This document shows positions 1-64,000 of a stretch of DNA of 64,000 nucleotides, piece by piece. The notes under the pieces were generated by a model. That model did no database searches. It was not told the DNA's origin and saw nothing but the letters and a program-made list of their open reading frames with translations. The translations under genes were made by a program, and so were the position numbers. Every line of letters starts with the position of its first letter. The stretch's first letter is position 1. The stretch lies in the NCBI GenBank assembly GCA_038874655.1, contig JAVZBY010000004.1, positions 11,116-75,115 on the forward strand, given 5' to 3'. This stretch comes from Candidatus Woesearchaeota archaeon. GTDB taxonomy: Archaea; Nanobdellota; Nanobdellia; Woesearchaeales; GW2011-AR15.

Positions 1-344
1 TAGTCTTGATAAATATTTGATTTACAAAAATTTTTTTTTATCATTTATTATTCCACATCAATTTAATTAATTTAAAAAAATTATAATTAGTTTCAAAATC
101 TAATAATAAATAAAAAAATAAAAAAGTTTTCTATATAATTTTTTCCAATTTCTTTTTTTACTCAAATTTAGAAAAATGTAAAAATAAACTAAAACAATAG
201 TAAATTATTTAAATTAGTTATCATTTGTTTTTGGTAACATTTATTTATTACTGAAAAATTTAAATAGTTAAAAAATATCTAAATAAAATAATTAAAACAT
301 AATATTAGAAGACTTAAAACATATTAAACTGGGAGGGGTGTATA

Positions 345-1604
345 ATGAAAAAATTATTTGCAATTGTTTTGATGTTATCTTTAATTTTAGGTGCATGCAC
401 ACAATATGAGTATAAAGAAAATGTTTCTCAAACTAACAACCTTGAAAATCAAATCAATGAAAAAAATAATGAAATTACTGGAGAAGTTGTAGAAGTGCTT
501 AATGAAGAAAAAATAGAAAATGTAGAACAAAAAAACCAGACTAAACAAGAAAATAAAGAAAATGAAAAAGAAGAAAAAAACAATATGATTATTGCATATG
601 AAGGAGATTTAATTGATTTAAAACCATATGTATATGATGCTGATGGTGATGATATTAAAATTGGTTATAGCTTTCCTTTTGATGAAAATGGAAAATGGCA
701 AACCAAAAAAGGAGATGCTGGGTTTTATTCTGTAATAATAACTGCAACTGACAAAAAAAATTCATTAGTTATGAAACAAATGGTTATAAAAGTTTTAGTT
801 AAAAACAAAAGTCCTATAATTCAGATTGATGATGTTTTAGAATTTAACGAAGGAGATCTTATTGAATTAAAACCTCTTGTCTTTGATGAAGATGATAAAG
901 AAGTTTCTGTAAAATACACAGGTTGGATGACCTCAAACAAATATCAAACAACCTATGAAGACTCTGGTGAATATGAAGTAACAATAACTGCTGATGATGG
1001 CAAAGACCCTGTTGAAAAGAAAATAAGAATCATAGTAAAAAATGTTAATAGAGAACCAATTTTAGAATTAGAACAAGAAAATTACACAATAACAGAAGGT
1101 GATCTATTACAAGTGAAAGCAACTGCAAAAGATCCTGATAATGATAAAGTTGAATTAAGTTTTGGAAAGCCATTATCAGAAAGCGGGAAATGGCAAACCC
1201 AAAAAGGAGATGCTGGCAAATACTTAATAAAAGTTTCTGCAAATGATGGACAAAATGTTGTAAAAAAAGATGTTGAAGTTGAAGTATTAAAGAAAAATGA
1301 ACCACCTATAATAAAAAGTATTGAAGTAGTTCCTCAATTTGTAGAATTAAAACAACCTGGTGATGAAGTAAAAGTAACTATTAAAGTAAATGCCGAAGAC
1401 CCAGATAAAGATGAATTAACTATAACCTACTCTGGTGATATGGAATCAGAAGAAAAAGTCTTTAAATATGGCGAAAAAGGTGGCATAAAAAAAGTAAAAG
1501 TTAGTGTTAGTGATGGAAAAGAAAGTGTTTCAGAGGAAGTTTCTTTTGAAATGAATAATTGGCCATGTTTTGACTGCCAAAGCTTAATTAAAGCACAAAA
1601 TTAA
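345..1604 (+). CDS. Secreted lipoprotein with four tandem Ig-like (PKD/cadherin-like) repeat domains
   Basis: SD gggaggggtg 4 nt upstream of ATG. N-terminal signal peptide with lipobox LILGAC. A unit of about 95 aa is repeated four times, with recurring motifs EGDLIxLKP, GKWQTxKGDAG and ATD/SAND-DGK. Confidence 0.6.
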   Translation: MKKLFAIVLMLSLILGACTQYEYKENVSQTNNLENQINEKNNEITGEVVEVLNEEKIENVEQKNQTKQENKENEKEEKNNMIIAYEGDLIDLKPYVYDADGDDIKIGYSFPFDENGKWQTKKGDAGFYSVIITATDKKNSLVMKQMVIKVLVKNKSPIIQIDDVLEFNEGDLIELKPLVFDEDDKEVSVKYTGWMTSNKYQTTYEDSGEYEVTITADDGKDPVEKKIRIIVKNVNREPILELEQENYTITEGDLLQVKATAKDPDNDKVELSFGKPLSESGKWQTQKGDAGKYLIKVSANDGQNVVKKDVEVEVLKKNEPPIIKSIEVVPQFVELKQPGDEVKVTIKVNAEDPDKDELTITYSGDMESEEKVFKYGEKGGIKKVKVSVSDGKESVSEEVSFEMNNWPCFDCQSLIKAQN

Positions 1605-1675
1605 AAAAAAGCTAAGAAAATTTAAAAAATAAATTATTAAAAAATTTTTTAAACTTTCTTTTTTATTATTGTTAT

Positions 1676-2983
1676 ATGAATAATAATTCTAGTGATATAA
1701 CTTCAAATGAGCAATTTTCTAAATATTTTGAATTATATGAACCTAGAGAGGATTCCTATTTATTACAAAAATATGTTCAAATATATACAAAAAAAGGTAT
1801 TTTATTTTTAGATATGGGTACTGGTTCAGGAATTCAAGGGATAACAGCTCTGAAAAAAAAAGCAAAAGTTGTTTCTATTGATATAAATAAAAAAGCAATT
1901 CAATATGCAAAAGAAAATGCAAAAAAAGAATTAAATGAAAAGGAATTAAAAAATATAAAATTTATTGAATCTGATTTATTCAAAAAAATTCCAAAAGAAT
2001 ATAAAAATAAATTTGATATTATTGCTTTTAACCCACCTTATTTACCAAAAGAAAGAATACTAAAAAAAGAAGATGAAAATATTGCGCTTTATTCTGCAAA
2101 AAGAGGTTGTGAGACAACACTAAGATTTTTAGAAAATGCAAATGAATATTTAAAAGAAGATGGTTTTATTTTACTGATTGGTTCATCATTAGCAAGCTGG
2201 TCTTTATTAGAAGAATCATTAAAAAAAAATCTTTTTGATTATGAGATACTAGAAAAAATACATATATTTTTTGAAGATATTTTCATTTTGAAAATAAAAA
2301 AATCTGAAATTTTAAAAAAACTTGAAAAACTTAAAATAAAAAATCCAAAATTATTTGCAAAAGGAAAAAGAGGTTTAATAATTAAAGGGTTATTAAAAAA
2401 TAAAAAAATATTAAAAAACAAAAATAAAAAAGAAGTTGCTATAAAAATAAAAAGAAAAGATAGTGAAGCAAAAAACACAATAGAGAATGAAACTAAATTT
2501 TTAAAAATTTTAAATAAACACAAGATAGGGCCAAAATTAATATTATCAAAAAAAGATTTTTTAATTTATGAATTTGTAAAAGGTGAATTTATATTTGATT
2601 TCATTATGGAAAAAACAAAAAAAGAAATTATCTTGGTTTTAAAAAAAATCTTCAAACAACTTTTCATTCTAGATAAATTAAAAATAAACAAATTTGAAAT
2701 GCACCATCCTCATAAACACATTATAATAGAAGAAAAAATATCAAGAAAAAAAGAAACTTATAATCCTGTTTTAATTGATTTTGAAAGAGCCCGTTTCTCT
2801 AATGACACAAAAAACATAACACAATTTTGTGATTTTTTAATTGGAGAAGATTTAAACAAAATATTAAAAGAAAAAAATATAATAATTCATAAAGAAAAAA
2901 TTATAGAAATGGCAAAAAATTATAAACATAATAAAACAAAAAAAAATTTCTATGAACTATTAAAATATTTATCCATGATCTAA
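1676..2983 (+). CDS. Fusion protein: N-terminal Mtq2/HemK-type NPPY SAM-dependent methyltransferase plus C-terminal Bud32/RIO-like atypical kinase domain
   Basis: YEPREDSYLL, DMGTGSGIQG (SAM motif I) and FNPPYLP (motif IV) lie in the first ~200 aa. The C-terminal half carries Bud32-like blocks KIGPKLI..IYEFVKGE and VLIDFERARFS. Confidence 0.5.
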   Translation: MNNNSSDITSNEQFSKYFELYEPREDSYLLQKYVQIYTKKGILFLDMGTGSGIQGITALKKKAKVVSIDINKKAIQYAKENAKKELNEKELKNIKFIESDLFKKIPKEYKNKFDIIAFNPPYLPKERILKKEDENIALYSAKRGCETTLRFLENANEYLKEDGFILLIGSSLASWSLLEESLKKNLFDYEILEKIHIFFEDIFILKIKKSEILKKLEKLKIKNPKLFAKGKRGLIIKGLLKNKKILKNKNKKEVAIKIKRKDSEAKNTIENETKFLKILNKHKIGPKLILSKKDFLIYEFVKGEFIFDFIMEKTKKEIILVLKKIFKQLFILDKLKINKFEMHHPHKHIIIEEKISRKKETYNPVLIDFERARFSNDTKNITQFCDFLIGEDLNKILKEKNIIIHKEKIIEMAKNYKHNKTKKNFYELLKYLSMI

Positions 2984-3000
2984 AAAAAATTGCCTTGAAA

Positions 3001-3303
3001 ATGAATAGAATACTTTCAAAGAAAGTTTATAACTTAGTAAAAAAAATTCCAAAAGGTAAAATAACTACCTATAAAGAGATTGCAAAAGCATTAGATACTA
3101 AATCATATAGATTGATTGGAAAAATACTAAGCAAAAATAATGATAAAAATATACCTTGCCATAGAGTAATAATGAGCAATGGTTCTTTAGGTGGTTATAG
3201 AGGAAATAAAAATAATTTTAAAAAGAAAAAACTTTTAGAAAAAGAAGGAATAAAAATAATAAATAATAAAATTGAAATTAAAAAATATCTACATAAGTTT
3301 TAA
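3001..3303 (+). CDS. MGMT-family protein (O6-alkylguanine-DNA alkyltransferase active-site/DNA-binding domain only)
   Basis: PCHRV active-site motif with an HTH-like TYKEIAKAL upstream. About 100 aa, single domain. The ATG at 3001 is preferred over the TTG at 2995 used by the ORF track. Confidence 0.6.
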   Translation: MNRILSKKVYNLVKKIPKGKITTYKEIAKALDTKSYRLIGKILSKNNDKNIPCHRVIMSNGSLGGYRGNKNNFKKKKLLEKEGIKIINNKIEIKKYLHKF

Positions 3304-3324
3304 GGAAAAAATAATAAAAAAAAA

Positions 3325-4272
3325 TTAATTTGCTTCTTTAACTTTATCTTTTAATTTTTTCCTAATTTTTTTCACATCATCTTCTAAGCCTAATCTTGCT
3401 AATAACTCTTTATATCTATTTCTTATGGTTACTTCTGTTACACCAGCTACATCTGCTACTTCTCTTTGTGTTCTTTTTTCACCATTAACCAAAGAAGCCA
3501 CATATAAACCTGCTGCTGCAATTCCAGTTGGTCCTCTTCCAGAGGTTAATTCTGCGCCTTGTGCCATTTCTATTATTTCAACAGCTTTACTTTGTGTTTT
3601 TGGACTCAAACCTAATGCACTACAAAATCTTGGTATATAATCAACTGGATTGCTTGGCAAAATTGTAATTGCTAATTCTCTTGTTATAAATCTGTAAGTT
3701 CTTCCAACTTCTTTTTTTTCAATACCCGATGCTGCTGATAACTCATCTAAAGTTCTAGGTACTTCATGCCTTCTGCATGCTGCATACAAAGTTCCTGCTA
3801 CCACTGATTCCATACTACGACCTCTAACTAATCCTCTTTGTACTGCCAATGTATATAATCTCGCAGCTTCTTCCTCTACTGACTTAGGTAATTTCAAATA
3901 AGAAGAAACTCTTTTTAATTCTGCTAATGCTAATTTTAAATTCCTTTCAATTGCAGTTGAGATTCTATATTGCCATTTTCTTAATCTATAAAACTTATTT
4001 TTTGTCTTTTTTTCTAAATTATATAAATCTGCTTTTCTTCCTACTTCTGTTCCTAAACCTTGATCATATTGAGTATAGGTCATTGGCGCACCTGTTCTTC
4101 TTTTCATGTCAGCATCATCGCCATCAAATTCACGCCAATCCTGACCAAAGTCAACCATCTTTTCTTCAACAACTAAACCACAATCCTTACAAATTACCTC
4201 TCCTTTTTCAGTGTTAAAGAACAAGTTAGTGCCGCCACACTCTGGGCACTTTCTCACATATTCTCTATCCAA
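3325..4272 (-). CDS. tfb: Transcription initiation factor IIB (TFB)
   Basis: N-terminal Zn ribbon CPECGG..CKDCG followed by two cyclin-fold repeats; strong family resemblance to archaeal TFB. The TTG start is preceded by GGGGTGA at 4 nt spacing. Confidence 0.9.
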   Translation of the reverse strand: MDREYVRKCPECGGTNLFFNTEKGEVICKDCGLVVEEKMVDFGQDWREFDGDDADMKRRTGAPMTYTQYDQGLGTEVGRKADLYNLEKKTKNKFYRLRKWQYRISTAIERNLKLALAELKRVSSYLKLPKSVEEEAARLYTLAVQRGLVRGRSMESVVAGTLYAACRRHEVPRTLDELSAASGIEKKEVGRTYRFITRELAITILPSNPVDYIPRFCSALGLSPKTQSKAVEIIEMAQGAELTSGRGPTGIAAAGLYVASLVNGEKRTQREVADVAGVTEVTIRNRYKELLARLGLEDDVKKIRKKLKDKVKEAN

Positions 4273-4276
4273 TATT

Positions 4277-4283
4277 TCACCCC
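4277..4283 (-). promoter_or_regulatory. Shine-Dalgarno GGGGTGA for the TFB TTG start
   Basis: Minus strand reads GGGGTGA-AATA-TTG. Confidence 0.5.
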
Positions 4284-4522
4284 ACTGTTTAAAAAATTTT
4301 TAAAAATTTCAATTAAAAAATAACAAACTTTTTAAATAGGACAAAAAAAACATTTATAAAGATTTCGGTTTTTATAGAGAAAAAACTTCAAAAATTAAAA
4401 AAAAAAGTTTATAAATTTTTTGAAAAACTCTTTTTTATAAACTAGAAAAAAGAAAATTTAATTTCTTTTTTCTAAATTTGCCAATAGTAATATTTATAAA
4501 CACATAGATAAATAAAATTAAC

Positions 4523-5134
4523 ATGAATAACACAAATAAATTAATTTTTTTTATTACATTATTTGTTTTAGCAAGTTGCACTTTAATGGAAACACCAAAA
4601 GATAACACACCAAGATTATTAAGTCAATGGGCTGTTTCTGCTACTGCATCTGACTCATATGGCGGTTCTGGGCAAAATATTGATGATCAAAGTGCTTATG
4701 CTGCTACTGGCAAACCAAATGTAAAAAATTGTGAAAACAGCAATTATGCATGGACAATCTCTAGAGAAAATGATGGAATTCATTGGATAGAATTAAATTA
4801 TGATATTCCTGTATATGTTAATAAAGTAAGAGTTTATGAAAACTTCAATCCTGGAAGTGTTATAAAAATAGAGTTAAAAAAAGATAATGGTTATGAAACA
4901 TTATGGCAAGGCACTTATAAAACAAAACAATGTCCTTATGTTTTAGAGAAAGAATATCGTAGTTTAGAAGGAAATATAACCAAAAATATAACTTCTTATA
5001 AAACAGACACAATAAGAATAACTGTTGATACAGATGTTCCTGGTTGGAATGAAATTGATGCTGTTGAATTAATTGGATATGAAAAAAAATTTACAATTCT
5101 TAATGGAACAATTGTTTTTGAAAACGAAGATTAA
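4523..5134 (+). CDS. Hypothetical secreted lipoprotein
   Basis: Signal peptide with lipobox LASC. No recognisable domain. Confidence 0.5.
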   Translation: MNNTNKLIFFITLFVLASCTLMETPKDNTPRLLSQWAVSATASDSYGGSGQNIDDQSAYAATGKPNVKNCENSNYAWTISRENDGIHWIELNYDIPVYVNKVRVYENFNPGSVIKIELKKDNGYETLWQGTYKTKQCPYVLEKEYRSLEGNITKNITSYKTDTIRITVDTDVPGWNEIDAVELIGYEKKFTILNGTIVFENED

Positions 5135-5175
5135 AAGAAAAAGAAGAAAAACAAAAAATAAAACAAGTTAATTCT

Positions 5176-5844
5176 TTATTCCATATTTATACCAAATTCT
5201 TGTGGTTCTGCAGGTAATTCAAACTCTGAATCACTAACTTTATTGCTATATTCTATTGCTGTCATTTCTGTTTTACCTGCTGCAGATTCAACTTTTTGAT
5301 ACAATGGAACAAATTCATTAGAATAACATGTTTCTGTTTTTGTGCTTGACAATTCATAACCAAAGCATCTTGCCTTTACTCCTGCAATTGTCCTAGAAGG
5401 TAATTCAACAACATTATATTTTTGCCAATTATCTCTTAAATCCTCATCTGTTTTTATCATATCATTCTGCTGATTAAATTCATAGCAAATTGGCTCTTCT
5501 TCTGTAATACACATATAAGTTTTATCATTAACTCTATAAACACTGCTTTCTTTTGATACATACTTAAAATTTTTACCCTTAAACACTAAGGTTTGCTCTC
5601 TCCCAACATTTCCAAAATTATCACTAACAGAATAAACAACTTTATATTCTGGCATTTTTGGTATATTTGAAAAAAAATCTTTTATATTATTATTCTCATT
5701 TTTTGTTTCAACATTTGTTTGTTCTGTTGTTTTTACTTCTGTATTTAAATTAGTATCTAAGCTATTTAAATTTTGATCTTCACCTGTTCTTGTGCATGCA
5801 GAAAAAATAAGCAATGCAACAAGCATTATTAAAATTTTTTTCAT
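5176..5844 (-). CDS. Hypothetical secreted lipoprotein
   Basis: SD GGGGTGA upstream. Signal peptide with lipobox FSAC. Confidence 0.5.
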   Translation of the reverse strand: MKKILIMLVALLIFSACTRTGEDQNLNSLDTNLNTEVKTTEQTNVETKNENNNIKDFFSNIPKMPEYKVVYSVSDNFGNVGREQTLVFKGKNFKYVSKESSVYRVNDKTYMCITEEEPICYEFNQQNDMIKTDEDLRDNWQKYNVVELPSRTIAGVKARCFGYELSSTKTETCYSNEFVPLYQKVESAAGKTEMTAIEYSNKVSDSEFELPAEPQEFGINME

Positions 5845-5966
5845 AAAATCACCCCAAATTTATTAAAAATAAATCTATTTAAATATATTATTATTTTTAT
5901 ATAAAGCAAAAATAGATTCATCTTAAAAAAAGTAAAAAAATCAAGATAATAAAGAATGGTGAGAAA

Positions 5967-6890
5967 ATGGAAGAAGTATATGTTGTAGGACATTTAACAC
6001 CTGATACAGATACAACAGTTTCTGCTGTTTCAATGGCAGCTTTCTTAAATTTAAGAGATAAAACTAACAAATATAAACCTGCAATGACTGGAAAACCAAA
6101 CTCTGAAACAGAATATGTTTTCAAAAAATATAATTATGACTTGCCTCTTTTATTAGAAGATGCAAATGGAAAAAAATTATTTTTAGTAGACCATAATGAA
6201 AGCTCTCAAATAGTAAGAGGTTTTAGTACAGAAAATATTTTAGGTTTTGTTGATCATCATAAAATAAAATTTGAATGTCCTAATCCAATAGAAATAATAA
6301 CAAAACCATGGGGTTCAACTAACTCAATAATCTTTGATTTATATGAAAAAGAAAATATTAAACTTCCTGAGAAAATAAAACCCTTAATGTTATGTGCAAT
6401 TTTATCTGATACAGTTATTACAAAAAGCCCAACAACAACACCTAAAGACATCTATGTTATAGAAAAACTTTCTAAAGAATTAAAAATAGATTATAAAGAA
6501 TTGGGTATGGAAATTTTCAAAGCAAAAGCACAGATATCAAAAAAGACACCAGAAGAAATAATAAAAAATGATTTCAAAGATTTTGAATTTAATGGAAAAA
6601 AATTCGGAATTGGACAAATTGAAATGCCTTCTTTAGATGAAATAAAACCAAAATTCAATGATTTAATACAAAAATCAAAAGAATTAAAACAAAAACAGAA
6701 CTATCACACAATAATACTAATGCTAACAGACATAATTCAAGAAGGTTCTATCTTATTAGTTGTTAGCGATGAGGAAAACAAAATATCAGGCATATTTAAA
6801 ACAAAGATAAAAAATAATTTAACAGACTTCCTTCCAGGAGTATTATCAAGGAAAAAACAAGTTGCATCGAAAATTGCAGAGAATTTTTGA
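5967..6890 (+). CDS. ppaC: Manganese-dependent inorganic pyrophosphatase, family II (DHH phosphoesterase)
   Basis: Motifs HLTPDTD, LVDHNE and VDHHK of the DHH/family II PPase. Length of ~307 aa fits. SD GGTGA upstream. Confidence 0.7.
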   Translation: MEEVYVVGHLTPDTDTTVSAVSMAAFLNLRDKTNKYKPAMTGKPNSETEYVFKKYNYDLPLLLEDANGKKLFLVDHNESSQIVRGFSTENILGFVDHHKIKFECPNPIEIITKPWGSTNSIIFDLYEKENIKLPEKIKPLMLCAILSDTVITKSPTTTPKDIYVIEKLSKELKIDYKELGMEIFKAKAQISKKTPEEIIKNDFKDFEFNGKKFGIGQIEMPSLDEIKPKFNDLIQKSKELKQKQNYHTIILMLTDIIQEGSILLVVSDEENKISGIFKTKIKNNLTDFLPGVLSRKKQVASKIAENF

Positions 6891-6941
6891 TAAAAAAAAT
6901 TAATAACTAATTTTCTATTTTTTTGTTATTTTTTTAACATA

Positions 6942-7370
6942 ATGTTTTTTTATAATTCTTTTCACAAAAAAAATATGGATTTGGAAGATAGATTAAGTTT
7001 AACACCTATTAAGAATATTCCTATTTTTAAAGAAGCTTTTCTTGTTGCTAGAGCAGGTGTTCCTGGTTTAGATATTAGAGATGTTAAATTAGATGCTGAA
7101 ACTTATGTTTCTAATGTTTTAAGACAAAATTTGCCAAAAAGTTTAATCCCTGCAAATTTATACATAGGGGATAAAGATGCAATTAATTGTTTAATGGATT
7201 TGCATAGTCATCCTAAAGCATACACTTCGCCTTTTAATTCACCTACGTTTGATCCTAATTCAATTGGATTAACTTGCCCTAGATTAACCTTTGGTTATGA
7301 AATAGGTAATAATGAAGTATATTTGGTAATAGGAAGAAGTTATGCAAAAACTCCATTCTGTCATCATTAA
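6942..7370 (+). CDS. Hypothetical protein
   Basis: ORF only. No SD and no recognisable motif. Confidence 0.3.
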   Translation: MFFYNSFHKKNMDLEDRLSLTPIKNIPIFKEAFLVARAGVPGLDIRDVKLDAETYVSNVLRQNLPKSLIPANLYIGDKDAINCLMDLHSHPKAYTSPFNSPTFDPNSIGLTCPRLTFGYEIGNNEVYLVIGRSYAKTPFCHH

Positions 7371-7407
7371 TAATAAAAAAATAATTTTTATTAATTTTAT
7401 TAAACTT

Positions 7408-7959
7408 TTACTTACCCACAAACAAATTATATTTCTCATTCCCTAATAATTCTGAAATAATCCTTTTAGAAAACATTTTTTGTGGATCTGGAATTAATTT
7501 TATTCTATTTTTTAAATCCTGGAAAGATTCAAAAGGCTTTTCTTGTCTTTGTTCTATTATTTCCCACATATGTTTTTTTCCTAAGCCAGGTAATAATTCT
7601 AAAACATGCATTCTTGTTGTAATTGGCTGGCTTTTATTAATAAAATCCACAAATCTCTTTTCATTTTTCATAACTAAATCATTTACAACAAATTCTAATT
7701 CTGCTCTTGCTGTTGCTGTTAATTTACTAGGATTTAGTCTACCATTTATATGATGAATCAAATCTCTTTTTCCTTCACCTATATAAATTTCTTGATGAAT
7801 ATTTAAAACAACATCTTTTTTTGGAACTAATTCTAACAATGTGAAATTATTAACTCCAATTGCTTGCACAATTGGTGTTTTTTTAAAACTAGGGCTATTA
7901 TCAAAAGGATAACCATTTGGCAAAAAATCTAAAACAATTGCTTTTTCTTCTTTATTCAT
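7408..7959 (-). CDS. DUF655-family protein (conserved archaeal protein of the L21e-Rpo4 cluster)
   Basis: Sits downstream of rpoF and rpl21e in the order conserved in archaea. C-terminal HhH-like region. GGGGG SD lies 6 nt before the second ATG. Confidence 0.5.
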   Translation of the reverse strand: MNKEEKAIVLDFLPNGYPFDNSPSFKKTPIVQAIGVNNFTLLELVPKKDVVLNIHQEIYIGEGKRDLIHHINGRLNPSKLTATARAELEFVVNDLVMKNEKRFVDFINKSQPITTRMHVLELLPGLGKKHMWEIIEQRQEKPFESFQDLKNRIKLIPDPQKMFSKRIISELLGNEKYNLFVGK

Positions 7960-8087
7960 TTTCATCCCCCATTAAAATATTCTAAAATTTTTTAAAAATT
8001 AAACTACATTACTTTTACTAAATATTAAATCAAAAAAGAATAAACTATTTAAATCTTTTTTTAATTAAACTTATTGAAGCTCTAAAT

Positions 8088-8435
8088 TCAAGCTTTTTTA
8101 TATTTGTTAATTGCTTCAATAATTTTATCCATATTTTCTTTACTTATTGTTAAAGAATATCCCTGTAAAATAACTTTTAATTCTTCAACACTTCCTGGCA
8201 AAACATCTAATATCTTTTTTACAATAACTTCCTTCATTCTAGGAATTTCTAATTTTAAAATTTCTTTTTCTAATTCTTCCGCATCCTTTTCTTTTAAAAC
8301 AGAGACATTATTAACATATTCTTCTGTTTTTCCTGCTCTTAAAGAAAGCTCAGTATCTCTTTTTTTTATATCTTTTAAGAATTTTTTCAAATCATAAATA
8401 CTAATTGGCTCTTCAGAAATAACTTTTGGATTCAT
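8088..8435 (-). CDS. rpoF: DNA-directed RNA polymerase subunit Rpo4/F
   Basis: Small acidic, helical protein immediately downstream of L21e, matching the conserved L21e-RpoF-DUF655 cluster. SD AGGTGA. Confidence 0.6.
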   Translation of the reverse strand: MNPKVISEEPISIYDLKKFLKDIKKRDTELSLRAGKTEEYVNNVSVLKEKDAEELEKEILKLEIPRMKEVIVKKILDVLPGSVEELKVILQGYSLTISKENMDKIIEAINKYKKA

Positions 8436-8523
8436 CTTTTCACCTTTTAAATAATGAATAATTTAATTATAAATAAAATTTATTAAACCATTCTAAAAAT
8501 TAAACAAAACTTTCCTAACACTA

Positions 8524-8814
8524 CTAATTACTTCTTACCAAATGAACTGGATGCACTATAATCATTTTATCCTTATTACCATCCTTGATCAAGACATTAT
8601 AACATTCTCCTTGCTTTCCTGTAATATAACCAATTTTACCATGAAATCTTGGATAATACCTTCCTTTATGATAAGAAGGCTCTACCTTTAATACAACTTT
8701 GTCCCCTTCTTTAAACTCTTGAAAAAACTTTCTAATTGAAAGTTTGCCTTTTGATCTATAATCCTTTCTAAATTTTTGTCTTGTTCCTCTTCCAAAACTA
8801 TGATGATGTTGCAT
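8524..8814 (-). CDS. rpl21e: Ribosomal protein L21e
   Basis: MQHHHSFGRGTRQKFRK..GDKVV..HPVHL is the typical eL21 sequence. Confidence 0.85.
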   Translation of the reverse strand: MQHHHSFGRGTRQKFRKDYRSKGKLSIRKFFQEFKEGDKVVLKVEPSYHKGRYYPRFHGKIGYITGKQGECYNVLIKDGNKDKMIIVHPVHLVRSN

Positions 8815-8865
8815 ATTGCTATGAAAAAAACAAATGTTTATAAAGATTACTATAAAACAAACCCT

Positions 8866-9120
8866 TTATTTTCTATAAATAGAAAAAACATTTCCAATTT
8901 CACTTACAAGAAGAGCTTTTGATTTTTGCAATACTTTTTCTATGATTTCTGATTTCTCCATAGGACAATTGTTTAAAATCTTTATTTTTATTAAATGCCT
9001 TTTTTTTAAAAGCTTTTCAACCTCATTATAAACATTATTACTTAACCCAAATTTACCTATTCTTAAGATTGGTTCTAAATTTTTTGCTTTTTCTCTTAAA
9101 TATTTTAAATTTTCTTCCAT
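8866..9120 (-). CDS. CRM-domain RNA-binding protein (YhbY/CRS1 family)
   Basis: About 84 aa with a GKFGLS motif and the typical CRM-domain length. Confidence 0.55.
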   Translation of the reverse strand: MEENLKYLREKAKNLEPILRIGKFGLSNNVYNEVEKLLKKRHLIKIKILNNCPMEKSEIIEKVLQKSKALLVSEIGNVFSIYRK

Positions 9121-9180
9121 TTTAAAAAAATATATGATAAAATGATTAAAATAAATTATTAAAATATAGTATTTAAAAAA

Positions 9181-9975
9181 TCATTTTCCTATCTTACAAC
9201 CTTGAGGCAATATTCTAATAATATCATCCAAACTACCAGAATAATTTAACTTAATTTTTATTTTTTTTGCAATATCCGAAGATTTTTCATTTCCCTGTAA
9301 AATCTCTAAAAATGATTTGCAGTTTTTTTTAATTGATGATTCAGGTGCTATCATTAATTTTCCCTCATACTTTAACTCAATATTCTCGTTCATAATACCA
9401 ATAAAAATCTTTAAAACAGGTTTTAAAAAATTCTTTTTACCATAAATCATAAAAGAACCTCTAGTAATATATTCTCCTGCTTTTGTTTCTTTTGTAACTT
9501 GCTCTGGATTAACATAAAAAACTTCTGTCATTGTTCTACCTAACTTCCAGGCTTTTGAAAAAACAGCAGTAAAAATCGCTGTTTCTTCTAAGGATAAATC
9601 ACTTGGTTTTTTGCCATTTGTTTTTAAAACAACAAAAGGACTACCTGCCATCTCAGTGTGAAAAACTAAATCAGTTTTTTCAGTATACTTTTTTATAATT
9701 AACTCGTTTGTTCCTGCATCTCTACCAGCAATAACCAAAAAACCTTCACTTGTAAAAAACCACCTAAATTTTTCAAACCATTCTTTTTTAATACTTTTTA
9801 TTTCTTCTTCTTTTTCTTGCTTTTTTAATTCATCCTCTAATAGTTTTAATTTTTTTATTGTTTCTTCTAATGCAAGCTTAGCTCTTTCTGCTTTTTTTCT
9901 CTCTATCTTTGCTTGCTCAAAATAATGAGAAGCATTTTGGTCAATTGTTTTAGTTAAATCTAATGTAATACGCAT
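9181..9975 (-). CDS. NFACT-R (DUF814) domain protein, a short Rqc2/NEMF-like fragment
   Basis: WFFTSEGFLVIAGRDAGTNELII..VFHTEMAGSPFVVL matches the NFACT-R core. An N-terminal coiled coil is present, but the NFACT-N domain is missing. Confidence 0.55.
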   Translation of the reverse strand: MRITLDLTKTIDQNASHYFEQAKIERKKAERAKLALEETIKKLKLLEDELKKQEKEEEIKSIKKEWFEKFRWFFTSEGFLVIAGRDAGTNELIIKKYTEKTDLVFHTEMAGSPFVVLKTNGKKPSDLSLEETAIFTAVFSKAWKLGRTMTEVFYVNPEQVTKETKAGEYITRGSFMIYGKKNFLKPVLKIFIGIMNENIELKYEGKLMIAPESSIKKNCKSFLEILQGNEKSSDIAKKIKIKLNYSGSLDDIIRILPQGCKIGK

Positions 9976-10032
9976 AAAATTTCAGAAATAAACTTATTTA
10001 ATAAATTTGTTGAAATTATATTTATCAAAGAT

Positions 10033-10809
10033 TCACATAAAAGCATTTTTCATTGCTTCATTACATATACAATGCTTTTTATCGTCTATCAAAGGAATAA
10101 CTTCTAAAATCAATTTTCTAACTTTTTCAATATTATTTTTCATAACATTAATGACATCTATATTTGATACTGCATGTTCTTTCCAAGCATCATAATCTGT
10201 AATCATTGCAATATTTGCATAACAAATTTCCAATTCTCTAGCTAAGATAACTTCAGGAACTAAAGTCATATTAATTGTATCAGCTCCCCATGATTTAAAC
10301 AAAAAAGATTCTGCTCTAGTTGAAAATCTTGGCCCTTCTATGACAACACATGTGCCTTTTTCATGAAAATCATAATTTAATTCCTTTGCTTTATTTATTA
10401 AAATACTTCTTAAATAATTGCAAAAAGGATCTGCCATAGAAACATGTGCAACTTTTTCTGTTTCATAAAAACTATAATCTCTTTTCTTAGTCATATCAAT
10501 AAATTGGGTTGTAAAAACAAAATCCCCAGGTTTTAATTCCTCTTTCAAAGAACCAACAGCATTAACAGAAATTATTTTTTTTACTCCTAATTCTTTAAAA
10601 GCCATTAAATTTGCTCTAAAAGGAACTTTACTTGGACTAAAAAAATGATTTAAGCCATGTCTTGGTAATATTGCAACTTCTTTTCCTTTTATTTTACCAA
10701 TTGTAATTAAATCTGATGGTTCTCCATATTTGGTTGTAATTTTAACTTTCCTTGGACTTTCTAAAACATTTGGATCATAAACACCTGTTCCACCAATTAA
10801 ACCTATCAT
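10033..10809 (-). CDS. mtnP: 5'-methylthioadenosine/purine nucleoside phosphorylase
   Basis: IGLIGGTG, ILPRHG and the PNP/MTAP family motifs are present. 258 aa. Confidence 0.8.
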   Translation of the reverse strand: MIGLIGGTGVYDPNVLESPRKVKITTKYGEPSDLITIGKIKGKEVAILPRHGLNHFFSPSKVPFRANLMAFKELGVKKIISVNAVGSLKEELKPGDFVFTTQFIDMTKKRDYSFYETEKVAHVSMADPFCNYLRSILINKAKELNYDFHEKGTCVVIEGPRFSTRAESFLFKSWGADTINMTLVPEVILARELEICYANIAMITDYDAWKEHAVSNIDVINVMKNNIEKVRKLILEVIPLIDDKKHCICNEAMKNAFM

Positions 10810-11070
10810 AATATCACCTTACTAAAATTTAAAATTTATTTACAACTAAAAAAATATTTCAAAAAATTAGAATGAAGTAATATTTATAATTCTTTTTAGT
10901 TAATAAAATTTACTATTATAAAATGAAAAGGTTTAAAAATAAAAAAAATAATTGATAAAATTAGAGGGGTGTAAAAAATAGAAAATTTTATAGAAATCAA
11001 AAAAATTGTTGACCCTAGAATTTCTCTTTATGATGATATTAATGTAAGACAATATTGTGTTGCAGATTTT

Positions 11071-12405
11071 TTGAGAATGCAAGAAAATGTTGATTTATTA
11101 GGTTTGGAAGGTTTAGGAAGAATTGCTCTTTTAGGATTATCAATAAGAGGACATTTACAACAAGGCCATATTGAAGGTGCATTAGGTTTTCTATCTAAAA
11201 ATTTAAACCTTCTAAAACAATATCCGGATTTCAAAAAATTCAAATTTTCTAGCTTTGATGAAAATTTTAAACCACCTTATGCAAATATTACACCTTTTGA
11301 TATTTTATTTTCCTTATACTCAAACAACATAATTCCTTATGAACCAAATCAAATTTTTAAAGAAATGCAAAGGCAAATAGATGAAGTTTTTATGTTTGTT
11401 TTAAAATTAGTAGATTCTATTTCAAATTATGACAATTATAGAGGACAAAGAATAAAATTTCTTGAAAGCGATGGGAAAACACCTTTGTTTGGGCTAACTG
11501 ATTTGTTAGAATATGAAATAACTCAACCTGAACAAGCAATGGCTTTTTTGACATGCTTTGGATGGGGTCTTGGAAAGATGGATTCTTTTGAGCATAGATA
11601 TAATACAGGATTGCCTTTTGGCGGTGGCATTAATCTACCTATTAATTTGGAAAATTTACCAAATGGAAAAAATAATATCTGGCATGATGTCATAACATTA
11701 AGCCTAATTCATTTGCCAGAAGAATTAGGGATAATACAACCACCTAATTTAGAAAAATTAATGAAACTTTTTAATTATAAAATTTTAAAACCACTTCAAG
11801 AGATTGGATTAATTCAAAACGAAGCTGTACAAGGTCCTAATACTCTAGATGGCTATGTTAGAATATTAAGAGGTCCAGGAAGTGCTGATTTTATGTCATA
11901 TGTTTTTTCTTGGATCATTTATGGCCCTTATGGAGGGTTAGGAATGAGAGTTGCTGATTTTTGGGACACTGCTGAACAAATTTCATCAAAAATCGTCTAT
12001 GGGGGTCAAGACAACCTAGCATATGAGGAATTATTAAAATTACCAAAATTTAAAGAACTAATTGATTCTAATAAACCGTTAGATTTAGCACTTTCAAAAT
12101 GGTCTTTTGAAGACCCAAAAGCTAGATTTAAACCAATTGAAAGTTGTAGTGAAAGATATTTTTTGCAGGGATATAATAGTATTAGAGGCCCATTTAATAC
12201 AATAATCACACAATATAACTTTTTAAAACATTTACCTGAACAATTTAATAGAGGAAGCGTTGAAAGATCAATACCTCAATTCCCTGTTGGTTTTGGAAGA
12301 GCTTCCTCCAGAGGCTATTTTGATTATATACTACAAAGACTACATGAATTTAATAACTTAGGGATAATTCCAAATTGGTCATATTTTGCAAAAGTGCTTA
12401 ATTAA
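11071..12405 (+). CDS. Hypothetical protein; start codon uncertain
   Basis: Long ORF. The frame stays open back to 10975, and a strong SD (10964..10971) sits about 100 nt upstream of the first TTG/ATG. No recognisable domain. Confidence 0.4.
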   Translation: MRMQENVDLLGLEGLGRIALLGLSIRGHLQQGHIEGALGFLSKNLNLLKQYPDFKKFKFSSFDENFKPPYANITPFDILFSLYSNNIIPYEPNQIFKEMQRQIDEVFMFVLKLVDSISNYDNYRGQRIKFLESDGKTPLFGLTDLLEYEITQPEQAMAFLTCFGWGLGKMDSFEHRYNTGLPFGGGINLPINLENLPNGKNNIWHDVITLSLIHLPEELGIIQPPNLEKLMKLFNYKILKPLQEIGLIQNEAVQGPNTLDGYVRILRGPGSADFMSYVFSWIIYGPYGGLGMRVADFWDTAEQISSKIVYGGQDNLAYEELLKLPKFKELIDSNKPLDLALSKWSFEDPKARFKPIESCSERYFLQGYNSIRGPFNTIITQYNFLKHLPEQFNRGSVERSIPQFPVGFGRASSRGYFDYILQRLHEFNNLGIIPNWSYFAKVLN

Positions 12406-12432
12406 AAGAATTTCAAATTAAATATTATTATA

Positions 12433-13104
12433 ATGGTAAAAAATTTTACTTATTTAGGAATTGATGAAACAACACTTGGCATAGAAACAGGTTGCATTGT
12501 TGTAGCAGCTGAAACTAAAAATCCTGAATTAACAAAACCAAACTATTCCTTTTCTTTAAAAAAAGGTAAAGATTATCTTAGAGAAGCTGAAGCATTAGTT
12601 GATAATTATATAAACCCAAATAATCTTCCAAATTTACCTACACCAGAACAAATGATTAGAGTAGGTATGTCTAATTATCATTGGCTTCGTATTAATAATG
12701 GAAGATTCAATAGACAAGGAATAGAACATGCTGGAGTAGCTCATTTAATCTCTTGTAATGGTTATTCTCCACAAGAATTAGTTGTCTTAATTGATGCTTT
12801 TCATGGAAACTTAGAAGAAAGTAAAGAAATAATTTTAGAGATACTCAAAAAAAGAGAGTTTTATTTACCAAAACAAAATATAGATTTTTGGTTTTCAGGA
12901 GATAAAGCGATTCCAATTATAAATTTTGCAGATTTATTAGCACTTCAGATTGGTTTATACCTAAATGAAAAATACAGACCTTATTTTCCAGAAAGAAAAA
13001 GGTTTCCAATAAAACCACATGAAATTAGTTATGAGAAAAAAAGAATGCCCCCTATAGATACAAATTCCAGAAAAACGCTTGAAGAAATTTTAAAGAAAAA
13101 CTAA
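12433..13104 (+). CDS. Hypothetical protein
   Basis: ORF only. A weak GIDE-like N-terminal motif is not enough to call RNase HII. Confidence 0.35.
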   Translation: MVKNFTYLGIDETTLGIETGCIVVAAETKNPELTKPNYSFSLKKGKDYLREAEALVDNYINPNNLPNLPTPEQMIRVGMSNYHWLRINNGRFNRQGIEHAGVAHLISCNGYSPQELVVLIDAFHGNLEESKEIILEILKKREFYLPKQNIDFWFSGDKAIPIINFADLLALQIGLYLNEKYRPYFPERKRFPIKPHEISYEKKRMPPIDTNSRKTLEEILKKN

Positions 13105-13116
13105 ATTATAAAAAAA

Positions 13117-13722
13117 TTATTTCTTTCCAATTTCTTTTTTCGCCTTTTCACTAACAATAGCAGAATTTCCACTAGGATCACTAATAATTAATGTTGCTTT
13201 TTCTCTTCCCCATAAAATTCTTTGTATTTTTTTCAACTGATTTTTTGCCTTTTTTTGAACACTTGGATCATCATCATCTTTTAAATCTTCAATTACTTTT
13301 TTAACTCTATTTAATATGCCTTCTACATTTGTGACATAACCATTTGAAATTGGTCCAGGAGTTATTTCTATTAAATGTGGAATTTTTATAGTTGCTTGAC
13401 TTGATTTAACCACTCTTATATTTAAATCATTTTCTGATTCAATTTCTAAAGTATATTTAACTGGTTTTCCGTCATTATCTGTTTCAACATCAGCCATATG
13501 ATAATTACAATTTGAGCAATCCATTGAAAATAGATAACACTTACCAAAATAGGGAATTTCTCTTTCCATTTCTCTTAATGTCAATGTTTCTTTATGACAC
13601 ATAGGGCATGGTTGATTTTCTAAAACATCCATTCCCATATTTTCATTTGAAATATTCTTTGTATTTTGAGATTTTTCTAATTCTGAGTTTTCATCATTTT
13701 TATCATAATCCTTATTTACCAT
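13117..13722 (-). CDS. ZPR1-type zinc finger protein
   Basis: CPMC..CSNC zinc ribbon followed by a ZPR1-like beta domain. About 200 aa, as in archaeal ZPR1 homologues. Confidence 0.6.
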   Translation of the reverse strand: MVNKDYDKNDENSELEKSQNTKNISNENMGMDVLENQPCPMCHKETLTLREMEREIPYFGKCYLFSMDCSNCNYHMADVETDNDGKPVKYTLEIESENDLNIRVVKSSQATIKIPHLIEITPGPISNGYVTNVEGILNRVKKVIEDLKDDDDPSVQKKAKNQLKKIQRILWGREKATLIISDPSGNSAIVSEKAKKEIGKK

Positions 13723-13806
13723 ACCTAACCCAAATTAAATCCTATTTTTAAACTTTTTTATTAATCAATCAAAATCTTTTTAAATGTCTGCTAAATTCAA
13801 ATTGCT

Positions 13807-14532
13807 ATGGCATCAGAAACAGTTCAAGTCATGGTTGAAGGTGGAAAAGCTACTGCTGCTCCTCCATTAGGGCCTGCATTAGGGCCATTAGGCGTAAACA
13901 TTGGTCAAGTTGTCTCTGAAATAAACAAAAAAACACAGGACTTTAAAGGAATGCAAGTCCCTGTTAAGGTTACTGTTGATAGAGACACAAAACAATTTAC
14001 AATAACTATTGGAACACCTCCTGCTTCTCAATTAATATTAAAAGAAGCAAAAATCCAAAAAGGAAGTGGAAATCCAAAAACAGAATTAGTTGCAGATTTA
14101 AAGATAGAGCAAATAATTAAAATAGCAAAGATGAAATCTGATTCATTGTTAGGAAAAACATTAAAAGAAAGAGTAAAAGAAATATTAGGAACATGTAGAT
14201 CTATGGGTATAATGGTAGAAGGCAAATTAGCAGATGAAACAATAAAAGAAGTTAATGAGGGAAAATATGATGAACAAATAAGATTAGAGAAAACAGAATT
14301 ATCTGCAGAAGAATTAAGAAAACTAGAAGAAGAAAAGAAAAAATTACAAGAAGAATTAAAAGCAAGAAGAGAAGAATTCTTAGCAAAAGCAAAACAAATA
14401 CAAGCACAAATGTCTGGTAAAGACAACAAAGCAATAAAAACAGCAATGGTTGCAGCAGGAATTCCAAATGAAATAATAAAAGAATTAATCCCTGATGAAA
14501 AACCTGCACAAGCTGGAGCTAAGAAAAAATAA
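13807..14532 (+). CDS. rpl11: Ribosomal protein L11 (uL11) with a C-terminal charged extension of about 80 aa
   Basis: The N-terminal 160 aa is typical uL11 (GKATAAPPLGPALGPLGVN, PVKVTV). An extra K/E-rich tail, predicted coiled coil, follows. Confidence 0.8.
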   Translation: MASETVQVMVEGGKATAAPPLGPALGPLGVNIGQVVSEINKKTQDFKGMQVPVKVTVDRDTKQFTITIGTPPASQLILKEAKIQKGSGNPKTELVADLKIEQIIKIAKMKSDSLLGKTLKERVKEILGTCRSMGIMVEGKLADETIKEVNEGKYDEQIRLEKTELSAEELRKLEEEKKKLQEELKARREEFLAKAKQIQAQMSGKDNKAIKTAMVAAGIPNEIIKELIPDEKPAQAGAKKK

Positions 14533-14616
14533 AATTAACAACTTTTTTTAATTTTTTTTAACTCATATTATACTTTTAAATTTTTTAAGAAAATAAATTT
14601 CAAGAAGATAAAAAAA

Positions 14617-14949
14617 TTACTCATTATAAATAAAAACACTTTCTCTCTCTTCACTGGAAATTTGATTAAATCTCATAAGCAAGATATCATAAATAAAAGT
14701 TATATGTGTAGAAAAAACTAATTTTAAAATCTCTTCATACATGTCTTTTTTATATTCAACTATTATTTTTTCCTCACCATTTTTAAATAAAAAACTTCTA
14801 AAAGTTTCGTCTGAGTCTGTTATAGACAATAAAAGAATTTTATCAAAGCCTAATGTTTCTAAATATTTATGTGCTTCCTCATACATAGACAACAAAGATT
14901 TATTCTCTTTTAAAGATTTAACATAAATCTGTTTTATTTGTTTTAACAT
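14617..14949 (-). CDS. Hypothetical protein
   Basis: ORF only. Confidence 0.3.
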   Translation of the reverse strand: MLKQIKQIYVKSLKENKSLLSMYEEAHKYLETLGFDKILLLSITDSDETFRSFLFKNGEEKIIVEYKKDMYEEILKLVFSTHITFIYDILLMRFNQISSEERESVFIYNE

Positions 14950-15122
14950 GATAGTAGTAAATAAATATGGAATATTTAAATCTTTCGTTTTTTACTACTA
15001 AATAGTAGTTTAAAAATCTTTGAAAAAATAAAAAGGTATTAGAAAAAATTAAATACTTAATATTATGATATATATCAATAAATAAACAATAAATAAATAA
15101 TATAAAAGATAACATAATTTTT

Positions 15123-15130
15123 AAGGAGGT
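15123..15130 (+). promoter_or_regulatory. Shine-Dalgarno AAGGAGGT
   Basis: aaggaggt-taaa-ATG, a perfect anti-16S match. The same ggaggttaaaatggc string recurs at the acidic peptide gene at 35543. Confidence 0.6.
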
Positions 15131-15134
15131 TAAA

Positions 15135-15494
15135 ATGGCAAAATCCCAAAAACATAAAAAAGAAGAAAAAAAAATTGAAGAAAAAAAATCAGAAAATCAA
15201 AATCATGCTTTAAATGAACACTTACATTGTTGTTCTTTAAATCCAAGCAAATTAGGAATTTCTTTTGGTATTTTATTAGCATTAAAAACCTCTGTTTTAG
15301 TTATACTTAATTTACTATTTAATGGTTGGGGTAATGCTATAATCAACTTATTAAGCAATTTATTTTTAGGATATGAAGCCTCCTTAAAAGGTTTAATATT
15401 TGGTTTAATTTGGGGATTTTTTGATGGCTTTGTATTAGGTTATTTATTTGCAATAATCTACAATTTTGTCAGAAAACAAGAATGCTGTAAATAA
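15135..15494 (+). CDS. Small membrane protein (hypothetical)
   Basis: Strong SD. Two or three predicted TM helices. CC pairs near both termini. Confidence 0.5.
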   Translation: MAKSQKHKKEEKKIEEKKSENQNHALNEHLHCCSLNPSKLGISFGILLALKTSVLVILNLLFNGWGNAIINLLSNLFLGYEASLKGLIFGLIWGFFDGFVLGYLFAIIYNFVRKQECCK

Positions 15495-15534
15495 ATAATT
15501 TTAAAATTTTTATTTTTTAGTTATTTTATCATTT

Positions 15535-16056
15535 TTATTTTATCATAATTCTTAGTTTTGAAAAAAAATTTTTTTTATAAATTATATCAGAAAAAGTCCA
15601 TTTAAATTCTTTCCAATCATTATTTTCATAAACTAACTGCAAATCTGCATAAACACCTTTACTTAAATAAATTCTGTGTGCTCTTTCCTTAAAAGAAGCA
15701 AAGACAACAGCATTACTTTTAACATAACCAACATCTACATTAAATAATCTCTTATCATTGATTAAAAAACTTTTTTCAATATCATAACACATTAATTTTA
15801 ATTTGGGTAATTTTTCTATACCAAAACTTCCAAAAAAATCAAAACAAATGTATTTTTTTATTAAATTTTTACCAAATTCCTTCTCATAAAAATTAGTAAA
15901 ATCAAAATCAAAAAAACCATCTTCTAAAATAATATTTCCAAAATTTCTGTTTAAAGTTTCAATTAATAATCGATATTTTTCACTATTTAATAAAAATTTA
16001 GAAAACATTATTGAAATAACTAAATTTGCTTTTGGTTTTTCCTTTGGAACGGACAT
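15535..16056 (-). CDS. Hypothetical protein (possibly DUF4416-like)
   Basis: ORF only. The DFTNFYEKEFG block is reminiscent of DUF4416, but the assignment is uncertain. Confidence 0.35.
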   Translation of the reverse strand: MSVPKEKPKANLVISIMFSKFLLNSEKYRLLIETLNRNFGNIILEDGFFDFDFTNFYEKEFGKNLIKKYICFDFFGSFGIEKLPKLKLMCYDIEKSFLINDKRLFNVDVGYVKSNAVVFASFKERAHRIYLSKGVYADLQLVYENNDWKEFKWTFSDIIYKKNFFSKLRIMIK

Positions 16057-16166
16057 AATATTTTTAGAATATTTAGAAATAAAAAAAATTAACTAATTTT
16101 AAAAATCAAAATTTAAAACATAAAAAATGCTTAAAATAAAAAATAATTCTTATAAATTATATTTCT

Positions 16167-16661
16167 TCAAAATAAATCTTTCTTTTTTTTGAAAGACAAA
16201 TATAGAATAAAAATTAAGGAGATGGTAAGATAAGAATCTGCAAGATTAAAAACTGGCCAAAACCTAAAATCTATAAAATCAACAACATAACCTAAGAAAA
16301 TTCTATCTATTAAATTACCTAATATACCTGATAATAAAATTATTAAGGGTATCCTAAAAATATTTTGATTATAATTTAAAGAAAAAAATTTATGTAAAAA
16401 AAAAAGAAAAGCCACAATTGAGATTATAATAAAAAGTAAATTATTGTTTTTAAACATACCAAAAGAAACACCTGTATTTTCTAAATAAGTTATATTAAAA
16501 AATAAAAATTTATGACTCTCACTAATTAAAAAATTCTTTCTCACTAAATATTTAGAAATCTGGTCTAAAAAAATCAATAAAAAAAATAAAAAAAAATAAA
16601 AGAAATGATTTAAATTACACTTAAACCCATTCTTTAAAAGCAAAGAATTTTTTTTTTTCAT
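16167..16661 (-). CDS. lspA: Lipoprotein signal peptidase (signal peptidase II)
   Basis: All LspA blocks are present: DQISK, NTGVSFG, GNLIDR..GYVVDFIDF, FNLADS. Four TM helices. 164 aa. Confidence 0.7.
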   Translation of the reverse strand: MKKKNSLLLKNGFKCNLNHFFYFFLFFLLIFLDQISKYLVRKNFLISESHKFLFFNITYLENTGVSFGMFKNNNLLFIIISIVAFLFFLHKFFSLNYNQNIFRIPLIILLSGILGNLIDRIFLGYVVDFIDFRFWPVFNLADSYLTISLIFILYLSFKKKKDLF

Positions 16662-16682
16662 GTTATGCCTTTTTCTTAAATT

Positions 16683-16868
16683 TTATTCTTCATTTTCAAA
16701 CAGACTCATATAGTTTTTAGCTTCGCTTTCATCATTAAAAACTTTTAGTATCTTTAAATTATCAAAATTAACACAACATTCATCATACTCTAAAAATTCT
16801 AGCTTCATTAGAACCATTTTTTTACAATTTAAACATTTTCCAACATAAAACTTTTCCATACATCTCAC
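16683..16868 (-). CDS. Small Cys-rich hypothetical protein
   Basis: 61 aa containing CLNC and CC. Probably a zinc-binding miniprotein. Confidence 0.3.
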   Translation of the reverse strand: MRCMEKFYVGKCLNCKKMVLMKLEFLEYDECCVNFDNLKILKVFNDESEAKNYMSLFENEE

Positions 16869-16887
16869 TTTTTATTTTAATGTAAAT

Positions 16888-17853
16888 TTAAAGTTTAAAC
16901 TCTTTTTTTCCTAAATAAACATCATAAGCAAAATCTACTGATTTGTTTCCATAAGTTATTGAAGAGATTGCATTACACATTCTAATTGCTTCTTTTAATG
17001 TTTTTTGATGAATATTTCTTCCTGTTGCATTTCCGCTAGCCCCACTAATATGGATTTGCTCATATAATTCTTGTAAAAATAATTTTGGATCTTTTGAGGA
17101 ACCTCCTGCTGTAATTACTTTTGTTTTTCCTGCTGCTTTTATTGCCTCTTTAAATGACTCTGCTCTATCTTTTGAAGAAAAGCCGTCTTTATTAGGATAA
17201 TTTACTTTTACAAAATCACTTCCTAAACATAAGGCAACACCAGCTGCTCCTGCAATCAAATGCGGATCTTTTTCATCTTTAATTGCTTTTCCTCTCGGAT
17301 AAATCCATAAAATAGTAATTAAGCCATGTTGATGTGCTAATGAAACTAATCTTCCTGCTTCTCCAACCATTTCTGCTTCATATTCACTACCTAAAAAAAT
17401 AGTATAGCCAATTCCTACAATATTAACTCTTTTTTTTAAATCTAAAATGCTTTCAAAATCAACCAAAGATAAGCTTAAAGGATCCTTTTGTTTTGTTTTA
17501 ACAATATTAGTTTTTGAATTAACTTTAACAATATAATTAATCTTTGGATAATATCTAGCATATTTAGATATTAAACCAAATTGTGCTGCAAAAGCACCTA
17601 TTATTCCTTGAGAAGCAATTCTAAATAAATGCTCAGGATCATTATCTTCCTCAGGAATGAGAAAATCCTCATTAGTTTTTCCATTAAAGTCATCATTTAG
17701 ATGCTCAAATTTTTGGTCGCCTGCAAAAAGCATTAATCTATCTGTGTTTTTTGTTATTAAAGAATAATTTTTCAAATACTCTTTTTCTGCTTTTTTCGGA
17801 ACATCCATCGGAACAATATTACTTTTTTTTACCTTTTTCAAGATAATCACCAC
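16888..17853 (-). CDS. Class I aldolase of the DhnA/archaeal FBP aldolase family
   Basis: TIM-barrel aldolase blocks, including VKVNYP with a likely Schiff-base lysine, and GASG..GRN near the C-terminus. Confidence 0.55.
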   Translation of the reverse strand: MVIILKKVKKSNIVPMDVPKKAEKEYLKNYSLITKNTDRLMLFAGDQKFEHLNDDFNGKTNEDFLIPEEDNDPEHLFRIASQGIIGAFAAQFGLISKYARYYPKINYIVKVNSKTNIVKTKQKDPLSLSLVDFESILDLKKRVNIVGIGYTIFLGSEYEAEMVGEAGRLVSLAHQHGLITILWIYPRGKAIKDEKDPHLIAGAAGVALCLGSDFVKVNYPNKDGFSSKDRAESFKEAIKAAGKTKVITAGGSSKDPKLFLQELYEQIHISGASGNATGRNIHQKTLKEAIRMCNAISSITYGNKSVDFAYDVYLGKKEFKL

Positions 17854-17984
17854 ATAAAATTAAAAACTAATAGAATATAAATATTTCTATAAAGATTTAG
17901 TTATAATAACTTCATCATGATTAGTCCTTATCTTTATATAGTAATTGGAAAAATTTATAAACAATTGTCAATTTTTATTTCCAT

Positions 17985-18527
17985 GTGGAAAAATATTTAA
18001 CCATTTTGAGCCCTTTTTTTGAAAACCCAAATGAGAAATATTCTATAAGAGAACTTTCTAGGCTCTTACAAATTAACCATACAACTGTGCGACAATATCT
18101 TGAAATTTTAGCAAAAGAAAACTATTTAACATTCAAAAAAGAAGGGATTTATATTTTTTATAACTTAATTTTATCTAAAAAAACTTTGAATCTAAAACTT
18201 TACTATAATTTAGAAAAATTAAGAAAATCTAACTTAGTTGAGGATTTAGAAAAATTTTATGATTATCCTGTGATTGTTTTATTTGGTAGTTATGCATTTG
18301 CTATGGATGATATTACAAGTGATATTGATATTTGTATAATTACAAACATTAAAAAAGAATTTATTTATGAAAACAATTTGGAAAAATACGAACATATAAT
18401 TAATAGAAAGATAAGCATACATAAATTTTCAAAAGAATCTTTTGAAAAAACAAAAAAAGTGAATCCAAATTTAATAAATAATATTTGCAATGGGATTGTG
18501 TTGTCAGGAGAATTGGTGATTGTATGA
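17985..18527 (+). CDS. HTH plus minimal nucleotidyltransferase (MNT) domain protein
   Basis: GTG start. N-terminal winged-helix region. LFGSYA..DSDIDI is the GS-x-D-x-D NTase signature. The stop overlaps the next start as ATGA. Confidence 0.65.
   Translation: MEKYLTILSPFFENPNEKYSIRELSRLLQINHTTVRQYLEILAKENYLTFKKEGIYIFYNLILSKKTLNLKLYYNLEKLRKSNLVEDLEKFYDYPVIVLFGSYAFAMDDITSDIDICIITNIKKEFIYENNLEKYEHIINRKISIHKFSKESFEKTKKVNPNLINNICNGIVLSGELVIV
18524..18527 (+). promoter_or_regulatory. ATGA start/stop overlap (translational coupling of the MNT-HEPN pair)
   Basis: The TGA stop of the NTase gene shares the TG with the ATG of the downstream gene. Confidence 0.6.
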
Positions 18528-18937
18528 ATTTTGATACATTATTAGAAAAAGGCATTGTAAAAAAGATTATTCCAAATAAATTAAGAGCCAATAGTTTAAT
18601 TATTGCTTCAAAACAAGCAATTGAAACAGCAAAATTAATTGAGATTAATAATAATACCTTAAAATCAATATTAAGAGAATTATATGAAGGATTGAGACAA
18701 TATTGTGAGGCACTTGGTTATTTAAGAGGATATAAATTTTTAGACCATGAATCCATAACTTATTTTTTAAAAGATATTTTAAAAGAAGAGAGTTTATCAA
18801 AAAGATTTGATAAATATAGAAAATTAAGAAATGGGATTAATTATTATGGCGATGATATAGATATAGAAACAATTAAAGAAGCTTTAATAGAAATTCCAAA
18901 AATAATAAAAGATTTAGAAAAACATAAAAAAACATAA
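18524..18937 (+). CDS. HEPN-domain protein, partner of the preceding MNT
   Basis: All-helical ~137-aa protein with an R-N-G-x-x-Y-Y-G block in the Rx4-6H position. Classic MNT-HEPN gene order. Confidence 0.55.
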   Translation: MNFDTLLEKGIVKKIIPNKLRANSLIIASKQAIETAKLIEINNNTLKSILRELYEGLRQYCEALGYLRGYKFLDHESITYFLKDILKEESLSKRFDKYRKLRNGINYYGDDIDIETIKEALIEIPKIIKDLEKHKKT

Positions 18938-18998
18938 TAAATTATTAATCTCGTAAATTAAAAAAAAGAATAAACTTAATGCAACTTAATGCAAAAAA

Positions 18999-20138
18999 TT
19001 AATCTACAAACTCTATTCCTAATTCTGATTCAATGTCCTTTTTCTTTTTCTCTGCCAACTTTTTACTAGAACCAAAGATTTGTGAGCTTTTTACTCCTGT
19101 AATTATTAAAATTGTTCTTATAGTGCCTTCTAAATCTTCTGAAATTTGCGCTCCCCATATAACTCTTGCATCTTCATCTAATTTTGTTGAAACAGTTTCT
19201 ACAACTTTTCTTGCTTCTTCTAAGGTCATATCTGGTCCGCCTGCAACATTTATTAAGGCTCCAGTTGCACCGCTAATATCAACATCCAATAATGGATTTT
19301 CAATTGCTTTTTGCACTGCTTCAATAGCCCTATTTTCAGAATCAGATTCACCTACACCAATCAAAGCAACTCCACCAGAGCCCATTATTGCTCTTATATC
19401 TGCAAAATCCAAATTAACTAAACCTGTTTTTGTTACTAATTCTGCAATACCTTTAACTGCATTTGTTAAGATTTCATCAGCAACCTTAAATGCTGTATGT
19501 AATGGTAAATCTGGTGCTAATTCTAATAATTTATCATTTGGAATAACAATTAAAGTATCAACATTTTTTTCTAATTTTTCTAAACCTAAAACAGCATTTT
19601 CATATCTTCTATTTCCTTCCATGGAAAAAGGCATTGTTACTATGCCTACAACCAAGGCACCTAATTTTTTAGCAACTTCGGCAACAACAGGCGCGGATCC
19701 AGTTCCTGTTCCTCCACCTAAACCACATGTAATAAAAACCATATCTGCTCCTTGTAAAGCGTTTTTTATCTCTGCTTCTTGTTCTCTAGCAGCTTCTTCA
19801 CCAATTTTTGGAATACTTCCTGCACCTAATCCTTTTGTCAATTCTTTTCCAATCAAAATTTTTTTATCTGCTGCTGTATACAATAAATCTTGTGCATCTG
19901 TATTTATAGCAATTGTCTCTGCTCCAGTAACACCCACTTCTGTAATTCTATTAATAGTATTATTACCTCCACCACCACAACCAACTACCTTTATAGTTGC
20001 TCTTTGTTTTGCCAATAATTCTTCTAATTCTTTATCAATAGCACTTTGTTTCATATGCTCAATAGAAACACCTTTTGGTGATAAAGAAGCCCTTTGTGTT
20101 CCTGATTTTATTATACTATCCAATATAAACACCTCCAC
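18999..20138 (-). CDS. ftsZ: Cell division GTPase FtsZ
   Basis: GGGTGTG tubulin signature and the full FtsZ fold sequence. Confidence 0.9.
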
Positions 20139-20301
20139 CCATTAAAATAAAAATTTACTAATAAAAAATTTATAATTACTTAATTGTAGTGCTAATATTT
20201 AAACTTTTATATTTCAAACTATATTCAAAACCTCTTTTTTAATAAAAATGAAAGATTAATAACAAATTAATAGTTAAACAAAATATTTATTTAATTATTT
20301 T

Positions 20302-21033
20302 TTAATTATTTTTTTTTTCGCTTGTTGTTTCTATTGCCTTTTCATTATGTGCTTCACTATGCTTTTTAGAAACATCTTTTATCTCTGGAATTAATTTTAA
20401 AATTCTCTCTTTAATTGCGTTTAAAACTTCATCAGGAATCTTTTCATCAATAACTAAAATTTCATTTTCTATCTTCATCTCTGGTAAAAAATTAAACTCG
20501 TTTTTCAAAACAGCTTTTGCTTTTTCTAATGGCTCATCTATTTTTTTATTGACTTTTATGTGATATTTTACTCTTTTTCCAGCTAATGGATGGTTAAAAT
20601 CAACTATTACTCTACCGCCTGAAACACTTCTAACAACACCATACATATTATCAACATTAACCTCTAATCCTGGAAAAGGATTTATCTTTTCTTTTAAAAA
20701 AACTTTCATTGGTAATAATTTTAATAATTGTGCATTTTTCTTTCCAAATGCATTTTCAGGTTCTAGTTCAATATCAAATGTTGAAATACCTTTTTCCTGT
20801 ATTGCTTTATCTAGTGAATTTAAGATATGATTTTCACCTAAACAAATTACTACTGGCCCAAAATTTCCTTGTCTTGTTAATCCAGAAGATTTTGCTAAAT
20901 TTTCATCAGTAGTATCAAACAAAGTATTATCTTCTAATCTTCCTGTGTATTCAATTTCAACAAAATCATGAACTTTTAATTTTAAATCTGAGATTGATTC
21001 AGATTTTTCTTCAGTATGGTTTGTTTTTGTCAT
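20302..21033 (-). CDS. FKBP-type peptidyl-prolyl cis-trans isomerase (long archaeal form with IF insert)
   Basis: FKBP core VEIEYTG..LFD plus an IF-domain insert and a C-terminal helical extension. Confidence 0.75.
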   Translation of the reverse strand: MTKTNHTEEKSESISDLKLKVHDFVEIEYTGRLEDNTLFDTTDENLAKSSGLTRQGNFGPVVICLGENHILNSLDKAIQEKGISTFDIELEPENAFGKKNAQLLKLLPMKVFLKEKINPFPGLEVNVDNMYGVVRSVSGGRVIVDFNHPLAGKRVKYHIKVNKKIDEPLEKAKAVLKNEFNFLPEMKIENEILVIDEKIPDEVLNAIKERILKLIPEIKDVSKKHSEAHNEKAIETTSEKKNN

Positions 21034-21147
21034 TCTTTTAAAGTAGATTAGATGTATATTTAAATAATTTACTTAAAAAGGGAACAAATTAAAAATACAA
21101 AAAATACAGAAAAATTAATAAAACTTAAAAATTTTAATATTATAATT

Positions 21148-22956
21148 TTGGATGAAAAATTGAATAAAAAAAAAGAAACTTCACTCTTGTATTTAGTTGG
21201 ATTTATATTTTTATTAGATATAAATATAGTTTTAGCACAATCATCTGGACAAAGTTTTGTTAGAGCATTAAATCCTTTCTGGAATTTAATTTCATATATA
21301 TTTAAAGATTTACTACAACCCTCTACAAGGTACATATTTTTTAAATTTTTAGTTTGGATGCTATTATGGATTTTTTTAATGCTACTAGCTCCAAAAGCAT
21401 TAGAATCTTTAAAAGCTGACAATGACACAGCAAAAAAACAAGCAAACATAATTACATTTATTCTAGCTTTAATAATGACAATTGGAATTCCTAATGCTGC
21501 ATTAGAGTTAATTTTTAGTTCTTATGCTTTTTTAGGTTTTCTTTTTATTATGTTTATAGGACCAGCACTTTTTATAGGTGGTAAAACGCCACAAAATAAC
21601 TTTGCTAGAGGAGGAATTTTTATATTAATTGGAATAATAATATATGCTTATGATAGTTTTGCTTCAAATTTAAGTGATATTTTTATCTTAGGAGCAACTT
21701 TATCTATAATATATGGGATAATAATGTGGATTAATGGCTTATCCATAGGTGGATCTTTAACAGGAATAAGTAAAAAAGAGCCCAGTAATCCAAAAGATCC
21801 AATAACAAATAAAGAAATAGAACAAGAAAAAGACTCTGAATTAAAAAAATTAAAACAAGAGATTAAAGCACTTTTTGAGTTAAATAGGGAATTTTCAAAA
21901 GATGTTGAGGTAATTCAAAATAATGTTTCAGATTTAAGAAAGAAAAATATATTATCATTAAAAAGAGAATTAAATCTAGAGCAAAAGAAACAAAGATTAA
22001 ATAATGTAGAAGCTCAATTTTCTGTTCCTTTAGAAAAGGTTAATCCTATTATTCAAATTATACAAAACATAAAACAAAATCCAAAATTTTCACAATTAGG
22101 CTTTTTTGACAAAAAAAAACCTATGTCCGGGTTTGATAATGTCGTAAAGTCATTTATAATTAATTATAAAATTCTTATTAGCTTATTAAGAGATTATGCA
22201 CTTTATAAAGGCGAGTTATTAAGTGAAAAAGAAGAAAATTTACATAACATATTAAAAGAACATATTGATAAATTAAAAAAAACTTTTGAGATTGTTGGAA
22301 AAACAGCTGATTCTGAAACATTAAAATTAGAAGCACAAATAAATAATTTAGAAAATGAGATTGTTGCGGCAATACAAAAAGGAAAAAAGCAGAAAAAAGA
22401 GAAATTGCTGAAATTAATAAGTGATTTAGAAAATGATTTCAATAATATGGACACAGAATTAAAAAATTATGGCTCTTTAATTGATAGTGAAATCAAAAAG
22501 ATTAATGAATATATTAATGCTGATGATTTAAGAAAAAACCAGATCATATCCGAAATAAAAAATAATTTAAGTAAATTCCAAAATGCTTTTAACTCTGGTT
22601 TGAGATATTTAAGAAATATGACAAGAAAAGGCATTAAAGAAGAAAAAAAATTTCATCAGAAAATTATCGAAATAAAAGATTATGCTAATTATTTAGAAAA
22701 TGATGATTTAAAAATTGAAAATGCTTACAACACTTGGATTGCATGGGTTAAAGAAATAGAAGAAGAGCTAAAAAAATTAGATGAAATAAATAAAAAAATT
22801 AAAACAATAAACTATGAAGCAGATCTTATAAATTTATTTAAGCAAGAAGAACAATTATTATCAAAATTTTATCAATCAATCCAAAAGTCAGAAAGTGTAT
22901 GCAAAGCATTATTAGAAGGCTATAGAAAATTAGCCAATGAAGTTCAAAATTTATAA
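21148..22956 (+). CDS. Signal peptide plus multi-TM N-domain plus long coiled-coil protein (paralogue 1)
   Basis: TTG start. Signal peptide ending VLAQSS. About 200 aa with four or five TM helices, then ~400 aa of coiled-coil-like K/E/N-rich heptads. The N-domain aligns to the next gene. Confidence 0.5.
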   Translation: MDEKLNKKKETSLLYLVGFIFLLDINIVLAQSSGQSFVRALNPFWNLISYIFKDLLQPSTRYIFFKFLVWMLLWIFLMLLAPKALESLKADNDTAKKQANIITFILALIMTIGIPNAALELIFSSYAFLGFLFIMFIGPALFIGGKTPQNNFARGGIFILIGIIIYAYDSFASNLSDIFILGATLSIIYGIIMWINGLSIGGSLTGISKKEPSNPKDPITNKEIEQEKDSELKKLKQEIKALFELNREFSKDVEVIQNNVSDLRKKNILSLKRELNLEQKKQRLNNVEAQFSVPLEKVNPIIQIIQNIKQNPKFSQLGFFDKKKPMSGFDNVVKSFIINYKILISLLRDYALYKGELLSEKEENLHNILKEHIDKLKKTFEIVGKTADSETLKLEAQINNLENEIVAAIQKGKKQKKEKLLKLISDLENDFNNMDTELKNYGSLIDSEIKKINEYINADDLRKNQIISEIKNNLSKFQNAFNSGLRYLRNMTRKGIKEEKKFHQKIIEIKDYANYLENDDLKIENAYNTWIAWVKEIEEELKKLDEINKKIKTINYEADLINLFKQEEQLLSKFYQSIQKSESVCKALLEGYRKLANEVQNL

Positions 22957-22976
22957 ATACATTTATGTGAATAAAA

Positions 22977-24548
22977 ATGCTAAAAGAACAAAAAAAGATT
23001 TTAAAATTTTCATTTTTATTATTGGTTGGTTTCTTAATTATAGATTTTGTCAGTGCTCAAACCACATATAGAGCATTAAAACCTTTTTGGGATTTTATTG
23101 CTTATATATTCAGTGTTTTACCTAGTGGCACAACAAAGTATGTCTTTTATAAATTTATTATTTGGATGTTATTAGCTTCTGTTTTAATATTACTAGTTCC
23201 AAATTCATTAGCTTTTTTGAGATCAGAAGATCCAACAGTAAAAAAGAATGCAAAAATTATTGCTTGGATTTTATCATTAATGATGTCAATTGGAATTCCA
23301 AATTCTATATTAGATTTAATTTTCAATTCTTATTCCCTTATTGGTGCATTTTTATTGTTAGCTGTTGGTCCTGCTTTAATATTTGCACTCACAAACAAAA
23401 GTAATAGAAGATTAAGAGGAATTGCTTTTTTAGTTTCTGGTGTTTTATTAATGATATTCGCTACTACAGGAACAGTTAATGAATGGCTAAATTTATGGGA
23501 TTTACTAGACTGGATTAATCTTGGTGGTTTCATAATGATGATTATAGGATTAGTAATGATAATACAAGGTGATGAAAAAACTATTACTAATGATGAACTA
23601 AATAGTTCTAATTCCTCAAATAATGATTATAATCAAAATCCAATTCAAAATCATGAAACATTTGAAAAAGAAAAAGCAAAAAACTCTTTGCATCTGATTG
23701 ATGAAATATTAAATGAGATTAATGAATTTAATAATAAATTAGTTGAGAAAATTAGCTTAATTGAAAATGAAATTAACGATTATAGAAATGAAATAAAAAT
23801 ATTAGAAGAATTACTCCAAAAAATAAAAGAATTAAAAGAAAGAATATCACATGTTTCAATTATAAATGATCACCTTTCTGATGAAAAAGCAATAAAGGGA
23901 TTGAAAGAAGAAATAGAAAATAAATTAAATTTAGGTTCTGGACACAATATAACAACTGCTATTAGAGATTTAAAAACATTAGAAAAACATTTATCAACAA
24001 TAGATCAACATATTGTTGAATTACAAAGAAAACAAAATACATTGATAACAAAATCTAAAAATAATTTATGGAATGTTGATAATTCATTAGAAGGACAAAC
24101 TTCAAATCAAGATTTAGCTAATCTAATACAAGAAACAAGACACTTAATTAGAGATATAGTATCAAAAATTGATCAAATAAAAAAAATAGAGCATTTGAAT
24201 GAAAGAGCAGAATCCCAAATAATAGAACAAAATAGAAATGAGATTATACAAGGGAGTAATATAGATAGTTTAATTAATGCTATAAAAACATTATGTGATG
24301 AAGTTATAAATAAGAAAAATAATAATAAATTAAATTCATTAAAAACAAATATAACCCATTTACTACATTTTTTAGAAACACAACCAAATCATAGTTCTCC
24401 TGGAGGTAAAATAGCACATAAATTAAGAATACATGAAACCTTACAACAAATATCAAGAAATATAAATGAAGAAGGTAAAATATCAGATGAAATAATAAAT
24501 GAACTAAATCAATTAAAGCAACAACTACAAGTAATTTCTAAGGAATAA
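22977..24548 (+). CDS. Signal peptide plus multi-TM N-domain plus long coiled-coil protein (paralogue 2)
   Basis: Signal peptide ending VSAQTT. The N-domain matches paralogue 1 (RALxPFW, KYxFxKFxxWMLL, MxIGIPNxxLxLIF, GPAL). Coiled-coil C-terminal region. Confidence 0.5.
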   Translation: MLKEQKKILKFSFLLLVGFLIIDFVSAQTTYRALKPFWDFIAYIFSVLPSGTTKYVFYKFIIWMLLASVLILLVPNSLAFLRSEDPTVKKNAKIIAWILSLMMSIGIPNSILDLIFNSYSLIGAFLLLAVGPALIFALTNKSNRRLRGIAFLVSGVLLMIFATTGTVNEWLNLWDLLDWINLGGFIMMIIGLVMIIQGDEKTITNDELNSSNSSNNDYNQNPIQNHETFEKEKAKNSLHLIDEILNEINEFNNKLVEKISLIENEINDYRNEIKILEELLQKIKELKERISHVSIINDHLSDEKAIKGLKEEIENKLNLGSGHNITTAIRDLKTLEKHLSTIDQHIVELQRKQNTLITKSKNNLWNVDNSLEGQTSNQDLANLIQETRHLIRDIVSKIDQIKKIEHLNERAESQIIEQNRNEIIQGSNIDSLINAIKTLCDEVINKKNNNKLNSLKTNITHLLHFLETQPNHSSPGGKIAHKLRIHETLQQISRNINEEGKISDEIINELNQLKQQLQVISKE

Positions 24549-24660
24549 GAAGAAAATATTTTTTAAAAACCCAAACTTTTATAAACTCTAATTTTCTTAA
24601 AAAAATATAAAATAAAAATTTAAAATCAAATCAAAGATTAAATCATAAAAGAGGTGCAAA

Positions 24661-25368
24661 ATGGAAATTCAAATTTCTAAAAAAATAACAAAACCAAAAA
24701 TAATCCAAGGTTTTCCTGGATTTGGATTAATTGGAACAATAGCAACTGAATTTTTAATTGAACATTTAAATGCTGAAAAAATTGGCTCTTTTATTTATGA
24801 CGAGTTGCCTGCTACAGTGGCAATCCACAAAGAAAAATTAGTTGATCCTATGGGTATATTTTATGATAAAGAATATAACTTGATTATACTTCACACAATA
24901 TTAAATTCCAATGGATTAGAATGGAAACTAGCAGAAAATATATTAAAATTAGCAGATGATACTAACACAACAGAAATCATTTCATTAGAAGGTGTTTCTA
25001 GTCCTACTGTTAACGGTTCTGAAAAAGTTTTTTTCTATACTGAAAACGAAAAAACAAAATCAAAACTAAAAGAAATTGGATTAGAACCATTAAAAGAATC
25101 CATTATTGTCGGTGTATCTGGTGCATTAATGCTAAGATCAAAAATACCTTTAACTTGTTTATTTGCAGAAACAAAAAGCGAAATTCCTGATAGTAAAGCT
25201 GCTTCTAACATAATTAAAGCATTAGACGATTATCTAGGGTTAAAAGTTGATTATCAACCATTATTAAAACAAGCAGAGGAATTTGAGCAAAAATTCAAGA
25301 CAATATTAAAACAAAGCTCTTCTGCAATAAAAGAGAGAGACAGAAAACAGATGAGCTATTTCGGATAA
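24661..25368 (+). CDS. PAC2-family proteasome assembly chaperone
   Basis: The hallmark IQGFPGFGLIGTIA N-terminal motif. About 235 aa. Confidence 0.55.
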   Translation: MEIQISKKITKPKIIQGFPGFGLIGTIATEFLIEHLNAEKIGSFIYDELPATVAIHKEKLVDPMGIFYDKEYNLIILHTILNSNGLEWKLAENILKLADDTNTTEIISLEGVSSPTVNGSEKVFFYTENEKTKSKLKEIGLEPLKESIIVGVSGALMLRSKIPLTCLFAETKSEIPDSKAASNIIKALDDYLGLKVDYQPLLKQAEEFEQKFKTILKQSSSAIKERDRKQMSYFG

Positions 25369-25392
25369 AACTTTAAAATTAAATTTTTTGAA

Positions 25393-26097
25393 TTATTTTT
25401 TATCTTTATTATTTTTCTTTTTAACTTCTCTTTTAATTTCTTTTTTAATAAAATTTACTTTATTAAACTCTTCTTTGCTTTTTTTATTCTTAATTAATTT
25501 TTCATCTAAACTCTCTTCATCATTAATCTCTTTATTCAATTTTTTTATATCCTTTTCAACATTTTCCAAAAATTTTTGCATTTCTTCATAGGATCTTGGC
25601 TCTAAATAAGAATACAAAAACCTTATAACAACTATCATAAAAAAGAATAATATTACAGCAAAAAAGACACTTAACAAATGAAAGAAGCTTTCATTATTTA
25701 ATAAATCACTATAAACTAAAACAATTGTTATATAAGTAAAAAAAGCAATAACAGATTTAGAAGACATCTTAAAAATTGTTTTTAATGGTAATTTATGGAA
25801 AAAATCATATACAGATACTATTAAAGTAAAAATTAAAAATATAAAAATAACTAATGCCTTTGCTAAATTTAAATCATAGTTTATTAAATATCTGATTAAA
25901 TCAAAATAAACAAAAATAAGAAAAATAGAGCTCTCTAAACTTTTATGATGCCCAAACCCTTCTCTTGGATATTTATAAAAATAGATTTCCATTAATGCAA
26001 TCGCAAAAAATAAAGGCAATAATATCCAAAGCATTTCTTTATAAATTAAAGGTGCATATAAAAATTCTAAAAAAGTACTAAACAAATCATTAAACAT
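25393..26097 (-). CDS. Hypothetical membrane protein with a charged C-terminal tail
   Basis: About six predicted TM helices followed by a K/E-rich tail. Confidence 0.4.
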   Translation of the reverse strand: MFNDLFSTFLEFLYAPLIYKEMLWILLPLFFAIALMEIYFYKYPREGFGHHKSLESSIFLIFVYFDLIRYLINYDLNLAKALVIFIFLIFTLIVSVYDFFHKLPLKTIFKMSSKSVIAFFTYITIVLVYSDLLNNESFFHLLSVFFAVILFFFMIVVIRFLYSYLEPRSYEEMQKFLENVEKDIKKLNKEINDEESLDEKLIKNKKSKEEFNKVNFIKKEIKREVKKKNNKDKK

Positions 26098-26200
26098 AAA
26101 ACTACCTCTTTTTTAAAATTGATAAAATTTTAAAAATTTATAAAAAATAAATTAAATTAGATTATAAATTTTTTGATAAGTCTATTATTAAATATAATAA

Positions 26201-27406
26201 TCATACCAAATAAAATAAAACAGGAATTAATAAACAACCCATTGCATGATTTCTAGCAACACCCTTTAAAGGTGCCAATAATCCTATTGATGTAGCACAT
26301 ATTAAAATTAAAATTCCTATCAATCCATTTAAAATAAAAGACCTAAAGACAATAAATAAAATAACAAATAAAACCATTATTTGATAATTTATCCTTATAA
26401 TTAAACTAGAAAATATTTTAGAAAAATAACAAACCAAAAAAACAGAAAAACTCCCAGAAAAAAGCATAGCAAAAATTAAAATTAAAAAAATATCAAAATC
26501 TAATTTAATCAATTTAGATAATACCACAATAGAACCATCTTTAGCTTTACCTAAAACATAGAAAGTAACTAATGAAAAAACAACACTCATTGTGCCTTGT
26601 GCTCCAACTAAAGCTAAATAAGTTTTATCTTTAATATTTTTTACAAACTGAGAAGCTATTACAGCTCCTTGAGCAGGCCCTAATCCAGGAAAAAATTGGA
26701 TCAAAAAAACACCTATTGAACTACCAAAAATAGAAGAAAAAACTTCTCTAAAAGATATATCTATTTTTTTATCTATTTTCTGCTCAGGAATTTTAGTATT
26801 TTCATTGAAACTTATAATTAACCCTGAAACACCAAATAATCCTGATAAAATTGGAAACAAAGGCTCTTTTAAATTCATAGAAAAAACAATTAAACCTAAG
26901 CATCCAGAAATCAAAAAAATAAAAAAAGCAAGAAAAAAATTTTTTTCTCTTATAATCATATAAAAGATAATTAAACTTAAAAAATAAATAACATAGGGCT
27001 TAAAAAGAGGGTAAAAATTTTTAGCAATAAAAAAAAATAAAGGAATTAATAAAACAGCAAAAATCATTCCTAAAAATGTGCCTAATATTGTTATTTTTAC
27101 TGCCATATAAGCTTCACCTTTTAAAAGCATTTTTTGTCCTGGCAATACACTTAAAGCATTTTCATTTTCTGGTGCTCCTAAATAAACACTTGGAATAGTG
27201 TCTAAAAAAGAATGTGTTATTGAAAGCGAGATAATAAAAACTGCTAATGACAAAGGTTGCAAGTAATTTAACAAAAAAGGAGATAATGCTAACAAAGTAG
27301 TTGCAACTAAATTTACATGTATTCCTGGCATTAATCCTGTAAAAATTCCAATGAAAATTCCTAAAAACATTAAAAAAATAACCTCAATAAATAAAATTTT
27401 AAACAT
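26201..27406 (-). CDS. TctA/DUF112-family membrane protein
   Basis: Polytopic membrane protein. GLMPGIHVN and PGLGPAQGA blocks resemble the TctA family. Confidence 0.45.
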   Translation of the reverse strand: MFKILFIEVIFLMFLGIFIGIFTGLMPGIHVNLVATTLLALSPFLLNYLQPLSLAVFIISLSITHSFLDTIPSVYLGAPENENALSVLPGQKMLLKGEAYMAVKITILGTFLGMIFAVLLIPLFFFIAKNFYPLFKPYVIYFLSLIIFYMIIREKNFFLAFFIFLISGCLGLIVFSMNLKEPLFPILSGLFGVSGLIISFNENTKIPEQKIDKKIDISFREVFSSIFGSSIGVFLIQFFPGLGPAQGAVIASQFVKNIKDKTYLALVGAQGTMSVVFSLVTFYVLGKAKDGSIVVLSKLIKLDFDIFLILIFAMLFSGSFSVFLVCYFSKIFSSLIIRINYQIMVLFVILFIVFRSFILNGLIGILILICATSIGLLAPLKGVARNHAMGCLLIPVLFYLV

Positions 27407-27641
27407 TAATATATTAGTAAAATAATAGTATTTATATTTTTTATTAAAGATAAGAAAATCTTAATTAAAAGTTCAAATATAACAAAAAATAAAAACTCTT
27501 CAATTTAAATAAAAAAATAAATTAAAAAAGACAAAAGCATCACAATAAAAACATATATTTCAATAAAAAAGCATATATTTAAATATTTAAACTACAATTT
27601 AAAATTTGATTATTTTTAATTTAAGTTATAGAGGTGTAAAA

Positions 27642-28058
27642 ATGAAACACTTTTTTAACAAAATAAAAGAAAAAGTTAAAAAATGGGGCTTTGATGACGA
27701 AGCTAATGAAGATGTTGAAGAAGAATATTTAGAATTAGATGCTGCTGTTAAAAAATCTGCATCACAAAAGATTATAGTAAGACCTTTTGTTTTAGATGAT
27801 TTCTCAGATGTAAAAGAAGTTGTTGATACAATAAGAGAAGGTTATTCTATTGCTTTAGTAAATATAAAAGCTTTAAGAGAAAAAGACATGGTTGAATTAA
27901 GAAGAGCAATAAACAAATTAAAGAAAACATGCGATGCAATTGGCGGTGATATTGCAGGATTTGGAGAAGATTATATTGTAGTAACCCCAAGTTTTGCAGA
28001 AATATATAGAACAAAAGAAAATCAAACATCAGAAGTTAAAGAAGAAAAAGAAGAATAA
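27642..28058 (+). CDS. sepF: Cell division protein SepF
   Basis: SD gaggtg 5 nt before ATG 27642. IIVRPFVLDDFSDVKEVVDTIREGYSIALVNIKAL..GGDIAGFGEDYIVVTP matches the SepF/DUF552 core. Confidence 0.65.
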   Translation: MKHFFNKIKEKVKKWGFDDEANEDVEEEYLELDAAVKKSASQKIIVRPFVLDDFSDVKEVVDTIREGYSIALVNIKALREKDMVELRRAINKLKKTCDAIGGDIAGFGEDYIVVTPSFAEIYRTKENQTSEVKEEKEE

Positions 28059-28152
28059 TTCATTACTCTTTTAATTCTTTTTTTTCATTATTATTTATTT
28101 TTTTTAATTAACTTTAATAAACTTTTTTAAGATACAATTATTTTAAGAATTC

Positions 28153-29388
28153 ATGAATTTTAAATGCTCTTATTGTGGTCAATCTAGAATACAACATTTA
28201 AGAAGTTGTCCAAAAGTCTATTCTATAATAAATCAAATTCAATTTAACAAAAAAGCAAAACAAGAATATTTTGGAAAATCACCTAATGTGTTTATTGGAC
28301 ATAATAATTACCCTAATGTAAATATAGGTTTTTTCTCAAATGAAGAAATTCCTGAAAACTCAGACAAACCAAATGAATGGGCTGAAAAAAATTTTAATAT
28401 TCCTAATGTAATAGAAATCAGAAGCAATTTAATAAATTCAAAGTTTAAAGCAAATGTAAAACTCAATGAATTAACAAAAAACAAAGCAATTGCAAAAACA
28501 TTTGATCAAAAATTTTTAGAAATAACCCAAGAAATTTCAATCTCTGAAAAACCTGTTGATGTTGAAGTTTCTTTAGAAAAAAAACCTTCTTTCAATATAT
28601 TTTATGAACAAGAAATAACACCTTTTGGACCAAGTGTGAATTTAAAAAAAGCAAACATTACTGAAAATCCTCATATAAAAAAACCTGTTGAGAAAGTTGT
28701 AAATGACACTGATTTAAAAGCTAATGAAGCAATAAACTATTTATACAAAAAAGGATATGATAATTATTTTTTAACAAAAGTATTTTCATTAGGAAATATT
28801 GGTTTAAAAGAAAACAGAAAAATTGTTCCAACAAAATGGAGCATAACTGCTATTGATGATTCAATTGGAAAAAGCATTATTAATGAAATAAGAGATTATA
28901 ATTATTATGATTATGTTTCTCACTTTGGTTATTATCTAGGGAATTATTATCTAATTTTATTTTTTCCTGAACCTTGGGCTTATGAATTATTTGAAACATA
29001 TATAGGAGATTTAAATAATCCTATTCCTGAACAAACTATGAGTGATTATGAATTGTATAATGGAAGAAAAGATTACGCTGAAAACACAGTTGGCGGATAT
29101 TATGCTGCACGGCTTTCTATTTTAGAATACCTAAAAGAAAAAAAAAGACAAGCCTCTGTTTTAGTTTTCAGATTTATCTCTGATGAATATTATCTTCCTT
29201 TAGGTGTTTGGGTTGTTAGGGAAGCAGTAAAAAAAGCATTAAAAAACAATCCACTAAAATTTAGCTCAAAAGAATTAATGCTAAAATATGCTGAAATTTT
29301 TCTGAAAAAGAAATTCAATTATGACAAATTAAACAACAGCATACTTTTAAGAGAAATAAAAGAGCAAAAAAGATTATTTGATTATTAA
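28153..29388 (+). CDS. Hypothetical Zn-ribbon protein, possibly Nre-family
   Basis: N-terminal CSYCG..C..SCP. About 411 aa, similar in length to archaeal NreA. The family assignment is tentative. Confidence 0.3.
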   Translation: MNFKCSYCGQSRIQHLRSCPKVYSIINQIQFNKKAKQEYFGKSPNVFIGHNNYPNVNIGFFSNEEIPENSDKPNEWAEKNFNIPNVIEIRSNLINSKFKANVKLNELTKNKAIAKTFDQKFLEITQEISISEKPVDVEVSLEKKPSFNIFYEQEITPFGPSVNLKKANITENPHIKKPVEKVVNDTDLKANEAINYLYKKGYDNYFLTKVFSLGNIGLKENRKIVPTKWSITAIDDSIGKSIINEIRDYNYYDYVSHFGYYLGNYYLILFFPEPWAYELFETYIGDLNNPIPEQTMSDYELYNGRKDYAENTVGGYYAARLSILEYLKEKKRQASVLVFRFISDEYYLPLGVWVVREAVKKALKNNPLKFSSKELMLKYAEIFLKKKFNYDKLNNSILLREIKEQKRLFDY

Positions 29389-29400
29389 TTAAAAATATTA

Positions 29401-29715
29401 TTATTTCCCACTTCTCCATACTTTTTTACACTTTTTACATTTATAAAACCTAGTAGGGGGTTCATCTGCTCTTCTCATTTGAACCATCCAAAAATAAACA
29501 CCTTCATTTCCGCAATTCCAGCACTTAATTGGCAAAACATCATCTCCAATATGCTCATTTTCCTCATCAATAATTTCAATCTCTTTGTGTTCTATTTTTT
29601 CTTTTATAACTATTTTCTCATCATTATCATCAATTTTTTTTTTGTAGCCACAGCTACAAATAAAATAACCCTTTTTCGGGATTAAAATAGACTGACAATT
29701 AGGGCAAAATTGCAT
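29401..29715 (-). CDS. tfs: Transcription factor S / RNA polymerase subunit M (TFIIS-type Zn ribbon)
   Basis: N-terminal CPNC..CSC ribbon. C-terminal CWNCG..QMRRADEPPTRFYKCKKC carries the RSADEP signature. Confidence 0.8.
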   Translation of the reverse strand: MQFCPNCQSILIPKKGYFICSCGYKKKIDDNDEKIVIKEKIEHKEIEIIDEENEHIGDDVLPIKCWNCGNEGVYFWMVQMRRADEPPTRFYKCKKCKKVWRSGK

Positions 29716-29740
29716 AGAAATTTAAAATTAATATAATTAT

Positions 29741-30532
29741 TTAATTTTTTAGTTTATTTTCAACTAACTTTATTTCAATATCCCCAAACTGAACCTCTTG
29801 TAATAAATCAATTTTTCTTTGAAAATCCAAATGCAATAAAGGAATAAAAGTAAATACTTTTTCCTCTTTTGTATTATCTGGTAATAAATGCTCAAATTTT
29901 AATTTTGCCTCTTTATTATTTTTTTTGAAAAAAGAAATGATCTTATTATATACATCTTTTATAACTAAGCTAATATCTCTCGGTTTTTCAGGAGCTTTTA
30001 CTTCAGGCTGATTCACAATTTTAGCAGGTCTTCTTTGATAAACTTCTAAAGCCTTTTCTAATGCCTTAACTAAATCAAAAACACTTACTTTTCTTTTTCT
30101 TGGCTGAGGTGTTCTTGGATACAATGTTGGTTTTTCACTTAATTCATTAAAATTATAACTACTTATATCAATAGCACCATTCTCATAATTAACCAATTCT
30201 TCAAAAGGAACCTCATCATTAGAATTTGCACTTGCTATTAAAGCATCTAACGCACTAATATCCTCTTCTAAAAACCTATATGACTTAACTCTTAGCATTA
30301 TTGCTGCAGCCAATAAAACTTTTCCAGAAATCTTTAAATCCATTTCTTTTAATTTTTTTAATCTCTCTAAAAACTTATTTGCCAATAAAGAAACATCAAT
30401 ATCCCAAGGATCCATTTTCTCAGAACTTACTAAATCATAAATCATAGATTGCCATGTAATCTCATCATTATTAAAAAGAATATTAAAAATCTGCTCATTT
30501 GATTTTAACTCTGGATTAATGGCTTCTAACAT
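29741..30532 (-). CDS. scpA: Segregation and condensation protein A (ScpA, kleisin)
   Basis: Conserved N-terminal ScpA block DPWDIDVSLLANKFLERLKK and LLAAAIMLRVKS. Confidence 0.65.
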   Translation of the reverse strand: MLEAINPELKSNEQIFNILFNNDEITWQSMIYDLVSSEKMDPWDIDVSLLANKFLERLKKLKEMDLKISGKVLLAAAIMLRVKSYRFLEEDISALDALIASANSNDEVPFEELVNYENGAIDISSYNFNELSEKPTLYPRTPQPRKRKVSVFDLVKALEKALEVYQRRPAKIVNQPEVKAPEKPRDISLVIKDVYNKIISFFKKNNKEAKLKFEHLLPDNTKEEKVFTFIPLLHLDFQRKIDLLQEVQFGDIEIKLVENKLKN

Positions 30533-30654
30533 TTTTTTTTAATTTTTATGAATACTTAAATAATTAACTCAAATAACACTACAATGATATTATAAATTTG
30601 TATACTAGTATATAAATTTTGCGAAAAATATTTAAATAAAAAAATATTAAAATT

Positions 30655-32232
30655 ATGTTAATGGCAAATTATTTTAAAAAATTTGTATCTTTTAAGATTA
30701 AAAGCAGAAATGTAAATTTATATTTTTCCATTCCAAAAAATAGTTCTGAATTTAATGAAGACTTACTAAATAAAGAATTTGAATTTTTTAAATCCATTTT
30801 ATTAAAACAGCATCCTTTTTTTCAAGATAATAAATTTAAAAATAATTTTGACTTAGCAACTTTGCCTAGAGATAATGAAGCTGAAGAAGAAGAAAGACTA
30901 TTAGCAAAGGATATTTTGCAACTAAAATTAAATTTTAAATATGTAAAAAATATAAATGAAATTAAAGCACCTTCAATAAAATATTTTGAAGAAAAAACTA
31001 TCATGCTTTTAGCACCTTTAATTGGACAAATATTAAAGAGTGATAATAATGTTATTCCTGATGGAGAAGGGGATTTCACAGTAAAAGTTAAAATTGGTAA
31101 AGCTATGGATTTAGGTGAAGAAAATTTAGCTATTGTTTATGAAACGCTCTCTGATTTAGAAACCTTATATCTAGGCTTTCATTATCAATTAATTGCAAGA
31201 TATCTAGTTTTTCCCTATTATCTTAGTGGTGAAAAAACATTTTTTAGTGCCTTTCCTATAAAATGTATAATACATGAGATTCAACATTATAAACAAATGA
31301 CTTTTACTAATTGGGAAAGAAAAGTAAAAAATGCCATAGAAGAAAAATTTACTACTCCTTCTAAATTAAGTCCAAATTCATTATTATTATTTTGGGCCTT
31401 ATGTGAATTATACAAAGAAGCTGAAGCATATTTCATGGATTCAAAAAAAAATCAAAGAAGAAAAATAGACATGAATTGGATCTATAATTTCAGAAAAAAT
31501 TTATTCACTATGGTCTCTCTTCCCAAAAATGAAAAAGAATTATGGGAATTTTATAACAAATATATCGATGAAAACACCTCTTTATATGTTAATGCTCTAT
31601 TAATGATGGCTACAATCTCTTTTGCTGAAGCAAAAAAAGATGGTCATCCTGAACAAATAATCTTATATAAAGATGTCAATCCAGAAATAAAAAAATTAGT
31701 TAATGAAATTGAAGTTATGATAAATGTTCTTTTAAATAATAATAGTGAGAATCTAAATCTTTTAAAAAATAAGATAATTGAATTATACAAATTACTAAAA
31801 CCTTACCTTCCTTATCTAATCGCTAACAAATTAAGAGAAAATATAAATAATCTCTATAATAATAATTTAACAATAATAAAAAAAGGATGCTTAATTATTA
31901 AAAATGAAGTTTTACCTTTTTATGATAGATTTGATTTGTCTAAATTAAATGAGATCATGACAAAAGAAAAAATATTTTATTATGGCCAAGTTCCTGAAAT
32001 TTATGTTAATAGAAGTTTTAATTTTGTAAAAAATTATGTTACATCTACTGGTAAATTATCTCCTGCAACACATTTCGGTTTTATAAAGAAATATGAAGAT
32101 GCATGCAACATTTTAAGAATAGACAGAAACAATAGAGTAATTGATTTATTTTTTTATAAAGAATTAAAAAAATTGACTCTCGAAAAAGATAAAAAAATGT
32201 CAGAACAAAAAGAGGCATATTTATTAGGATAA
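30655..32232 (+). CDS. Hypothetical protein with an HExxH motif
   Basis: 525 aa with no signal peptide. The only candidate catalytic motif is IIHEIQH. Confidence 0.35.
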   Translation: MLMANYFKKFVSFKIKSRNVNLYFSIPKNSSEFNEDLLNKEFEFFKSILLKQHPFFQDNKFKNNFDLATLPRDNEAEEEERLLAKDILQLKLNFKYVKNINEIKAPSIKYFEEKTIMLLAPLIGQILKSDNNVIPDGEGDFTVKVKIGKAMDLGEENLAIVYETLSDLETLYLGFHYQLIARYLVFPYYLSGEKTFFSAFPIKCIIHEIQHYKQMTFTNWERKVKNAIEEKFTTPSKLSPNSLLLFWALCELYKEAEAYFMDSKKNQRRKIDMNWIYNFRKNLFTMVSLPKNEKELWEFYNKYIDENTSLYVNALLMMATISFAEAKKDGHPEQIILYKDVNPEIKKLVNEIEVMINVLLNNNSENLNLLKNKIIELYKLLKPYLPYLIANKLRENINNLYNNNLTIIKKGCLIIKNEVLPFYDRFDLSKLNEIMTKEKIFYYGQVPEIYVNRSFNFVKNYVTSTGKLSPATHFGFIKKYEDACNILRIDRNNRVIDLFFYKELKKLTLEKDKKMSEQKEAYLLG

Positions 32233-32265
32233 TAATAAAATACAAAAATTATAAAATTCTTTAAT

Positions 32266-33648
32266 TTAATTTTTTAGTTCATCTTCAAATATCTTATATA
32301 ATCTCTTCTTGAATTTCAAAGGTATTGTTCTAGAATCATGAATTCCGTAATATTTCTTTTTTAATTCCTCTGCTCTTGGTTCTACACTTTTTAATAATTC
32401 TCTTTTAAATTTATCTATTAGTTCTCCTTTAAAACCATTCTTATAAGCCAAGTAAAATGCATATAATTGCTCTTCTGAACCACAACCTGAAGCATCATAA
32501 CCGACAGAACAACCTTCTTTTTTTTCAACACCAAAACAAGAAAATAAATGCTCGTTTTCTTTAACTAACATGTCAGTCCTAAACCCAATACTTTTCGGAT
32601 CTAGATTATTAGCTAACATAAAAATATAAATTCTAGCACACTTAGAGCAATGCTCACACCAATAATGCTTTTTTCCATATTCATTTTCATCTGGAAAACA
32701 AGACATTTGATATTTACCAATTTCTTTATATCTCTTGTGAAGAATTTTCATAATAGCTAACTCATACAAAGGTTCAATAAAACTTGACACATTCATTCCT
32801 GTTAATAAAAAAGCCATATTATCCATTTCTTTTACCCAAAAACTTGTTTGATCATATACAGGATAACTTAAATATCCATCTTTATTAATATAAGTATCAT
32901 CGCAACTTTTTTCATCACCAAATAAAATATATTTTGCTTTTTCATAATAAGCTATGGGCATTATATCAAAGAAAAGTTCTGTCATTAAATGACCATATCC
33001 TAACTCTGTTCTAGGTAATTTCCAAAACCTATAATCATGAATTACACCTGTACTATTTTCAAAAGTATAAACCTTGACATTAAATTCTTTGGAAAATTTT
33101 TTAATTAATTCCTTTTTATATTCATTTTCTAATTTAACTGCATTATCTAACATAAAAACAGGAATTGGCTCTAAACCTAATTCTTTTGCTAGTGCAAATG
33201 TCAATAAACTATCTTTACCAAAAGACATATTTACTATTACTTTTTCTTTCAGATCAATCTTTTCTTTTGGATACTTTATTTCATAATTAGCAAAAGAAAC
33301 CTTCAAATTCAAAAAATTTTTAATTTGTAATTCTGTTGAAACATTATCTACATCAGCACAAAAACTTAAATTGTTTAAATGTGCATTAAATATTTGTTGT
33401 TTAAATAAAGGATAAGAAGTTTTAAATTCAATCTCTTTTAAATTTGAATTAGAAAATTTCCAATTTTGACTTAACATCTGTGGTAAGTGCAAAACTTTTA
33501 GATATGCATAATTATCAATAAAAATATCTTTGAGATATTCTGGATAATTATCCCATATATCTTTAGAATAAACTAAAAAAAAATCTTTTTCATCTATTGT
33601 TAATTTTAAACCATTATCTGTTTTTTTACAATCAACTTTCATTTTCAC
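32266..33648 (-). CDS. PP-loop ATP pyrophosphatase superfamily protein (PAPS-reductase/QueC-like) with C-x15-C-x2-C-x2-C motif, paralogue A
   Basis: MSFGKDSLLTFALA P-loop of the SGGKDS type. YQMSC..WCEHCSKCARIY cysteine cluster. Aligns along its whole length with the ORF at 35786..37183. Confidence 0.5.
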   Translation of the reverse strand: MKMKVDCKKTDNGLKLTIDEKDFFLVYSKDIWDNYPEYLKDIFIDNYAYLKVLHLPQMLSQNWKFSNSNLKEIEFKTSYPLFKQQIFNAHLNNLSFCADVDNVSTELQIKNFLNLKVSFANYEIKYPKEKIDLKEKVIVNMSFGKDSLLTFALAKELGLEPIPVFMLDNAVKLENEYKKELIKKFSKEFNVKVYTFENSTGVIHDYRFWKLPRTELGYGHLMTELFFDIMPIAYYEKAKYILFGDEKSCDDTYINKDGYLSYPVYDQTSFWVKEMDNMAFLLTGMNVSSFIEPLYELAIMKILHKRYKEIGKYQMSCFPDENEYGKKHYWCEHCSKCARIYIFMLANNLDPKSIGFRTDMLVKENEHLFSCFGVEKKEGCSVGYDASGCGSEEQLYAFYLAYKNGFKGELIDKFKRELLKSVEPRAEELKKKYYGIHDSRTIPLKFKKRLYKIFEDELKN

Positions 33649-33704
33649 AACACTCTATACATTGCTTATCTTTATCATTATTTTTATTTCTTAAATTCTA
33701 ATTA

Positions 33705-34787
33705 CTACCTTCTCAACAAATTATCATTTCTTAACTCAGCACTTAATTCTTTTAATAATCCATATCTTTTCATTGCTTCATATAGAATGCTTAAAATAAT
33801 ATCATCATAACTCATTCCTGCTGTAAAACATGCTTTTGGAAATCTTGAATTTTCCAAAGGATCTGGCATCAATCCAGGCAATGCATTAATCTCTAAAACA
33901 TTCGGAATTCCATTTTTATCCAATCTTATATCTAATCTTGCTAAATCCACACATCCTAAAACTTTAAATGTTTTCAAAGAAACAGCTTTTATCATTCTTT
34001 CTAATTCTTTTGAAATTTGTGCTGGACAAACTACAGGATCAACTGGATTATTTGGATTATCCCAAATCCATTTAACCTCATAAGAATCAAACTTATTAAC
34101 ATGTTCTGGTAAATAATCAAAAGTCACTTCTACAATTGGCATTACTTTTGGAGGATTATTTCCCAATATTGCTACTGTAAATTCTCTACCCTCTAAATAT
34201 TCTTCAACTAAAGCTTCTTGATGATAATTATTTATAACAAATCTTAATTGTCTTCTTAATTCCTCTTCGTTCTTTACTAATGAATCATTTCTTATTCCTT
34301 TTGATGAACCTTCTGCATTTGGTTTTACAAAAAGAGGAAAATTTAACTCTGGATTTAATTTTTGATTCCAATTACTAAAAATCTGAAATTTTGGTGTTGG
34401 AACTCCATAATATTGTAAAATTTCCTTTGTTCTTCTTTTGTCCAAAGTTAAAGCTTGAGTAAAAACACCACTTCCAGTATAAGGTATTCCGAGCATATCT
34501 AAAATAGCAGGAACTTGACTTTCTCGAGAACCTCCATTTAAACCTTCAGCTATATTAAAAACAAAATCATAATTACCATATTTAATTTTTTCAAAAAAAT
34601 CTTCATTTGCCTCAACAATTTCAGCAATAAAACCCTTTTTTTCTAATGCATTTTTAATTGCAGTTGGAACTGCCAAATTATCATACTCAGCATAATAATC
34701 TTCTGGCATATTTGCAGGTGGCTCTTTTTTTAAATTAAAAGCAACTGCAATTCTTGGTATAGGGTTTTTAAAAACAAACTTTTTCAT
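33705..34787 (-). CDS. ddl: D-alanine--D-alanine ligase family ATP-grasp enzyme
   Basis: NIAEGLNGGSRESQVPAILDMLGIPYTGSGV..LDKRRTKEIL parallels the DdlB block [43 protein letters not shown]. C-terminal LEINALPGL ATP-grasp motif. Confidence 0.75.
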   Translation of the reverse strand: MKKFVFKNPIPRIAVAFNLKKEPPANMPEDYYAEYDNLAVPTAIKNALEKKGFIAEIVEANEDFFEKIKYGNYDFVFNIAEGLNGGSRESQVPAILDMLGIPYTGSGVFTQALTLDKRRTKEILQYYGVPTPKFQIFSNWNQKLNPELNFPLFVKPNAEGSSKGIRNDSLVKNEEELRRQLRFVINNYHQEALVEEYLEGREFTVAILGNNPPKVMPIVEVTFDYLPEHVNKFDSYEVKWIWDNPNNPVDPVVCPAQISKELERMIKAVSLKTFKVLGCVDLARLDIRLDKNGIPNVLEINALPGLMPDPLENSRFPKACFTAGMSYDDIILSILYEAMKRYGLLKELSAELRNDNLLRR

Positions 34788-34812
34788 TTATATAGACCTC
34801 CATTTTTATTTT

Positions 34813-35154
34813 TTAAAAATACTTATCCTCTATTTTAGTATTATTTATAATAGCATTAATTATTAAAAAAAATCTTTTAAAATGAGAATAAAAAACAAAA
34901 AATAAAATCAAAATAATTGTAAAAAGAAAAAAAATCTCTAACAAAATAGGATTAAACCCTTTATTAAGGATACTCAATCTATCTCTAAAAAACTGATTAA
35001 CAAAAAATTGACTATAAAAAAGATTTAAATTTAATAAAATTAGAAAATTATAAAATAGACTTGAATTTAAAAATCTAGAATTTAAACTAAACTTTATCAA
35101 ACCTTTTTTAAAAGAATCAATCCTGAAAGACAAACTCAATTGCCTATTTATCAT
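34813..35154 (-). CDS. Small hypothetical membrane protein
   Basis: 113 aa with two predicted TM segments. Lies between the ligase and the acidic peptide gene. Confidence 0.3.
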   Translation of the reverse strand: MINRQLSLSFRIDSFKKGLIKFSLNSRFLNSSLFYNFLILLNLNLFYSQFFVNQFFRDRLSILNKGFNPILLEIFFLFTIILILFFVFYSHFKRFFLIINAIINNTKIEDKYF

Positions 35155-35342
35155 TTAGCTTTTATCACTTCCTTTTTTATTTTTATATTTTGAGTTTATC
35201 TTTGAAATTTTCACAATAGTTATATTTCAAAAAATTATTTTTAACAAAAAAATAAAAGAAAAAGTGGTATATAAATTTATTCATTTTTTTTATCACTTAG
35301 CAAAAAAAATTATTTCTTTCATTAATCTAAAATTGTAAAAAT

Positions 35343-35543
35343 TTAATACTTATCCTCATCATCTTCATAATCTTCGTAATCTTCGTCATCATAGTCTTCA
35401 TCATCATAGTCTTCATCATTATAGTCTTCATCATCATAGTCTTCATCATAATCTTCATCGCTATACTCTTCGTCATCATATTCTTCGTCATCATATTCTT
35501 CAACAAAATCTTCATCTTCATAATCTTCTTCGTGTCTAGCCAT
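35343..35543 (-). CDS. 66-aa poly-acidic Tyr-repeat peptide (D/E-x-D/E-Y tandem repeats)
   Basis: SD GGAGGT 4 nt upstream of ATG 35543. Sequence MARHEEDYEDEDFVEEYDDEEYDDEEYSDEDYDEDYDDEDYNDEDYDDEDYDDEDYEDYEDDEDKY. Coded by 15-bp tandem DNA repeats. Confidence 0.5.
   Translation of the reverse strand: MARHEEDYEDEDFVEEYDDEEYDDEEYSDEDYDEDYDDEDYNDEDYDDEDYDDEDYEDYEDDEDKY
35360..35520 (-). repeat. Imperfect tandem array of a 15-bp unit (catcatagtcttcat family) within the acidic peptide CDS
   Basis: At least four near-perfect consecutive copies over 35387..35450, with degenerate copies on either side. Confidence 0.6.
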
Positions 35544-35547
35544 TTTA

Positions 35548-35553
35548 ACCTCC
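35548..35553 (-). promoter_or_regulatory. Shine-Dalgarno GGAGGT for the acidic peptide gene
   Basis: Minus strand reads ggaggt-taaa-ATG, identical to the RBS context at 15123. Confidence 0.55.
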
Positions 35554-35785
35554 ATCCACACAAATAACTGAAATTTTAGTAAAATCAAATCTATTTAAAT
35601 CTTATTTTTTTTTAGAAACTAAAAAAAATTTAAAACAAAATTTATAATTTGCAAAAAATAATTTACAAATAATTAAAAAAATAGAAACTTATTTAAAGAG
35701 AACCTTTAATAAATAATATTAAAAATATATTTTAAAAAATAGTAAAAAAATTAAGAATAAAAATTATAATTAAAAAAATTAAAAA

Positions 35786-37183
35786 ATGGATGAGCTTTCT
35801 ATAAAATACAGCATATCAAAAAAAGGATTTAATGTAAGAATAAATAATAAAACCTATTCAATAAAATATCCGCAAATAATTTGGGAAACTTTCCCAAAAA
35901 AAATTAAAAAAATAACAATTGAAAATTTTGTTTTTTTAACTACATTTACATTACCAATGCTCTTAAATAAAAGAAAAGCATTTTTTCACATGAATTCTCC
36001 TTTATTAGGAAGTTTTTTTGTTAAACCAATTTTATATTATATCCCTGCATGTGCTGATGAATATAACAGAGATAGCTTTACATTACTAAAAAGGTTTATA
36101 AACTCCACTTATGATTTTAAATCTTATAACCCAACTTTTTTTGATTATAATCCTAAAGTTAATTACAGAAGTGTTCATTTATTCACATTTGGAAAAGATA
36201 GCTTGCTTTCTTATTGCTTAGCAGAAGAATTGAAATTAAATCCTATTTTATTATATGTCGAAGAGCCTGACACAGCATATAAAGATAAAAATGGAAAAAT
36301 AAAAAAAACATATGAAAACAAGCACAAAGACATATTAATAAAAAAATTTAGTGAAGAATTTAAAAAACCTATTTATAAGATAAAACATCAATTAAGCTTA
36401 ACAAGAGAAGCTCCTCACTTAGGTGTTGATGAACCTGAATTACCTTATGGCTCTCAATTAACTGAATATGCTCTATTAACTATTCCCTTTAACCATTACT
36501 TTAAAGCAAAATACATGGTATATGGGAATGAAGCAAGCTGTTCAAGTACTTATGTAAATAAAGAAGGCTTTATAACAAACCCTGTTTATGATCAATCCGG
36601 TGAATGGGTAGTTGAAATTTCTAAGGTTTTGAAAGTATTGACAAAAAAAATGTCAGCAATTTCTTTAATAGAACCAATCCATGAATTATTAATCACAAAA
36701 ATTTTACACACTAGATATCCAAAGCATGCTAAATATCAGATGTCTTGTATGGCAGCAAACAATTATGCAAAATATTCAAGATGGTGTCATAATTGTTCAA
36801 AATGCGCTAGAATGTATGTTTTTTTAAAAGCATTTAATATTGATGTTAAATCCGTAGGTTTTAAAGAAGATATGTTCAAAAAAGAAAAAATGCATTTTTA
36901 CACTTTATTTGGTAAACCTGAAGAAAATGCATTACCTTATGATTTAGCAGGAGTTGGCAGAGATGAAATGTTATTAGCTTTTTATTTATCTTACAAAAAT
37001 GGTTCAAAAGGTTATTTGATTAAAGAATTTGAAAGAAAATTTTTAAAAGAAGCTGAACAAAGAAAAAATGAACTTTATAAAGAATTTTTCAGCATTCATG
37101 AATCTTTAACAATACCAAAAAGAATGCACAAAAAAATAATTAACATATTTAAAGAAGAAATAGAAAAACTAAATTTACCATAA
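35786..37183 (+). CDS. PP-loop ATP pyrophosphatase superfamily protein with C-x15-C-x2-C-x2-C motif, paralogue B
   Basis: LFTFGKDSLLSYCLA P-loop and YQMSC..WCHNCSKCARMY. Shared blocks with the 32266 ORF: PVYDQ, IEPxxELxIxKILH, AFYLxYKNGxKG. Confidence 0.5.
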   Translation: MDELSIKYSISKKGFNVRINNKTYSIKYPQIIWETFPKKIKKITIENFVFLTTFTLPMLLNKRKAFFHMNSPLLGSFFVKPILYYIPACADEYNRDSFTLLKRFINSTYDFKSYNPTFFDYNPKVNYRSVHLFTFGKDSLLSYCLAEELKLNPILLYVEEPDTAYKDKNGKIKKTYENKHKDILIKKFSEEFKKPIYKIKHQLSLTREAPHLGVDEPELPYGSQLTEYALLTIPFNHYFKAKYMVYGNEASCSSTYVNKEGFITNPVYDQSGEWVVEISKVLKVLTKKMSAISLIEPIHELLITKILHTRYPKHAKYQMSCMAANNYAKYSRWCHNCSKCARMYVFLKAFNIDVKSVGFKEDMFKKEKMHFYTLFGKPEENALPYDLAGVGRDEMLLAFYLSYKNGSKGYLIKEFERKFLKEAEQRKNELYKEFFSIHESLTIPKRMHKKIINIFKEEIEKLNLP

Positions 37184-37276
37184 TAATCTAAAAATCAACT
37201 AAAAAAACTTGAAAAAGCATAATTACTTAAAAATTACACAAAAAGAGATATAAAGAACTACCTTTTTTTTATATTA

Positions 37277-38290
37277 ATGAAATTAATCAAAGTAAAAGGG
37301 ACTAATTATCAAATTGGTTATAAATTAGGCCACATATTTTCCTCTGCAATAAAATATAGAATAAAAAAATTTAAAATAACTAAAAGATTAATTGATTCTA
37401 AAAAAGATTATTTAGAAAAAACTTTAAAACTCTGTGAAATATACCCTAATTACTTACTTGAATTAAAAGGAATTTCTGATGGCTCTAATACAAATATTTA
37501 TGAAATTTTAATGCTTAATTTACTAGGATTACTTGATATAAAAAGATGTAGCACAATAGCATATAAAGGAAAAAATAGTTTTATTGCTCATAATGAAGAT
37601 GGGGACACTTTTGAAAGAAAAAAAGATTTTGCATTAATAAAATATGAAAAAATAATTAATGAAATAGAATACAAAAATAAAAATAATAAAAAAAACAAAA
37701 AATTTTATTTTTACTCATACTTTTATCCTGGTGAACTTTTAGGAGCAACATTTTCATGGAATTCTTATGGTTTAATAATAACTGTTAATTCAATAAGGTC
37801 TAGATTAAGCAATATTCCAAAACTGCCAAGAGTTTTTGTAGCAAGAGCACTATTAGAAGCAAAAACAATAAATCAAGCAATTAAAATAATAAAAAATTCA
37901 AAAAGCTCTGGTGGCTTGCATTATCTTATAATGAAAAAAACAAATAAAAAATCAAACAATGTAAAAGAAATAGTTTCAATAGAAAGATATCAGAATTCTA
38001 CTAGTATTGAAAAAATAAATAACATTTATATTCATACTAATCACTATATTCACAAAAAATTTCTAAATAAAACAAAGCCACATAAAAATTCTGTAATAAG
38101 ATATGAAAGATTAAAAGAATTAATAGAACTGCATAGAGATAAAATAATAAATGCAGATAAAGAAATTCTTTTAAAAATTATGAGAGATAGAAAAACAAAG
38201 CCAAACTCAATATACAACAAAAAAAATGATACCAATCAAACTCTTGCTACTTTTATAGCTTTGAAAAATAAAAAATATGTATTTTTATAA
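37277..38290 (+). CDS. Peptidase C45 / acyl-CoA:6-APA acyltransferase-like Ntn hydrolase
   Basis: N-terminal G.NYQIGYKLGH. Candidate nucleophile in KRCSTIAYKGKN, followed by IAHNEDGD, as in the C45/choloylglycine-hydrolase superfamily. Confidence 0.5.
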   Translation: MKLIKVKGTNYQIGYKLGHIFSSAIKYRIKKFKITKRLIDSKKDYLEKTLKLCEIYPNYLLELKGISDGSNTNIYEILMLNLLGLLDIKRCSTIAYKGKNSFIAHNEDGDTFERKKDFALIKYEKIINEIEYKNKNNKKNKKFYFYSYFYPGELLGATFSWNSYGLIITVNSIRSRLSNIPKLPRVFVARALLEAKTINQAIKIIKNSKSSGGLHYLIMKKTNKKSNNVKEIVSIERYQNSTSIEKINNIYIHTNHYIHKKFLNKTKPHKNSVIRYERLKELIELHRDKIINADKEILLKIMRDRKTKPNSIYNKKNDTNQTLATFIALKNKKYVFL

Positions 38291-38326
38291 AATAAATCAA
38301 AAATAAAAAAATAAAAAAAATTTTTA

Positions 38327-40090
38327 TTAAAAATTAATTAAAGGTATTATATCTGAAATTTTTAACTTTTTTCTTGTAATTAATAATCTAGCAAAAAAGA
38401 ACAACAAAAAAAAGAAAAATATTATCAAAGTTTCTTTTACTAAAAACATTAAATTTAGTTCATTCAATAAAATTAAATCTCTTAACAAAGAGATTCCATG
38501 TGTCATTGGCATAAAAGGTGATATAAATTGAAAAAACCCTGGAGAAGTTTCAATTGGAAAAGTTCCTGCTCCAGAAGTAAGTTGAAGCATCAATAAAATT
38601 ATAGCAATGATTTGTCCTATTTTTCCAAATAAAACCATAACAAATTGAATTATAGCTAAAAATGTCCATGATAAAAATACTGTATAAATTAAAAAAAGTA
38701 AAATATTTTTAGGTTGTAATCCTATAAAAAGAATTAATGAAAAATCCAAAATTAATGCTTGTAATAAAGCCAAAATTGCTGGAAAAATTGATTTGCCTAA
38801 TGTAATAGAAAAATCTGAAAATTTTGAAATAATTAAACTATTATCTCTCTGATTTACAAATATCATAATAATTAACGCACCAACCCACAATGCAAGTAAT
38901 ATAAAATAAGGAGATAATGCTTCTCCATAAGTTTCTGCATTATCTTTACTTACATCAATGACAATAACAGGATTAAACAACATTTCTGATTTTTCCCTTA
39001 TTTTCTGTTCAGAAAAATCCTTTTTCAAATTATCACTTGCTTTTGCTAATTCTGAACTCAACTCATTTGAACCGTAATAAGACAACTTTATTCCATTTTC
39101 TAAAGTTGAAATACCTCTTTCTAATTTTCTAGAACCCTCTCTTAATTTTTGGCTTCCTTCATAAATCTTCTCTAAATTTTCACTTAACTTATATGAGCTT
39201 AAATAAACCTCATTATGCGCATTAACAAAAACAGAATTTTGTTTTTTCAAAAATTCCATTTTTAATTTATAACTAGGATCTATTACACCTTTATCTGCCA
39301 ATGAAGAGATTAAAACAGATAATTCATCTATATTTGAAGAAAATTGTTTGCTTCCTTCATATAATCTTTTATTTGCCTCTGCTAATTTTTCTGAACCATC
39401 TTTTACTTTATTTAAATAAAAACTTATATCTTCAATCCCTTCACTTAATTGATTACTTCCTTCTTTTAAAAGATTGCTTCCTGACTTTAATTTTTTAATT
39501 CCATTGCTTAAATCAGTTGAAACATCAGAAGCTTCAGACATATTATTTAGTAAAGATTCTGAAATTGGAATAATTTCATCTACATACTTATCTCTTATTT
39601 TTTCCTTCAAAGAATTATTTAACTCTTTAACTATTTCAAAACTTATTCTAGAACCTAAAAAATTATTAACATCTCTTTTCTCAAAAAATATTTCTGCTTT
39701 AACTGGCTCTTCTTTTATAGAAAAAACATTTTTAGTAAAATCTTTTGGTATAATTATAATTCCATAATATTTCTTATTATATAATCCGCTCATAGCTTCA
39801 TCATAATTAATAAAATAAAAATTAAAGTCCTTATTTTTCATTTCATCAATTAGCTCATCACCTAAATTTCTGTAATCACCATTATAAATATAACCTAAAT
39901 CTTGATTAACAACTGCTATTGGTAAATTTTTAACATTTCCATAAGGATCCCAAAAAGCCCATAAATAAAGAAAACCATAAATTAAAGGAATAAGTAAAAT
40001 AACAATTATAGCCAAAATCTTAAAAGGATCTCTTAAATATTTTTTAATTTCTGAAATTGCAATAAATAAGCTATCTTTCATTATAAACAC
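38327..40090 (-). CDS. YhgE/Pip-domain membrane protein (ABC-2 type permease with a large extracytoplasmic helical repeat domain)
   Basis: N-terminal TM helix. Extracellular region with repeated L..GS..L.EGS heptad-like units. C-terminal cluster of five TM helices typical of ABC-2. Confidence 0.65.
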   Translation of the reverse strand: MFIMKDSLFIAISEIKKYLRDPFKILAIIVILLIPLIYGFLYLWAFWDPYGNVKNLPIAVVNQDLGYIYNGDYRNLGDELIDEMKNKDFNFYFINYDEAMSGLYNKKYYGIIIIPKDFTKNVFSIKEEPVKAEIFFEKRDVNNFLGSRISFEIVKELNNSLKEKIRDKYVDEIIPISESLLNNMSEASDVSTDLSNGIKKLKSGSNLLKEGSNQLSEGIEDISFYLNKVKDGSEKLAEANKRLYEGSKQFSSNIDELSVLISSLADKGVIDPSYKLKMEFLKKQNSVFVNAHNEVYLSSYKLSENLEKIYEGSQKLREGSRKLERGISTLENGIKLSYYGSNELSSELAKASDNLKKDFSEQKIREKSEMLFNPVIVIDVSKDNAETYGEALSPYFILLALWVGALIIMIFVNQRDNSLIISKFSDFSITLGKSIFPAILALLQALILDFSLILFIGLQPKNILLFLIYTVFLSWTFLAIIQFVMVLFGKIGQIIAIILLMLQLTSGAGTFPIETSPGFFQFISPFMPMTHGISLLRDLILLNELNLMFLVKETLIIFFFFLLFFFARLLITRKKLKISDIIPLINF

Positions 40091-40120
40091 CTAATTTATA
40101 CCTTTTGTTTATGTTTAATT

Positions 40121-40810
40121 TTAAATTATGTTTAATTCTCCTTTTTCAATAAAAAGTACTCTATTAGCAATCATTAACTCTTGTTTTCTTTTTGTCGTGA
40201 AAATAAGAGTTTTTTCTTTAATTAAAGGTTCTATCTTTTTCCAAAAAAATATCATATTATCTTCACTCAATTCTTTTGTAATTTCGTCTAATAACAAAAC
40301 TTCTGGATCAGAAATATATGCTATCAAAAAAGATATGAATGCTTTTTCAACAGCACTTAAATCTTTAATACTTTTATTTGATATTTCAAACAATTTCAAA
40401 AAATTTTTTATCTTATCATTAGAAAAGGAAAGTTTTAAGCTTTTAGCATAATATTCAAGAATTTCAAAAATATCAAAATCCTCAAAAATAGGTTTAATAT
40501 TTTCTATAGCTGAAACTCCTATCTTAAGTTTAATATCTGCTTTTTCATAAAAAATAATCTCTCCTTTATGTTCTAAAAAACCTGCCATGCATAAAATTAA
40601 TAAGGTTTTTCCACTCCCAGAATCACCATAAATTGCAATTTTTTCTTTTTCAAAAACTTCAAATGAAATACCCTTTAGTAGTGGTTTATTAAAAAAATAT
40701 AAACTTAGATTATTTACTTGTAAAATTCTTTTTCTAGTTAAGTTATCTTTTTTAAAATTGAAATAATACTTTGATTTATTCTCTATATTTAACATAATAA
40801 AAGAGAACAA
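40121..40810 (-). CDS. ABC transporter ATPase-like protein with a degenerate signature motif
   Basis: Walker A GDSGSGKT and Walker B LLLDE are intact. The LSGGQ position reads LSAVEKAF. Adjacent to the YhgE permease. Confidence 0.55.
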   Translation of the reverse strand: MFSFIMLNIENKSKYYFNFKKDNLTRKRILQVNNLSLYFFNKPLLKGISFEVFEKEKIAIYGDSGSGKTLLILCMAGFLEHKGEIIFYEKADIKLKIGVSAIENIKPIFEDFDIFEILEYYAKSLKLSFSNDKIKNFLKLFEISNKSIKDLSAVEKAFISFLIAYISDPEVLLLDEITKELSEDNMIFFWKKIEPLIKEKTLIFTTKRKQELMIANRVLFIEKGELNII

Positions 40811-40889
40811 AAAACCTATTTATAAAATTAACCACTTTATAGTAGTTTTAAAACTATTTATAGTATTTTTAAAAGTTTGAAAGTTAAAA

Positions 40890-40962
40890 TGGGCCCGCCC
40901 AGACTCGAACTGGGGACCTACTCCGTGTAAGGGAGTTGTCATAGCCACTAGACCACGAGCCC
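40890..40962 (-). tRNA. tRNA-Val (anticodon UAC)
   Basis: Minus strand reads GGGCTCGTGGTCTAGTGGCTATGACAACTCCCTTACACGGAGTAGGTCCCCAGTTCGAGTCTGGGCGGGCCCA. Seven-bp acceptor stem with one G-U pair. Anticodon loop CTTACAC. T-loop TTCGAGT. Confidence 0.85.
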
Positions 40963-41002
40963 AAAACTAAAAAAATTAAAAAATAAAATAATAAAAACAT
41001 AT

Positions 41003-41605
41003 CTAAATTTGGTTTTGTTTATTTAATTTAGAGTTATTTGCATTTCTACTAGGTCTTATTTTTTCTGCTCCTTTTCCTTTATTTCTTAAACCTCTTGATT
41101 TTTTTGCTGATGAAGTTAATCCACGATAAACTCTACCTTTATTAGCTGGATTTTTTAACCATTCAAAATAATGTCTTGATAAAACCTCTGGATGATTTCT
41201 ATCTACCATAATAATTTCATACCAAAGATATCTACCATCCTCTCCAACCCAATAAGAATTTAAAACCTCGCAATTGGGATATTTTTTATTTGCTCTTTGT
41301 TCTGCAACTGTTTGATAATTCATCTCTAAAATTTTTCTTTGTCTTTGTGTTTTAGGTCTTCTTGCTTTTCTTATTGTTGGTCTCATTCGACCTCCTCTAG
41401 AAACTCTTTGCCTAACAATAAAAACTCCTTGAATTGCTTTATAACCTAATTCTCTTGCCTTATCTATTCTTGTTGGTTTTTCAATCCTGACTGTTACAGG
41501 TTCATTTCTCCATTGTATTAATCTTTGTTTCCAGAGCTCAGAAAGATTTTCTCTAGGTTTTTTCCACAAATTTTTCACATATTTATATAAACCCATTTTA
41601 TTCAC
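41003..41605 (-). CDS. rpl15e: Ribosomal protein L15e
   Basis: MGLYKYVKNLWKKP..RLIQWR is the typical eL15 sequence. SD GGTGA. Confidence 0.9.
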   Translation of the reverse strand: MNKMGLYKYVKNLWKKPRENLSELWKQRLIQWRNEPVTVRIEKPTRIDKARELGYKAIQGVFIVRQRVSRGGRMRPTIRKARRPKTQRQRKILEMNYQTVAEQRANKKYPNCEVLNSYWVGEDGRYLWYEIIMVDRNHPEVLSRHYFEWLKNPANKGRVYRGLTSSAKKSRGLRNKGKGAEKIRPSRNANNSKLNKQNQI

Positions 41606-41833
41606 CTTCCAGATTCAGGAGCCTTTTGGCTTATCCCACATCTCTTTTCATTTGAAAAAAGAAATACTTTATAAATTTTAGGTAAATTTTTAAATAAACA
41701 TTAAATCTAAAATAATGCTGAGGCTAAAAGCCTTGGGTTTCATCATTAATATGATGATTAAAGACTTTCTAGCTTCAGCCAGGAAATTTTAAAAAAATTA
41801 GAAAAACTTAACAAAATAAATTAAGGTGAAAGA

Positions 41834-42235
41834 ATGGCTGAATTTAAATTAGTTATAGGAGATCCTAAAACAGGAAAATCTTTACAAATTGTTGTATCTG
41901 GCGATAATGCAAAAGCATTTATTGGAAAAAAGATTGGAGATAAAATAAATGGCGAATCTTTTGACATGCCAGGCTATGAATTTGAAATTAGAGGTGGAGC
42001 AGATTATTGCGGTTTTCCAATGAGAAAAGATATTGAAGGTCCAATAAGAAAAAAGATTTTTATCACAAGTGGAATTGGAATAAGAAACAAAAACAAAGGA
42101 AATAAATACAAAAAAACAGTGTGTGGAAACACAATTCACGAAAAAATAACTCAGATTTCAATGAAAGTTATTAAATATGGAAAAAAACCATTATTCCCAG
42201 AAGCAGAACAAAAAACAGAACAACAAAATTCTTAA
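41834..42235 (+). CDS. rps6e: Ribosomal protein S6e
   Basis: MAEFKLVIGDPKTGKS is the eS6 N-terminus. SD AGGTGA. Confidence 0.85.
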   Translation: MAEFKLVIGDPKTGKSLQIVVSGDNAKAFIGKKIGDKINGESFDMPGYEFEIRGGADYCGFPMRKDIEGPIRKKIFITSGIGIRNKNKGNKYKKTVCGNTIHEKITQISMKVIKYGKKPLFPEAEQKTEQQNS

Positions 42236-42349
42236 TTTTTTTCAATTCTTTTTTCAATTCTATTTTTTTTTATTATATGATTTTTTAAATAAGATCTATA
42301 GCAAATTTTAAACTAAATTAGGATGTTAGTTAAACATATTTATTAGGGT

Positions 42350-43060
42350 TTAACCATTAAAATATGTAGAAAGTTCTTCTAAATCTCTTAAACTTGTAAA
42401 ATTATTATTTCCTATTATAACATGATCTAAAAGAGGAATTGAAACTAGTTTACATGCATTCGCTATTATTTTTGTAATTTCAATATCCTCTAAACTTGGT
42501 GTTGAATCTCCAGATGGATGATTATGCACTAAAATAATTGCAGAAGCAGATTCCATAATCGCACTTTTTAAAATCTCTCTTGGATGAATTAAGCTACTAT
42601 CCAATGTTCCAATAAACATAATCTCTTTTTTTATTAATCTTTTTTTCACATCCAAAAACAAACATAAGAAATGCTCTTTCTTTTCAATAGAAAATCTAGC
42701 ATGTAATAAATTAAAAACATCATTCGGCTCTTTAATCAAGGGTTTTTCATCATCCTTAAAAGAAGCTAATCTTCTTGATAATTCAAAACAAGCAACAATT
42801 TGACAAGCTTTTGCAAAACCAATTCCTTTAATTTTTAACAACTCATTTATTGATTTAATTGATAATTGCTTTAAATTATAAATAGACAATATCTCATTAG
42901 CTAAATCTAATACATTCTTTTCCTTTGTGCCTTTATTAAGGATAATTGCTAATAACTCAGCATTACTTAATGAGTTTACTCCATATTTAAACAATCTTTC
43001 TCTAGGTTTACTTTCAAATGGAAACTCCTTTATTGTTAATTTTTTATTAAGTTTATTCAT
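42350..43060 (-). CDS. radC: RadC-family JAB/MPN domain protein
   Basis: JAMM motif HNHPSG..PS.ED and the N-terminal HhH region typical of RadC/UPF0758. Confidence 0.75.
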   Translation of the reverse strand: MNKLNKKLTIKEFPFESKPRERLFKYGVNSLSNAELLAIILNKGTKEKNVLDLANEILSIYNLKQLSIKSINELLKIKGIGFAKACQIVACFELSRRLASFKDDEKPLIKEPNDVFNLLHARFSIEKKEHFLCLFLDVKKRLIKKEIMFIGTLDSSLIHPREILKSAIMESASAIILVHNHPSGDSTPSLEDIEITKIIANACKLVSIPLLDHVIIGNNNFTSLRDLEELSTYFNG

Positions 43061-43272
43061 TTTACCCTTTTATTAGTAAAAAAATAATAAAATTAAATAA
43101 TTTTTGTTTTTGAATTAGATTTTTACATAAAAGGAATAAATAATTACTCATTAATTAAAAATAAAAATGCCCTAGATTTTCTATAAAACTATTAAGAAAT
43201 AAAATTAAAAAAACATTAAAAAAATTAAAAAGTAGTTAATTTTATAAAGGATTTATTTTTCTTAAAAAATTT

Positions 43273-43794
43273 ATGGCAAGATTAAGAAAATTTGTATGTT
43301 ATAGGCGCTTAGAAAGGCCAAATACAAGAAAATCTAAGTATAGAAAAAAATCATTTGTTAGAGGTAATCCTGTTTGTAAAGTTGTAAAATTCAATATTGG
43401 TAATTTAAGTGGTAATTTTTCTCATAGAGTTGACTTATATGTAAAAGAAGCTTTACAAATAAGAGATAATGCCTTAGAATCTGGAAGAACAACAGCAACA
43501 AGATTATTAGAAAAAACATTAGGAAAAAACGGATTTAGATTACAAGTAAGAACATATCCTCATCACATTTTAAGAGAACACGCATTGGCAGCTGGTGCAG
43601 GTGCAGACAGATTTAGTTCTGGAATGGCACACTCTTTTGGAAAACCAATAGGAAATGCAGTTCAACTAAAAGAAAAACAAGTAATAATTTCTGTTTATGT
43701 AAATGAACAAAACATTCCAGTTGCTAGAGAAGCATTAAAAAAAGCTAACTATAAATTACCAACAACTTGTGGTATTTCTGTAAATAAAATTTAA
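43273..43794 (+). CDS. rpl10e: Ribosomal protein L10e (uL16)
   Basis: MARLRKFVCYRR..R.GNP is the characteristic L10e sequence. Confidence 0.85.
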   Translation: MARLRKFVCYRRLERPNTRKSKYRKKSFVRGNPVCKVVKFNIGNLSGNFSHRVDLYVKEALQIRDNALESGRTTATRLLEKTLGKNGFRLQVRTYPHHILREHALAAGAGADRFSSGMAHSFGKPIGNAVQLKEKQVIISVYVNEQNIPVAREALKKANYKLPTTCGISVNKI

Positions 43795-43841
43795 TAAACA
43801 AAAAATTAAATTTATTTTTTGTTTTTAATTTAAATTTTTTT

Positions 43842-44828
43842 TCAAACACTCTTATTGTTATAATTGTTTAAAATTAAATTTTTTAATGTCTCTACATCTA
43901 TAAAAATTTGAAAATTTTTTTCATAATTGTCTTCTATTAACTTAACAGATTCTTGTATTTCTTCATCTCTTAAATCTGTTTTACTTATATAAATAACAAA
44001 TGGTTTATGAAACTTCCTTAAAGCATATAATAATTTATCTTGTTTTTCAAATTCATCTGTTGGATCAAAAACAAAAACAACCAAATCTGCAACATATTTT
44101 AAAGCCAAATATGCTTGTAATTCTATATTATTCATTTTTTCTGGTCTATTTAATGTTCCTGGCGTATCTATTACTTGAACTGTTTTTCCACCTTCTTTAA
44201 TATAACCTAAATTTAATGACTTTGTTGTAAAAGGATAAGAATTTATTTCTGGTTTAGAACTAGTTAATCTTGATAACAAAGTTGTTTTTCCAACATTTGG
44301 AAAACCAAACAAACAAACAGAATAAACCGAAGTTTTAATAACTGGAAATTCTTTAAAAACCTTTCTTGCTTCTTCTAAATAAATTAAATGTTTTTTTATT
44401 TGTTTAACCACACTAGAAATTCTACCATAAAATTCTCTTGAATGATTTTTTATTGATAAATACTCCTTATCCTGTTTTATTTTATTCTTGTAAAAATTGA
44501 AAAAATAATCAAATTTTTCATTAGCCCATGATAAGCTAGCTAATGATTTTTTTAAATAAACATAATCTAATGTACATTTTACTAATTCTTTATAAAACTC
44601 ATTCAAACTATCAATATTAGGAAAATTATGTATAATTTTTTTAAATTCATCTTTTAAAAATGTTCTTACAAAATCTATTTTTTGTATTTCAATTTCTCTC
44701 AACTTTTTTAATTCGTCATTTATCTTTAATGATTTTTTTAATCCTGATGAAAATTTTTTTGCTTTTCTAAAAGCTAAATCTAAATAAAAATCAGAAGATT
44801 CTATCTTTTTTATATCTTGAAAGCTCAT
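43842..44828 (-). CDS. NOG1-family GTPase
   Basis: N-terminal NOG1-type helical domain followed by a G domain: FGFPNVGKTT, DTPG, plus N/TKxD-like elements. Confidence 0.65.
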   Translation of the reverse strand: MSFQDIKKIESSDFYLDLAFRKAKKFSSGLKKSLKINDELKKLREIEIQKIDFVRTFLKDEFKKIIHNFPNIDSLNEFYKELVKCTLDYVYLKKSLASLSWANEKFDYFFNFYKNKIKQDKEYLSIKNHSREFYGRISSVVKQIKKHLIYLEEARKVFKEFPVIKTSVYSVCLFGFPNVGKTTLLSRLTSSKPEINSYPFTTKSLNLGYIKEGGKTVQVIDTPGTLNRPEKMNNIELQAYLALKYVADLVVFVFDPTDEFEKQDKLLYALRKFHKPFVIYISKTDLRDEEIQESVKLIEDNYEKNFQIFIDVETLKNLILNNYNNKSV

Positions 44829-44914
44829 AAAACAAAAGAAAGAGATTTCATTTATAAAAGTTTATAATATAAAAGGTTCTAATGCAATAATCTAATAATA
44901 AAAAATAAAAAAAA

Positions 44915-45490
44915 TTAAACAAATGGCTTTATAATTTCATATAACAAACTCAAAATCGGCAAATAAATAATCAAATTAGAAATAAACTGAGTAACTTGAT
45001 GCATTGTAACTTCAACTGGATCGTATAACTTAATAAAAACTACAAATGCCAAGATTGTTCTTAAAATTAATGTCAAAAAAAAGAATTGCACAAAACTTAA
45101 ATGCATTGTTGGATTTATTAAACCAATTAAAAAAGCAGAAATTCCTGCTACTATTGGTGCTAAAATATAGCCTGGTGAAATAAAACTGTTTAAAGCATAA
45201 CAACTAATTCCAACTATAGGACCATATATTAAACCATATTTTGCTCCAAAAACATAACCTATAAAAAAAGTAAAAGCTGTATTACTTTCTATAGAAATAT
45301 TTGGTATCATTTTACTATATCTAATTGTAAGAAAAGTAAACGGCAAAAAAATAGCTAAAAGTGCTATACCAATAACATATTTAGCCCATATAAGAAAAGC
45401 AACAAGAACAAGAACGGAAATTAAAAGAACTCTTATATTGAGATATTTTTGTACTTTTTTTTTAAACTCTTCTCTATTAAATCTATCCAT
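44915..45490 (-). CDS. Hypothetical membrane protein
   Basis: Five or six predicted TM helices. Could be an ECF-transporter S-component-like protein, but unassigned. Confidence 0.35.
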   Translation of the reverse strand: MDRFNREEFKKKVQKYLNIRVLLISVLVLVAFLIWAKYVIGIALLAIFLPFTFLTIRYSKMIPNISIESNTAFTFFIGYVFGAKYGLIYGPIVGISCYALNSFISPGYILAPIVAGISAFLIGLINPTMHLSFVQFFFLTLILRTILAFVVFIKLYDPVEVTMHQVTQFISNLIIYLPILSLLYEIIKPFV

Positions 45491-45600
45491 TAAAATTATA
45501 AGATAATATCAAATGTTTTTAAATCTTTGGAATTAATGAAATCTTTAATTAATAACTATTTGAATTAAATAATTTTAAATAAATTAAAATACTCTAAAAA

Positions 45601-46647
45601 ATGATGATTAAAAATATGAACAACAACACTATTAATTCAAATACTAATAATTCAAATAAAACCAATAAATATTTACTACCTTTTGAAACTATAAAAAGAA
45701 GTGTCTTAATAAGAAAAATTTCTGAGACAAGTGAAAAATTTGGTTGCTATCCTGAAAACAGAAAAATTGAAGAGCACATAAAATTAGGAATAGTTAATAT
45801 TGATAAACCACAAGGTCCTACGAGTCATCAAGTAAGTGCTTATGTGCAAAAAATTCTAAACATAAACAAAAGTGGTCATGCTGGAACACTAGATCCTAAT
45901 GTAACAGGTGTTCTACCAATTGCTTTAGAAAAAAGCACTAAAATAGTACAAACACTACTTTTAGCAGGAAAAGAATATGTTTGTTTAATGCATCTTCACA
46001 AAAAAGTTGAGGAATATGAATTATATAAAGTTTTAGACAAATTTACTGGGAAAATAAATCAATTACCACCTGTAAAAAGTGCAGTCAAAAGACAATTACG
46101 AGAAAGAGAAATTTATTATATAGAGGTTTTAGAGATTAAAGACCAAGATGTTTTATTCAAAGTTGGTTGTCAAGCAGGAACTTATATAAGAAAATTAGTG
46201 CATGATATTGGTAAAGAATTAAATTGTGGTGCTCATATGGCTGAACTAAGAAGAACAAAAGCAGGACCTTTTAATGAAACAACTTTAACTACACTACAAG
46301 ATTTAACAGATGCTTATTATTACTATAAACAAGGAAATGAAAAATTTTTGAGAAAAATCATTCTTCCTATTGAATACGGAGTATCACATTTACCAAAAAT
46401 TTGGGTTATGGATACAACAGTTGATACATTATGTCATGGCGCTTCTTTAGCTGTTCCAGGAGTATCAAAGCTAGAAACAGGCATTAATAAAGGTGATATT
46501 GTCGCTATATTCACTTTAAAAAATGAACTTATTTGTTTTGGTGAAGCTTTATTAAGCTCTAAAGAGATGATGGGTGAAAAAGGTTTAGCAGTAAAAACTG
46601 ATAAAGTTGTAATGGAACCTGGTGTTTATCCTAAAATAAATAAATAA
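45601..46647 (+). CDS. cbf5: H/ACA RNP pseudouridine synthase Cbf5 (TruB family with PUA domain)
   Basis: GIVNIDKPQGPTSHQV and the catalytic GTLDP. C-terminal PUA domain. Asn-rich N-terminal extension of ~45 aa. Confidence 0.85.
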   Translation: MMIKNMNNNTINSNTNNSNKTNKYLLPFETIKRSVLIRKISETSEKFGCYPENRKIEEHIKLGIVNIDKPQGPTSHQVSAYVQKILNINKSGHAGTLDPNVTGVLPIALEKSTKIVQTLLLAGKEYVCLMHLHKKVEEYELYKVLDKFTGKINQLPPVKSAVKRQLREREIYYIEVLEIKDQDVLFKVGCQAGTYIRKLVHDIGKELNCGAHMAELRRTKAGPFNETTLTTLQDLTDAYYYYKQGNEKFLRKIILPIEYGVSHLPKIWVMDTTVDTLCHGASLAVPGVSKLETGINKGDIVAIFTLKNELICFGEALLSSKEMMGEKGLAVKTDKVVMEPGVYPKINK

Positions 46648-46747
46648 CTTAAAAAATTTTATAAAATTTTTTTAATAACTTCAACCAAACTTGAAATTAA
46701 CACAAAGTATATTAAAAAGGTTTTCTTACATAATTTTGGTGATAATA

Positions 46748-48952
46748 ATGAAAAATAAATTTATGAAAACAACATTACTAGGATTATTTTTAATTTTTTT
46801 AGTATTTAGCTTAATAAGTTGTACTGAAATAAATTTAAATAAACCTGGGCAGAATACCAATCAAAATAATAACAATTTAAAATTTGACTCAGGAGAATTA
46901 AAAAAATTCAATTCAAAGCAAGAAATTATTGAATTCCTAAATAAGAATCAAATTGCCAGTTATGGGCTATATGCTACTAATTTTAGAACAGCTACTATGG
47001 AAACAATGGCAAAGTCAACTGATTCTTCAATAATGTCTAGTGTTTCACAAGGGGCTTCTGATTATAGCACTACAAACATACAAATACAAGGTGTTGATGA
47101 AGCTGATTTTATAAAAAACGATAACAAATATATTTATTTAATAAGTGGAAACAAATTAGTTATTATAGATGCTTATCCTGCTGAAAATGCAAAAATTCTC
47201 TCTGAGACATATATAGACGGAAATCCAAGAGAATTATTCTTAAATGGAAACAAACTTATTGTATTTACAGAAACAAATGAAGAAGTTTATACTTTTATGC
47301 AATATGAAATAATTCCAGTGCCTATTTATAAACAAAAAACACATGTTTTAATTTTTGACATTAGTGATAGAGAAAAACCAAAAAAAATTAGAGATTATGA
47401 TGTAAAAGGATATTATCTTACATCAAGAATGATTGATAACTATGTTTACATAATAGCACAAGATTATGTTTATTACTATAATAATTATATTGATATGCCT
47501 GTTATTAGAGAAACAAATTCAAAAATTGCAATAAATCCAAACATATATTATATTGATGAGCCTGACAACAACTATAATTTTAACACAATATTATCAATTG
47601 ACTTAAACAATCTTGATTCTGAAGATAGCATAAAAGCAGAGACATTTATGATGGGTTATTCTAATGTAATATTTGTTAGTGAAAACAACATTTACATATC
47701 ATATATGAAAAATAATCCAATTATATGGGGAAGATGGAATCCTTACTATAATAACTATAATGAATACCTAAAACAAAGATTTTATGATGTAATTGTTCCA
47801 TTATTACCAACAGAAACAAAGGAAAAAATAAAAGAAATAGAAAGCAGCAATTTAAAAGATAATGAAAAATGGGAAAAAATTGCAAATGAAATTGAAGAAA
47901 TGTATAATAAAATGTCAAAATCAGAAAAAACTGAATTTATGGAAAAAGTAGAGGAAGCAATAACACAATATGAATTAAAAAGAGAAGAAGAGTTGAAAAG
48001 AACAATCATTCATAAGATACAAATAAAAGATGGAAATTTAAAATATATAGCAAAAGGTGAAGTAAAAGGATATTTATTAAATCAATTTTCAATGGATGAA
48101 CATAATGAAAATTTAAGAGTTGCAACAACATTTGATGCATGGACATCTGGGAAATCAATTACTTACAATAATATCTATGTATTAAATAAAGATATGAAAG
48201 TAATTGGAAAATTAGAGAAAATTGCTCCTGATGAAAGAATTTATTCAACAAGATTTTTAGGAGATAGATTATACATGGTAACTTTCCAAAGAATTGATCC
48301 ATTTTTTGTAATTGACTTATCAAATCCAGAAAAACCAGAAATCTTAGGTGAATTAAAAATCCCTGGATTTTCAGATTACTTACATCCTTATGATGAAAAT
48401 ACAATAATTGGCTTAGGTAAAGACACAAAAGAAAATGAATGGAATACTATTTCAACTAATGGAATTAAATTAGCATTATTTGATGTTAAAGATGTTAATA
48501 ATCCAAAGCTTATTGACCAATATATAATTGGAAAAGAAGGAACAGACTCAGAAGCATTATACAATCATAAGGCATTTTTATTCAGCAAAGATAAAAACTT
48601 ACTAGTAATTCCAGTAAGAGAAACAAAAGGAAAAGAGATATATGATTCAAGATGGGGTTTTTATAAACAAAAAGTATGGCAAGGTGCTTATGTATTTGAT
48701 ATCACAAAACAAGGATTTAAATTAAAAGGAAAAGTAAGTCATGCTGAAACAGAAGAATACCCCTATTGGTATTATGGCAGTCCAAATGCTATAAAGAGAT
48801 CTTTATTTATGGATGATGTTTTATATACTATCTCTCAGAAAAAAATAGAGATGAATAATTTAGATGACTTAGAAACAATAAATAGTATAACTCTTCCTTA
48901 TTCCGAGGTATATTATCCAAATCCATATAAAGGAGGAGTTGCAATAGAATAA
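46748..48952 (+). CDS. Secreted lipoprotein with beta-propeller domain (Beta_propel-like)
   Basis: SD GGTGA 5 nt before ATG 46748. Lipobox LISC. The GVDEADFIKNDNKYIY block is typical of the secreted beta-propeller family. Confidence 0.5.
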   Translation: MKNKFMKTTLLGLFLIFLVFSLISCTEINLNKPGQNTNQNNNNLKFDSGELKKFNSKQEIIEFLNKNQIASYGLYATNFRTATMETMAKSTDSSIMSSVSQGASDYSTTNIQIQGVDEADFIKNDNKYIYLISGNKLVIIDAYPAENAKILSETYIDGNPRELFLNGNKLIVFTETNEEVYTFMQYEIIPVPIYKQKTHVLIFDISDREKPKKIRDYDVKGYYLTSRMIDNYVYIIAQDYVYYYNNYIDMPVIRETNSKIAINPNIYYIDEPDNNYNFNTILSIDLNNLDSEDSIKAETFMMGYSNVIFVSENNIYISYMKNNPIIWGRWNPYYNNYNEYLKQRFYDVIVPLLPTETKEKIKEIESSNLKDNEKWEKIANEIEEMYNKMSKSEKTEFMEKVEEAITQYELKREEELKRTIIHKIQIKDGNLKYIAKGEVKGYLLNQFSMDEHNENLRVATTFDAWTSGKSITYNNIYVLNKDMKVIGKLEKIAPDERIYSTRFLGDRLYMVTFQRIDPFFVIDLSNPEKPEILGELKIPGFSDYLHPYDENTIIGLGKDTKENEWNTISTNGIKLALFDVKDVNNPKLIDQYIIGKEGTDSEALYNHKAFLFSKDKNLLVIPVRETKGKEIYDSRWGFYKQKVWQGAYVFDITKQGFKLKGKVSHAETEEYPYWYYGSPNAIKRSLFMDDVLYTISQKKIEMNNLDDLETINSITLPYSEVYYPNPYKGGVAIE

Positions 48953-49003
48953 AAATTAAAAAAATAAATAAAAAATTTAAATAAACTTTTTTTTATTTTT
49001 ATT

Positions 49004-49552
49004 ATGAAATTACCAACAAGAGAACAATGTTTACAATTTTATAAAGAATTAGAAACACCAGAAAACATAATAAATCATGTAAAAAAAGTAAATGAAGTTG
49101 CTAATTTTCTCGCACTAAAATTAAAGGAAAAAGGAATAAATATTAACCTAGAATTAGTAGACAGAGCGTCCTTAATTCATGATTTAGATAAGTGGTATAC
49201 CTTAAATCATAAAGAAGTATTACATGGAGATTATACAAAAAAAATTTTAGAGCAAAAAGGTTACCCTGAATTAGGTTTTTATGCAAAACAACATATTATT
49301 GAAGGGGCAATATTGCCTTATAAAACCTGGGAAGAAAAAATAATAGCCTATGCAGATAAAAGAGTTAATGGAGACAAAATTATTTCTTTAAAAGAAAGAT
49401 GGGATTACATAAATAAAAGATATACTGCTATTGATTCTGAAAAAAGAAAATTTGCTGAAAAATTGACTTATGAAATTGAAAAAGAAATTTTTGACATTAT
49501 TAAATTAGATCCTAATAAATTAGAAGAAGAAATAAAAAAAGAAAAAATCTAA
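49004..49552 (+). CDS. HD-domain phosphohydrolase
   Basis: H..V (HVKKV) ... LIHDLDK metal-binding HD motif. Confidence 0.55.
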   Translation: MKLPTREQCLQFYKELETPENIINHVKKVNEVANFLALKLKEKGININLELVDRASLIHDLDKWYTLNHKEVLHGDYTKKILEQKGYPELGFYAKQHIIEGAILPYKTWEEKIIAYADKRVNGDKIISLKERWDYINKRYTAIDSEKRKFAEKLTYEIEKEIFDIIKLDPNKLEEEIKKEKI

Positions 49553-49686
49553 GAATAAAGTAAAATTTGTGTTTTAATTTAATAACAAATAATTTAATAC
49601 TTTTTTGTATAGTAAAATTTATATAATCTAATAAATACATTCTTAATAAAGAATTTTTCAATAGCTATTTTTTGGGGGGTGGAAAA

Positions 49687-49956
49687 ATGAAATGCAATGT
49701 TGGAAAATTTGAAAGAGTATTAAGAATAATAGTTGGGTTAATAATTTTAGGACTTGGTTATAACTATAAAAATGTCTTTGGTTTAATTGGTTTAATTCCA
49801 TTATTAACAGGAATTATCGGTTTTTGCCCAGCATATTTAATATTAAAAAGAGATAAAGAAAAAATAGATAGTAAAAAAGAAAACAAAGAAGAAAAATTTG
49901 AAGATAAAAAAGAATTAAAAAAAACAGAAAAAAAATCAAAAAAAGGTAAAAACTAA
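49687..49956 (+). CDS. DUF2892 (YgaP-like) small membrane protein
   Basis: G.FERVLRI.VGL..LGLG ... GFCPAYL is the family signature. The ATG at 49687 follows SD GGGGGTGG. Confidence 0.5.
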   Translation: MKCNVGKFERVLRIIVGLIILGLGYNYKNVFGLIGLIPLLTGIIGFCPAYLILKRDKEKIDSKKENKEEKFEDKKELKKTEKKSKKGKN

Positions 49957-49971
49957 AAAAAGGTGAAATAA

Positions 49972-50832
49972 ATGTTTTGGTGGATTTTAATAGGAATAAT
50001 TTTTTTCTTAAGTGGAGTAAGAATAGTAAGACCTACTCATAGAGGTGTTATAGAATTTTTAGGAAAATATCATAAATTTGCTGAGCCAGGTTTTCATTGG
50101 ATTATTCCAATAATAATGAAAATGTATCAAGTTAATATCACTGAACAAATGGTTGATGCAGAACCACAAGAAATTATTACTAATGATAATTTAAATGCTA
50201 GAGTTGATGCTCAAGTCTATTTTAGAGTCAAACCCGATGAACAATCTGTAAAAGCTTCTTTATATAATGTTTATGATTATCAAGTACAAATAGTAAGTTT
50301 AGCAAGAACAACATTAAGAAACATAATTGGAACAATGACATTAAAATCTGCTAATAGTGAAAGAGACAAAATTAATTCTGAATTAATGAAAACATTAAAA
50401 GAAGAAACACATAATTGGGGTATTGAAGTTGTTAGAACTGAATTAAAAGAAATAGAGCCACCTAAAGATGTACAAGAAACAATGAATAAGGTTGTTAAAG
50501 CAGAAAACGAAAAAATTGCAGCAAGAGATTATGCATTAGCAGCAGAAACACAAGCAGATGGTTTAAGAAGAGCAAAAATAAAAGAAGCTGAAGGTATTAA
50601 AGAAGCAAAGATATTAGAAGCAGAAGGAGAAGCACAAGCAATAAAATTAGTCAATGAAGCAGCCAACAAATATTTTGTAGGAAATGCACAATTATTAAGA
50701 AGACTAGAAGCTGTTGAAAAAGCATTAGCTAATAATGCAAAAGTAGTAGTTCCAACTGACACAGAGTTAATTAATGTAATCGGTGATTTAGCAGGAGTTC
50801 CTATTGAAGTTAAAAAATCAGAGAAAAAATAA
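49972..50832 (+). CDS. SPFH/band-7 (stomatin/prohibitin-like) membrane protein
   Basis: N-terminal TM helix followed by an SPFH domain and a coiled-coil C-terminus. SD AGGTGA. Confidence 0.8.
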   Translation: MFWWILIGIIFFLSGVRIVRPTHRGVIEFLGKYHKFAEPGFHWIIPIIMKMYQVNITEQMVDAEPQEIITNDNLNARVDAQVYFRVKPDEQSVKASLYNVYDYQVQIVSLARTTLRNIIGTMTLKSANSERDKINSELMKTLKEETHNWGIEVVRTELKEIEPPKDVQETMNKVVKAENEKIAARDYALAAETQADGLRRAKIKEAEGIKEAKILEAEGEAQAIKLVNEAANKYFVGNAQLLRRLEAVEKALANNAKVVVPTDTELINVIGDLAGVPIEVKKSEKK

Positions 50833-50885
50833 GCAAAAATAAAATTTCTTCACTTATTTTTTTAATTTTTTTATTTTTTATGTAA

Positions 50886-51137
50886 TTATTTACTAAATTT
50901 TTCTTTAAAATATTTATTAAAAAAACTTAAATATAATTCTTCCTTTAACTTTATTTCTTTTTTATTCCATGCTTTCATATTCTCTTTATCATATTCTAAA
51001 GCAAATAAAATTATTGTAATAAAAAAAAGAACTAAAACAATAACAAGCAAAAACATTCTATAAAAAAGAGATTCATTCATAGTAAGAAATGTAAGAAAAA
51101 CAGAGAATAAAATAGAACTAATAAAATAAGATTTCAT
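50886..51137 (-). CDS. Small hypothetical membrane protein
   Basis: Two TM helices. ORF only. Confidence 0.3.
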   Translation of the reverse strand: MKSYFISSILFSVFLTFLTMNESLFYRMFLLVIVLVLFFITIILFALEYDKENMKAWNKKEIKLKEELYLSFFNKYFKEKFSK

Positions 51138-51406
51138 AAAAAGTCGTTTTTATAACAAGATTTTAAAAACATTTAAAATAAAATATTTACTAATTTATTC
51201 AATATATATAGGATTATTTAATAAATAGAAATATAAACCTCTTAAATAAAATTCTATAATTAAAAAAGTAAAAGAGAAGTTTCAGTTAAATAATAAATTT
51301 ATAAATAAATAGATTTTATTTAAAAACATATATTGTATATACATAAAAAAAATAAATATATATAAAAATTAAAAATAAAATAATAAAAAAATAAAAGTTG
51401 AGAAAA

Positions 51407-52384
51407 ATGGAAACAAGAAAAATACAAAAAACAGGAATTGCTACTTACATAGTTAGTTTACCAAAAACATGGATTGTAAAAAAAGGTTTAAAAGCCGGTG
51501 ATAAAGTAAATATCATAGAAGAGAAAGATCAAAGTTTAAGGATATGCTTGGATTATAAAGATCCTTTAAAAAAAGAAGTTGAAATAAAATTGAATAAAGA
51601 TATTTCTTTGGAAGAATTTTTAAGAAAATTCACAGCACATTACTTAGATGGCGCAACTAAAATTACTATACTAATTAACGATAAAAAAAACATTTTTAAA
51701 GAAATTACACTAAATCTAAAAAGATTTATGGGGTATGAAATTGTAGAACAAAGCTCATCAAAACTAATAATACAAGACTTCTTTACCTCAGAAAATTTAT
51801 CATTAACTAAAACAATAAGAAGAGAATTTAACATATCAAAAATGGTTATTGAAGAAAGTAGAGGCATTTTAAATAAAGAAATAAATAATTTGAATAATAT
51901 TGAACTTTGGGAAGAAGAAGTTGATAAATTATATCTTTTTTTAAGAAGACAAATAAATTTTGCAATTCATAATAGTAGTATTTTAAAAAATTTTGAAGTA
52001 ACTTTAAAAGAATGTCAAGATTATTTATTATTAATTGATGCTATAGAAAAAATAACAGATTCTTTTTATACAATCTCTCAAAATGCTTTACAAATAGAAG
52101 CAATATCAGAAAAAAGCTTAAAAAGATTAAACACAATTTATGACAGAATTTTAGAATCTTATGAAATTGCATTTTCAAGTATATTTAAAAAAAGTTTCAA
52201 AGATTCAAACACCAATTATGAAAAAATAAAAGAAATACTTAATTACAATATAACTATTCATGAAGAAAACTTAAATGAGAAATCAAAAGAAAATTTATAT
52301 ATGATTCTAGCAAATTTACACACTATAATAAATTATTTAGAGGAAATTGCAGAAATTGGCTTAGGTGTAGATGAAGAAAATTAA
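51407..52384 (+). CDS. AbrB/SpoVT-type N-domain plus PhoU-like helical repeat regulator
   Basis: KIQKTGIATYIVSLPKTWIVKKGLKAGDKV swapped-hairpin motif followed by two PhoU-like helical repeats. ATG 51407 is preferred over the TTG. Confidence 0.5.
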   Translation: METRKIQKTGIATYIVSLPKTWIVKKGLKAGDKVNIIEEKDQSLRICLDYKDPLKKEVEIKLNKDISLEEFLRKFTAHYLDGATKITILINDKKNIFKEITLNLKRFMGYEIVEQSSSKLIIQDFFTSENLSLTKTIRREFNISKMVIEESRGILNKEINNLNNIELWEEEVDKLYLFLRRQINFAIHNSSILKNFEVTLKECQDYLLLIDAIEKITDSFYTISQNALQIEAISEKSLKRLNTIYDRILESYEIAFSSIFKKSFKDSNTNYEKIKEILNYNITIHEENLNEKSKENLYMILANLHTIINYLEEIAEIGLGVDEEN

Positions 52385-52550
52385 GTCTCTTGTTTTTCTT
52401 GGCTTTTTTGGTTTATTATTTTAAAATTTTATTTAAATAGTATGAATTTAGTTTAGTAATTAATTAAAAATTAGTTTATTATTAAATATTAACTTCAAAA
52501 AGAATTTTAAAACTTAAAAATAGAGATAATTAAAATTAAAAACTAGAAAA

Positions 52551-52862
52551 TTATGCATCAACCATTTCAATTTCAATGTTTAATCCATCTGGAATCGGCA
52601 CTCTCATTACTAATCTTAATGCTCTTTCATCAACTCCTAAATCTATTAATCTCTTATGAACTCTCATCTCATATCTTTCCCAAGTTTCTGTTCCCTCACC
52701 ATCAGGACTTTTTCTTGTTGTGACTCTTAATTTTTTTGTTGGCAAGGGTATTGGCCCTTTCATATCAACTCCTGTTTTTTCTGCTATTTCTTTAATACTT
52801 GCACAAACTTGATTTATTTTATCTATATCTGTGCTTGCTAATTTTATTCTTGCTTTCTGCAT
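52551..52862 (-). CDS. rps10: Ribosomal protein S10 (uS10)
   Basis: Typical uS10 sequence. Immediately downstream of the EF-1alpha gene, as in archaea. Confidence 0.9.
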
Positions 52863-52941
52863 TTTCCTACCTCATGATAATTTTTAAGTTTACCATGAAA
52901 AAATAAGATAAAAAATAAAAAAATTTATCTTATTCATGGAT

Positions 52942-54234
52942 TTATTTCATTGGTTTTGCAACCAAATCTATACACATACCAGCTGCAACTGTTTGACCTG
53001 AGTCTCTGATTGCAAATCTGGATAATTGTGGTATCTCTTTGAATCTTTCAATTACTAATGGTGTTGTTGGCTTAACTTTTACAATTGCAGCATCTCCATT
53101 TTTAATAAAATCTGGATGCTCTTGTAATGCTTGTCCTGTTCTTGGATCTAATTTTTTAACTATTTCAGTTATTTGACAAGCAACTTGTGCTGTGTGAATA
53201 TGGAACACTGGTGTATAACCTACTGTAATAACTGTTGGATGATTTAATACTATTATTTGTGCTGTAAATTCTGTTGCTACTGTTGGTGGTGTTTCTGGAT
53301 GTCCTACAACATCTCCTCTAGCAATATCTTTTTTACCAATTCCACCTACTGAAAAACCAATATTATCTCCTGGTTCTGCTCTATCCAATTGTTCATGGTG
53401 CATTTCTATTGTTTTACATTCTCCTAAAACACCTTTTCCTTCTCTTCCAGGAACAGCTATTATTTTATCTTTTGGTTTTAAAACACCTGTTTCAACTCTA
53501 CCTACTGGAACAACTCCAATTCCAGTAATGTTATAAACATCTTGGATTGGCAACCTTAATGGCAAATTTATTGGTTTTTCAGGAACTCTGAAATTATCAA
53601 ATGCTTCTACCAATGTTGGACCATTCCACCATGGCATTTTATCTGTTTTTTTAACTACATTATCTCCTTGTAATCCAGAAATTGGAACAAATTGAATGTC
53701 TGTATCTAATTTATAACCAACTGTTTTCAATAATCCTTCTACTTGTGCTTTTACAGATTCAAACTTTGCTTTGTCATAATTAACCATGTCCATCTTGTTA
53801 ATTGCAATAACTAATTGATTAACTCCTAATGTTTTTGCTAAGAAAACATGTTCTTTTGTTTGTGCCATAACACCATCTGTTGCTGCTACAACTAAACAAC
53901 CAACATCTGCTTGTGAAGCTCCTGTAATCATATTTTTAACGAAATCTCTATGACCTGGTGCATCAATTATTGTGAAAAAGTATTTAGGTGTTTCAAATTT
54001 CTTATGTGCTAAATCTATTGTAATACCTCTTTCTCTTTCTTCTTTTAAATTGTCCATAACATATGCAAACTCAAAACCACCTTTTCCTAATGATTCAGCC
54101 AATTCTTTTAATTTTCTCATCTCTTGTTCTGGAATAGCGCCAGAATCATACATTAATCTACCAACTGTTGTTGATTTTCCATGGTCAATGTGACCAATAA
54201 CAACTAAATTCAAATGTTCTTTTCCTTTTGCCAT
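52942..54234 (-). CDS. tuf: Translation elongation factor 1-alpha
   Basis: [17 protein letters not shown] and NKMD GTPase motifs. Full-length EF-1alpha. Confidence 0.95.
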
Positions 54235-54342
54235 TTTTTATTCCTCCGTACAAAATAATAAAAATGTTTTTTATAAAATTAATATTTTATTGGAAATAAC
54301 ATCCCTTTATAAGTGTTTCTATGACTATAAAATAAAAAATTT

Positions 54343-56541
54343 TTATTGTGATGTATCTGGAACACCCATATCTTCTTCTTTTAATCCTTTTCTATTTCTA
54401 ATTTGCATGATTATTTTTTGTTGTAATTCTTCTGGCAATTTCTCGAATGTCTGATCTAAAACTGAAAATGTTGCTCTACCTTCTGTTGCACTTCTTAATT
54501 CATTGCTTAAACCAAACATTTCAGCTACTGGCAATTTTCCTTTAATTGTTGTAAATTCATCTTCACTTTCCATTTCTAATAATTGTCCTCTCTTTGATGA
54601 TAATAATTTTGAAATTTCTCCTAAAAATGCTGTTGGTGTATCAAATTGTAATATTTGTATTGGTTCAAACAAAACAGCATTTCCATCAATCATTGCTGCT
54701 CTTATACTATCTCTGACTGCTGGATAAACTTGAGCTGGTCCTCTGTGAATTGAATCTTCGTGCAACACCATGTCTGCTAAAATAACTTTTACACCAATAC
54801 AAGGTTCTTTTGCCAATGGACCTGCTGCCATAACATCTTCAAACATATCCATTATTAATTCAATAACTTCTCCTATATGAACTTGTCCTCTTGTTGCATT
54901 AACTAACATATTTCCCTTAAATATATCTTTTACTTCTCTTGCTTCTTTGCTATCCATTCCTAAATTAGCTAATTTCTCCCATAAATCTTGCATTTTTTTT
55001 CTAATCCTCATTTCTGGAATTTCTCCTGACTTTATTGCTGCTACTATTTTTGGATCCAAAGGCTCAACTTTAAAATAAAATTTATTATGTTTATTTGGAG
55101 ATTTTCCTTCAAATTCTCTTGATGGCTTTAACACAGTTTCTCTATAAACTACAATAGGTGGTGTTGTTCTTACATCTAAACCTTTTTCTGTTTTAATTCT
55201 ATTTTCAATAATCTCCAAATGAAGTTCTCCCATTCCTGACATTAAATGTTCTCCTGTCTCTTCATTAATTTGAATTGTAATGGAAGGATCTTCTTTTGCA
55301 ACTTTTCTTAATACATCAACTAATTTTGGCAAATCACTTGGCTTTGTTGCTTCAATAGCTTTTGTAACAACAGGTTCAAATAAATGTTTTATTTGCTCAA
55401 AAGGTTCTTGTGGTTGTATTGTAACTGTTTCTCCTGCAAAACCATTTTTCAAACCAGCAATTCCTATTATGTTTCCTGCTGGCACTTCATCTACAACCTC
55501 TCTTTTTGGACCATTATATATATAAACTTGTTGTATTCTTGCATTTTCTTTTGCGCCATTACAATAAACTTGTAATCCTCTTTTCATTGTTCCTGAAAAT
55601 AATCTACCTGCACAAATCTCTCCTGCTAATGGATCTACTACTATTTTTGTTATAACAAAAGCAACTTCCCCATTAGGATCACAATTAACTAAAGATTTAC
55701 CAAATTCACTTTCAAGGTCTCCATGCCATATCTTAGGAATTCTGTATTTTTGTGCTTCAATTGGATTTGGTAAATGTCTAACTACTGCATCTAGAACTAC
55801 CTCGTGTAAAGGTGCTCTTTTCTTTAATGCTTTTTGAGCTTCTTGATCATCAGTTTCATAAGCTTTTATTATATCTGAAAAATTAATTCCTTTTTTTTGC
55901 ATATATGGAATACTCATAGCCCAATTATGAAATGCACTTCCAAAACAAACTGAACCATTTTGTACATTAACAAGCCACTTACCCTTAAATTCTGGAGGAC
56001 TAATACTATCAATGAATTTATTTACTCCTGCAATTATTTTTACAAATCTTTCTTGCATTTGTTGTGGATTCAATTTTAACTCTTTTATTAATCTATCAAC
56101 TTTGTTTATAAATAAAATAGGTTTTACTCTCTCTCTTAATGCTTGCCTTAATACTGTTTCTGTTTGCGGCATCATTCCTTCTACAGCACAAACTAAAACA
56201 ATTGTTCCATCTGCAGCTCTCATTGCTCTAGTAACATCACCACCAAAATCAACGTGTCCAGGTGTATCCAATAAATTAACTAAATATTCATCATCATTCA
56301 AAGTATGTACCATACTAACTGCAGAAGTATCTATTGTAATACCTCTCTCTTGCTCATCTTGATGAAAATCTAATACACATAATTTTCCTGCTAAATCTTC
56401 AGAAATCATACCTGCGCCAGAAAGCAAATTATCTGAAAAAGTTGTTTTACCATGATCTATATGTGCACAAATAGCAATATTTCTAATATTTGTTGGTTTA
56501 TTCATAATTTTTTTAACCCTATCAACCATCTTTTCAGCCAT
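54343..56541 (-). CDS. fusA: Translation elongation factor 2
   Basis: AHIDHGKTT, DTPGHVDF, and the diphthamide-loop region HRGPAQ near the C-terminus. Confidence 0.95.
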   Translation of the reverse strand: MAEKMVDRVKKIMNKPTNIRNIAICAHIDHGKTTFSDNLLSGAGMISEDLAGKLCVLDFHQDEQERGITIDTSAVSMVHTLNDDEYLVNLLDTPGHVDFGGDVTRAMRAADGTIVLVCAVEGMMPQTETVLRQALRERVKPILFINKVDRLIKELKLNPQQMQERFVKIIAGVNKFIDSISPPEFKGKWLVNVQNGSVCFGSAFHNWAMSIPYMQKKGINFSDIIKAYETDDQEAQKALKKRAPLHEVVLDAVVRHLPNPIEAQKYRIPKIWHGDLESEFGKSLVNCDPNGEVAFVITKIVVDPLAGEICAGRLFSGTMKRGLQVYCNGAKENARIQQVYIYNGPKREVVDEVPAGNIIGIAGLKNGFAGETVTIQPQEPFEQIKHLFEPVVTKAIEATKPSDLPKLVDVLRKVAKEDPSITIQINEETGEHLMSGMGELHLEIIENRIKTEKGLDVRTTPPIVVYRETVLKPSREFEGKSPNKHNKFYFKVEPLDPKIVAAIKSGEIPEMRIRKKMQDLWEKLANLGMDSKEAREVKDIFKGNMLVNATRGQVHIGEVIELIMDMFEDVMAAGPLAKEPCIGVKVILADMVLHEDSIHRGPAQVYPAVRDSIRAAMIDGNAVLFEPIQILQFDTPTAFLGEISKLLSSKRGQLLEMESEDEFTTIKGKLPVAEMFGLSNELRSATEGRATFSVLDQTFEKLPEELQQKIIMQIRNRKGLKEEDMGVPDTSQ

Positions 56542-56596
56542 AAACTTTCACCTTCATTATTTTTCTTCAAAATTTTTTAAAGCTTGTCTTAAAATC

Positions 56597-57088
56597 TTAA
56601 AAGACATGTATTTCATGTACTGTTTTATAACTATGTAATTCATCATCATTAAACCACAAGGAAATTTCTTTCTTTGCATTTTCAATTGTATCTGAAGCAT
56701 GAATTAAATTCTTAATTGCAATTCCTTTTTTGTCAGCATATTCATAAGAATGATGAGCAAAATCCCCCCTTATTGTTCCAGGCAATGCTTTTCTTGGCTC
56801 TGTTGAACCAACCATTTTTCTAACAACTTCAACTGCATGAATGCCTTCTAAAACCATTGCAATTACTGGGCCTTCTGTAATAAATGCCTCTAATGGCTTA
56901 TAAAAAGGTTTATTTATATGCTCAGAATAATGTTTTTTTGAAAAATCTTCATCAACCCAAACCATTTTCATGCCAACTATCTTTAAACCTGCATTTTCAA
57001 ATCTTGTAATAATATTACCAATTATTCCTCTTTGTACTGCATCTGGCTTTAATAAAACTAAGGTTCTTTCAATTAAACTTTGTGGCAT
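56597..57088 (-). CDS. ndk: Nucleoside diphosphate kinase
   Basis: ERTLVLLKPDAVQRG..NIIHASD. Active-site His in the IHASD block. Confidence 0.9.
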   Translation of the reverse strand: MPQSLIERTLVLLKPDAVQRGIIGNIITRFENAGLKIVGMKMVWVDEDFSKKHYSEHINKPFYKPLEAFITEGPVIAMVLEGIHAVEVVRKMVGSTEPRKALPGTIRGDFAHHSYEYADKKGIAIKNLIHASDTIENAKKEISLWFNDDELHSYKTVHEIHVF

Positions 57089-57172
57089 TTTTTAGCACCT
57101 TTTTTATTTTTTATTAAACATTAGGGTAAGGATATTATTATAAATTTTATTCAAAATTTTATTCCTTTTTTT

Positions 57173-57361
57173 CTAATTTTCCTTTTTAACAGATTTTGAA
57201 TATTCTCTTGTCCACTTTAAATTTCTTGATTTTCTCTCTAGTTTCAACATATTTTTCTCACACTTTGTTGAACAAAAATAAAAAACACGAGCATCTGTTT
57301 TTATATACATTTTACCAGTTCCTTTTTTTATTGTATTACCACAAAAACTGCATTTTACCAT
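57173..57361 (-). CDS. rpl24e: Ribosomal protein L24e
   Basis: MVKCSFCGNTIKKGTGKMY..FCSTKC zinc-binding eL24 sequence. Confidence 0.85.
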   Translation of the reverse strand: MVKCSFCGNTIKKGTGKMYIKTDARVFYFCSTKCEKNMLKLERKSRNLKWTREYSKSVKKEN

Positions 57362-57456
57362 TTTAACAACCTCTATATTTTATAATAATTATAATTTGGA
57401 TAATTCTTTTCGGATGGTTTGTTATATAAGCAAATTAAAGGAAATTAAAGATATAA

Positions 57457-57756
57457 TTATCCTTGACCTCTTCCTGTCTTATTTAGTGGCCTTGCTTCAA
57501 TTTCTGTTTCTCTTAACATTAATATATCACCTATTTGCACTGGCCCTCTAACATTTCTTCTTAAAATTTTATTTGCATCTCTACCTTCTAAAACCTTACA
57601 TCTAACTTGAGTAACATCTCCTCTTGTTCCTGTTCTACCTATTATTTCTTCAACTCTAGCTTGCCATGCTTGACTAAAATTAACTTGACCTTTAACTTCA
57701 AGCTCAGCTTCTTTTTTTTCTTTACTATGCATCTTTTTTAAAGCCATATTAAACAC
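57457..57756 (-). CDS. rps28e: Ribosomal protein S28e, with N-terminal K/E-rich extension
   Basis: [37 protein letters not shown] is the eS28 core. Confidence 0.8.
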
Positions 57757-57824
57757 CTTTGATTAATTTTTTAAAAATTGATTAACAAATTAATAATTTA
57801 ATTAATAAGACAAAATTAATTATC

Positions 57825-58136
57825 TTAATTTGATTTTAATTCCTTTAATAAATTTGCTGCTTCACCTAACTCTATAATAGCAACACTACTTGTTCCTAAA
57901 GGTAATCCTGCTGCTGCACCTAATTCATCTTTACTTGGAACTTCAACACAAGGAATATTTTTTTCTTTACAAAGTAAAGGAATATGCATTATTATCTCTG
58001 GTGGATTTACATCCTTTGCATAAACAACTAACTTTGCTGATCCTCTTTCTATTGCTTTTGTAACTTCATTTGTACCTTTTTTAATTTTTCCAGTTGTTCT
58101 TGCCAATTCAACTGCTTCATATGCTTTTTCAGACAT
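57825..58136 (-). CDS. rpl7ae: Ribosomal protein L7Ae (K-turn binding)
   Basis: The L7Ae fold sequence [29 protein letters not shown] 4 nt before the second in-frame ATG at 58136. Confidence 0.85.
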
Positions 58137-58528
58137 TTTTTCACCCTCGTTCAAAATTTTTACTTTTATATTTTTTTCTTTTTTTATAAAATTTCATCCA
58201 AATAACTGGTAATCAGAAAGATTACCTTCATTCAGGCATATGCCCTCATAATTCATTAGGTATATTTTTGGAAATAGCTCTCTTTTATAAAGATTTTGAA
58301 TTTTTCGCATTAATGTGTTATCTGCAAAATATTTCGCATTAAAGTAAATTAATTTAAGGTATTAATTAATTTATCTATATTTTAACTTTTTTAAATTTTA
58401 ATAAATTATACCTTATTATTTTTTAAATAATAAAATAGTAAATTAGTAAATAATTAGATAGTAAAAAACATCACCAATTAAATATCAATCTATAATAAAT
58501 TAAAATAAAATCATAAAAATAATAAAAA

Positions 58529-59833
58529 TCAAATTATCAACTTACAGACTCTGTTTTCATCTAATGATTTAAATTTTCTAAATTCATCTAAAAAATATAA
58601 AGCTAAACTACGCAGTTTAAGAATATCTAAAAGCAAATTAGTATGTTTCTCTTTTAATAATTTGTTAATATCTAATATTAAAAACTTAGGTGATGAGTCT
58701 TTATAGCGATTTATTCGATATTCTATATAGTTTTTTAATTCTGATTCATCAATTCCTTCATCATTAGGAATTTCTAAAAGATTCAATATTTCCTCAAGAT
58801 TTTTAATTCCAATACCACATAACTTCCCATATAAAGAACTCAACTCTACTGTATCCATGCCTAACCATTTTTCTTTTACTTTTTCAGAACTTTTAGAAAG
58901 AACGATTTTCATTCTCCTATTAAAACGAAATAAAAAATAGTCAATAGTTTGAATTATTAATAAAAGTTTAAACGCATCCTTACATATATTAAATCTAGCT
59001 TTTTTTATTTCTTCAGCAGTCCCATATTTTGGTTTTGAATTTGTATTATCCCATTTATCATATCCCTTGATTAAAATTAGATAATACCCTGAAAAATCAT
59101 TTATATTTAACTTCTTTGATGCAGAACATAACATCCTTATAATATACTTATTATAACCCACATAGCCTCTATGTGTTAAAGCGTTTAAATAAAATCTTAA
59201 GATTTCTTTCTTCTTTTCTTCCATAATACCTAAATTTTTAATATAGGTATCTATAAATTCTATTAATAATTTATCATAAACTTTTTTTCTTTCACTTCTC
59301 TTTGGATTTAAATCCGAGTCTGTCAATCCCACGAGATCAATTTCTTCTTTAGTTAATTCTTTCCCTTTATAATATTTAATTAAAATTTTATGTTGCGGGG
59401 AGTCTTCAATAGTATCATGACTTAATGCTGCTAAGATTACTAAAAAGTCAGTTGTTCCTAACATTGCTGCTACAGTAATTGGATGAGAAACTACTAAAGC
59501 AGGTCCGTATTTTCTTTTTTTTGGTGAACATTCCTTAAAATCCCAAGAAATTGTAAGTGCTGCACAAGCACTTCTAGCAAGTATAATTTTTTCTAAATCA
59601 CTTAAATGTCTTATATCTATTATTGCATTTAATTGTTCAATAACCTCTTGTAAATCCTCATAACCTAAGTCACTTAAACTTTTAATAGTTCCATTAATTT
59701 GATAATTAAAATTTTTAGAATAGGGTTTAGGCCATAAATCTATATTCAAATGTGATGAAATTAGAAATTTAACTATTTCATAATTTCTCTCAACATTAAT
59801 TCCATAGTTTTGTTTTTGGGAGTAAATATTCAC
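58529..59833 (-). CDS. RelA/SpoT-type HD-domain ((p)ppGpp hydrolase-like) protein
   Basis: HPITVAAMLGTTDFLVILAALSHDTIED and KGYDKWDNTNS align with the SpoT hydrolase blocks HP..VA.IL..DTI.AALLHD.VED and KLADRLHNMRT. No synthetase domain. Confidence 0.5.
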   Translation of the reverse strand: MNIYSQKQNYGINVERNYEIVKFLISSHLNIDLWPKPYSKNFNYQINGTIKSLSDLGYEDLQEVIEQLNAIIDIRHLSDLEKIILARSACAALTISWDFKECSPKKRKYGPALVVSHPITVAAMLGTTDFLVILAALSHDTIEDSPQHKILIKYYKGKELTKEEIDLVGLTDSDLNPKRSERKKVYDKLLIEFIDTYIKNLGIMEEKKKEILRFYLNALTHRGYVGYNKYIIRMLCSASKKLNINDFSGYYLILIKGYDKWDNTNSKPKYGTAEEIKKARFNICKDAFKLLLIIQTIDYFLFRFNRRMKIVLSKSSEKVKEKWLGMDTVELSSLYGKLCGIGIKNLEEILNLLEIPNDEGIDESELKNYIEYRINRYKDSSPKFLILDINKLLKEKHTNLLLDILKLRSLALYFLDEFRKFKSLDENRVCKLII

Positions 59834-60003
59834 AAATTAGTTGTAAAAAAAAGTTATATTTATTTCTTCCTAAATTTATCATTTATAAATTTTTCTATTT
59901 AAAAAAATTTTATAATTTAGTAACTCATAATTAAGATAATTGTAAATTACAAAAAGTAGCTTATAACAAAACTTATAAACATTTTATCTTTTCATGTTAT
60001 AAA

Positions 60004-61461
60004 ATGCCTAAGAAAAAACAAGATTCAAAAGAAGATAATGATATACAAAATAAAAAAGAAATTTCCTCTCATAATTCTATAGAAAAAGATAAATTAAAAA
60101 AATCAAAAAAAATCTCAAAAAAAGAAAAAAATGATGAAAAACAGAAAGAAAACATTGCTGAGATAAAAAATGAGAATTTAGAAAAAACAAATGAACTAAC
60201 AACAGAAAAAATATCTCAAAAAAAAGAAGAAAAAGAGAATTTACAACCAGAATTAAACATAGGCTTAGTAGGTCATGTTGATCATGGAAAAACTACATTA
60301 ACAGAAAAATTAACTGGGAAATGGACAGACACACATTCTGAAGAAATAAAAAGAGGTATTACAATAAGATTAGGTTATGCTGATGCAACTTTTAGAAAAT
60401 GTAATGAATGTCCTGAGCCAGATTGTTATACAACAAAAGAAACATGTAAAAAAGGGCATAAAGCAAACTTTTTAAGAAAAGTTTCATTTGTAGATGCTCC
60501 TGGTCATGAATCATTAATGGCAACAATGTTATCTGGAGCAACCTTAATGGATGGCGCTCTTTTGTTAATTGCTGCAAATGAAGAATGTCCACAACCTCAA
60601 ACAAGAGAGCATTTAATGGCTTTAAAAATAATGGGTATTAAAAACATTGTTATTGTACAAAACAAAATTGATTTAGTAAGTGAGGAACAAGCCTTAAAAA
60701 ACTATAATCAAATAAAAGAATTTTTAAAAAATACTGAATATGAAAATGCTCCTATAATTCCTGTTTCTGCTCAGCATAATATAAATGTAGATGCCATAAT
60801 AGAAGCAATCCAAAAATATATTCCTACTCCAGAAAGAAATGAAAACTCAAATCCTATAATGTTTGTTGCAAGGTCTTTTGATATAAACAAACCTGGAACT
60901 TTACCAAAAGACATGAAAGGTGGTGTTCTAGGAGGTGCTTTACAACAGGGAATTTTGAAAGTGGGTGATGAAATAGAAATAAGACCAGGCAGAGTCTATG
61001 AAGAAGCAAATAAAAAAGTTTGGAAACCTATAAAAACAAAAATATTAAGTTTAATGACAGGAAATACTAAAGTTGATTCTGTAAAACCCGGTGGCTCAAT
61101 TGCTGTAATGACACCTTTAGATCCTAGCATTGTCAAATCTGATAGTTTAACTGGTAATATTGTTGGATTACCTGATAAATTACCTCCTGTATGGGACACA
61201 CTAAAACTAGAAGTCCATTTATTGGAAAGAGTTGTTGGTTCAAAAGAAGATTTAAAAGTAGATTCTATAAAAATGTCAGAAGTTTTAATGTTGAATGTCA
61301 ATTCTGCTGCAACAGTCGGTTTTGTAACAAAACTTAGTAAAAACATTATTGAATGTAAATTAAAACTGCCTGTTTGTGCTGAAAAAGAATCAAGAGTCAC
61401 AATTTCTAGAAGAATGGGCACAAGATTTAGGTTAATTGGTTATGGTATTATTAAAGAGTGA
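60004..61461 (+). CDS. eif2g: Translation initiation factor aIF-2 gamma, with an N-terminal K/E-rich extension of about 80 aa
   Basis: [15 protein letters not shown] and NKID GTPase motifs, plus the zinc knuckle C..C..C..C. Confidence 0.9.
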
Positions 61462-61510
61462 TTCTTCTTAAAAGAATAAAAATATAAACTACTTAATTAT
61501 TTTTCTCTTT

Positions 61511-62125
61511 ATGGATTTGTCTAATTTATCACCTGAAGAAATTATTGAACTACAAAAAAAGAATTGTATATTCTGTAAAATAATTAAAAGAGAGATTCCA
61601 AGTTATGAAATTTATAGAGATGATAAAGTAATTGTAATTTTGGATATAAACCCTGCTAATGAGGGACATTGTTTAATATTACCTATACAACATTATCAAA
61701 TATTACCACAAATTCCTGAAAATATTATTTCTCATATGGCCATTATAGCAAAAAGAACCTCTAAATTAATGTTAAAATCCTTAGGTATAAAAGGCACAAG
61801 TGTTTTTATTGCAAATGGTGCAATTGCAGGTCAAAAATCACCTCATTTTATGATCCATTTAATTCCGAGAAAACCTAATGATATGCTATTTCAGTTAAAT
61901 AAAAAAAATGTGGATATAAAAAAATTAGAAGAAATAAAAACAAAATTATTTGTAAAAATGTCTCAATTAAGTGGAAAACAAATACAAATAGAGCATAACT
62001 CTGAAGAAAATGAAAACAGTAAAGAAAGCATAAAAGATAATGACAAAGAAAGTAGTGTTCAAAAAAATAATGTGAGAAATGAAAAAATAGATATTGATAA
62101 AATTTCAAAATTATTTGGGCAATAA
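61511..62125 (+). CDS. HIT-family hydrolase with C-terminal charged extension
   Basis: Blocks EIYRDDKVIVILDINPANEGHCLILP and HFMIHLIP are of HIT type. Confidence 0.6.
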   Translation: MDLSNLSPEEIIELQKKNCIFCKIIKREIPSYEIYRDDKVIVILDINPANEGHCLILPIQHYQILPQIPENIISHMAIIAKRTSKLMLKSLGIKGTSVFIANGAIAGQKSPHFMIHLIPRKPNDMLFQLNKKNVDIKKLEEIKTKLFVKMSQLSGKQIQIEHNSEENENSKESIKDNDKESSVQKNNVRNEKIDIDKISKLFGQ

Positions 62126-62141
62126 AATAAAAAGGTGAAAA

Positions 62142-62657
62142 ATGAGCTGTGATGTTTGTAAGATTTTAGAAAATAAAAAAGAATTTCAATTAATTTATGA
62201 AGATGAGGTATGTTTTGCTATATTACATGAAAGTCCAGCTATTGAAGGTCATACTTTAGTAATTCCAAAAAAACATACCCCTATTTTAGAAGAAGCCGAT
62301 GATCAAACAATTGCTCATTTATTTAATATTGCAAATAAAATTTCTACTGCTATATTTGAAACACTTGGTTCTTTTGGAACAAACATTTTAATAAACAATG
62401 GTCTCTCTGCTGGTCAGGATTTACCACATCTTATATTAAATGTTTTACCAAGAAAAGAAAATGATAACATCAATTTAGAATGGAATGCTAAAAAAGCATC
62501 TGAAAATGAACTAAAAACAATTCAATCAATACTTAAAACTTATAGTGATTATATCTATTCTGGACAAGAAAAAAAAACAGAAGTAAAAATAAAAGAAGAA
62601 TCGAATAATGAAAAAAAAGAAGATTATTCAATAAAATCTTTAAGAAGAATGCCTTAA
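62142..62657 (+). CDS. HIT-like protein, tandem paralogue
   Basis: EGHTLVIPKKH and a variant histidine triad, LPHLILNVLP. SD AGGTGA. Confidence 0.5.
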   Translation: MSCDVCKILENKKEFQLIYEDEVCFAILHESPAIEGHTLVIPKKHTPILEEADDQTIAHLFNIANKISTAIFETLGSFGTNILINNGLSAGQDLPHLILNVLPRKENDNINLEWNAKKASENELKTIQSILKTYSDYIYSGQEKKTEVKIKEESNNEKKEDYSIKSLRRMP

Positions 62658-62688
62658 TAAAAAATTAAAAAAGTTTTAATTAATAAAA

Positions 62689-63231
62689 TTAAGGTCCTAA
62701 TATTTGTATATTATCATCCCAAGTAGTGGTATTGCAATTACTAAAGTATTTTATTTGTTCTTTTGTCCATTCTAAATTTGGCTCATCACAAGAAATTATT
62801 TGAGATCCAGCATTTCCTGGAATTTTTGGATATAATTTTATTTTCTCAATTTTTGAGTAATTATTTATTGAAGAGATATCATATTTTAGATCTACAAAAC
62901 TATTTTTGCTTACACCTGCTGTTTTTCCATCAATTGTAATGATATTATCTGCAAAAAAGACTATTCTAAAATCTGAAATATCTTGTCCTTTATTTTCTAA
63001 AGATATTGCAAAGACAGAATCATTAATACATATTCTATATTTATTACCCAAAGTTATTGGAGTTAACTCTACATCACTAGTACATCTCAAAATGCCTTGT
63101 TGTTTTGTTGTAGCATCAATACTTTCTTGATTTATACCTTGAATTAAAACCATAACAGCAGCACCAATAGAAACAACAATCATAACTAATAATACAGTAG
63201 CAATTAAAGGAGAAACACCTCTTTTATTCAT
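62689..63231 (-). CDS. Archaeal type IV pilin-like protein (class III signal peptide)
   Basis: N-terminus KRGVSPLIATVLLVMIVVSIGAAV is a prepilin-peptidase-type signal peptide with a hydrophobic helix. Confidence 0.6.
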   Translation of the reverse strand: MNKRGVSPLIATVLLVMIVVSIGAAVMVLIQGINQESIDATTKQQGILRCTSDVELTPITLGNKYRICINDSVFAISLENKGQDISDFRIVFFADNIITIDGKTAGVSKNSFVDLKYDISSINNYSKIEKIKLYPKIPGNAGSQIISCDEPNLEWTKEQIKYFSNCNTTTWDDNIQILGP

Positions 63232-63416
63232 ATTTTCACCTATTCAAATCATTTTTTTAATATTTAATTATAATAAAAGAGTATAATTTCTTATATAAAT
63301 ATTTCGAATTTAAAAAACAAATCTGAATAACTGAACACATCATTTTCTAAGATAACTAACCTATTTAAAATAGATTATCCGCAATCTTTTTAAATATTTT
63401 GACTTTCCAAAACATT

Positions 63417-63674
63417 ATGGAAGCAACAATTTTAAGTTATAGAAGAGGAAGAAAAACTCAAACAACAAATCAAGTAATATTAAAAATTGATAACATTGAT
63501 TCTAAAGAAAAAGCAGAAAAATTAATCGGCAAAGAAGTTGTTTATGAGACTGAAACAAAGAAACAAATAAAAGGAAAAATTACTTCTGTTCATGGAAGAA
63601 AAGGAAATTTAAGAGCATTATTTGAAAAAGGTTTGCCTGGACAAGCAATCACACAAAAAGTAAAAATAATTTAG
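63417..63674 (+). CDS. rpl35ae: Ribosomal protein L35Ae
   Basis: ILSYRRGRKTQ..LIGKEVVY..GKITSVHGRKGNLRALFEKGLPGQA is the eL33/L35Ae signature. ATG 63417 is preferred over the upstream TTG. Confidence 0.8.
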   Translation: MEATILSYRRGRKTQTTNQVILKIDNIDSKEKAEKLIGKEVVYETETKKQIKGKITSVHGRKGNLRALFEKGLPGQAITQKVKII

Positions 63675-63728
63675 TTATAGTTTCTCATTTTTATAAATAA
63701 TTTTTAATTAATTTATTTGGTTTTGATA

Positions 63729-64000
63729 TTATACCTTTATTAATTCTGTAGTTGAGTATTGCTTTGAAATATAAGTTTTATATTTTTCATTAGTGAGATT
63801 CATGAAAGTATTAAAAGCTAATTCATGTGTATTATTTATTTTACTTAAATGAGATAATACAACTTTCTCTAAATTTTCAGTTGCATTATTTTTAACAAAA
63901 AGTGAAGCATCAATATTAGATAAATGTCCCTTATTACTTAAAATTCTCTGTTTTAAATTATATGGATATGGTCCATTTATTAACATATCAATGTCATGAT
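63729..64000 (-). CDS. C-terminal fragment of a protein running off the window edge, possibly an MBL-fold hydrolase
   Basis: VVLSHLSKINNTHELAFNTF resembles the C-terminal block of metallo-beta-lactamase-fold proteins. The frame is open to the window end. Confidence 0.25.
   Translation of the reverse strand, partial: HDIDMLINGPYPYNLKQRILSNKGHLSNIDASLFVKNNATENLEKVVLSHLSKINNTHELAFNTFMNLTNEKYKTYISKQYSTTELIKV

Follow-up and report, generated by a model that had tools for sequence, protein, structure and literature searches.

A Ddl-fold ATP-grasp enzyme of a Woesearchaeota genome as a candidate amide ligase in a peptide pathway

Genes at the ligase locus

The 64-kb stretch of DNA that was analysed (hereafter the window) encodes the archaeal proteins TFB, TFS, Nre, aEF1-alpha, aEF2, aIF2-gamma, Cbf5 and NOG1, in agreement with the archaeal host recognized in a first-pass annotation, and contains a Ddl-like ATP-grasp ligase gene designated A (Table 1). 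The ORF of A is intact and coincides exactly with the interval listed, its ATG start is preceded by a GGAGGT Shine-Dalgarno-like motif, and the G+C content around it (0.23–0.25) equals the window average. An exact-sequence look-up of the A protein matched no record. The neighboring protein is 100% identical to one encoded in a Candidatus Woesearchaeota MAG.

Table 1. Features of the ligase locus, in window coordinates (L numbers denote other loci)
Feature	Position	Strand	Length	Remarks
ScpA	29741..30532	-		synteny anchor at the cassette boundary in the window, L088, L089 and L095
ORF of no known family	30655..32232	+	525 aa	HExxH (IHEIQH) read from the translation
MurL-like PP-loop enzyme 1	32266..33648	-	460 aa	56 bp downstream of A, same strand
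Ddl-like ATP-grasp ligase (A, family A)	33705..34787	-	360 aa	Pfam Dala_Dala_lig_C
Polyacidic ORF	35343..35543	-	66 aa	upstream of A, same strand; MARHEEDYEDED...DEDKY
MurL-like PP-loop enzyme 2	35786..37183	+	465 aa	paralogue of enzyme 1 (38% identity); divergent from A
C45-family autoproteolytic Ntn acyltransferase/hydrolase	37277..38290	+	337 aa	C45_proenzyme; Pfam AAT
ABC-2 permease	38327..40090	-		Pfam ABC2_membrane_3, 1.4e-31
ABC ATPase	40121..40810	-		Pfam ABC_tran, 2.5e-15

The C45 gene matched Pfam AAT at 5e-29 and NCBIfam C45_proenzyme with 154 bits, against a cut-off of 85, and is syntenic with L088, where the orthologue of MurL-like enzyme 2 is 58% identical and holds the same position. 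The ABC-2 permease and ATPase genes are convergent with the C45 gene and possibly encode an exporter for the product. In two unrelated loci, L091 and L093, MurL-like genes are likewise flanked by ABC_tran and ABC2_membrane genes, an association that is suggestive only. The 525-aa ORF sits where relatives have a GNAT-B-B' block, and its candidacy as a relative of the 349-aa ORF in that position in L095 was rejected, the two sharing no homology. When the region upstream of A was compared with Rfam for structured RNA, only sub-threshold C/D-box sRNA matches were returned, which lay inside the GATGA repeats of the polyacidic ORF and were taken as spurious.

Relationship of the ligase to D-alanine–D-alanine ligase

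The first-pass annotation had assigned A to the Ddl superfamily of ATP-grasp enzymes and quoted the strings NIAEGLNGGSRESQVPAILDMLGIPYTGSGVFTQALTLDKRRTKEIL and LEINALPGL, both of which were found in the A translation. Pfam Dala_Dala_lig_C (PF07478) was by far the best profile for A (E = 6.9e-38, 130.6 bits; cut-off 24), the other Pfam matches were to generic ATP-grasp models only (GARS_A and ATP-grasp_3/4; 1e-3 to 4e-5), and RimK, LysX and CarB gave no Pfam match at E ≤ 0.01, so that the reassignment to one of these families envisaged in the first pass was not borne out. Matches of RimK to A were faint only. The best matches among sequences of solved structures were all D-Ala-D-Ala ligases, with E. 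coli DdlB (1IOV/2DLN; EC 6.3.2.4) aligning at 1e-30 and collinear across residues 43–335. When an AlphaFold2 model of A (pLDDT 85) was compared with the PDB by Foldseek, the 50 best matches were Ddl structures without exception (TM 0.7–0.85), and Pfam and Foldseek revealed the N-terminal, central and C-terminal ATP-grasp domains of the three-domain fold that A shares with DdlB. A was thus confirmed as a genuine, intact Ddl-fold ATP-grasp enzyme in an archaeal (Woesearchaeota) genome.

The further description of A as a bona fide D-Ala-D-Ala ligase, a name it also carries in databases, was not sustained. A fell below both NCBIfam Ddl cut-offs (NF002378, 199.7 vs 243 bits; TIGR01205, 167.7 vs 245.65 bits) and far under the cut-off of every NCBIfam equivalog and Van model, and its identity to Ddl is about 30%, compared with 46–93% to the relatives designated family A. 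VanA-, VanB- and VanG-type ligases, which belong to the same superfamily and in which omega-loop and second-substrate-site changes alter specificity, matched A at 1e-22 to 1e-36; these matches are weaker than that of DdlB, and no van genes lie in the context of A. All the family-A signatures are present in A (FNIAEG, with E at H63; KFDSYEVKW, with W at Y216; D at V18; R at E68), the family HMM gave A 623 bits vs 195–330 bits for a paralogous ligase termed B, and the motifs FNIAEG and KFDSYEVKW turned up in archaea as well as bacteria, amounting to at least 591 GTDB species. A sequence scan of metagenome contigs with A gave one short locus. Judged by sequence, A is no bona fide Ddl but represents a family of its own, sister to D-Ala-D-Ala ligase.

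Comparison with DdlB revealed a conserved set of residues (DdlB/A: E15/E34, K97/K117, K144/K155, S150-S151/S161-S162, K215/K239, R255/R284, D257/D286, E270/E299, N272/N301, G276/G305 and S281/S314), and the residues for ATP, Mg2+ and acyl phosphate (K97, K144, E180, K215, R255, D257, E270, N272 and G276) are kept in A and in 82 family-A sequences. In DdlB we take E15, S150 and Y216 to form a triad, V18 and H63 to lie around D-Ala1, and S281 and L282 to lie around D-Ala2. Within this D-Ala site E15, S150 and S281 are kept in A, while V18D, H63E, E68R and Y216W are changes that are invariant or near-invariant across family A; L282R is shared with the non-Bathyarchaeia archaeal members. E34, D36 and E81 of A occupy the positions of DdlB E15, V18 and H63, the glycine-rich N-terminal loop of DdlB corresponds to a longer segment, the omega loop is 5 residues longer than in DdlB, and a 4-residue insert precedes S314. 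The substrate pocket of A thus appears to be more acidic than that of Ddl.

The possibility that A is a true D-Ala-D-Ala (or D-Ala-D-X) ligase, making a D-dipeptide for use in an archaeal envelope polymer or by a bacterial host, would accord with its best family and structural match, with its database name, and with retention of the catalytic residues, E15, S150/S151 and S281, but it conflicts with both missed Ddl cut-offs, with the five replacements in and around the D-Ala site, and with the closeness of A to family A rather than to Ddl. Moreover, no Mur ligase, other mur/dcw gene or alanine racemase was found among ORFs of at least 300 aa in the 64-kb window, the conserved partners of family A are an aminomutase, a GNAT protein and MurL-like proteins instead of murein genes, and walled bacterial carriers presumably have a separate canonical ddl. 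We consider this explanation very unlikely.

Horizontal acquisition had also been suggested for A. In a neighbor-joining tree that had one Ddl sequence as outgroup and carried no support values, the archaeal members of this multi-phylum family formed their own clade, with A nesting among DPANN sequences, and recent transfer from bacteria is therefore unlikely; it was rejected on the basis of tree topology, identity gradients and the host-like composition of A. Comparison with the 93%-identical copy in L095 gave a dN/dS of ~0.045, and A is thus under strong purifying selection (dN/dS about 0.05).

Gene neighborhoods of the ligase family

Among 74 GTDB loci with A, the paralogous ligase B was present in 63, a lysine-2,3-aminomutase-type radical SAM enzyme (KamA) in 55, and both in 48. 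B occurs in two copies (B and B') in DPANN, and the full cassette always includes a GNAT protein. KamA::A fusions were found in 5 loci, and B::GNAT fusions in Thermoplasmatales, Hadarchaeota and Promethearchaeum. The cassette ranges over Asgard archaea, Bathyarchaeia, Thermoplasmatota, Hadarchaeota, DPANN and several bacterial phyla. All partner aminomutases (64/64) keep the positions R134, D293, D330 and K337 of Clostridium LAM (2A5H) together with the CxxxCxxC motif; the two Asp residues presumably bind the lysine epsilon-amino group. A glutamate or arginine 2,3-aminomutase specificity was rejected, both lysine-binding Asp residues being invariant. In NCBIfam the partner KamA proteins were closest to AblA, yet under the AblA cut-off, and the cassette GNAT gave no match to the AblB model. 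Seven deltaproteobacterial A-B-GNAT loci are without KamA and adjoin arginine decarboxylase, agmatinase and deoxyhypusine-synthase-like genes, suggesting that the cationic substrate may be a polyamine in some lineages.

In DPANN the gene orders are A-MurL-GNAT-B-B' (L088 and L089), KamA-A-MurL (L006), A-MurL-KamA (L092) and A-MurL (L001 and L095); KamA was also found in the relative L090. The window retains A, two MurL-like genes, the C45 gene, the ABC-2 exporter and the polyacidic ORF, and no KamA, B or GNAT gene was found anywhere in its 64 kb, so that the beta-lysine link proposed below for A itself rests on relatives. One could read the locus as a decaying remnant in which A lost its function along with GNAT, B, B' and KamA, since L088 and L089 carry the GNAT-B-B' block and the window and L095 have unrelated ORFs instead, KamA is absent from the window, and the acidic ORF is degenerate in L096. 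We regard this as most improbable, given that A is of full length with every catalytic residue kept, that the dN/dS of ~0.045 was obtained between two lineages both without the block, and that the C45 gene and the two MurL-like genes are all intact and have kept their synteny. A and MurL alone also occur in L001, and the missing genes may lie outside the window.

The MurL-like proteins had NF041275 (MurL) as their sole family match in 21 of 21 members (best E = 7.9e-12), with scores of ~25–40 bits vs the MurL cut-off of 700, and on this comparison they are distant MurL homologues and no equivalogs. Pfam, in a version without a MurL model, returned sub-threshold matches only, to QueC, PP-loop and PAPS-reductase, and a comparison with PDB sequences gave no match by sequence or profile search. 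Fold comparison indicated a PP-loop, QueC/Cap9-like protein with Cap9 as the best structural match. The title of the Cap9 PDB entry refers to a modified protein terminus. MurL is an ATP-dependent epimerase that acts on the terminal residue of a peptide (PMC8788868). The predicted PP-loop fold would be compatible with the terminal-carboxylate adenylation proposed for the MurL-like proteins, and amidation or ligation of the QueC/Cap9 type would be equally compatible with this fold as epimerization. The Xanthomonas MurD2/MurL pathway, in which ligation of L-Glu is followed by ATP-dependent epimerization of the terminal residue, resembles the window in combining a ligase with an adjoining MurL homologue, and its MurL and the MurL-like proteins are of equal length; it differs in that the partner in the window is a Ddl-type ATP-grasp enzyme and no Mur ligase, and no UDP-MurNAc pathway of the host was seen in the 64-kb window.

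Proposed function and its meaning

The Ddl fold and the full complement of residues for ATP, Mg2+ and acyl phosphate suggest that A should couple an activated carboxylate to an amine, and the acidic pocket together with the KamA-type neighbors and fusions of its relatives makes a cationic, beta-lysine-type diamino acid the most likely substrate. We therefore think it probable that A is an amide ligase for such a substrate in a peptide pathway and no D-Ala-D-Ala synthetase. Of the two alternatives suggested in the first pass, the evidence points to the second, a non-canonical peptide pathway formed with the neighboring genes. In the proposed scheme, A would convert a carboxylate to an acyl phosphate and join it to an amine, and in the full cassette ligase B (two copies in DPANN) and GNAT would extend and cap the product, giving a beta-lysine-containing peptide or pseudopeptide of small size that may be N-acetylated. 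In DPANN the MurL-like enzymes would adenylate the product carboxylate, after which the terminal residue may be epimerized (MurL-like) or amidated or ligated (QueC/Cap9-like), and the C45 Ntn hydrolase/acyltransferase and ABC-2 exporter may process and export the product. The window would represent only the A and MurL-like part of the scheme, with beta-lysine coming from elsewhere in the genome or from a host.

In pyrrolysine biosynthesis, the radical-SAM lysine mutase PylB supplies a product that PylC, an ATP-grasp ligase resembling Ddl, couples to an amine, and the pairing and fusion of KamA with A would follow the same logic. The two differ in that PylB is not known as a member of the KamA family, and no pylD or pylS lies in the context of A; among the best 25 of the 44 NCBIfam matches of A there was no PylC model.

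A second parallel is AblA/AblB, a lysine 2,3-aminomutase and a beta-lysine acetyltransferase, which make N-epsilon-acetyl-beta-lysine, an osmolyte, and share with the cassette a KamA closest to AblA, the lysine-binding Asp pair and a GNAT, whereas the cassette has two extra ATP-grasp ligases and the window is without KamA and GNAT. In a more specific form of the beta-lysine peptide explanation, the cassette would make an osmolyte related to N-epsilon-acetyl-beta-lysine, with A and B adding steps to the AblA/AblB pathway that lead to a di- or tripeptide solute; Ngg/AsnO for NAGGN offer a parallel. This would agree with the nearness of KamA to AblA, with the constant presence of GNAT in the full cassette, and with the B::GNAT fusion, which has what we take to be the same two domain types as Ngg. 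An adjacent aminomutase/acetyltransferase pair of Pelobacter carbinolicus, annotated ablA/ablB for an osmolyte (PMC3543383), points the same way. The osmolyte explanation is nonetheless unlikely, as the GNAT fails the AblB model, KamA stays under the cut-off for AblA, and the DPANN partners (exporter, C45 and MurL-like) misfit a cytoplasmic solute.

The small polyacidic ORF raises the question of a macromolecular substrate, although its membership in the system is uncertain. Its ATG is preceded by a GGAGGT motif, and comparable acidic ORFs with a terminal W were found in three other loci, upstream of A in L088 and L089 and close to B in L020 of Bathyarchaeota. These four ORFs (40–66 aa, ending in W or Y and adjoining the cassette) are the only strongly acidic small ORFs in ~1.3 Mb of loci, and an aromatic C-terminus occurs in only ~10% of small ORFs. 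A and the MurL-like enzymes might then act on the polyacidic peptide, adding to or epimerizing its C-terminal aromatic residue or decorating Asp/Glu side chains, in line with the action of MurL on the C-terminal residue of a peptide and of Cap9 on a protein terminus (per its PDB title). Possible precedents are LysX/LysW, RimK/S6 and tubulin tyrosine ligase, alternatively a cyanophycin-like product made on a ribosomal template. The former three, ATP-grasp enzymes with acidic C-termini as their targets, resemble the window in the adjacency of an ATP-grasp gene and a very acidic small ORF, whose C-terminal residue type is conserved; A, however, lies outside the RimK/LysX family, and the acidic ORF has neither a zinc ribbon nor a C-terminal Glu. 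We judge action on the polyacidic peptide to be quite unlikely, because the ORF is a low-complexity sequence missing from most loci and from every bacterial one, and stop codons break it up in the 93%-identical relative L096, the A model has a compact Ddl architecture with an omega loop and its nearest structures use free amino acids, and the fusions with KamA favor a free amino acid as substrate. Equally doubtful is a broader proposal in which A, one or two MurL-like enzymes, C45 and ABC-2 form a peptide-building or peptide-editing module of DPANN that works on or with a ribosomal polyacidic peptide ending in Trp or Tyr and yields an exported product with beta-lysine and/or D-residues without a racemase. 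Were it true, the product could serve, for instance, at the surface of these episymbionts or in their interaction with a host.

In the literature searched, no characterized member of family A, family B or this MurL-like clade was found, and no relevant report on a KamA and ATP-grasp cassette, archaeal MurL or DPANN Ddl; a pseudomurein pangenomics paper deals with a different ATP-grasp protein.

In public annotation, A and thousands of its relatives are named 'D-alanine–D-alanine ligase', which wrongly implies murein-type chemistry in wall-less archaea, whereas the evidence presented here defines a large sister family with its own predicted invariant substrate pocket, in a conserved cassette whose steps are tied together by Rosetta-stone fusions (KamA::A and B::GNAT). 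The pairing with MurL homologues specific to DPANN would be, to our knowledge, the first known hint of the terminal-residue epimerase/adenylase family in archaea. With cultivable carriers such as Ignavibacterium album, Melioribacter roseus, Promethearchaeum syntrophicum and Lokiarchaeum ossiferum, the question can be tested by experiment. The product might be some novel beta-lysine peptide, osmolyte, polyamine conjugate or surface molecule, and finding it would give a function to a gene set of hundreds of species.

Fold and substrate site of the family A ligase

The first-pass annotation had named one ORF of the window a bona fide Ddl (D-Ala-D-Ala ligase). This ORF, here ligase A, encodes an intact Ddl-fold ATP-grasp protein. 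Pfam assigned Dala_Dala_lig_C with E=6.9e-38 (130.6 bits, cut-off 24), the other Pfam matches being weak and of the generic ATP-grasp kind only, and the solved structures closest in sequence were D-Ala-D-Ala ligases throughout, with Escherichia coli DdlB (1iov/2dln) matching at 1e-30 and collinear over residues 43–335. When an AlphaFold2 model built from 18 relatives (pLDDT 85, pTM 0.86) was searched with Foldseek, all of the best 50 matches were Ddl structures (TM 0.7–0.85). The fold was thereby confirmed, both peptide strings quoted in the annotation were found within the translation, and the archaeal nature of the host was upheld by genes in the window for TFB, TFS, Nre, aEF1-alpha, aEF2, aIF2-gamma, Cbf5, NOG1, and FtsZ. 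The protein adjoining A matches, at 100% identity, a "hypothetical protein" from a Candidatus Woesearchaeota MAG.

Alignment to DdlB, using a reference sequence that agrees with the database over residues 25–302, showed that the ATP, Mg2+, and acyl-phosphate residues are all conserved (DdlB/A pairs K97/K117, K144/K155, K215/K239, R255/R284, D257/D286, E270/E299, N272/N301, and G276/G305), and that E15/E34, S150-S151/S161-S162, and S281/S314 are also retained; A should therefore be catalytically competent. The specificity residues were altered. At five positions around the D-Ala pair of DdlB, A carries other residues, namely V18D (D36), H63E (E81), E68R (R88), Y216W (W240), and L282R (R315). 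Its omega loop is extended by five residues, and a four-residue insert precedes S314. As judged from this alignment, the pocket is changed and more acidic than that of Ddl. The first four replacements are fixed across the 82 members of the family (Asp 78/78, Glu 81/81, Arg 81/81, and Trp 81/82), while the L282 position is Cys in bacteria and most Bathyarchaeia, and Arg in all other archaea sampled. Together with the intact catalytic core, these family-wide changes indicate that A uses a substrate different from that of Ddl and is not a decayed Ddl.

With the curated NCBIfam models of Ddl subfamilies, A scored 199.7 bits for NF002378 (cut-off 243) and 167.7 bits for TIGR01205 (cut-off 245.65), and fell far under every cut-off of the Ddl, VanA, VanB, and VanG equivalog models. 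A resembles Ddl in chemistry but departs from it in curated scores, D-Ala-site residues, and gene context, and the "bona fide" label was not borne out; despite the shared fold and catalytic residues, we consider a true Ddl very unlikely.

Database proteins nearest to A (50–93% identity) carry the label "D-alanine--D-alanine ligase" or that of an "ATP-grasp domain-containing protein". Their sources are Woese-, Nano-, Aenigm-, Alti-, and Bathyarchaeia, Thermoplasmatota, Lokiarchaeum ossiferum, and Promethearchaeum syntrophicum; archaeal proteins annotated simply as "Ddl" are frequent in databases. Scanning GTDB, one genome per species, with the motifs FNIAEG and KFDSYEVKW gave confirmed relatives in at least 591 species. 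Bacterial carriers among the matches listed (46–52% identity) include members of Ignavibacteriota, Melioribacter, Desulfuromonadales/Geobacteraceae, Nitrospinota, Gemmatimonadaceae, and Chlorobiaceae. In a rough neighbor-joining tree of 82 A sequences, 70 sequences of the paralogous ligase B, and DdlB as the single outgroup, without support values, A and B separated cleanly. Within A, 27 archaeal sequences stood apart from the 55 of bacteria, and the gene of the window was nested among DPANN sequences. This placement and the host-like G+C of the A region argue against a recent acquisition from bacteria.

Cassette partners in relatives

ORFs were called in 88 loci, clustered, and scored with family HMMs. 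A recurrent cassette emerged, comprising A, ligase B (~350 aa), a GNAT acetyltransferase (~160 aa), and a KamA-family radical-SAM/PLP aminomutase (~385 aa). Among the 74 GTDB loci with A, B was present in 63, KamA in 55, and both in 48; many of the remaining loci are truncated by contig ends. Bacteria have the order A-B-GNAT-KamA; Bathyarchaeia have KamA-A and encode B on the other strand. KamA::A fusions of 700–770 aa occur in Thermoplasmatales, Methanomethylophilaceae, Hadarchaeota, and one Nanoarchaeia genome (loci L008, L009, L010, L012, and L013), and B::GNAT fusions of 517–526 aa in Thermoplasmatales, Methanomethylophilaceae, Hadarchaeota, and Promethearchaeum (L002, L009, L010, L012, and L013). 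Gene fusion is classical evidence that enzymes share one pathway.

All 64 partner aminomutases, and that of locus L090, keep the CxxxCxxC motif and R134, D293, D330, and K337 of the reference Clostridium lysine 2,3-aminomutase (2A5H). In that enzyme D293 and D330 bind the epsilon-ammonium group of lysine; glutamate 2,3-aminomutase has other residues in their place. By NCBIfam they are closest to AblA (458–490 bits, just below the cut-off of 525). Given the retained residues and AblA-like scores, the KamA partner most likely makes beta-lysine. In seven deltaproteobacterial A-B-GNAT loci without KamA (L051, L053, L055, L060, L063, L067, and L072), genes for a pyruvoyl arginine decarboxylase, an agmatinase, and a deoxyhypusine-synthase-like protein lie directly upstream, and in Promethearchaeum (L002 4087-5687) DS and PvlArgDC lie 2–3 kb from A. 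These neighbors hint that other cationic amines may be used in some lineages, and the ligases may be linked to polyamines.

A lysine mutase paired with a Ddl-like ligase is reminiscent of PylB/PylC, an aminomutase with a GNAT of AblA/AblB, and a ligase followed by a MurL homolog of MurD2/MurL; in each case the likeness does not amount to membership.

The DPANN arrangement and the window locus

In DPANN archaea the ligase is also paired with distant homologs of MurL. Of the closest relatives that lie on long contigs, L088 (76% identity) has the order C45, MurL-like 2, acidic ORF, A, MurL-like 1, GNAT, B, B' (a further paralogous ligase), ScpA, and L089 has A, MurL-like, GNAT, B, B', ScpA. Other operons read KamA-A-MurL-like (Aenigmarchaeota L006), A-MurL-like-KamA (Diapherotrites L092), A-MurL-like (L001), and A-KamA (L090). 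The window keeps the frame C45, MurL-like 2, acidic ORF, A, MurL-like 1, ScpA, and tblastn across its 64 kb found no GNAT, B, B', or KamA.

Features of the ligase A locus in the window
Feature	Position	Strand	Remarks
ScpA	29741..30532		
525-aa ORF	30655..32232	+	IHEIQH (HExxH) motif; occupies the GNAT-B-B' place
MurL-like 1	32266..33648		
Ligase A	33705..34787	-	360 aa; ATG start, GGAGGT nine bases ahead
Hydrophobic ORF	34813..35154	-	113 aa; directly upstream of A
Polyacidic ORF	35343..35543	-	66 aa, MARHEEDYEDED...DYEDDEDKY; 66% Asp+Glu; GGAGGT before ATG; upstream of A
MurL-like 2	35786..37183		
C45	37277..38290		
ABC ATPase and ABC-2 permease	38327..40810	-	ABC_tran, ABC2_membrane

The 525-aa ORF matched no Pfam or NCBIfam family and, from its motif, is possibly a metallopeptidase. 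The same block is missing from locus L095, whose A is 93% identical and which carries a different, unrelated 349-aa ORF there. A loss of this kind could mark a decaying remnant, a reading we regard as very unlikely: dN=0.039 and dS=0.86 between the two A genes indicate that strong purifying selection acts on A even where the adjoining GNAT-B-B' block is absent. A and a MurL-like enzyme look like a working unit.

The two MurL-like proteins share 38% identity and had no Pfam family in our local copy and no PDB relative by sequence. The MurL model (NF041275), equal to them in length, was the sole family match for all 21 members and aligned collinearly in its C-terminal half (best E 7.9e-12; scores of about 25–40 bits, far under the cut-off of 700). 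Fold comparison pointed to a PP-loop fold, with Cap9 as the best structural match, and some homologs carry weak precomputed matches to PF26298, MurL_epimerase_C. MurL is described as an ATP-dependent, unidirectional epimerase of a peptide terminal residue, proposed to act by adenylation of the alpha-carboxylate (PMC8788868). The MurL-like enzymes would most likely adenylate a carboxylate of the ligase product. The same activation yields amides in QueC and Cap9, and here adenylation may lead to epimerization, amidation, or ligation. MurL-like genes adjoin ABC_tran and ABC2_membrane genes in the window and also in the unrelated L091 (2867-4953) and L093 (4129-5896), and the product may be exported. 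Of these two loci, one belongs to a gammaproteobacterial MAG and the other to a further metagenome contig, which with the Woesearchaeota window makes three unrelated lineages.

The polyacidic ORF has counterparts at the same position in L088 (9554-9706, 50 aa) and L089 (9527-9700, 57 aa), both beginning MKKH and ending in W, and an acidic ORF ending in W lies near B in Bathyarchaeota L020 (11171-11293, minus strand). Apart from these four, of 40–66 aa and 58–66% Asp+Glu, no small ORF in ~1.3 Mb of loci is strongly acidic. Each of the four has an aromatic last residue, which holds for ~10% of all small ORFs. The ORF is a possible substrate or carrier rather than an established part of the system; the analogies are LysW/LysX, S6/RimK, and tubulin tail/TTL, which likewise join an acidic partner to an ATP-grasp enzyme. 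The counterpart in L096 is interrupted by stop codons and most loci have none, and we judge it unlikely that this ORF is the target of a system for protein or peptide modification. Rfam matches to archaeal C/D-box sRNAs (35388..35462, minus strand, and L088 9617-9680) lie within the GATGA-rich coding repeats of the acidic ORF; they were sub-threshold (sR5, 26 bits, gathering score 40) and are probably spurious.

The 113-aa ORF carries the motif DRLS-[IL][IL]-NK-x-F, which L095 and L096 also have, in frame, upstream of their A genes. It may encode a small membrane protein or have arisen by chance in AT-rich DNA. Elsewhere in the window, four large ORFs of 434–602 aa had no significant Pfam family (11071..12405, 22977..24548, 58529..59833, and 21148..22956, the last with a weak DUF7014 match only).

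Proposed pathway and significance

We favor, with somewhat better than even confidence, the view that A is not a Ddl but a family A amide ligase serving a peptide pathway with a link to beta-lysine or some other cationic amine; in any particular product we have much less confidence. A would form an acyl phosphate and couple it to an amine, and one of its substrates would be a diamino acid that is cationic and of beta-lysine type. Where the cassette is complete, the product would be extended and capped by B (and B') and GNAT; in DPANN, the MurL-like enzymes would adenylate its carboxylate for epimerization or amidation, and the C45 enzyme and ABC-2 transporter would process and export it. Only the A and MurL-like part of such a pathway is encoded in this genome region. 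That the product serves as an osmolyte, a more specific form of this explanation and not an exclusive alternative to it, seems doubtful.

Literature searches found no paper on family A, family B, or the MurL-like clade; the sole near mention was an adjacent aminomutase/acetyltransferase pair annotated ablA/ablB in Pelobacter carbinolicus (PMC3543383). The enzyme class is known, and the A family, its cassette, and its archaeal MurL-like partners are uncharacterized. The conserved cassette behind the "Ddl" label presents a concrete, testable problem.

What the first reader, a model, noticed from the sequence alone, without database searches (positions are those of the whole stretch)
35343..35543. 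66-aa poly-Asp/Glu peptide with 12 regularly spaced tyrosines, on a 15-bp tandem DNA repeat with a consensus SD
Translation from the ATG at 35543, which has GGAGGT 4 nt upstream, gives MARHEEDYEDEDFVEEYDDEEYDDEEYSDEDYDEDYDDEDYNDEDYDDEDYDDEDYEDYEDDEDKY. By my count about 45 of the 66 residues are Asp or Glu and 12 are Tyr, spaced every 4-5 residues, with a C-terminal Tyr. It has no hydrophobic core, so it is intrinsically disordered and polyanionic. I see four possibilities. It could be a substrate or scaffold for the adjacent ATP-grasp ligase, whose relatives RimK and TTL/TTLL act on acidic tails ending in Glu or Tyr. Tyr flanked by acidic residues is the classic context for Tyr sulfation or other Tyr modification, and the flanking PP-loop proteins resemble the PAPS/APS-binding family. 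It could be a DNA or polyphosphate mimic like Ocr/ArdA-type proteins. It could be a cation (Ca/Fe) binding envelope peptide. The underlying DNA is a tandem 15-bp repeat, so copy number may vary between strains.
Basis: partly seen in the sequence, partly recalled or inferred. Interest (0 to 1): 0.75.

Follow-up and report, generated by a model that had tools for sequence, protein, structure and literature searches.

The report
Conserved polyacidic peptide beside ATP-grasp operon
A real, undescribed small gene in tiny DPANN archaea encodes a disordered, almost purely acidic peptide that always ends in tryptophan or tyrosine and always sits in front of an operon of carboxylate-activating enzymes, so it is probably their dedicated partner or substrate, although its chemistry is still unknown.

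Summary
Window 35543..35343 (-) encodes a 66-aa peptide with 45 Asp/Glu and 12 Tyr. GGAGGT lies 4 nt upstream, and the gene sits on a 15-bp tandem repeat.

It is a conserved gene, not a chance ORF. I found six further distinct intact or partial homologues (26-57 aa) in Woesearchaeota-like contigs. Each has a GGAGG ribosome-binding site and a TATA-like box. Most start M-K-K-H, and all have an acidic body with sparse aromatics and a C-terminal Trp or Tyr. All lie 250-550 nt upstream, on the same strand, of a Ddl-like ATP-grasp ligase followed by a MurL-like (QueC-fold) PP-loop enzyme.

The regular tyrosines and the 15-bp repeat are specific to this window, so sulfation is unsupported. The closest relative carries a pseudogene. 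The same enzyme pair occurs in Bathy-, Thor- and Asgard archaea without any such peptide, so the peptide is a clade-specific addition.

Best guess, confidence about 0.35: it is a dedicated polyanionic substrate or scaffold that is modified at a terminus. Rivals are a non-covalent regulator or chaperone, an unrelated polyanion, and a decaying ORF.

In passing I found a covarying leader RNA in front of the operon in sister loci.

The parts
35343..35543 (-). CDS of the 66-aa polyacidic peptide (stop codon 35343-35345), ending ...DEDKY
   Evidence: Translation. Homologues with the same frame, start context and aromatic C-terminus in L083/L084, L086/L170, L162, L174, L173 and L053.
35548..35553 (-). 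Shine-Dalgarno sequence GGAGGT, 4 nt before the ATG
   Evidence: Sequence. A GGAGG-type site precedes all six intact homologues. It is degraded to AAGGGT in the L168 pseudogene.
35591..35603 (-). BRE/TATA-like box (AAGATTTAAATAG) about 48 nt upstream of the ATG; putative own promoter of the peptide gene
   Evidence: Sequence. Aligned, conserved AAAAAG-TTTAWATATTT boxes upstream of the homologues. That it acts as a promoter is inferred, not shown.
35380..35528 (.). 15-bp tandem repeat (10.3 copies, 80% matches) encoding the D-D-E-D-Y units
   Evidence: Tandem Repeats Finder. Absent from the homologues, and the orthologous L168 region is about 30 codons shorter, so this is a recent lineage-specific expansion.
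35302..35309 (-). T8 run 34 nt after the stop codon; putative archaeal terminator of the monocistronic peptide transcript
   Evidence: Sequence. T-runs follow the stop codon in L086, L162, L174 and L053 as well. Inferred.
35266..35282 (-). Second TATA-like box (GAATAAATTTATATACC); putative promoter of the ATP-grasp operon
   Evidence: The same AATAAATTTAWATA box sits between peptide and operon in L086, L162, L173 and L174, and a similar box lies in front of the operon in the peptide-less L175.
34813..35154 (-). orf113, a doubtful ORF in the AT-rich 555-nt leader between peptide and ATP-grasp
   Evidence: No family hit. Only a 12-residue patch is conserved with L168, although the flanking ATP-grasp is 93% identical. 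In sister loci a structured RNA occupies this position.
33705..34787 (-). Ddl-like ATP-grasp ligase (360 aa), first enzyme of the operon downstream of the peptide
   Evidence: Pfam Dala_Dala_lig_C at 7e-38. NCBIfam Ddl models score below their cut-offs (199.7 vs 243). The nearest PDB sequences are DdlB and VanA. In the alignment most DdlB substrate and catalytic positions have equivalents (K144, S151, R255, D257, E270, N272 invariant; E15, K215, S281 read from the blocks; Y216 is replaced by W).
32266..33648 (-). MurL-like PP-loop protein 'MurLB' (460 aa), second gene of the operon
   Evidence: Its only family hit is NCBIfam MurL_Xanthomonadales, E 5e-6. It has the SFGKDS PP-loop and four invariant Cys. 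It follows the ATP-grasp gene in every peptide-bearing locus that extends that far.
35786..37183 (+). MurL-like PP-loop protein 'MurLA' (465 aa), divergently transcribed from the peptide
   Evidence: 28 of 29 family members hit only the MurL model. AlphaFold2 model pLDDT 93.5. Best PDB folds are QueC 3bl5 and Cap9 9nto. The MurLA+C45 pair lies next to the peptide in L083 and L086 too.
37277..38290 (+). C45-family Ntn acyltransferase/hydrolase (337 aa, net charge +39)
   Evidence: Pfam AAT at 5e-29 and NCBIfam C45_proenzyme at 154 bits, above the 85-bit cut-off. Net charge.

Best explanation
Shown:
- Window 35543..35343 (-) is a genuine gene with its own candidate promoter. It belongs to an undescribed family of intrinsically disordered polyanionic peptides (26-66 aa).
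- The family is defined by a GGAGG ribosome-binding site, usually an M-K/A-K/R-H start, a body of about 60-70% Asp/Glu with a few scattered aromatics, and an obligatory C-terminal Trp or Tyr.
- The family is co-inherited with one clade of Ddl-like ATP-grasp ligase operons (ATP-grasp, then a MurL-like QueC-fold adenylating enzyme, with or without a GNAT and two more ATP-grasps) in Woesearchaeota-like DPANN archaea.

Inferred:
- The peptide is the dedicated macromolecular partner of these carboxylate-activating enzymes, most likely a substrate or scaffold.
- The conserved free terminus, above all the alpha-carboxylate of the C-terminal aromatic residue, would be adenylated by the MurL-like enzyme. 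Characterised MurL acts on the C-terminal residue of a peptidyl substrate.
- That terminus would then be epimerised, amidated or extended with amino acid(s) supplied by the ATP-grasp ligase.
- The acidic body would serve as a docking handle, and the C45 Ntn hydrolase would be a possible release or trimming enzyme.

The regular Tyr spacing of this particular copy is a by-product of a recent 15-bp repeat expansion, not part of the mechanism.
For: (1) Conservation.
- There are seven distinct sequences in genomes of 25-40% GC: window, L083/84, L086/170, L162, L174, L173 (partial) and L053.
- All share the acidic frame, an ATG preceded by GGAGG, and a terminal W or Y.
- In 1.9 Mb of loci, 9 of the 10 ORFs with at least 50% D/E end in W or Y.

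(2) Linkage.
- The gene always lies upstream of the ATP-grasp-MurLB operon on the same strand, while the other flank differs: MurLA+C45 in window/L083/L086, a tRNA in L162, a PAPPA-domain gene and then L21e/Rpb4 genes in L174, and zinc-ribbon ORFs in L053.
- On an ATP-grasp tree the peptide-bearing loci form one clade. All 6 informative members have the gene (5 intact, 1 pseudogene), and L053 sits in the sister clade.

(3) Transcription layout. A TATA-like box, a strong SD, a T-run after the stop codon, and then a second promoter-like box for the enzymes. This resembles the usual layout of precursor or scaffold genes; that comparison rests on general knowledge.

(4) Neighbouring enzymes. All of them activate carboxylates or handle amide bonds: a Ddl-like ATP-grasp, two MurL-like PP-loop enzymes and a C45 Ntn hydrolase.

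(5) Precedents.
- QueC-fold enzymes Cap9 and QatC act on disordered protein termini (PMC13279940).

(6) Decay in a relative. In L168 the gene has lost its SD, His4 and open frame, whereas the window copy keeps all of them.
Against: - The ATP-grasp + MurL-like pair occurs in most of about 160 loci (Bathy-, Thor-, Hermod-, Promethearchaeota, CPR bacteria) without any such peptide. There it is paired with a ThrC-like PLP enzyme or a KamA aminomutase. The ancestral substrates are therefore probably small molecules.
- In the alignment the ATP-grasp has equivalents of most DdlB substrate and catalytic positions, including Glu15, which in Ddl (from general knowledge) holds the free amino group of the acyl-donor amino acid. 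That fits an amino-acid + amino-acid ligase better than a peptidyl-carboxylate ligase (this N-terminal part of the alignment is uncertain).
- The closest relative has intact enzymes but a dead peptide gene.
- Enzyme net charge does not track peptide presence, and ATP-grasp and MurLB are near neutral.
- There are no expression, mass-spectrometry or binding data, and no complex could be modelled.
Confidence: 0.35

Rival explanations
1. Non-covalent polyanionic partner. The peptide is not modified. It binds and regulates, chaperones or neutralises something made by or belonging to the cluster. Candidates are the very basic MurLA or C45 proteins, or a cationic (e.g. beta-lysine-containing) peptide product. 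The model is acidic disordered inhibitors or chaperones such as prothymosin-alpha or SSB-tail mimics.
For: - Only charge, sparse aromatics and the termini are conserved; length and sequence drift freely.
- The gene has its own candidate promoter and is dispensable in L168.
- C45 (+39) and MurLA (+23) are strongly basic.
- Sister operons carry a KamA-type 2,3-aminomutase that would make cationic beta-amino acids.
- L053 has a 21-aa polybasic ORF right after the acidic one.
Against: - There is no KamA in the window or in the peptide-bearing stand-alone clade.
- MurLA charge is similar in loci without the peptide, and C45 is only +5 in peptide-bearing L086.
- The consistently linked enzymes, ATP-grasp and MurLB, are not basic.
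- A strictly aromatic last residue is more typical of a specific terminus-recognition site than of bulk electrostatics.
Confidence: 0.25
2. General cellular polyanion unrelated to the enzymes. It would be a nucleic-acid or polyphosphate mimic, a chaperone for histones or ribosomal proteins, or a cation buffer. Its position next to the operon would then reflect shared descent within one DPANN clade.
For: - The acidic-plus-aromatic composition resembles known DNA-mimic tails and acidic chaperones (from general knowledge).
- It is a separate transcription unit.
- The window, L083 and L086 share wider synteny (L15e/S6e/RadC, ScpA), so part of the linkage is uninformative.
- The short acidic ORF in L097 lies beside MgtE-like and CutA-like genes (the MgtE/CutA assignments are by eye, not from a family search).
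Against: - The linkage survives rearrangement of everything except the operon (L174, L162, L053).
- No second copy exists elsewhere in the 64-kb window.
- Acidic ORFs are otherwise essentially absent from 1.9 Mb of loci.
Confidence: 0.15
3. In this particular genome the ORF is a decaying or neutrally drifting remnant. Its length is inflated by slippage of a stop-free 15-bp unit, and it no longer has a function.
For: - The orthologue in the nearest relative is a pseudogene.
- This lineage has also lost the structured leader RNA and the GNAT + 2 ATP-grasp genes found in L086 and L174.
- A repeat of GAT/GAA/TAT codons stays open by construction.
Against: - Unlike L168, the window copy keeps a perfect GGAGGT, the ATG, His4 and a ...DKY end, and L053 shows matching ...DKY/...DKW motifs.
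- The repeat copies have diverged to 80% identity without acquiring a stop codon.
- An identical copy is present in a second assembly.
Confidence: 0.1
4. cis-acting upstream ORF or leader peptide. Translation of an Asp/Glu/Tyr-rich uORF would sense charged tRNA pools and attenuate the downstream operon.
For: A short ORF followed by a T-run lies upstream of a biosynthetic-type operon, with extreme codon bias toward three amino acids.
Against: - A separate conserved promoter-like box lies between the ORF and the operon, and the same type of box precedes the operon in loci without the ORF.
- The conserved N- and C-terminal residues argue for a peptide product.
- 26-66 codons is long for an attenuator peptide.
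- Leader-peptide attenuation is not established in archaea (from general knowledge).
Confidence: 0.05
5. Substrate for tyrosine sulfation or another Tyr modification that uses the flanking PP-loop proteins as PAPS/APS-type enzymes.
For: Tyr flanked by acidic residues is the classic sulfation context (from general knowledge). The flanking proteins have an SxGxDS PP-loop.
Against: - The tyrosine array is not conserved: homologues have 1-4 scattered Y/F, for example one Tyr in L083.
- The PP-loop proteins match only MurL and fold like QueC/Cap9, not PAPS reductase or ATP sulfurylase.
- No sulfotransferase is present in the locus.
Confidence: 0.02

Closest known systems
LysW/ArgW amino-group carrier proteins with LysX/ArgX ATP-grasp ligases (description from general knowledge)
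   Same: A small, very acidic ribosomal protein encoded with an ATP-grasp ligase. The chemistry happens at its C-terminus, and its acidity serves to dock it onto the pathway enzymes. A Trp lies near the C-terminus (EDWGE).
   Different: LysW is a folded zinc-ribbon protein, and its terminal Glu gamma-carboxylate is the attachment point. Its ligase is RimK/LysX-type. Here there is no Cys and no fold, the last residue is Trp or Tyr, the ligase is Ddl-type, and no LysW model is hit.
PEARL scaffold peptides (TglA, AmmA, BhaA) for amino-acid-derived natural products
   Same: A ribosomal peptide used only as a handle. An amino acid is added to, or modified at, its C-terminus and then cleaved off (PMC9016710, PMC11117183). 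A C-terminal Trp is central to the pyrroloiminoquinone pathways.
   Different: PEARLs are LanB-like and use aminoacyl-tRNA; none is present here. The scaffolds are not polyacidic. The enzymes here are a Ddl-like ATP-grasp and MurL-like PP-loop proteins.
MurD2/MurL alternative peptidoglycan route of Xanthomonas
   Same: A ligase adds an L-amino acid, and then an ATP-dependent enzyme is proposed to adenylate and epimerise the new C-terminal residue (PMC8788868). The 460-aa proteins here are collinear remote homologues of MurL.
   Different: Scores are far below the MurL equivalog cut-off (25 vs 700 bits). The partner is an ATP-grasp, not a Mur ligase. The hosts are wall-less DPANN archaea. No ribosomal peptide is involved in the Xanthomonas pathway.
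QueC-family protein modifiers Cap9 (type IV CBASS) and QatC (QatABCD)
   Same: A QueC-fold PP-loop enzyme works on the flexible terminus of a partner protein (PMC13279940, bioRxiv 10.1101/2025.04.06.647259). Cap9 is the second-best structural match of MurLA.
   Different: Those enzymes modify an N-terminal Gly motif with a deazaguanine, in anti-phage systems. Here there are no PADLOC hits, no TGT-like partner, and extra N- and C-terminal domains.
Alpha-tubulin C-terminal tail with tubulin tyrosine ligase, and ribosomal protein S6 with RimK (from general knowledge)
   Same: An ATP-grasp ligase acts on a polyacidic C-terminal tail. The tubulin tail ends in an aromatic residue (-EEY).
   Different: Those are tails of large folded proteins, and the ligases are TTL- or RimK-type. 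The only TTL signal here is a marginal Pfam hit in a sister fusion protein.
Acidic C-terminal tails ending in an aromatic residue that mimic DNA (SSB ...DDDIPF, T7 gp2.5) and disordered acidic proteins (DSS1/Sem1, prothymosin-alpha) (from general knowledge)
   Same: A disordered polyanion whose terminal or embedded aromatic residue plugs into a partner pocket.
   Different: These have no genetic link to ligase or epimerase operons. They are either tails of larger proteins or eukaryotic.
Graspetide (microviridin-type) RiPP precursors
   Same: A ribosomal peptide encoded next to an ATP-grasp ligase.
   Different: Graspetides need Ser/Thr/Lys acceptors paired with Asp/Glu in a core motif, plus a RimK-like macrocyclase. 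Acceptors are absent or not conserved here, and the ligase is Ddl-like.

Membership tests
New acidic-peptide family (as defined here) | GGAGG Shine-Dalgarno site + ATG, about 60-70% Asp/Glu, C-terminal Trp or Tyr | tested here: met
   The window and six homologues all show it. 9 of 10 acidic ORFs in 1.9 Mb end in W or Y.
New acidic-peptide family (as defined here) | Located upstream, on the same strand, of the stand-alone Ddl-like ATP-grasp then MurL-like operon | tested here: met
   Window order is peptide, leader, ATP-grasp, MurLB. The same order holds in L086/L170, L162, L174, L173 and L053. The clade is monophyletic.
New acidic-peptide family (as defined here) | N-terminal M-K/A-K/R-H | tested here: met
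   MARH in the window; MKKH in L083, L086, L162 and L174. It is absent in L053 (MDYD) and mutated to MARN in the L168 pseudogene.
LysW-type amino-group carrier protein | Zinc-ribbon fold with CxxC pairs | tested here: not met
   There is no Cys in the peptide, no Pfam or NCBIfam hit, and no predicted structure.
LysW-type amino-group carrier protein | C-terminal Glu (EDWGE) as the attachment residue, with a LysX/RimK-type ligase | tested here: not met
   The C-terminus is Tyr or Trp in all members. The ligase matches Dala_Dala_lig_C, not RimK.
PEARL / scaffold-peptide pathways | LanB-like peptide aminoacyl-tRNA ligase in the cluster | tested here: not met
   No such domain is found among the window neighbours.
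PEARL / scaffold-peptide pathways | Chemistry at the scaffold C-terminus followed by proteolytic release | not testable with these tools
   A conserved C-terminal residue and a C45 Ntn hydrolase are present, but there are no biochemical data.
Graspetide precursor | Conserved Thr/Ser/Lys acceptors paired with Asp/Glu, and a RimK-like macrocyclase | tested here: not met
   The window peptide has 1 Ser, 0 Thr and 1 Lys, none of them conserved. The ligase is Ddl-like.
Tyrosine-sulfated peptide | Conserved Tyr in an acidic context, plus a sulfotransferase and PAPS supply | tested here: not met
   The Tyr array is unique to the window. No sulfotransferase is present, and the PP-loop proteins are MurL/QueC-like.
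Ocr/ArdA-type DNA mimic | A folded protein of more than 100 aa that displays charges in a B-DNA-like pattern, in a mobile-element or anti-restriction context | tested here: not met
   The peptide is 26-66 aa with no predicted fold. The context is chromosomal, between housekeeping genes. There are no defence-family hits. Charge mimicry itself is not testable here.
[quoted passage not shown] | Score above the NCBIfam equivalog cut-off | tested here: not met
   24.8-25.2 bits vs a cut-off of 700. 28 of 29 relatives hit the model, best E 1e-12. They are remote homologues only.
[quoted passage not shown] | PP-loop ATP-pyrophosphatase core, about 450 aa, ATP-dependent action on a C-terminal carboxylate | tested here: inconclusive
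   The SFGKDS motif and four invariant Cys are present, and the fold core is QueC-like. Activity is untested. No MurL structure or sequence was available for direct comparison.
D-alanine--D-alanine ligase, for the ATP-grasp | NCBIfam Ddl cut-off and Ddl substrate-site residues | tested here: inconclusive
   The best model scores 199.7 vs a cut-off of 243. Most DdlB substrate and catalytic positions have equivalents (K144, S151, R255, D257, E270, N272 invariant; E15, K215, S281 read from the alignment blocks), but Y216 is replaced by W and L282 by R, and there is a loop insertion. It is a Ddl-like amino-acid ligase of unknown specificity.

The most novel reading that the evidence does not exclude
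The peptide would be the first archaeal example of a ribosomally made polyanionic scaffold or tag. Its C-terminal aromatic residue would be adenylated and epimerised (giving a C-terminal D-Trp/D-Tyr) and/or extended by a Ddl-type ATP-grasp together with a MurL/QueC-fold enzyme. That would be a new class of terminus-directed peptide modification. It would also give a first function to an enzyme pair that is widespread in Bathy-, Thor- and Asgard archaea.
Probability: 0.25. Interest if true: 0.85.

Novelty: new variant of a known kind. Interest (0 to 1): 0.62.

Why it matters
- The peptide family is not in Pfam, NCBIfam, PHROG-type resources or the literature I could search.
- The enzymes it travels with, a Ddl-like ATP-grasp plus a remote MurL homologue, form an uncharacterised cassette. 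That cassette is found in many archaeal lineages, including cultured Asgard archaea, and in CPR bacteria.
- If the peptide is their substrate or scaffold, it offers an easy experimental handle: a 40-66-mer that can be synthesised or co-expressed. That would help reveal what this cassette does and whether MurL-type ATP-dependent epimerisation acts on ribosomal peptides.
- If it is instead a non-covalent polyanion, it would be a rare prokaryotic example of a stand-alone disordered acidic regulator.
The eye-catching tyrosine periodicity is a repeat-expansion artefact, and the conserved signal is the aromatic C-terminus.

Tried and rejected
- Sequence search with the peptide in the 5.8-billion-protein collection returned nothing, because low-complexity scoring kills it. 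For the same reason I ran no further search on it.
- The first metagenome scan, with MurLB alone, found nothing. The second, with an alignment, worked.
- Net charge of ATP-grasp, MurLA, MurLB and C45 was compared between peptide-bearing and peptide-less loci. There was no correlation.
- KamA aminomutase was searched for in the window and is absent.
- Rfam gives a weak C/D-box sR5 hit inside the repeat (26 bits vs a gathering score of 40, E 0.006). I rejected it: it is caused by repeated ATGATGA, and no CUGA D box is present.
- No known RNA family is found in the leader.
- orf113 was tested as a possible conserved small protein. Only a 12-aa patch is shared with L168, so I treat it as doubtful.
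- The L053 zinc-ribbon ORF with an acidic tail looked LysW-like by eye, but it hits only generic zinc-ribbon models below their cut-offs.
- Defence-system models give no hits.
- The AFDB fold libraries were unavailable, so a full-length structural comparison with bacterial MurL could not be made.
- A profile of the MurL-like family finds no solved structure by sequence.
- Literature searches for this enzyme and peptide combination found nothing relevant.
Full report
**1.
The reverse strand of 35343-35543 encodes MARHEEDYEDEDFVEEYDDEEYDDEEYSDEDYDEDYDDEDYNDEDYDDEDYDDEDYEDYEDDEDKY. It is 66 aa with 26 Asp, 19 Glu and 12 Tyr, and the last residue is Tyr. GGAGGT (35553-35548) lies 4 nt before the ATG. 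Tandem Repeats Finder reports a 15-bp unit with 10.3 copies and 80% matches at 35380-35528. The window has 25% G+C and carries archaeal housekeeping genes (L15e, S6e, TFS, ScpA). Close homologues of its proteins are annotated as Candidatus Woesearchaeota. No other stretch of the window in any frame is comparably acidic. An independent assembly (Logan, SRR30574052) contains an identical copy, called as a gene. A single-sequence AlphaFold2 run gives no secondary structure and pTM 0.12, consistent with disorder.

**2. The neighbours.**
- Downstream on the same strand lie a 555-nt AT-rich leader (with a doubtful 113-aa ORF), a Ddl-like ATP-grasp ligase (33705-34787) and a 460-aa protein, 'MurLB' (32266-33648).
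- Divergently upstream lie a 38%-identical paralogue, 'MurLA' (35786-37183), and a C45 Ntn acyltransferase/hydrolase (37277-38290).
- The two 460-aa proteins have an SFGKDS PP-loop and four invariant cysteines. They hit no Pfam family.
[quoted passage not shown] 28 of 29 relatives do the same, best E 1e-12.
- A high-confidence model (pLDDT 93.5) has a core most similar to QueC (3bl5) and to the QueC-family protein modifier Cap9 (9nto), followed by other PP-loop ATPases.
- MurL is an ATP-dependent epimerase proposed to adenylate the alpha-carboxylate of a C-terminal residue (PMC8788868).
They are carboxylate-adenylating enzymes.
- The ATP-grasp is nearest to DdlB and VanA. In the alignment it has equivalents of most DdlB substrate and catalytic positions (K144, S151, R255, D257, E270 and N272 are invariant; E15, K215 and S281 are read from the alignment blocks). 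It scores below the Ddl cut-offs.

**3. The peptide is a conserved gene family.**
Scanning loci fetched around homologues of the enzymes gave further members.

| Locus | Peptide |
|---|---|
| L083/L084 | MKKHRNEDEEYEDEEDLDSEEDEELDDDDNDDDDTGDEDW |
| L086/L170 | MKKHGKNEEEENYENEFEEESDDDDGDYDSDDDDETDEEETEEESGGDEW |
| L162 | MKKHNKHEEDEEAAEGEEEDLEEDEDTDDDGDYDEEEDTEEDEW |
| L174 | MKKHSKDEEEEFQDEEETEKENEDYEVMEDSDDDDFDDDDSDDDDSDEYDDEEEEEW |
| L173 (cut by the contig end) | ...DEDDDDDDYEEDTGDDAW |
| L053 | MDYDEEYEDYDDEEEDKYDDDEEDKW |

- All intact copies have a GGAGG-type Shine-Dalgarno site.
- Nearly all have a conserved TATA-like box upstream. Those inspected have a T-run after the stop codon.
- These genomes range from 33 to 40% G+C, so the composition is not an AT-bias artefact.
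- In 1.9 Mb of loci only ten ORFs of 10-90 aa have at least 50% Asp/Glu. Nine of them end in Trp or Tyr.
- Conserved features are the N-terminal M-K/A-K/R-H, an acidic body with a few scattered aromatics, and an aromatic last residue.
- The regular tyrosines and the 15-bp DNA repeat are not conserved. They are unique to the window and represent a recent expansion.

**4. Linkage.**
- In every case the peptide gene lies 250-550 nt upstream, on the same strand, of the ATP-grasp then MurLB operon.
- The other flank varies: MurLA+C45 in the window, L083 and L086; a tRNA in L162; a PAPPA-domain gene and then L21e/Rpb4 genes in L174; zinc-ribbon ORFs in L053.
- On an ATP-grasp tree the peptide-bearing loci form one clade of stand-alone ligases. 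Five members have an intact peptide gene, one has a pseudogene, and one is uninformative. L053 sits in the sister clade, in which the ligase is fused to a KamA-type radical-SAM aminomutase.
- Loci just outside this clade (L005, L012, L171, L175) lack the peptide.
- A second TATA-like box between the peptide and the operon is also present in peptide-less loci. This indicates that the peptide is its own transcription unit.

**5. Evidence that limits the interpretation.**
- The closest relative (L168, ATP-grasp 93% identical) has an orthologous pseudogene, MARNEKDYEE*YYEEVDDDFDDSNED*EYLDEEE**. Its Shine-Dalgarno site is degraded, and TAA is a normal stop codon in that genome.
- The MurL-like + Ddl-like pair occurs in 97 of 162 loci. 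These come from Bathy-, Thor-, Hermod-, Promethearchaeota, Aenigmatarchaeota and CPR bacteria. The pair is usually found with a ThrC-like PLP enzyme, or in DPANN with KamA, and without any acidic peptide.
- The ligase family includes proteins of cultured Asgard archaea.
- The ancestral cassette therefore probably makes a small D- or beta-amino-acid-containing peptide, and the acidic peptide is a clade-specific addition.
- Retention of the Ddl Glu15 equivalent also fits a free amino-acid acyl donor.
- Enzyme net charges do not correlate with peptide presence.

**6. Mechanism.**
The best-supported reading has confidence of about 0.35. The peptide is the dedicated macromolecular partner of these carboxylate-activating enzymes and is modified at a terminus.
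- Most plausibly, a MurL-like enzyme adenylates the alpha-carboxylate of the conserved aromatic last residue. MurL's characterised substrate is a peptidyl C-terminus (PMC8788868).
- Epimerisation, amidation or extension would follow, with the ATP-grasp supplying amino acid(s). C45 is a candidate releasing enzyme.
- The analogues are LysW carriers and PEARL scaffold peptides (PMC9016710, PMC11117183).
- QueC-fold enzymes that act on disordered protein termini are a further precedent (PMC13279940).
- All of these steps are inferred.
- The rivals are: a non-covalent polyanionic regulator or chaperone (0.25), an unrelated general polyanion (0.15), a decaying ORF in this genome (0.10), a cis-acting uORF (0.05), and Tyr sulfation (0.02).

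**7. Comparison and novelty.**
- The peptide fails the defining features of LysW (no zinc ribbon, no terminal Glu, wrong ligase class).
- It fails those of PEARL systems (no LanB-like enzyme).
- It fails those of graspetides (no acceptor residues).
- It fails those of Ocr/ArdA mimics (no fold, wrong context).
- The flanking enzymes are remote relatives of MurL and Ddl, not members of those families.
- No paper in the searchable library describes this peptide or this enzyme set.
- I rate it as a new variant of the 'small ribosomal peptide plus ATP-grasp ligase' theme, with an undescribed peptide family and an uncharacterised epimerase-like partner.

**8. By-product.**
- In sister loci the space between the peptide (or the upstream gene) and the first operon gene holds a conserved element of about 125 nt with two hairpin domains.
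- A covariance model built from six sequences also found it in three loci outside the training set: L004 (in front of KamA), L012 and L084.
- 95% of cells are paired. 14 of 24 pairs show double changes. 0 of 500 shuffles reach the observed values, and slid controls give about 45% pairing.
- It is not in Rfam and is absent from the window.
- It may be a new archaeal cis-regulatory RNA.

Noticed in passing
L173 235-361; L169 25-154; L086 4762-4890; L162 923-1042 (= L087 25-144); L174 4822-4941; L175 4840-4962; L004 3321-3450; L012 6759-6878; L084 1-92 (-). No counterpart in window 34788-35342.: A conserved structured RNA of about 125 nt lies directly 5' of the first gene of the ATP-grasp/KamA operon. 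It has two hairpin domains, and the second is followed by a U-run. 95% of cells are paired, 14 of 24 pairs have compensatory changes, and it is not in Rfam. It is a candidate riboswitch or attenuator in DPANN archaea.
   Followed up: partly
L041 45-2138; L005 5750-7876 (-); L053 1242-3328 (frameshifted); separate genes in L004 3532-4560 and L175 6052-7323: In sister lineages the Ddl-like ATP-grasp is fused to, or adjacent to, a KamA-family radical-SAM 2,3-aminomutase (Radical_SAM + LAM_C + Dala_Dala_lig_C). This implies a beta-amino acid substrate. The window has no KamA.
   Followed up: partly
About 100 loci, e.g. L017 8001-10362, L032 279-3703, L070, L071: The MurL-like + Ddl-like gene pair is a widespread uncharacterised cassette in Bathy-, Thor-, Hermod- and Promethearchaeota and in CPR Roizmanbacteria. 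A divergently encoded ThrC-like PLP enzyme accompanies it in 58 loci, and an AIG2/GGCT-like protein (identified by eye) in 12. The ligase family includes proteins of Lokiarchaeum ossiferum and Promethearchaeum syntrophicum.
   Followed up: partly
L168 206-316: An orthologous pseudogene of the acidic peptide sits in the closest relative (ATP-grasp 93% identical). It has two in-frame TAA codons, has lost GGAGG, and has His4 changed to Asn.
   Followed up: yes
L053 770-835 and 898-1050: 130 nt after the acidic peptide lies a 21-aa polybasic ORF (MAQKKKKVAAKKPAAKKKGKK) with a strong AAGGAGGT site. It is followed by a 50-aa zinc-ribbon ORF with an acidic tail (...YLGDEDD). The zinc-ribbon ORF hits only generic zinc-ribbon models. 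No polybasic ORF is seen next to the other peptide genes.
   Followed up: partly
L097 4452-4514: A 17-20-aa mini acidic ORF (...SEEWDEEEFDEDEEEW) follows a GAGGTGA site. It lies 2 kb downstream of a distant MurL-like/ATP-grasp/GNAT cluster, next to genes that look MgtE-like and CutA-like by eye. It could be a remote family member or a chance ORF.
   Followed up: partly
L002, L006, L085 and the P0004 contig: Proteins 67-69% identical to MurLA occur as orphan genes on contigs with typically bacterial neighbours, some of them binned as Chitinispirillaceae or Leptospirales MAGs (RND efflux, His biosynthesis). This suggests horizontal transfer out of DPANN archaea.
   Followed up: no
L086 7381-10015; L174 7431-9988; L003 9405-11880: Fuller versions of the operon add a RimI-like GNAT acetyltransferase and two more Ddl-like ATP-grasp ligases after MurLB. 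The window lineage has lost these and has an unrelated 525-aa ORF (30655-32232, no family hit) in that position.
   Followed up: partly
L053 4657-5805: A peptidase S58 (DmpA/BapA-type aminopeptidase) follows MurLB in L053. The window has a C45 Ntn hydrolase near the cluster instead. Both are amide-bond hydrolases, and both families are regarded as self-processing (from general knowledge).
   Followed up: no
window 35388-35437 (-): A weak Rfam hit to the C/D-box sRNA sR5 lies inside the coding repeat (26 bits, below the gathering score of 40). It is caused by the repeated ATGATGA and has no D box. I judge it spurious.
   Followed up: yes
window 34813-35154 (-): orf113 was called as a gene in a public assembly. 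It is AT-rich and low in complexity, and shares only a 12-aa patch with the equivalent region of L168. It is probably a non-coding leader.
   Followed up: partly
L083 300-345; L162 600-640; L174 4470-4500: The peptide promoter region is better conserved than the coding region: TTTAWATATTTC.G.CTTTATACGTTT is shared by L083, L162 and L174. This suggests a regulator binding site.
   Followed up: no

Follow-up and report, generated by a model that had tools for sequence, protein, structure and literature searches.

QXE31_04315 belongs to a rare, unannotated protein family of Woesearchaeota with a probable, highly divergent RelA/SpoT-type hydrolase domain

Hydrolases of the RelA/SpoT (RSH) type are characterized by six catalytic motifs, HD1 to HD6 (Bisiak et al., 2022; PMC9293644), and the small alarmone hydrolases (SAHs) were defined as the class of small single-domain proteins consisting of the HD domain only (Atkinson et al., 2011; PMC3153485). 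Their substrates extend to other nucleotides and to RNA. MESH1 was shown to act as NADPH phosphatase (bioRxiv 10.1101/325266) and as CoA 3′-phosphatase (PMC13221220), a MESH1-PAPS complex is available (PDB 9chy), and both MESH1 and ATfaRel remove the pyrophosphate from the 3′ CCA end of tRNA (bioRxiv 10.1101/2021.04.30.441581). In archaea, RSH proteins are rare and sporadic and were ascribed to horizontal transfer (PMC3153485), and in the archaeal model species Haloferax volcanii and Sulfolobus acidocaldarius no (p)ppGpp was found (PMC8646023). A reading of the present locus from its sequence only had stated that alarmone metabolism is not a standard archaeal feature. In Woesearchaeota, however, 41.7% of the genomes were reported to encode annotated RelA/SpoT homologs (Li et al., 2021; PMC8407392), so that a SpoT-like domain is no surprise in itself in this group. 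The known archaeal RSH genes are regarded as sporadic bacterial imports.

The DNA analysed here, called the window, is a stretch of 64,000 nucleotides with approximately 25% GC throughout, located on an 82.6-kb contig of a Candidatus Woesearchaeota MAG. The open reading frame under study (Table 1) starts with GTG and is identical to the NCBI gene call MEM3374419.1 / QXE31_04315, which is labelled 'hypothetical protein'; its composition is unremarkable within the window and the same as that of the host. Downstream on the same strand are the genes for L7Ae, S28e, L24e, NDK, EF-2 and EF-1alpha, and upstream, in divergent orientation, those for aIF2-gamma and two HIT-family proteins. The ribosomal proteins, aIF2-gamma and the elongation factors together with the NCBI label identify the window as archaeal. 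Rfam and tRNA scans gave nothing adjoining QXE31_04315, and PADLOC gave no match in the window.

Table 1. Position of QXE31_04315, its parts and the partner genes of its family.
Feature	Position	Strand	Basis
Complete ORF QXE31_04315, 434 aa plus stop	58529..59833	-	translation; NCBI MEM3374419.1
N-terminal region, residues 1-78	59600..59833	-	family alignment; AF2 model
Predicted RSH-type (RelA/SpoT/MESH1) all-helical HD hydrolase domain with insertion, residues ~79-300	58934..59599	-	
Catalytic block 1, residues 107-145	59399..59515	-	motif definitions of PMC9293644; hhalign 97%
HD4-to-HD5 segment, residues 146-255	59069..59398	-	motif spacing; AF2 model
Catalytic block 2, residues 256-266, KGYDKWDNTNS	59036..59068	-	motifs; block-2 hhalign
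C-terminal 134 residues, 301-434	58532..58933	-	alignment; AF2 pLDDT mostly 40-85
Partner genes (outside the window)	L024 10119-11510; L025 11662-13140; L026 1747-3177; L021 9472-11046; L029 8001-9395		

Several features of the neighbouring genes were observed in their own right. The aIF2-gamma gene (60004-61461, +, 485 aa) encodes an unusual Lys/Glu-rich N-terminal extension of approximately 80 residues ahead of the GTPase G1 motif. The tandem HIT-family nucleotide hydrolase/transferase genes (61511-62125 and 62142-62657, +) and the NDK gene (56597-57088, -) are all found within 3 kb of QXE31_04315 and form a local cluster of nucleotide-handling genes around it. The S28e ORF (57457-57756, -) comprises 99 aa from the GTG listed as its start, the Pfam domain covers residues 29-91 only, and the real start probably lies farther downstream. 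Between QXE31_04315 and L7Ae, an AT-rich intergenic region of 375 bp (58155-58528) contains the repeated sequence 'taatgcgaaa'; it could comprise the L7Ae promoter and 5′UTR, possibly with an autoregulatory k-turn, and gave no match with Rfam or ARAGORN.

As judged from the comparison of sequences and profiles, the likeness of QXE31_04315 to RelA/SpoT hydrolases is beyond chance, and we regard the presence of an RSH-type HD domain as very probable. For the single protein, the best NCBIfam match is TIGR00691 spoT_relA (E=1.5e-4; score 20.3 bits, cut-off 499.2), the generic Pfam HD model (PF01966) reaches 15.7 bits against a gathering threshold of 22 (E=0.019; residues 124-158 only), and a phmmer search of the PDB yields human MESH1 with E=0.0058. 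In the HMM check that the sequence-only reading had proposed, TIGR00691 was matched below its cut-off, and Pfam HD_4 (PF13328) gave no match to any of six family members at E<=1. As the curated cut-offs of these two models are not reached, the assignment to the RSH hydrolases is based on profile-profile comparison, on the motifs and on the fold. In a comparison of the six-member family profile with the PDB, the 11 best matches are all RSH hydrolase domains with E-values from 3e-4 (the SAHs 7qoe and 7qoc, MESH1, Rel, RelA, SpoT, Drosophila Mesh1 and Lmo0812), and no HD family other than RSH was found at E<=1. With hhalign, nine bacterial RSH HD domains were aligned with 97% probability over block 1, a value that is inflated by the selection of these nine sequences with a block-1 pattern; for this reason block 2 was tested separately and weight was placed on the PDB profile search, which is free of this bias. 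With the comparison limited to the residues past block 1, the top alignment pairs exactly LILIKGYDKWDN with LLVKLADRLHNM, i.e., block 2 with KLADRLHNM (P=0.008; reversed control 0.52). Furthermore, tblastn with the family brings up long Rel/SpoT proteins.

These data also bear on the explanation that QXE31_04315 is a generic HD-superfamily phosphohydrolase, such as a nucleotidase, dNTPase or phosphodiesterase, with no tie to SpoT beyond a resemblance in the universal H...HD...D metal motif. This is very unlikely, since the RSH-specific HDxxED motif, the HD1 arginine and the D[KR]xxN block are all present, since the PDB searched is rich in other HD families that the profile failed to match, and since the identity to RSH proteins of 13-21% exceeds that to the PDE matches (6-11%). 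Relatedness to SpoT rather than to an unrelated HD family, as proposed from the sequence, is thereby supported. The predicted structure is in agreement with this assignment. AF2 reached a pLDDT of 36 with the single sequence and of 78.6 (pTM 0.80) with the six-sequence alignment, residues 13-230 being mostly above 90, and the model shows the all-alpha RSH hydrolase fold with an active-site cavity. In a Foldseek search of PDB and BFVD with the whole model, none of the E-values was significant; a high probability was reached only by MESH1 (0.92) and by a phage 'guanosine polyphosphate pyrophosphohydrolase' (0.96), and for these two only the probability and TM values are informative.

All six published RSH hydrolase motifs are found in QXE31_04315. 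The two blocks quoted in the earlier reading are real segments of the translated ORF, the first being located within residues 107-145, which read RKYGPALVVSHPITVAAMLGTTDFLVILAALSHDTIEDS, and both are conserved across the family; the conservation of the predicted Mn-binding His/Asp residues, for which a check had been suggested, was confirmed in the alignment with H117, H139, D140 and D259. HD1 is R107 (followed by K108), located 10 residues before HD2 and Arg in all family members, and the corresponding arginines R44 of RelSeq and R24 of RelH stack on the purine base (PMC9293644). The spacing of 10 is that of bacterial SAHs; long RSHs have 9, and Mesh1, with two insertions in a longer HD1 loop, has 11. 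HD2 is the predicted metal-binding H117 within SHPITV, kept in all members but the degenerate P0003. HD3 consists of the predicted metal ligands H139-D140 and is invariant in the family, and HD4 of E143-D144, two residues past HD3 in the HDxxED motif and conserved as ED in all members but P0003 (KD); for this Glu-Asp pair it was proposed that it drives the nucleophilic attack (PMC9293644). HD5, a metal-ligand Asp followed by Arg or Lys, is D259-K260 in QXE31_04315 and DR in the other full-length members. HD6 is N263, four residues past the HD5 aspartate and kept in every member having this region, and S266 places a serine three residues past HD6 as in RelH. In contrast to these residues, the equivalent of RelSeq Ser46, which contacts the guanine, is replaced by the aromatic Y109. 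Among the eight tabulated relatives, all motifs are intact in six, the exceptions being P0003 and L014, in which the gene is split into two ORFs; in the L029 member the motifs were found by inspection of the sequence.

Next to the catalytic motifs, the family differs in its architecture from the known hydrolases. The N-terminal region, common to the family and not present in canonical RSH hydrolases, is composed of a long helix, a three-strand beta-meander with a conserved WPKP (P35, P37) and a further helix, and residues ~20-100 are predicted with pLDDT >90. The sole PDB match of the family profile in this region is CarD (E~0.2, not significant), and an assignment as CarD-like was rejected for this reason. 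Within the HD domain, the distance from HD3 to HD5 is 120 residues in QXE31_04315, ranges from 116 to 121 over six members and amounts to 179 in L021, compared to 58-69 in canonical RSH hydrolases, which indicates a family-specific insertion of approximately 50 aa that forms extra helices. The C-terminal part of QXE31_04315 is predicted to be helical and is unique to this paralog; it shows no likeness to the C-terminal region that is conserved among the relatives (YY.GGF...F.GS...LYKYA...PF.NG), nor was any other match found. Family members reach up to 599 aa.

The family is rare, centred on Woesearchaeota and missed by standard annotation. An exhaustive HMMER search of 1.84e9 representatives identified five relatives, P0002 to P0006 (E 6e-50 to 7e-7), and nothing but family members at E<=1e-3. 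Three further members came from metagenome contigs and synteny (L021, L014 and a 484-aa gene in L029), giving approximately nine in all. Word-indexed searches returned only QXE31_04315 itself when started from the protein, and nothing beyond it and P0004 when the family profile was used as well, and a scan of GTDB species genomes and viral contigs yielded no family member, only bacterial and phage RSH proteins sharing block 1. This distribution bears on a recent horizontal acquisition of a bacterial or phage small alarmone hydrolase. Archaeal RSHs are generally ascribed to transfer from bacteria (PMC3153485, PMC8407392) and phage SAHs do exist (L027 and the BFVD match); however, with no bacterial or phage RSH does the identity extend beyond the motif block, the exhaustive search brought up only family members at the threshold given above, the composition is that of the host, PADLOC found nothing, PHROG matches are sub-threshold only, and the family is marked by an architecture of its own, by conserved archaeal synteny and by the presence of two paralogs in one genome. 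A recent acquisition is therefore extremely improbable; an ancient transfer followed by long divergence is conceivable.

Two side observations concern bacterial RSH proteins. In L016 and L017 (~7995-8162), the ORF of an RSH hydrolase comprises 56 aa in genetic code 11 and 304 aa if TGA is decoded, and code 25 (TGA = Gly) restores the canonical HxGQxRK and FGDEV residues; this contig (27% GC) probably derives from a code-25 bacterium similar to Gracilibacteria/Absconditabacteria. In a Bacteroidota MAG, two large multi-transmembrane proteins of 1176 and 791 aa (L004 3082-6609; L009 4357-6729) carry a canonical SpoT-type HD domain at the end and represent an unusual fusion of membrane sensor and SAH.

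The relative P0002 is QXE31_00465, the canonical copy of the family in this genome; its gene is located in the same MAG as QXE31_04315, on a contig of 295 kb with matching composition. The two proteins are 38% identical over residues 27-299, which makes QXE31_04315 the second paralog in this genome. At five loci (L024, L025, L026, L021, L029), genes for DUF371 and PUA (eIF2D-like) proteins are followed by the HD-family gene and then by a partner gene encoding approximately 470 aa. RIO1 is located upstream in L024, L025 and probably L021 and is absent in L029, the L026 contig being too short to decide on it; the opposite strand then carries Methyltranf_PUA and aIF5B in L024, L025, L029 and apparently L021. 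The gap between HD gene and partner is as little as 5-12 bp, and QXE31_00465 is apparently co-transcribed with its partner among translation genes. The window contains neither a partner homolog nor the RIO1-DUF371-PUA block: QXE31_04315 is a relocated, diverged paralog, now upstream of the L7Ae-S28e-L24e-NDK cluster. Its position off the conserved neighbourhood, the missing partner and the replaced C-terminal region would fit a decaying duplicate of QXE31_00465 that has kept the fold and lost the function, and decayed members of the family do exist. Against such a non-catalytic relic, which we consider improbable, the ORF is intact at full length and the six motifs are kept at an identity between the paralogs of only 38%, a retention that would be difficult to account for unless purifying selection acted on the active site. 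QXE31_04315 is predicted to be catalytically active with good probability. As to the decayed members, P0003 (L026 828-1646) is shortened to 272 aa, with HD2, HD5 and HD6 missing and ED changed to KD, and yet adjoins an intact partner gene, and in L014 the same gene block is kept, the HD-family gene is split (7563-8360 and 8472-9479) and there is no partner; an apparent partner at this locus turned out to be the C-terminal half of the split gene.

The partner is a conserved protein of ~463-524 aa directly downstream of the HD-family gene (P0007-P0010; NCBI QXE31_00470, which adjoins P0002, and QW757_00845). It gave no match in Pfam, NCBIfam, PHROGs or PDB, and blastp led us to reject it as a paralog of the HD family. 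The residues that are invariant in the partner proteins are reminiscent of the RSH synthetase motifs RxKxxxSxxxK, DxxG and ExQ and follow each other in the same order. In a set of 282 ORFs this triple is confined to true RSHs and the partners, and shuffled sequences gave 0/20,000, with patterns that had been relaxed post hoc, after the partner had been seen. With hhalign, the partner scored no better against RSH synthetases (P=0.53 and 0.31) than reversed controls, and an HMM of the RSH synthetase core did not rank the partners above background ORFs. The assignment as RSH synthetase was rejected as a finding on these grounds and is kept as a lead. We consider it unlikely, though worth stating, that the HD family and its partner form a lineage-native archaeal two-gene system, in which the partner as a cryptic, extremely divergent RSH-like nucleotidyl or pyrophosphoryl transferase would make a 3′-pyrophosphorylated nucleotide or RNA end that the HD proteins including QXE31_04315 would erase. 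If true, a stringent-response-like switch would be wired into the DPANN translation apparatus.

Taken as a whole, the observations on homology, motif conservation, predicted fold, paralogy and synteny are explained best, with a probability that we put slightly above even, by a divergent RSH-type hydrolase acting on a ribose-3′ (pyro)phosphate. For metal, chemistry and substrate we infer the following scheme. Mn2+ would be held by H117, H139, D140 and D259, E143 and D144 would activate a water molecule for the attack on the ribose-3′ (pyro)phosphate, and the purine base would be oriented by R107 and N263. The enzyme would most likely remove the 3′-pyrophosphate from a nucleotide of the (p)ppGpp or (pp)pApp type, as in SpoT and the SAHs, these two being the default substrates since HD1 and HD6 are conserved. 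The N-terminal domain, the insertion and the C-terminal region probably serve in regulation or in docking to a macromolecular partner. That the physiological substrate is indeed an alarmone-type nucleotide is a serious candidate, to which we assign somewhat less than an even chance.

The neighbourhood of translation genes and the substitution by Y109 keep a non-alarmone or RNA substrate plausible. The same fold and chemistry might act on the 2′/3′-phosphate or pyrophosphate of a metabolite (NADPH, CoA, PAPS) or on the 3′ terminus of an RNA, for example pyrophosphorylated tRNA-CCA, which would give the enzyme a role in translation or in the quality control of RNA. Promiscuity is a known trait of RSH hydrolases, the family is always found among translation genes (PUA/eIF2D-like, RIO1, aIF5B and PUA methyltransferase for the relatives; L7Ae, S28e, L24e and aIF2-gamma in the window), the big extra domains would fit a macromolecular substrate and the guanine-contacting serine is not kept. 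However, the family retains HD1 Arg and HD6 Asn, which coordinate the base in (p)ppGpp hydrolases, and the small DPANN genomes are rich in informational genes, so that adjacency to translation genes is weak evidence. We consider such a substrate possible but less likely than not.

What is new is an unannotated, architecturally distinct and very rare family with a translation-gene neighbourhood, a partner and a duplication within one genome. At least some Woesearchaeota would thus keep a separate, very divergent family of RSH-type hydrolases that standard annotation misses, which widens the range of the RSH hydrolase domain in sequence and architecture. If the substrate were ordinary (p)ppGpp scavenged from neighbours, this would be a modest addition to the RSH catalogue. 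QXE31_04315, QXE31_00465 and QXE31_00470 are clonable candidates for identifying the 3′-phosphorylated nucleotide or RNA that is made or met by these archaea, which are reduced and probably symbiotic.

Compared to the bacterial SAHs RelH of Corynebacterium glutamicum (7qoc) and Leptospira levettii (7qoe), PaSAH (6z3n) and TdActApo2 (7p1y), which comprise ~170-200 aa and share 13-21% identity with it, QXE31_04315 is larger by an N-terminal domain of ~78 aa, the HD4-HD5 insertion of ~50 aa and a C-terminal region of 134 aa; it escapes Pfam HD_4, carries the aromatic residue in place of the Ser46 equivalent and belongs to an archaeal family with a conserved archaeal neighbourhood. The sequence-only reading had described a stand-alone hydrolase of 434 aa without synthetase domain. 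Pfam and NCBIfam searches indeed detected no synthetase domain in QXE31_04315, and no synthetase-like ORF was found elsewhere in the window. Stand-alone holds in the sense of a probable RSH-type HD domain without synthetase, but not in the sense of a minimal SAH, given the additional parts on both sides of and within the HD domain. On the whole, the interpretation put forward in that reading is supported in part. Likewise, the gene is not part of a toxSAS-SAH module, as its neighbours are L7Ae and aIF2-gamma and no synthetase toxin gene is adjacent. Compared to MESH1/HDDC3 (3nr1, 5vxa, 9chy), the HD1 loop is one residue shorter and the protein much larger, with extra domains; regarding a relation to Mesh1 or Mesh1-L, the distance from R107 to H117 differs from that in Mesh1, and the profile puts the RelH SAHs slightly above MESH1. 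With the long RSH proteins Rel and SpoT (7qpr, 8acu, 5xnx) it shares the catalytic motifs and the best NCBIfam match, whereas it lacks synthetase, TGS and ACT domains and its HD1 loop is one residue longer. As the annotated DPANN RelA/SpoT homologs (Li et al., 2021; PMC8407392), it places an RSH-type domain in archaea including Woesearchaeota, and sporadic archaeal SAHs were described as pbcSpo, Mesh1-L and divSpo (Atkinson et al., 2011; PMC3153485). By their descriptions these known archaeal RSHs are found by standard annotation and were inferred to be bacterial acquisitions, which sets them apart from the family of QXE31_04315, whose members are labelled 'hypothetical', stay below the Pfam and NCBIfam cut-offs and have an architecture and synteny of their own.
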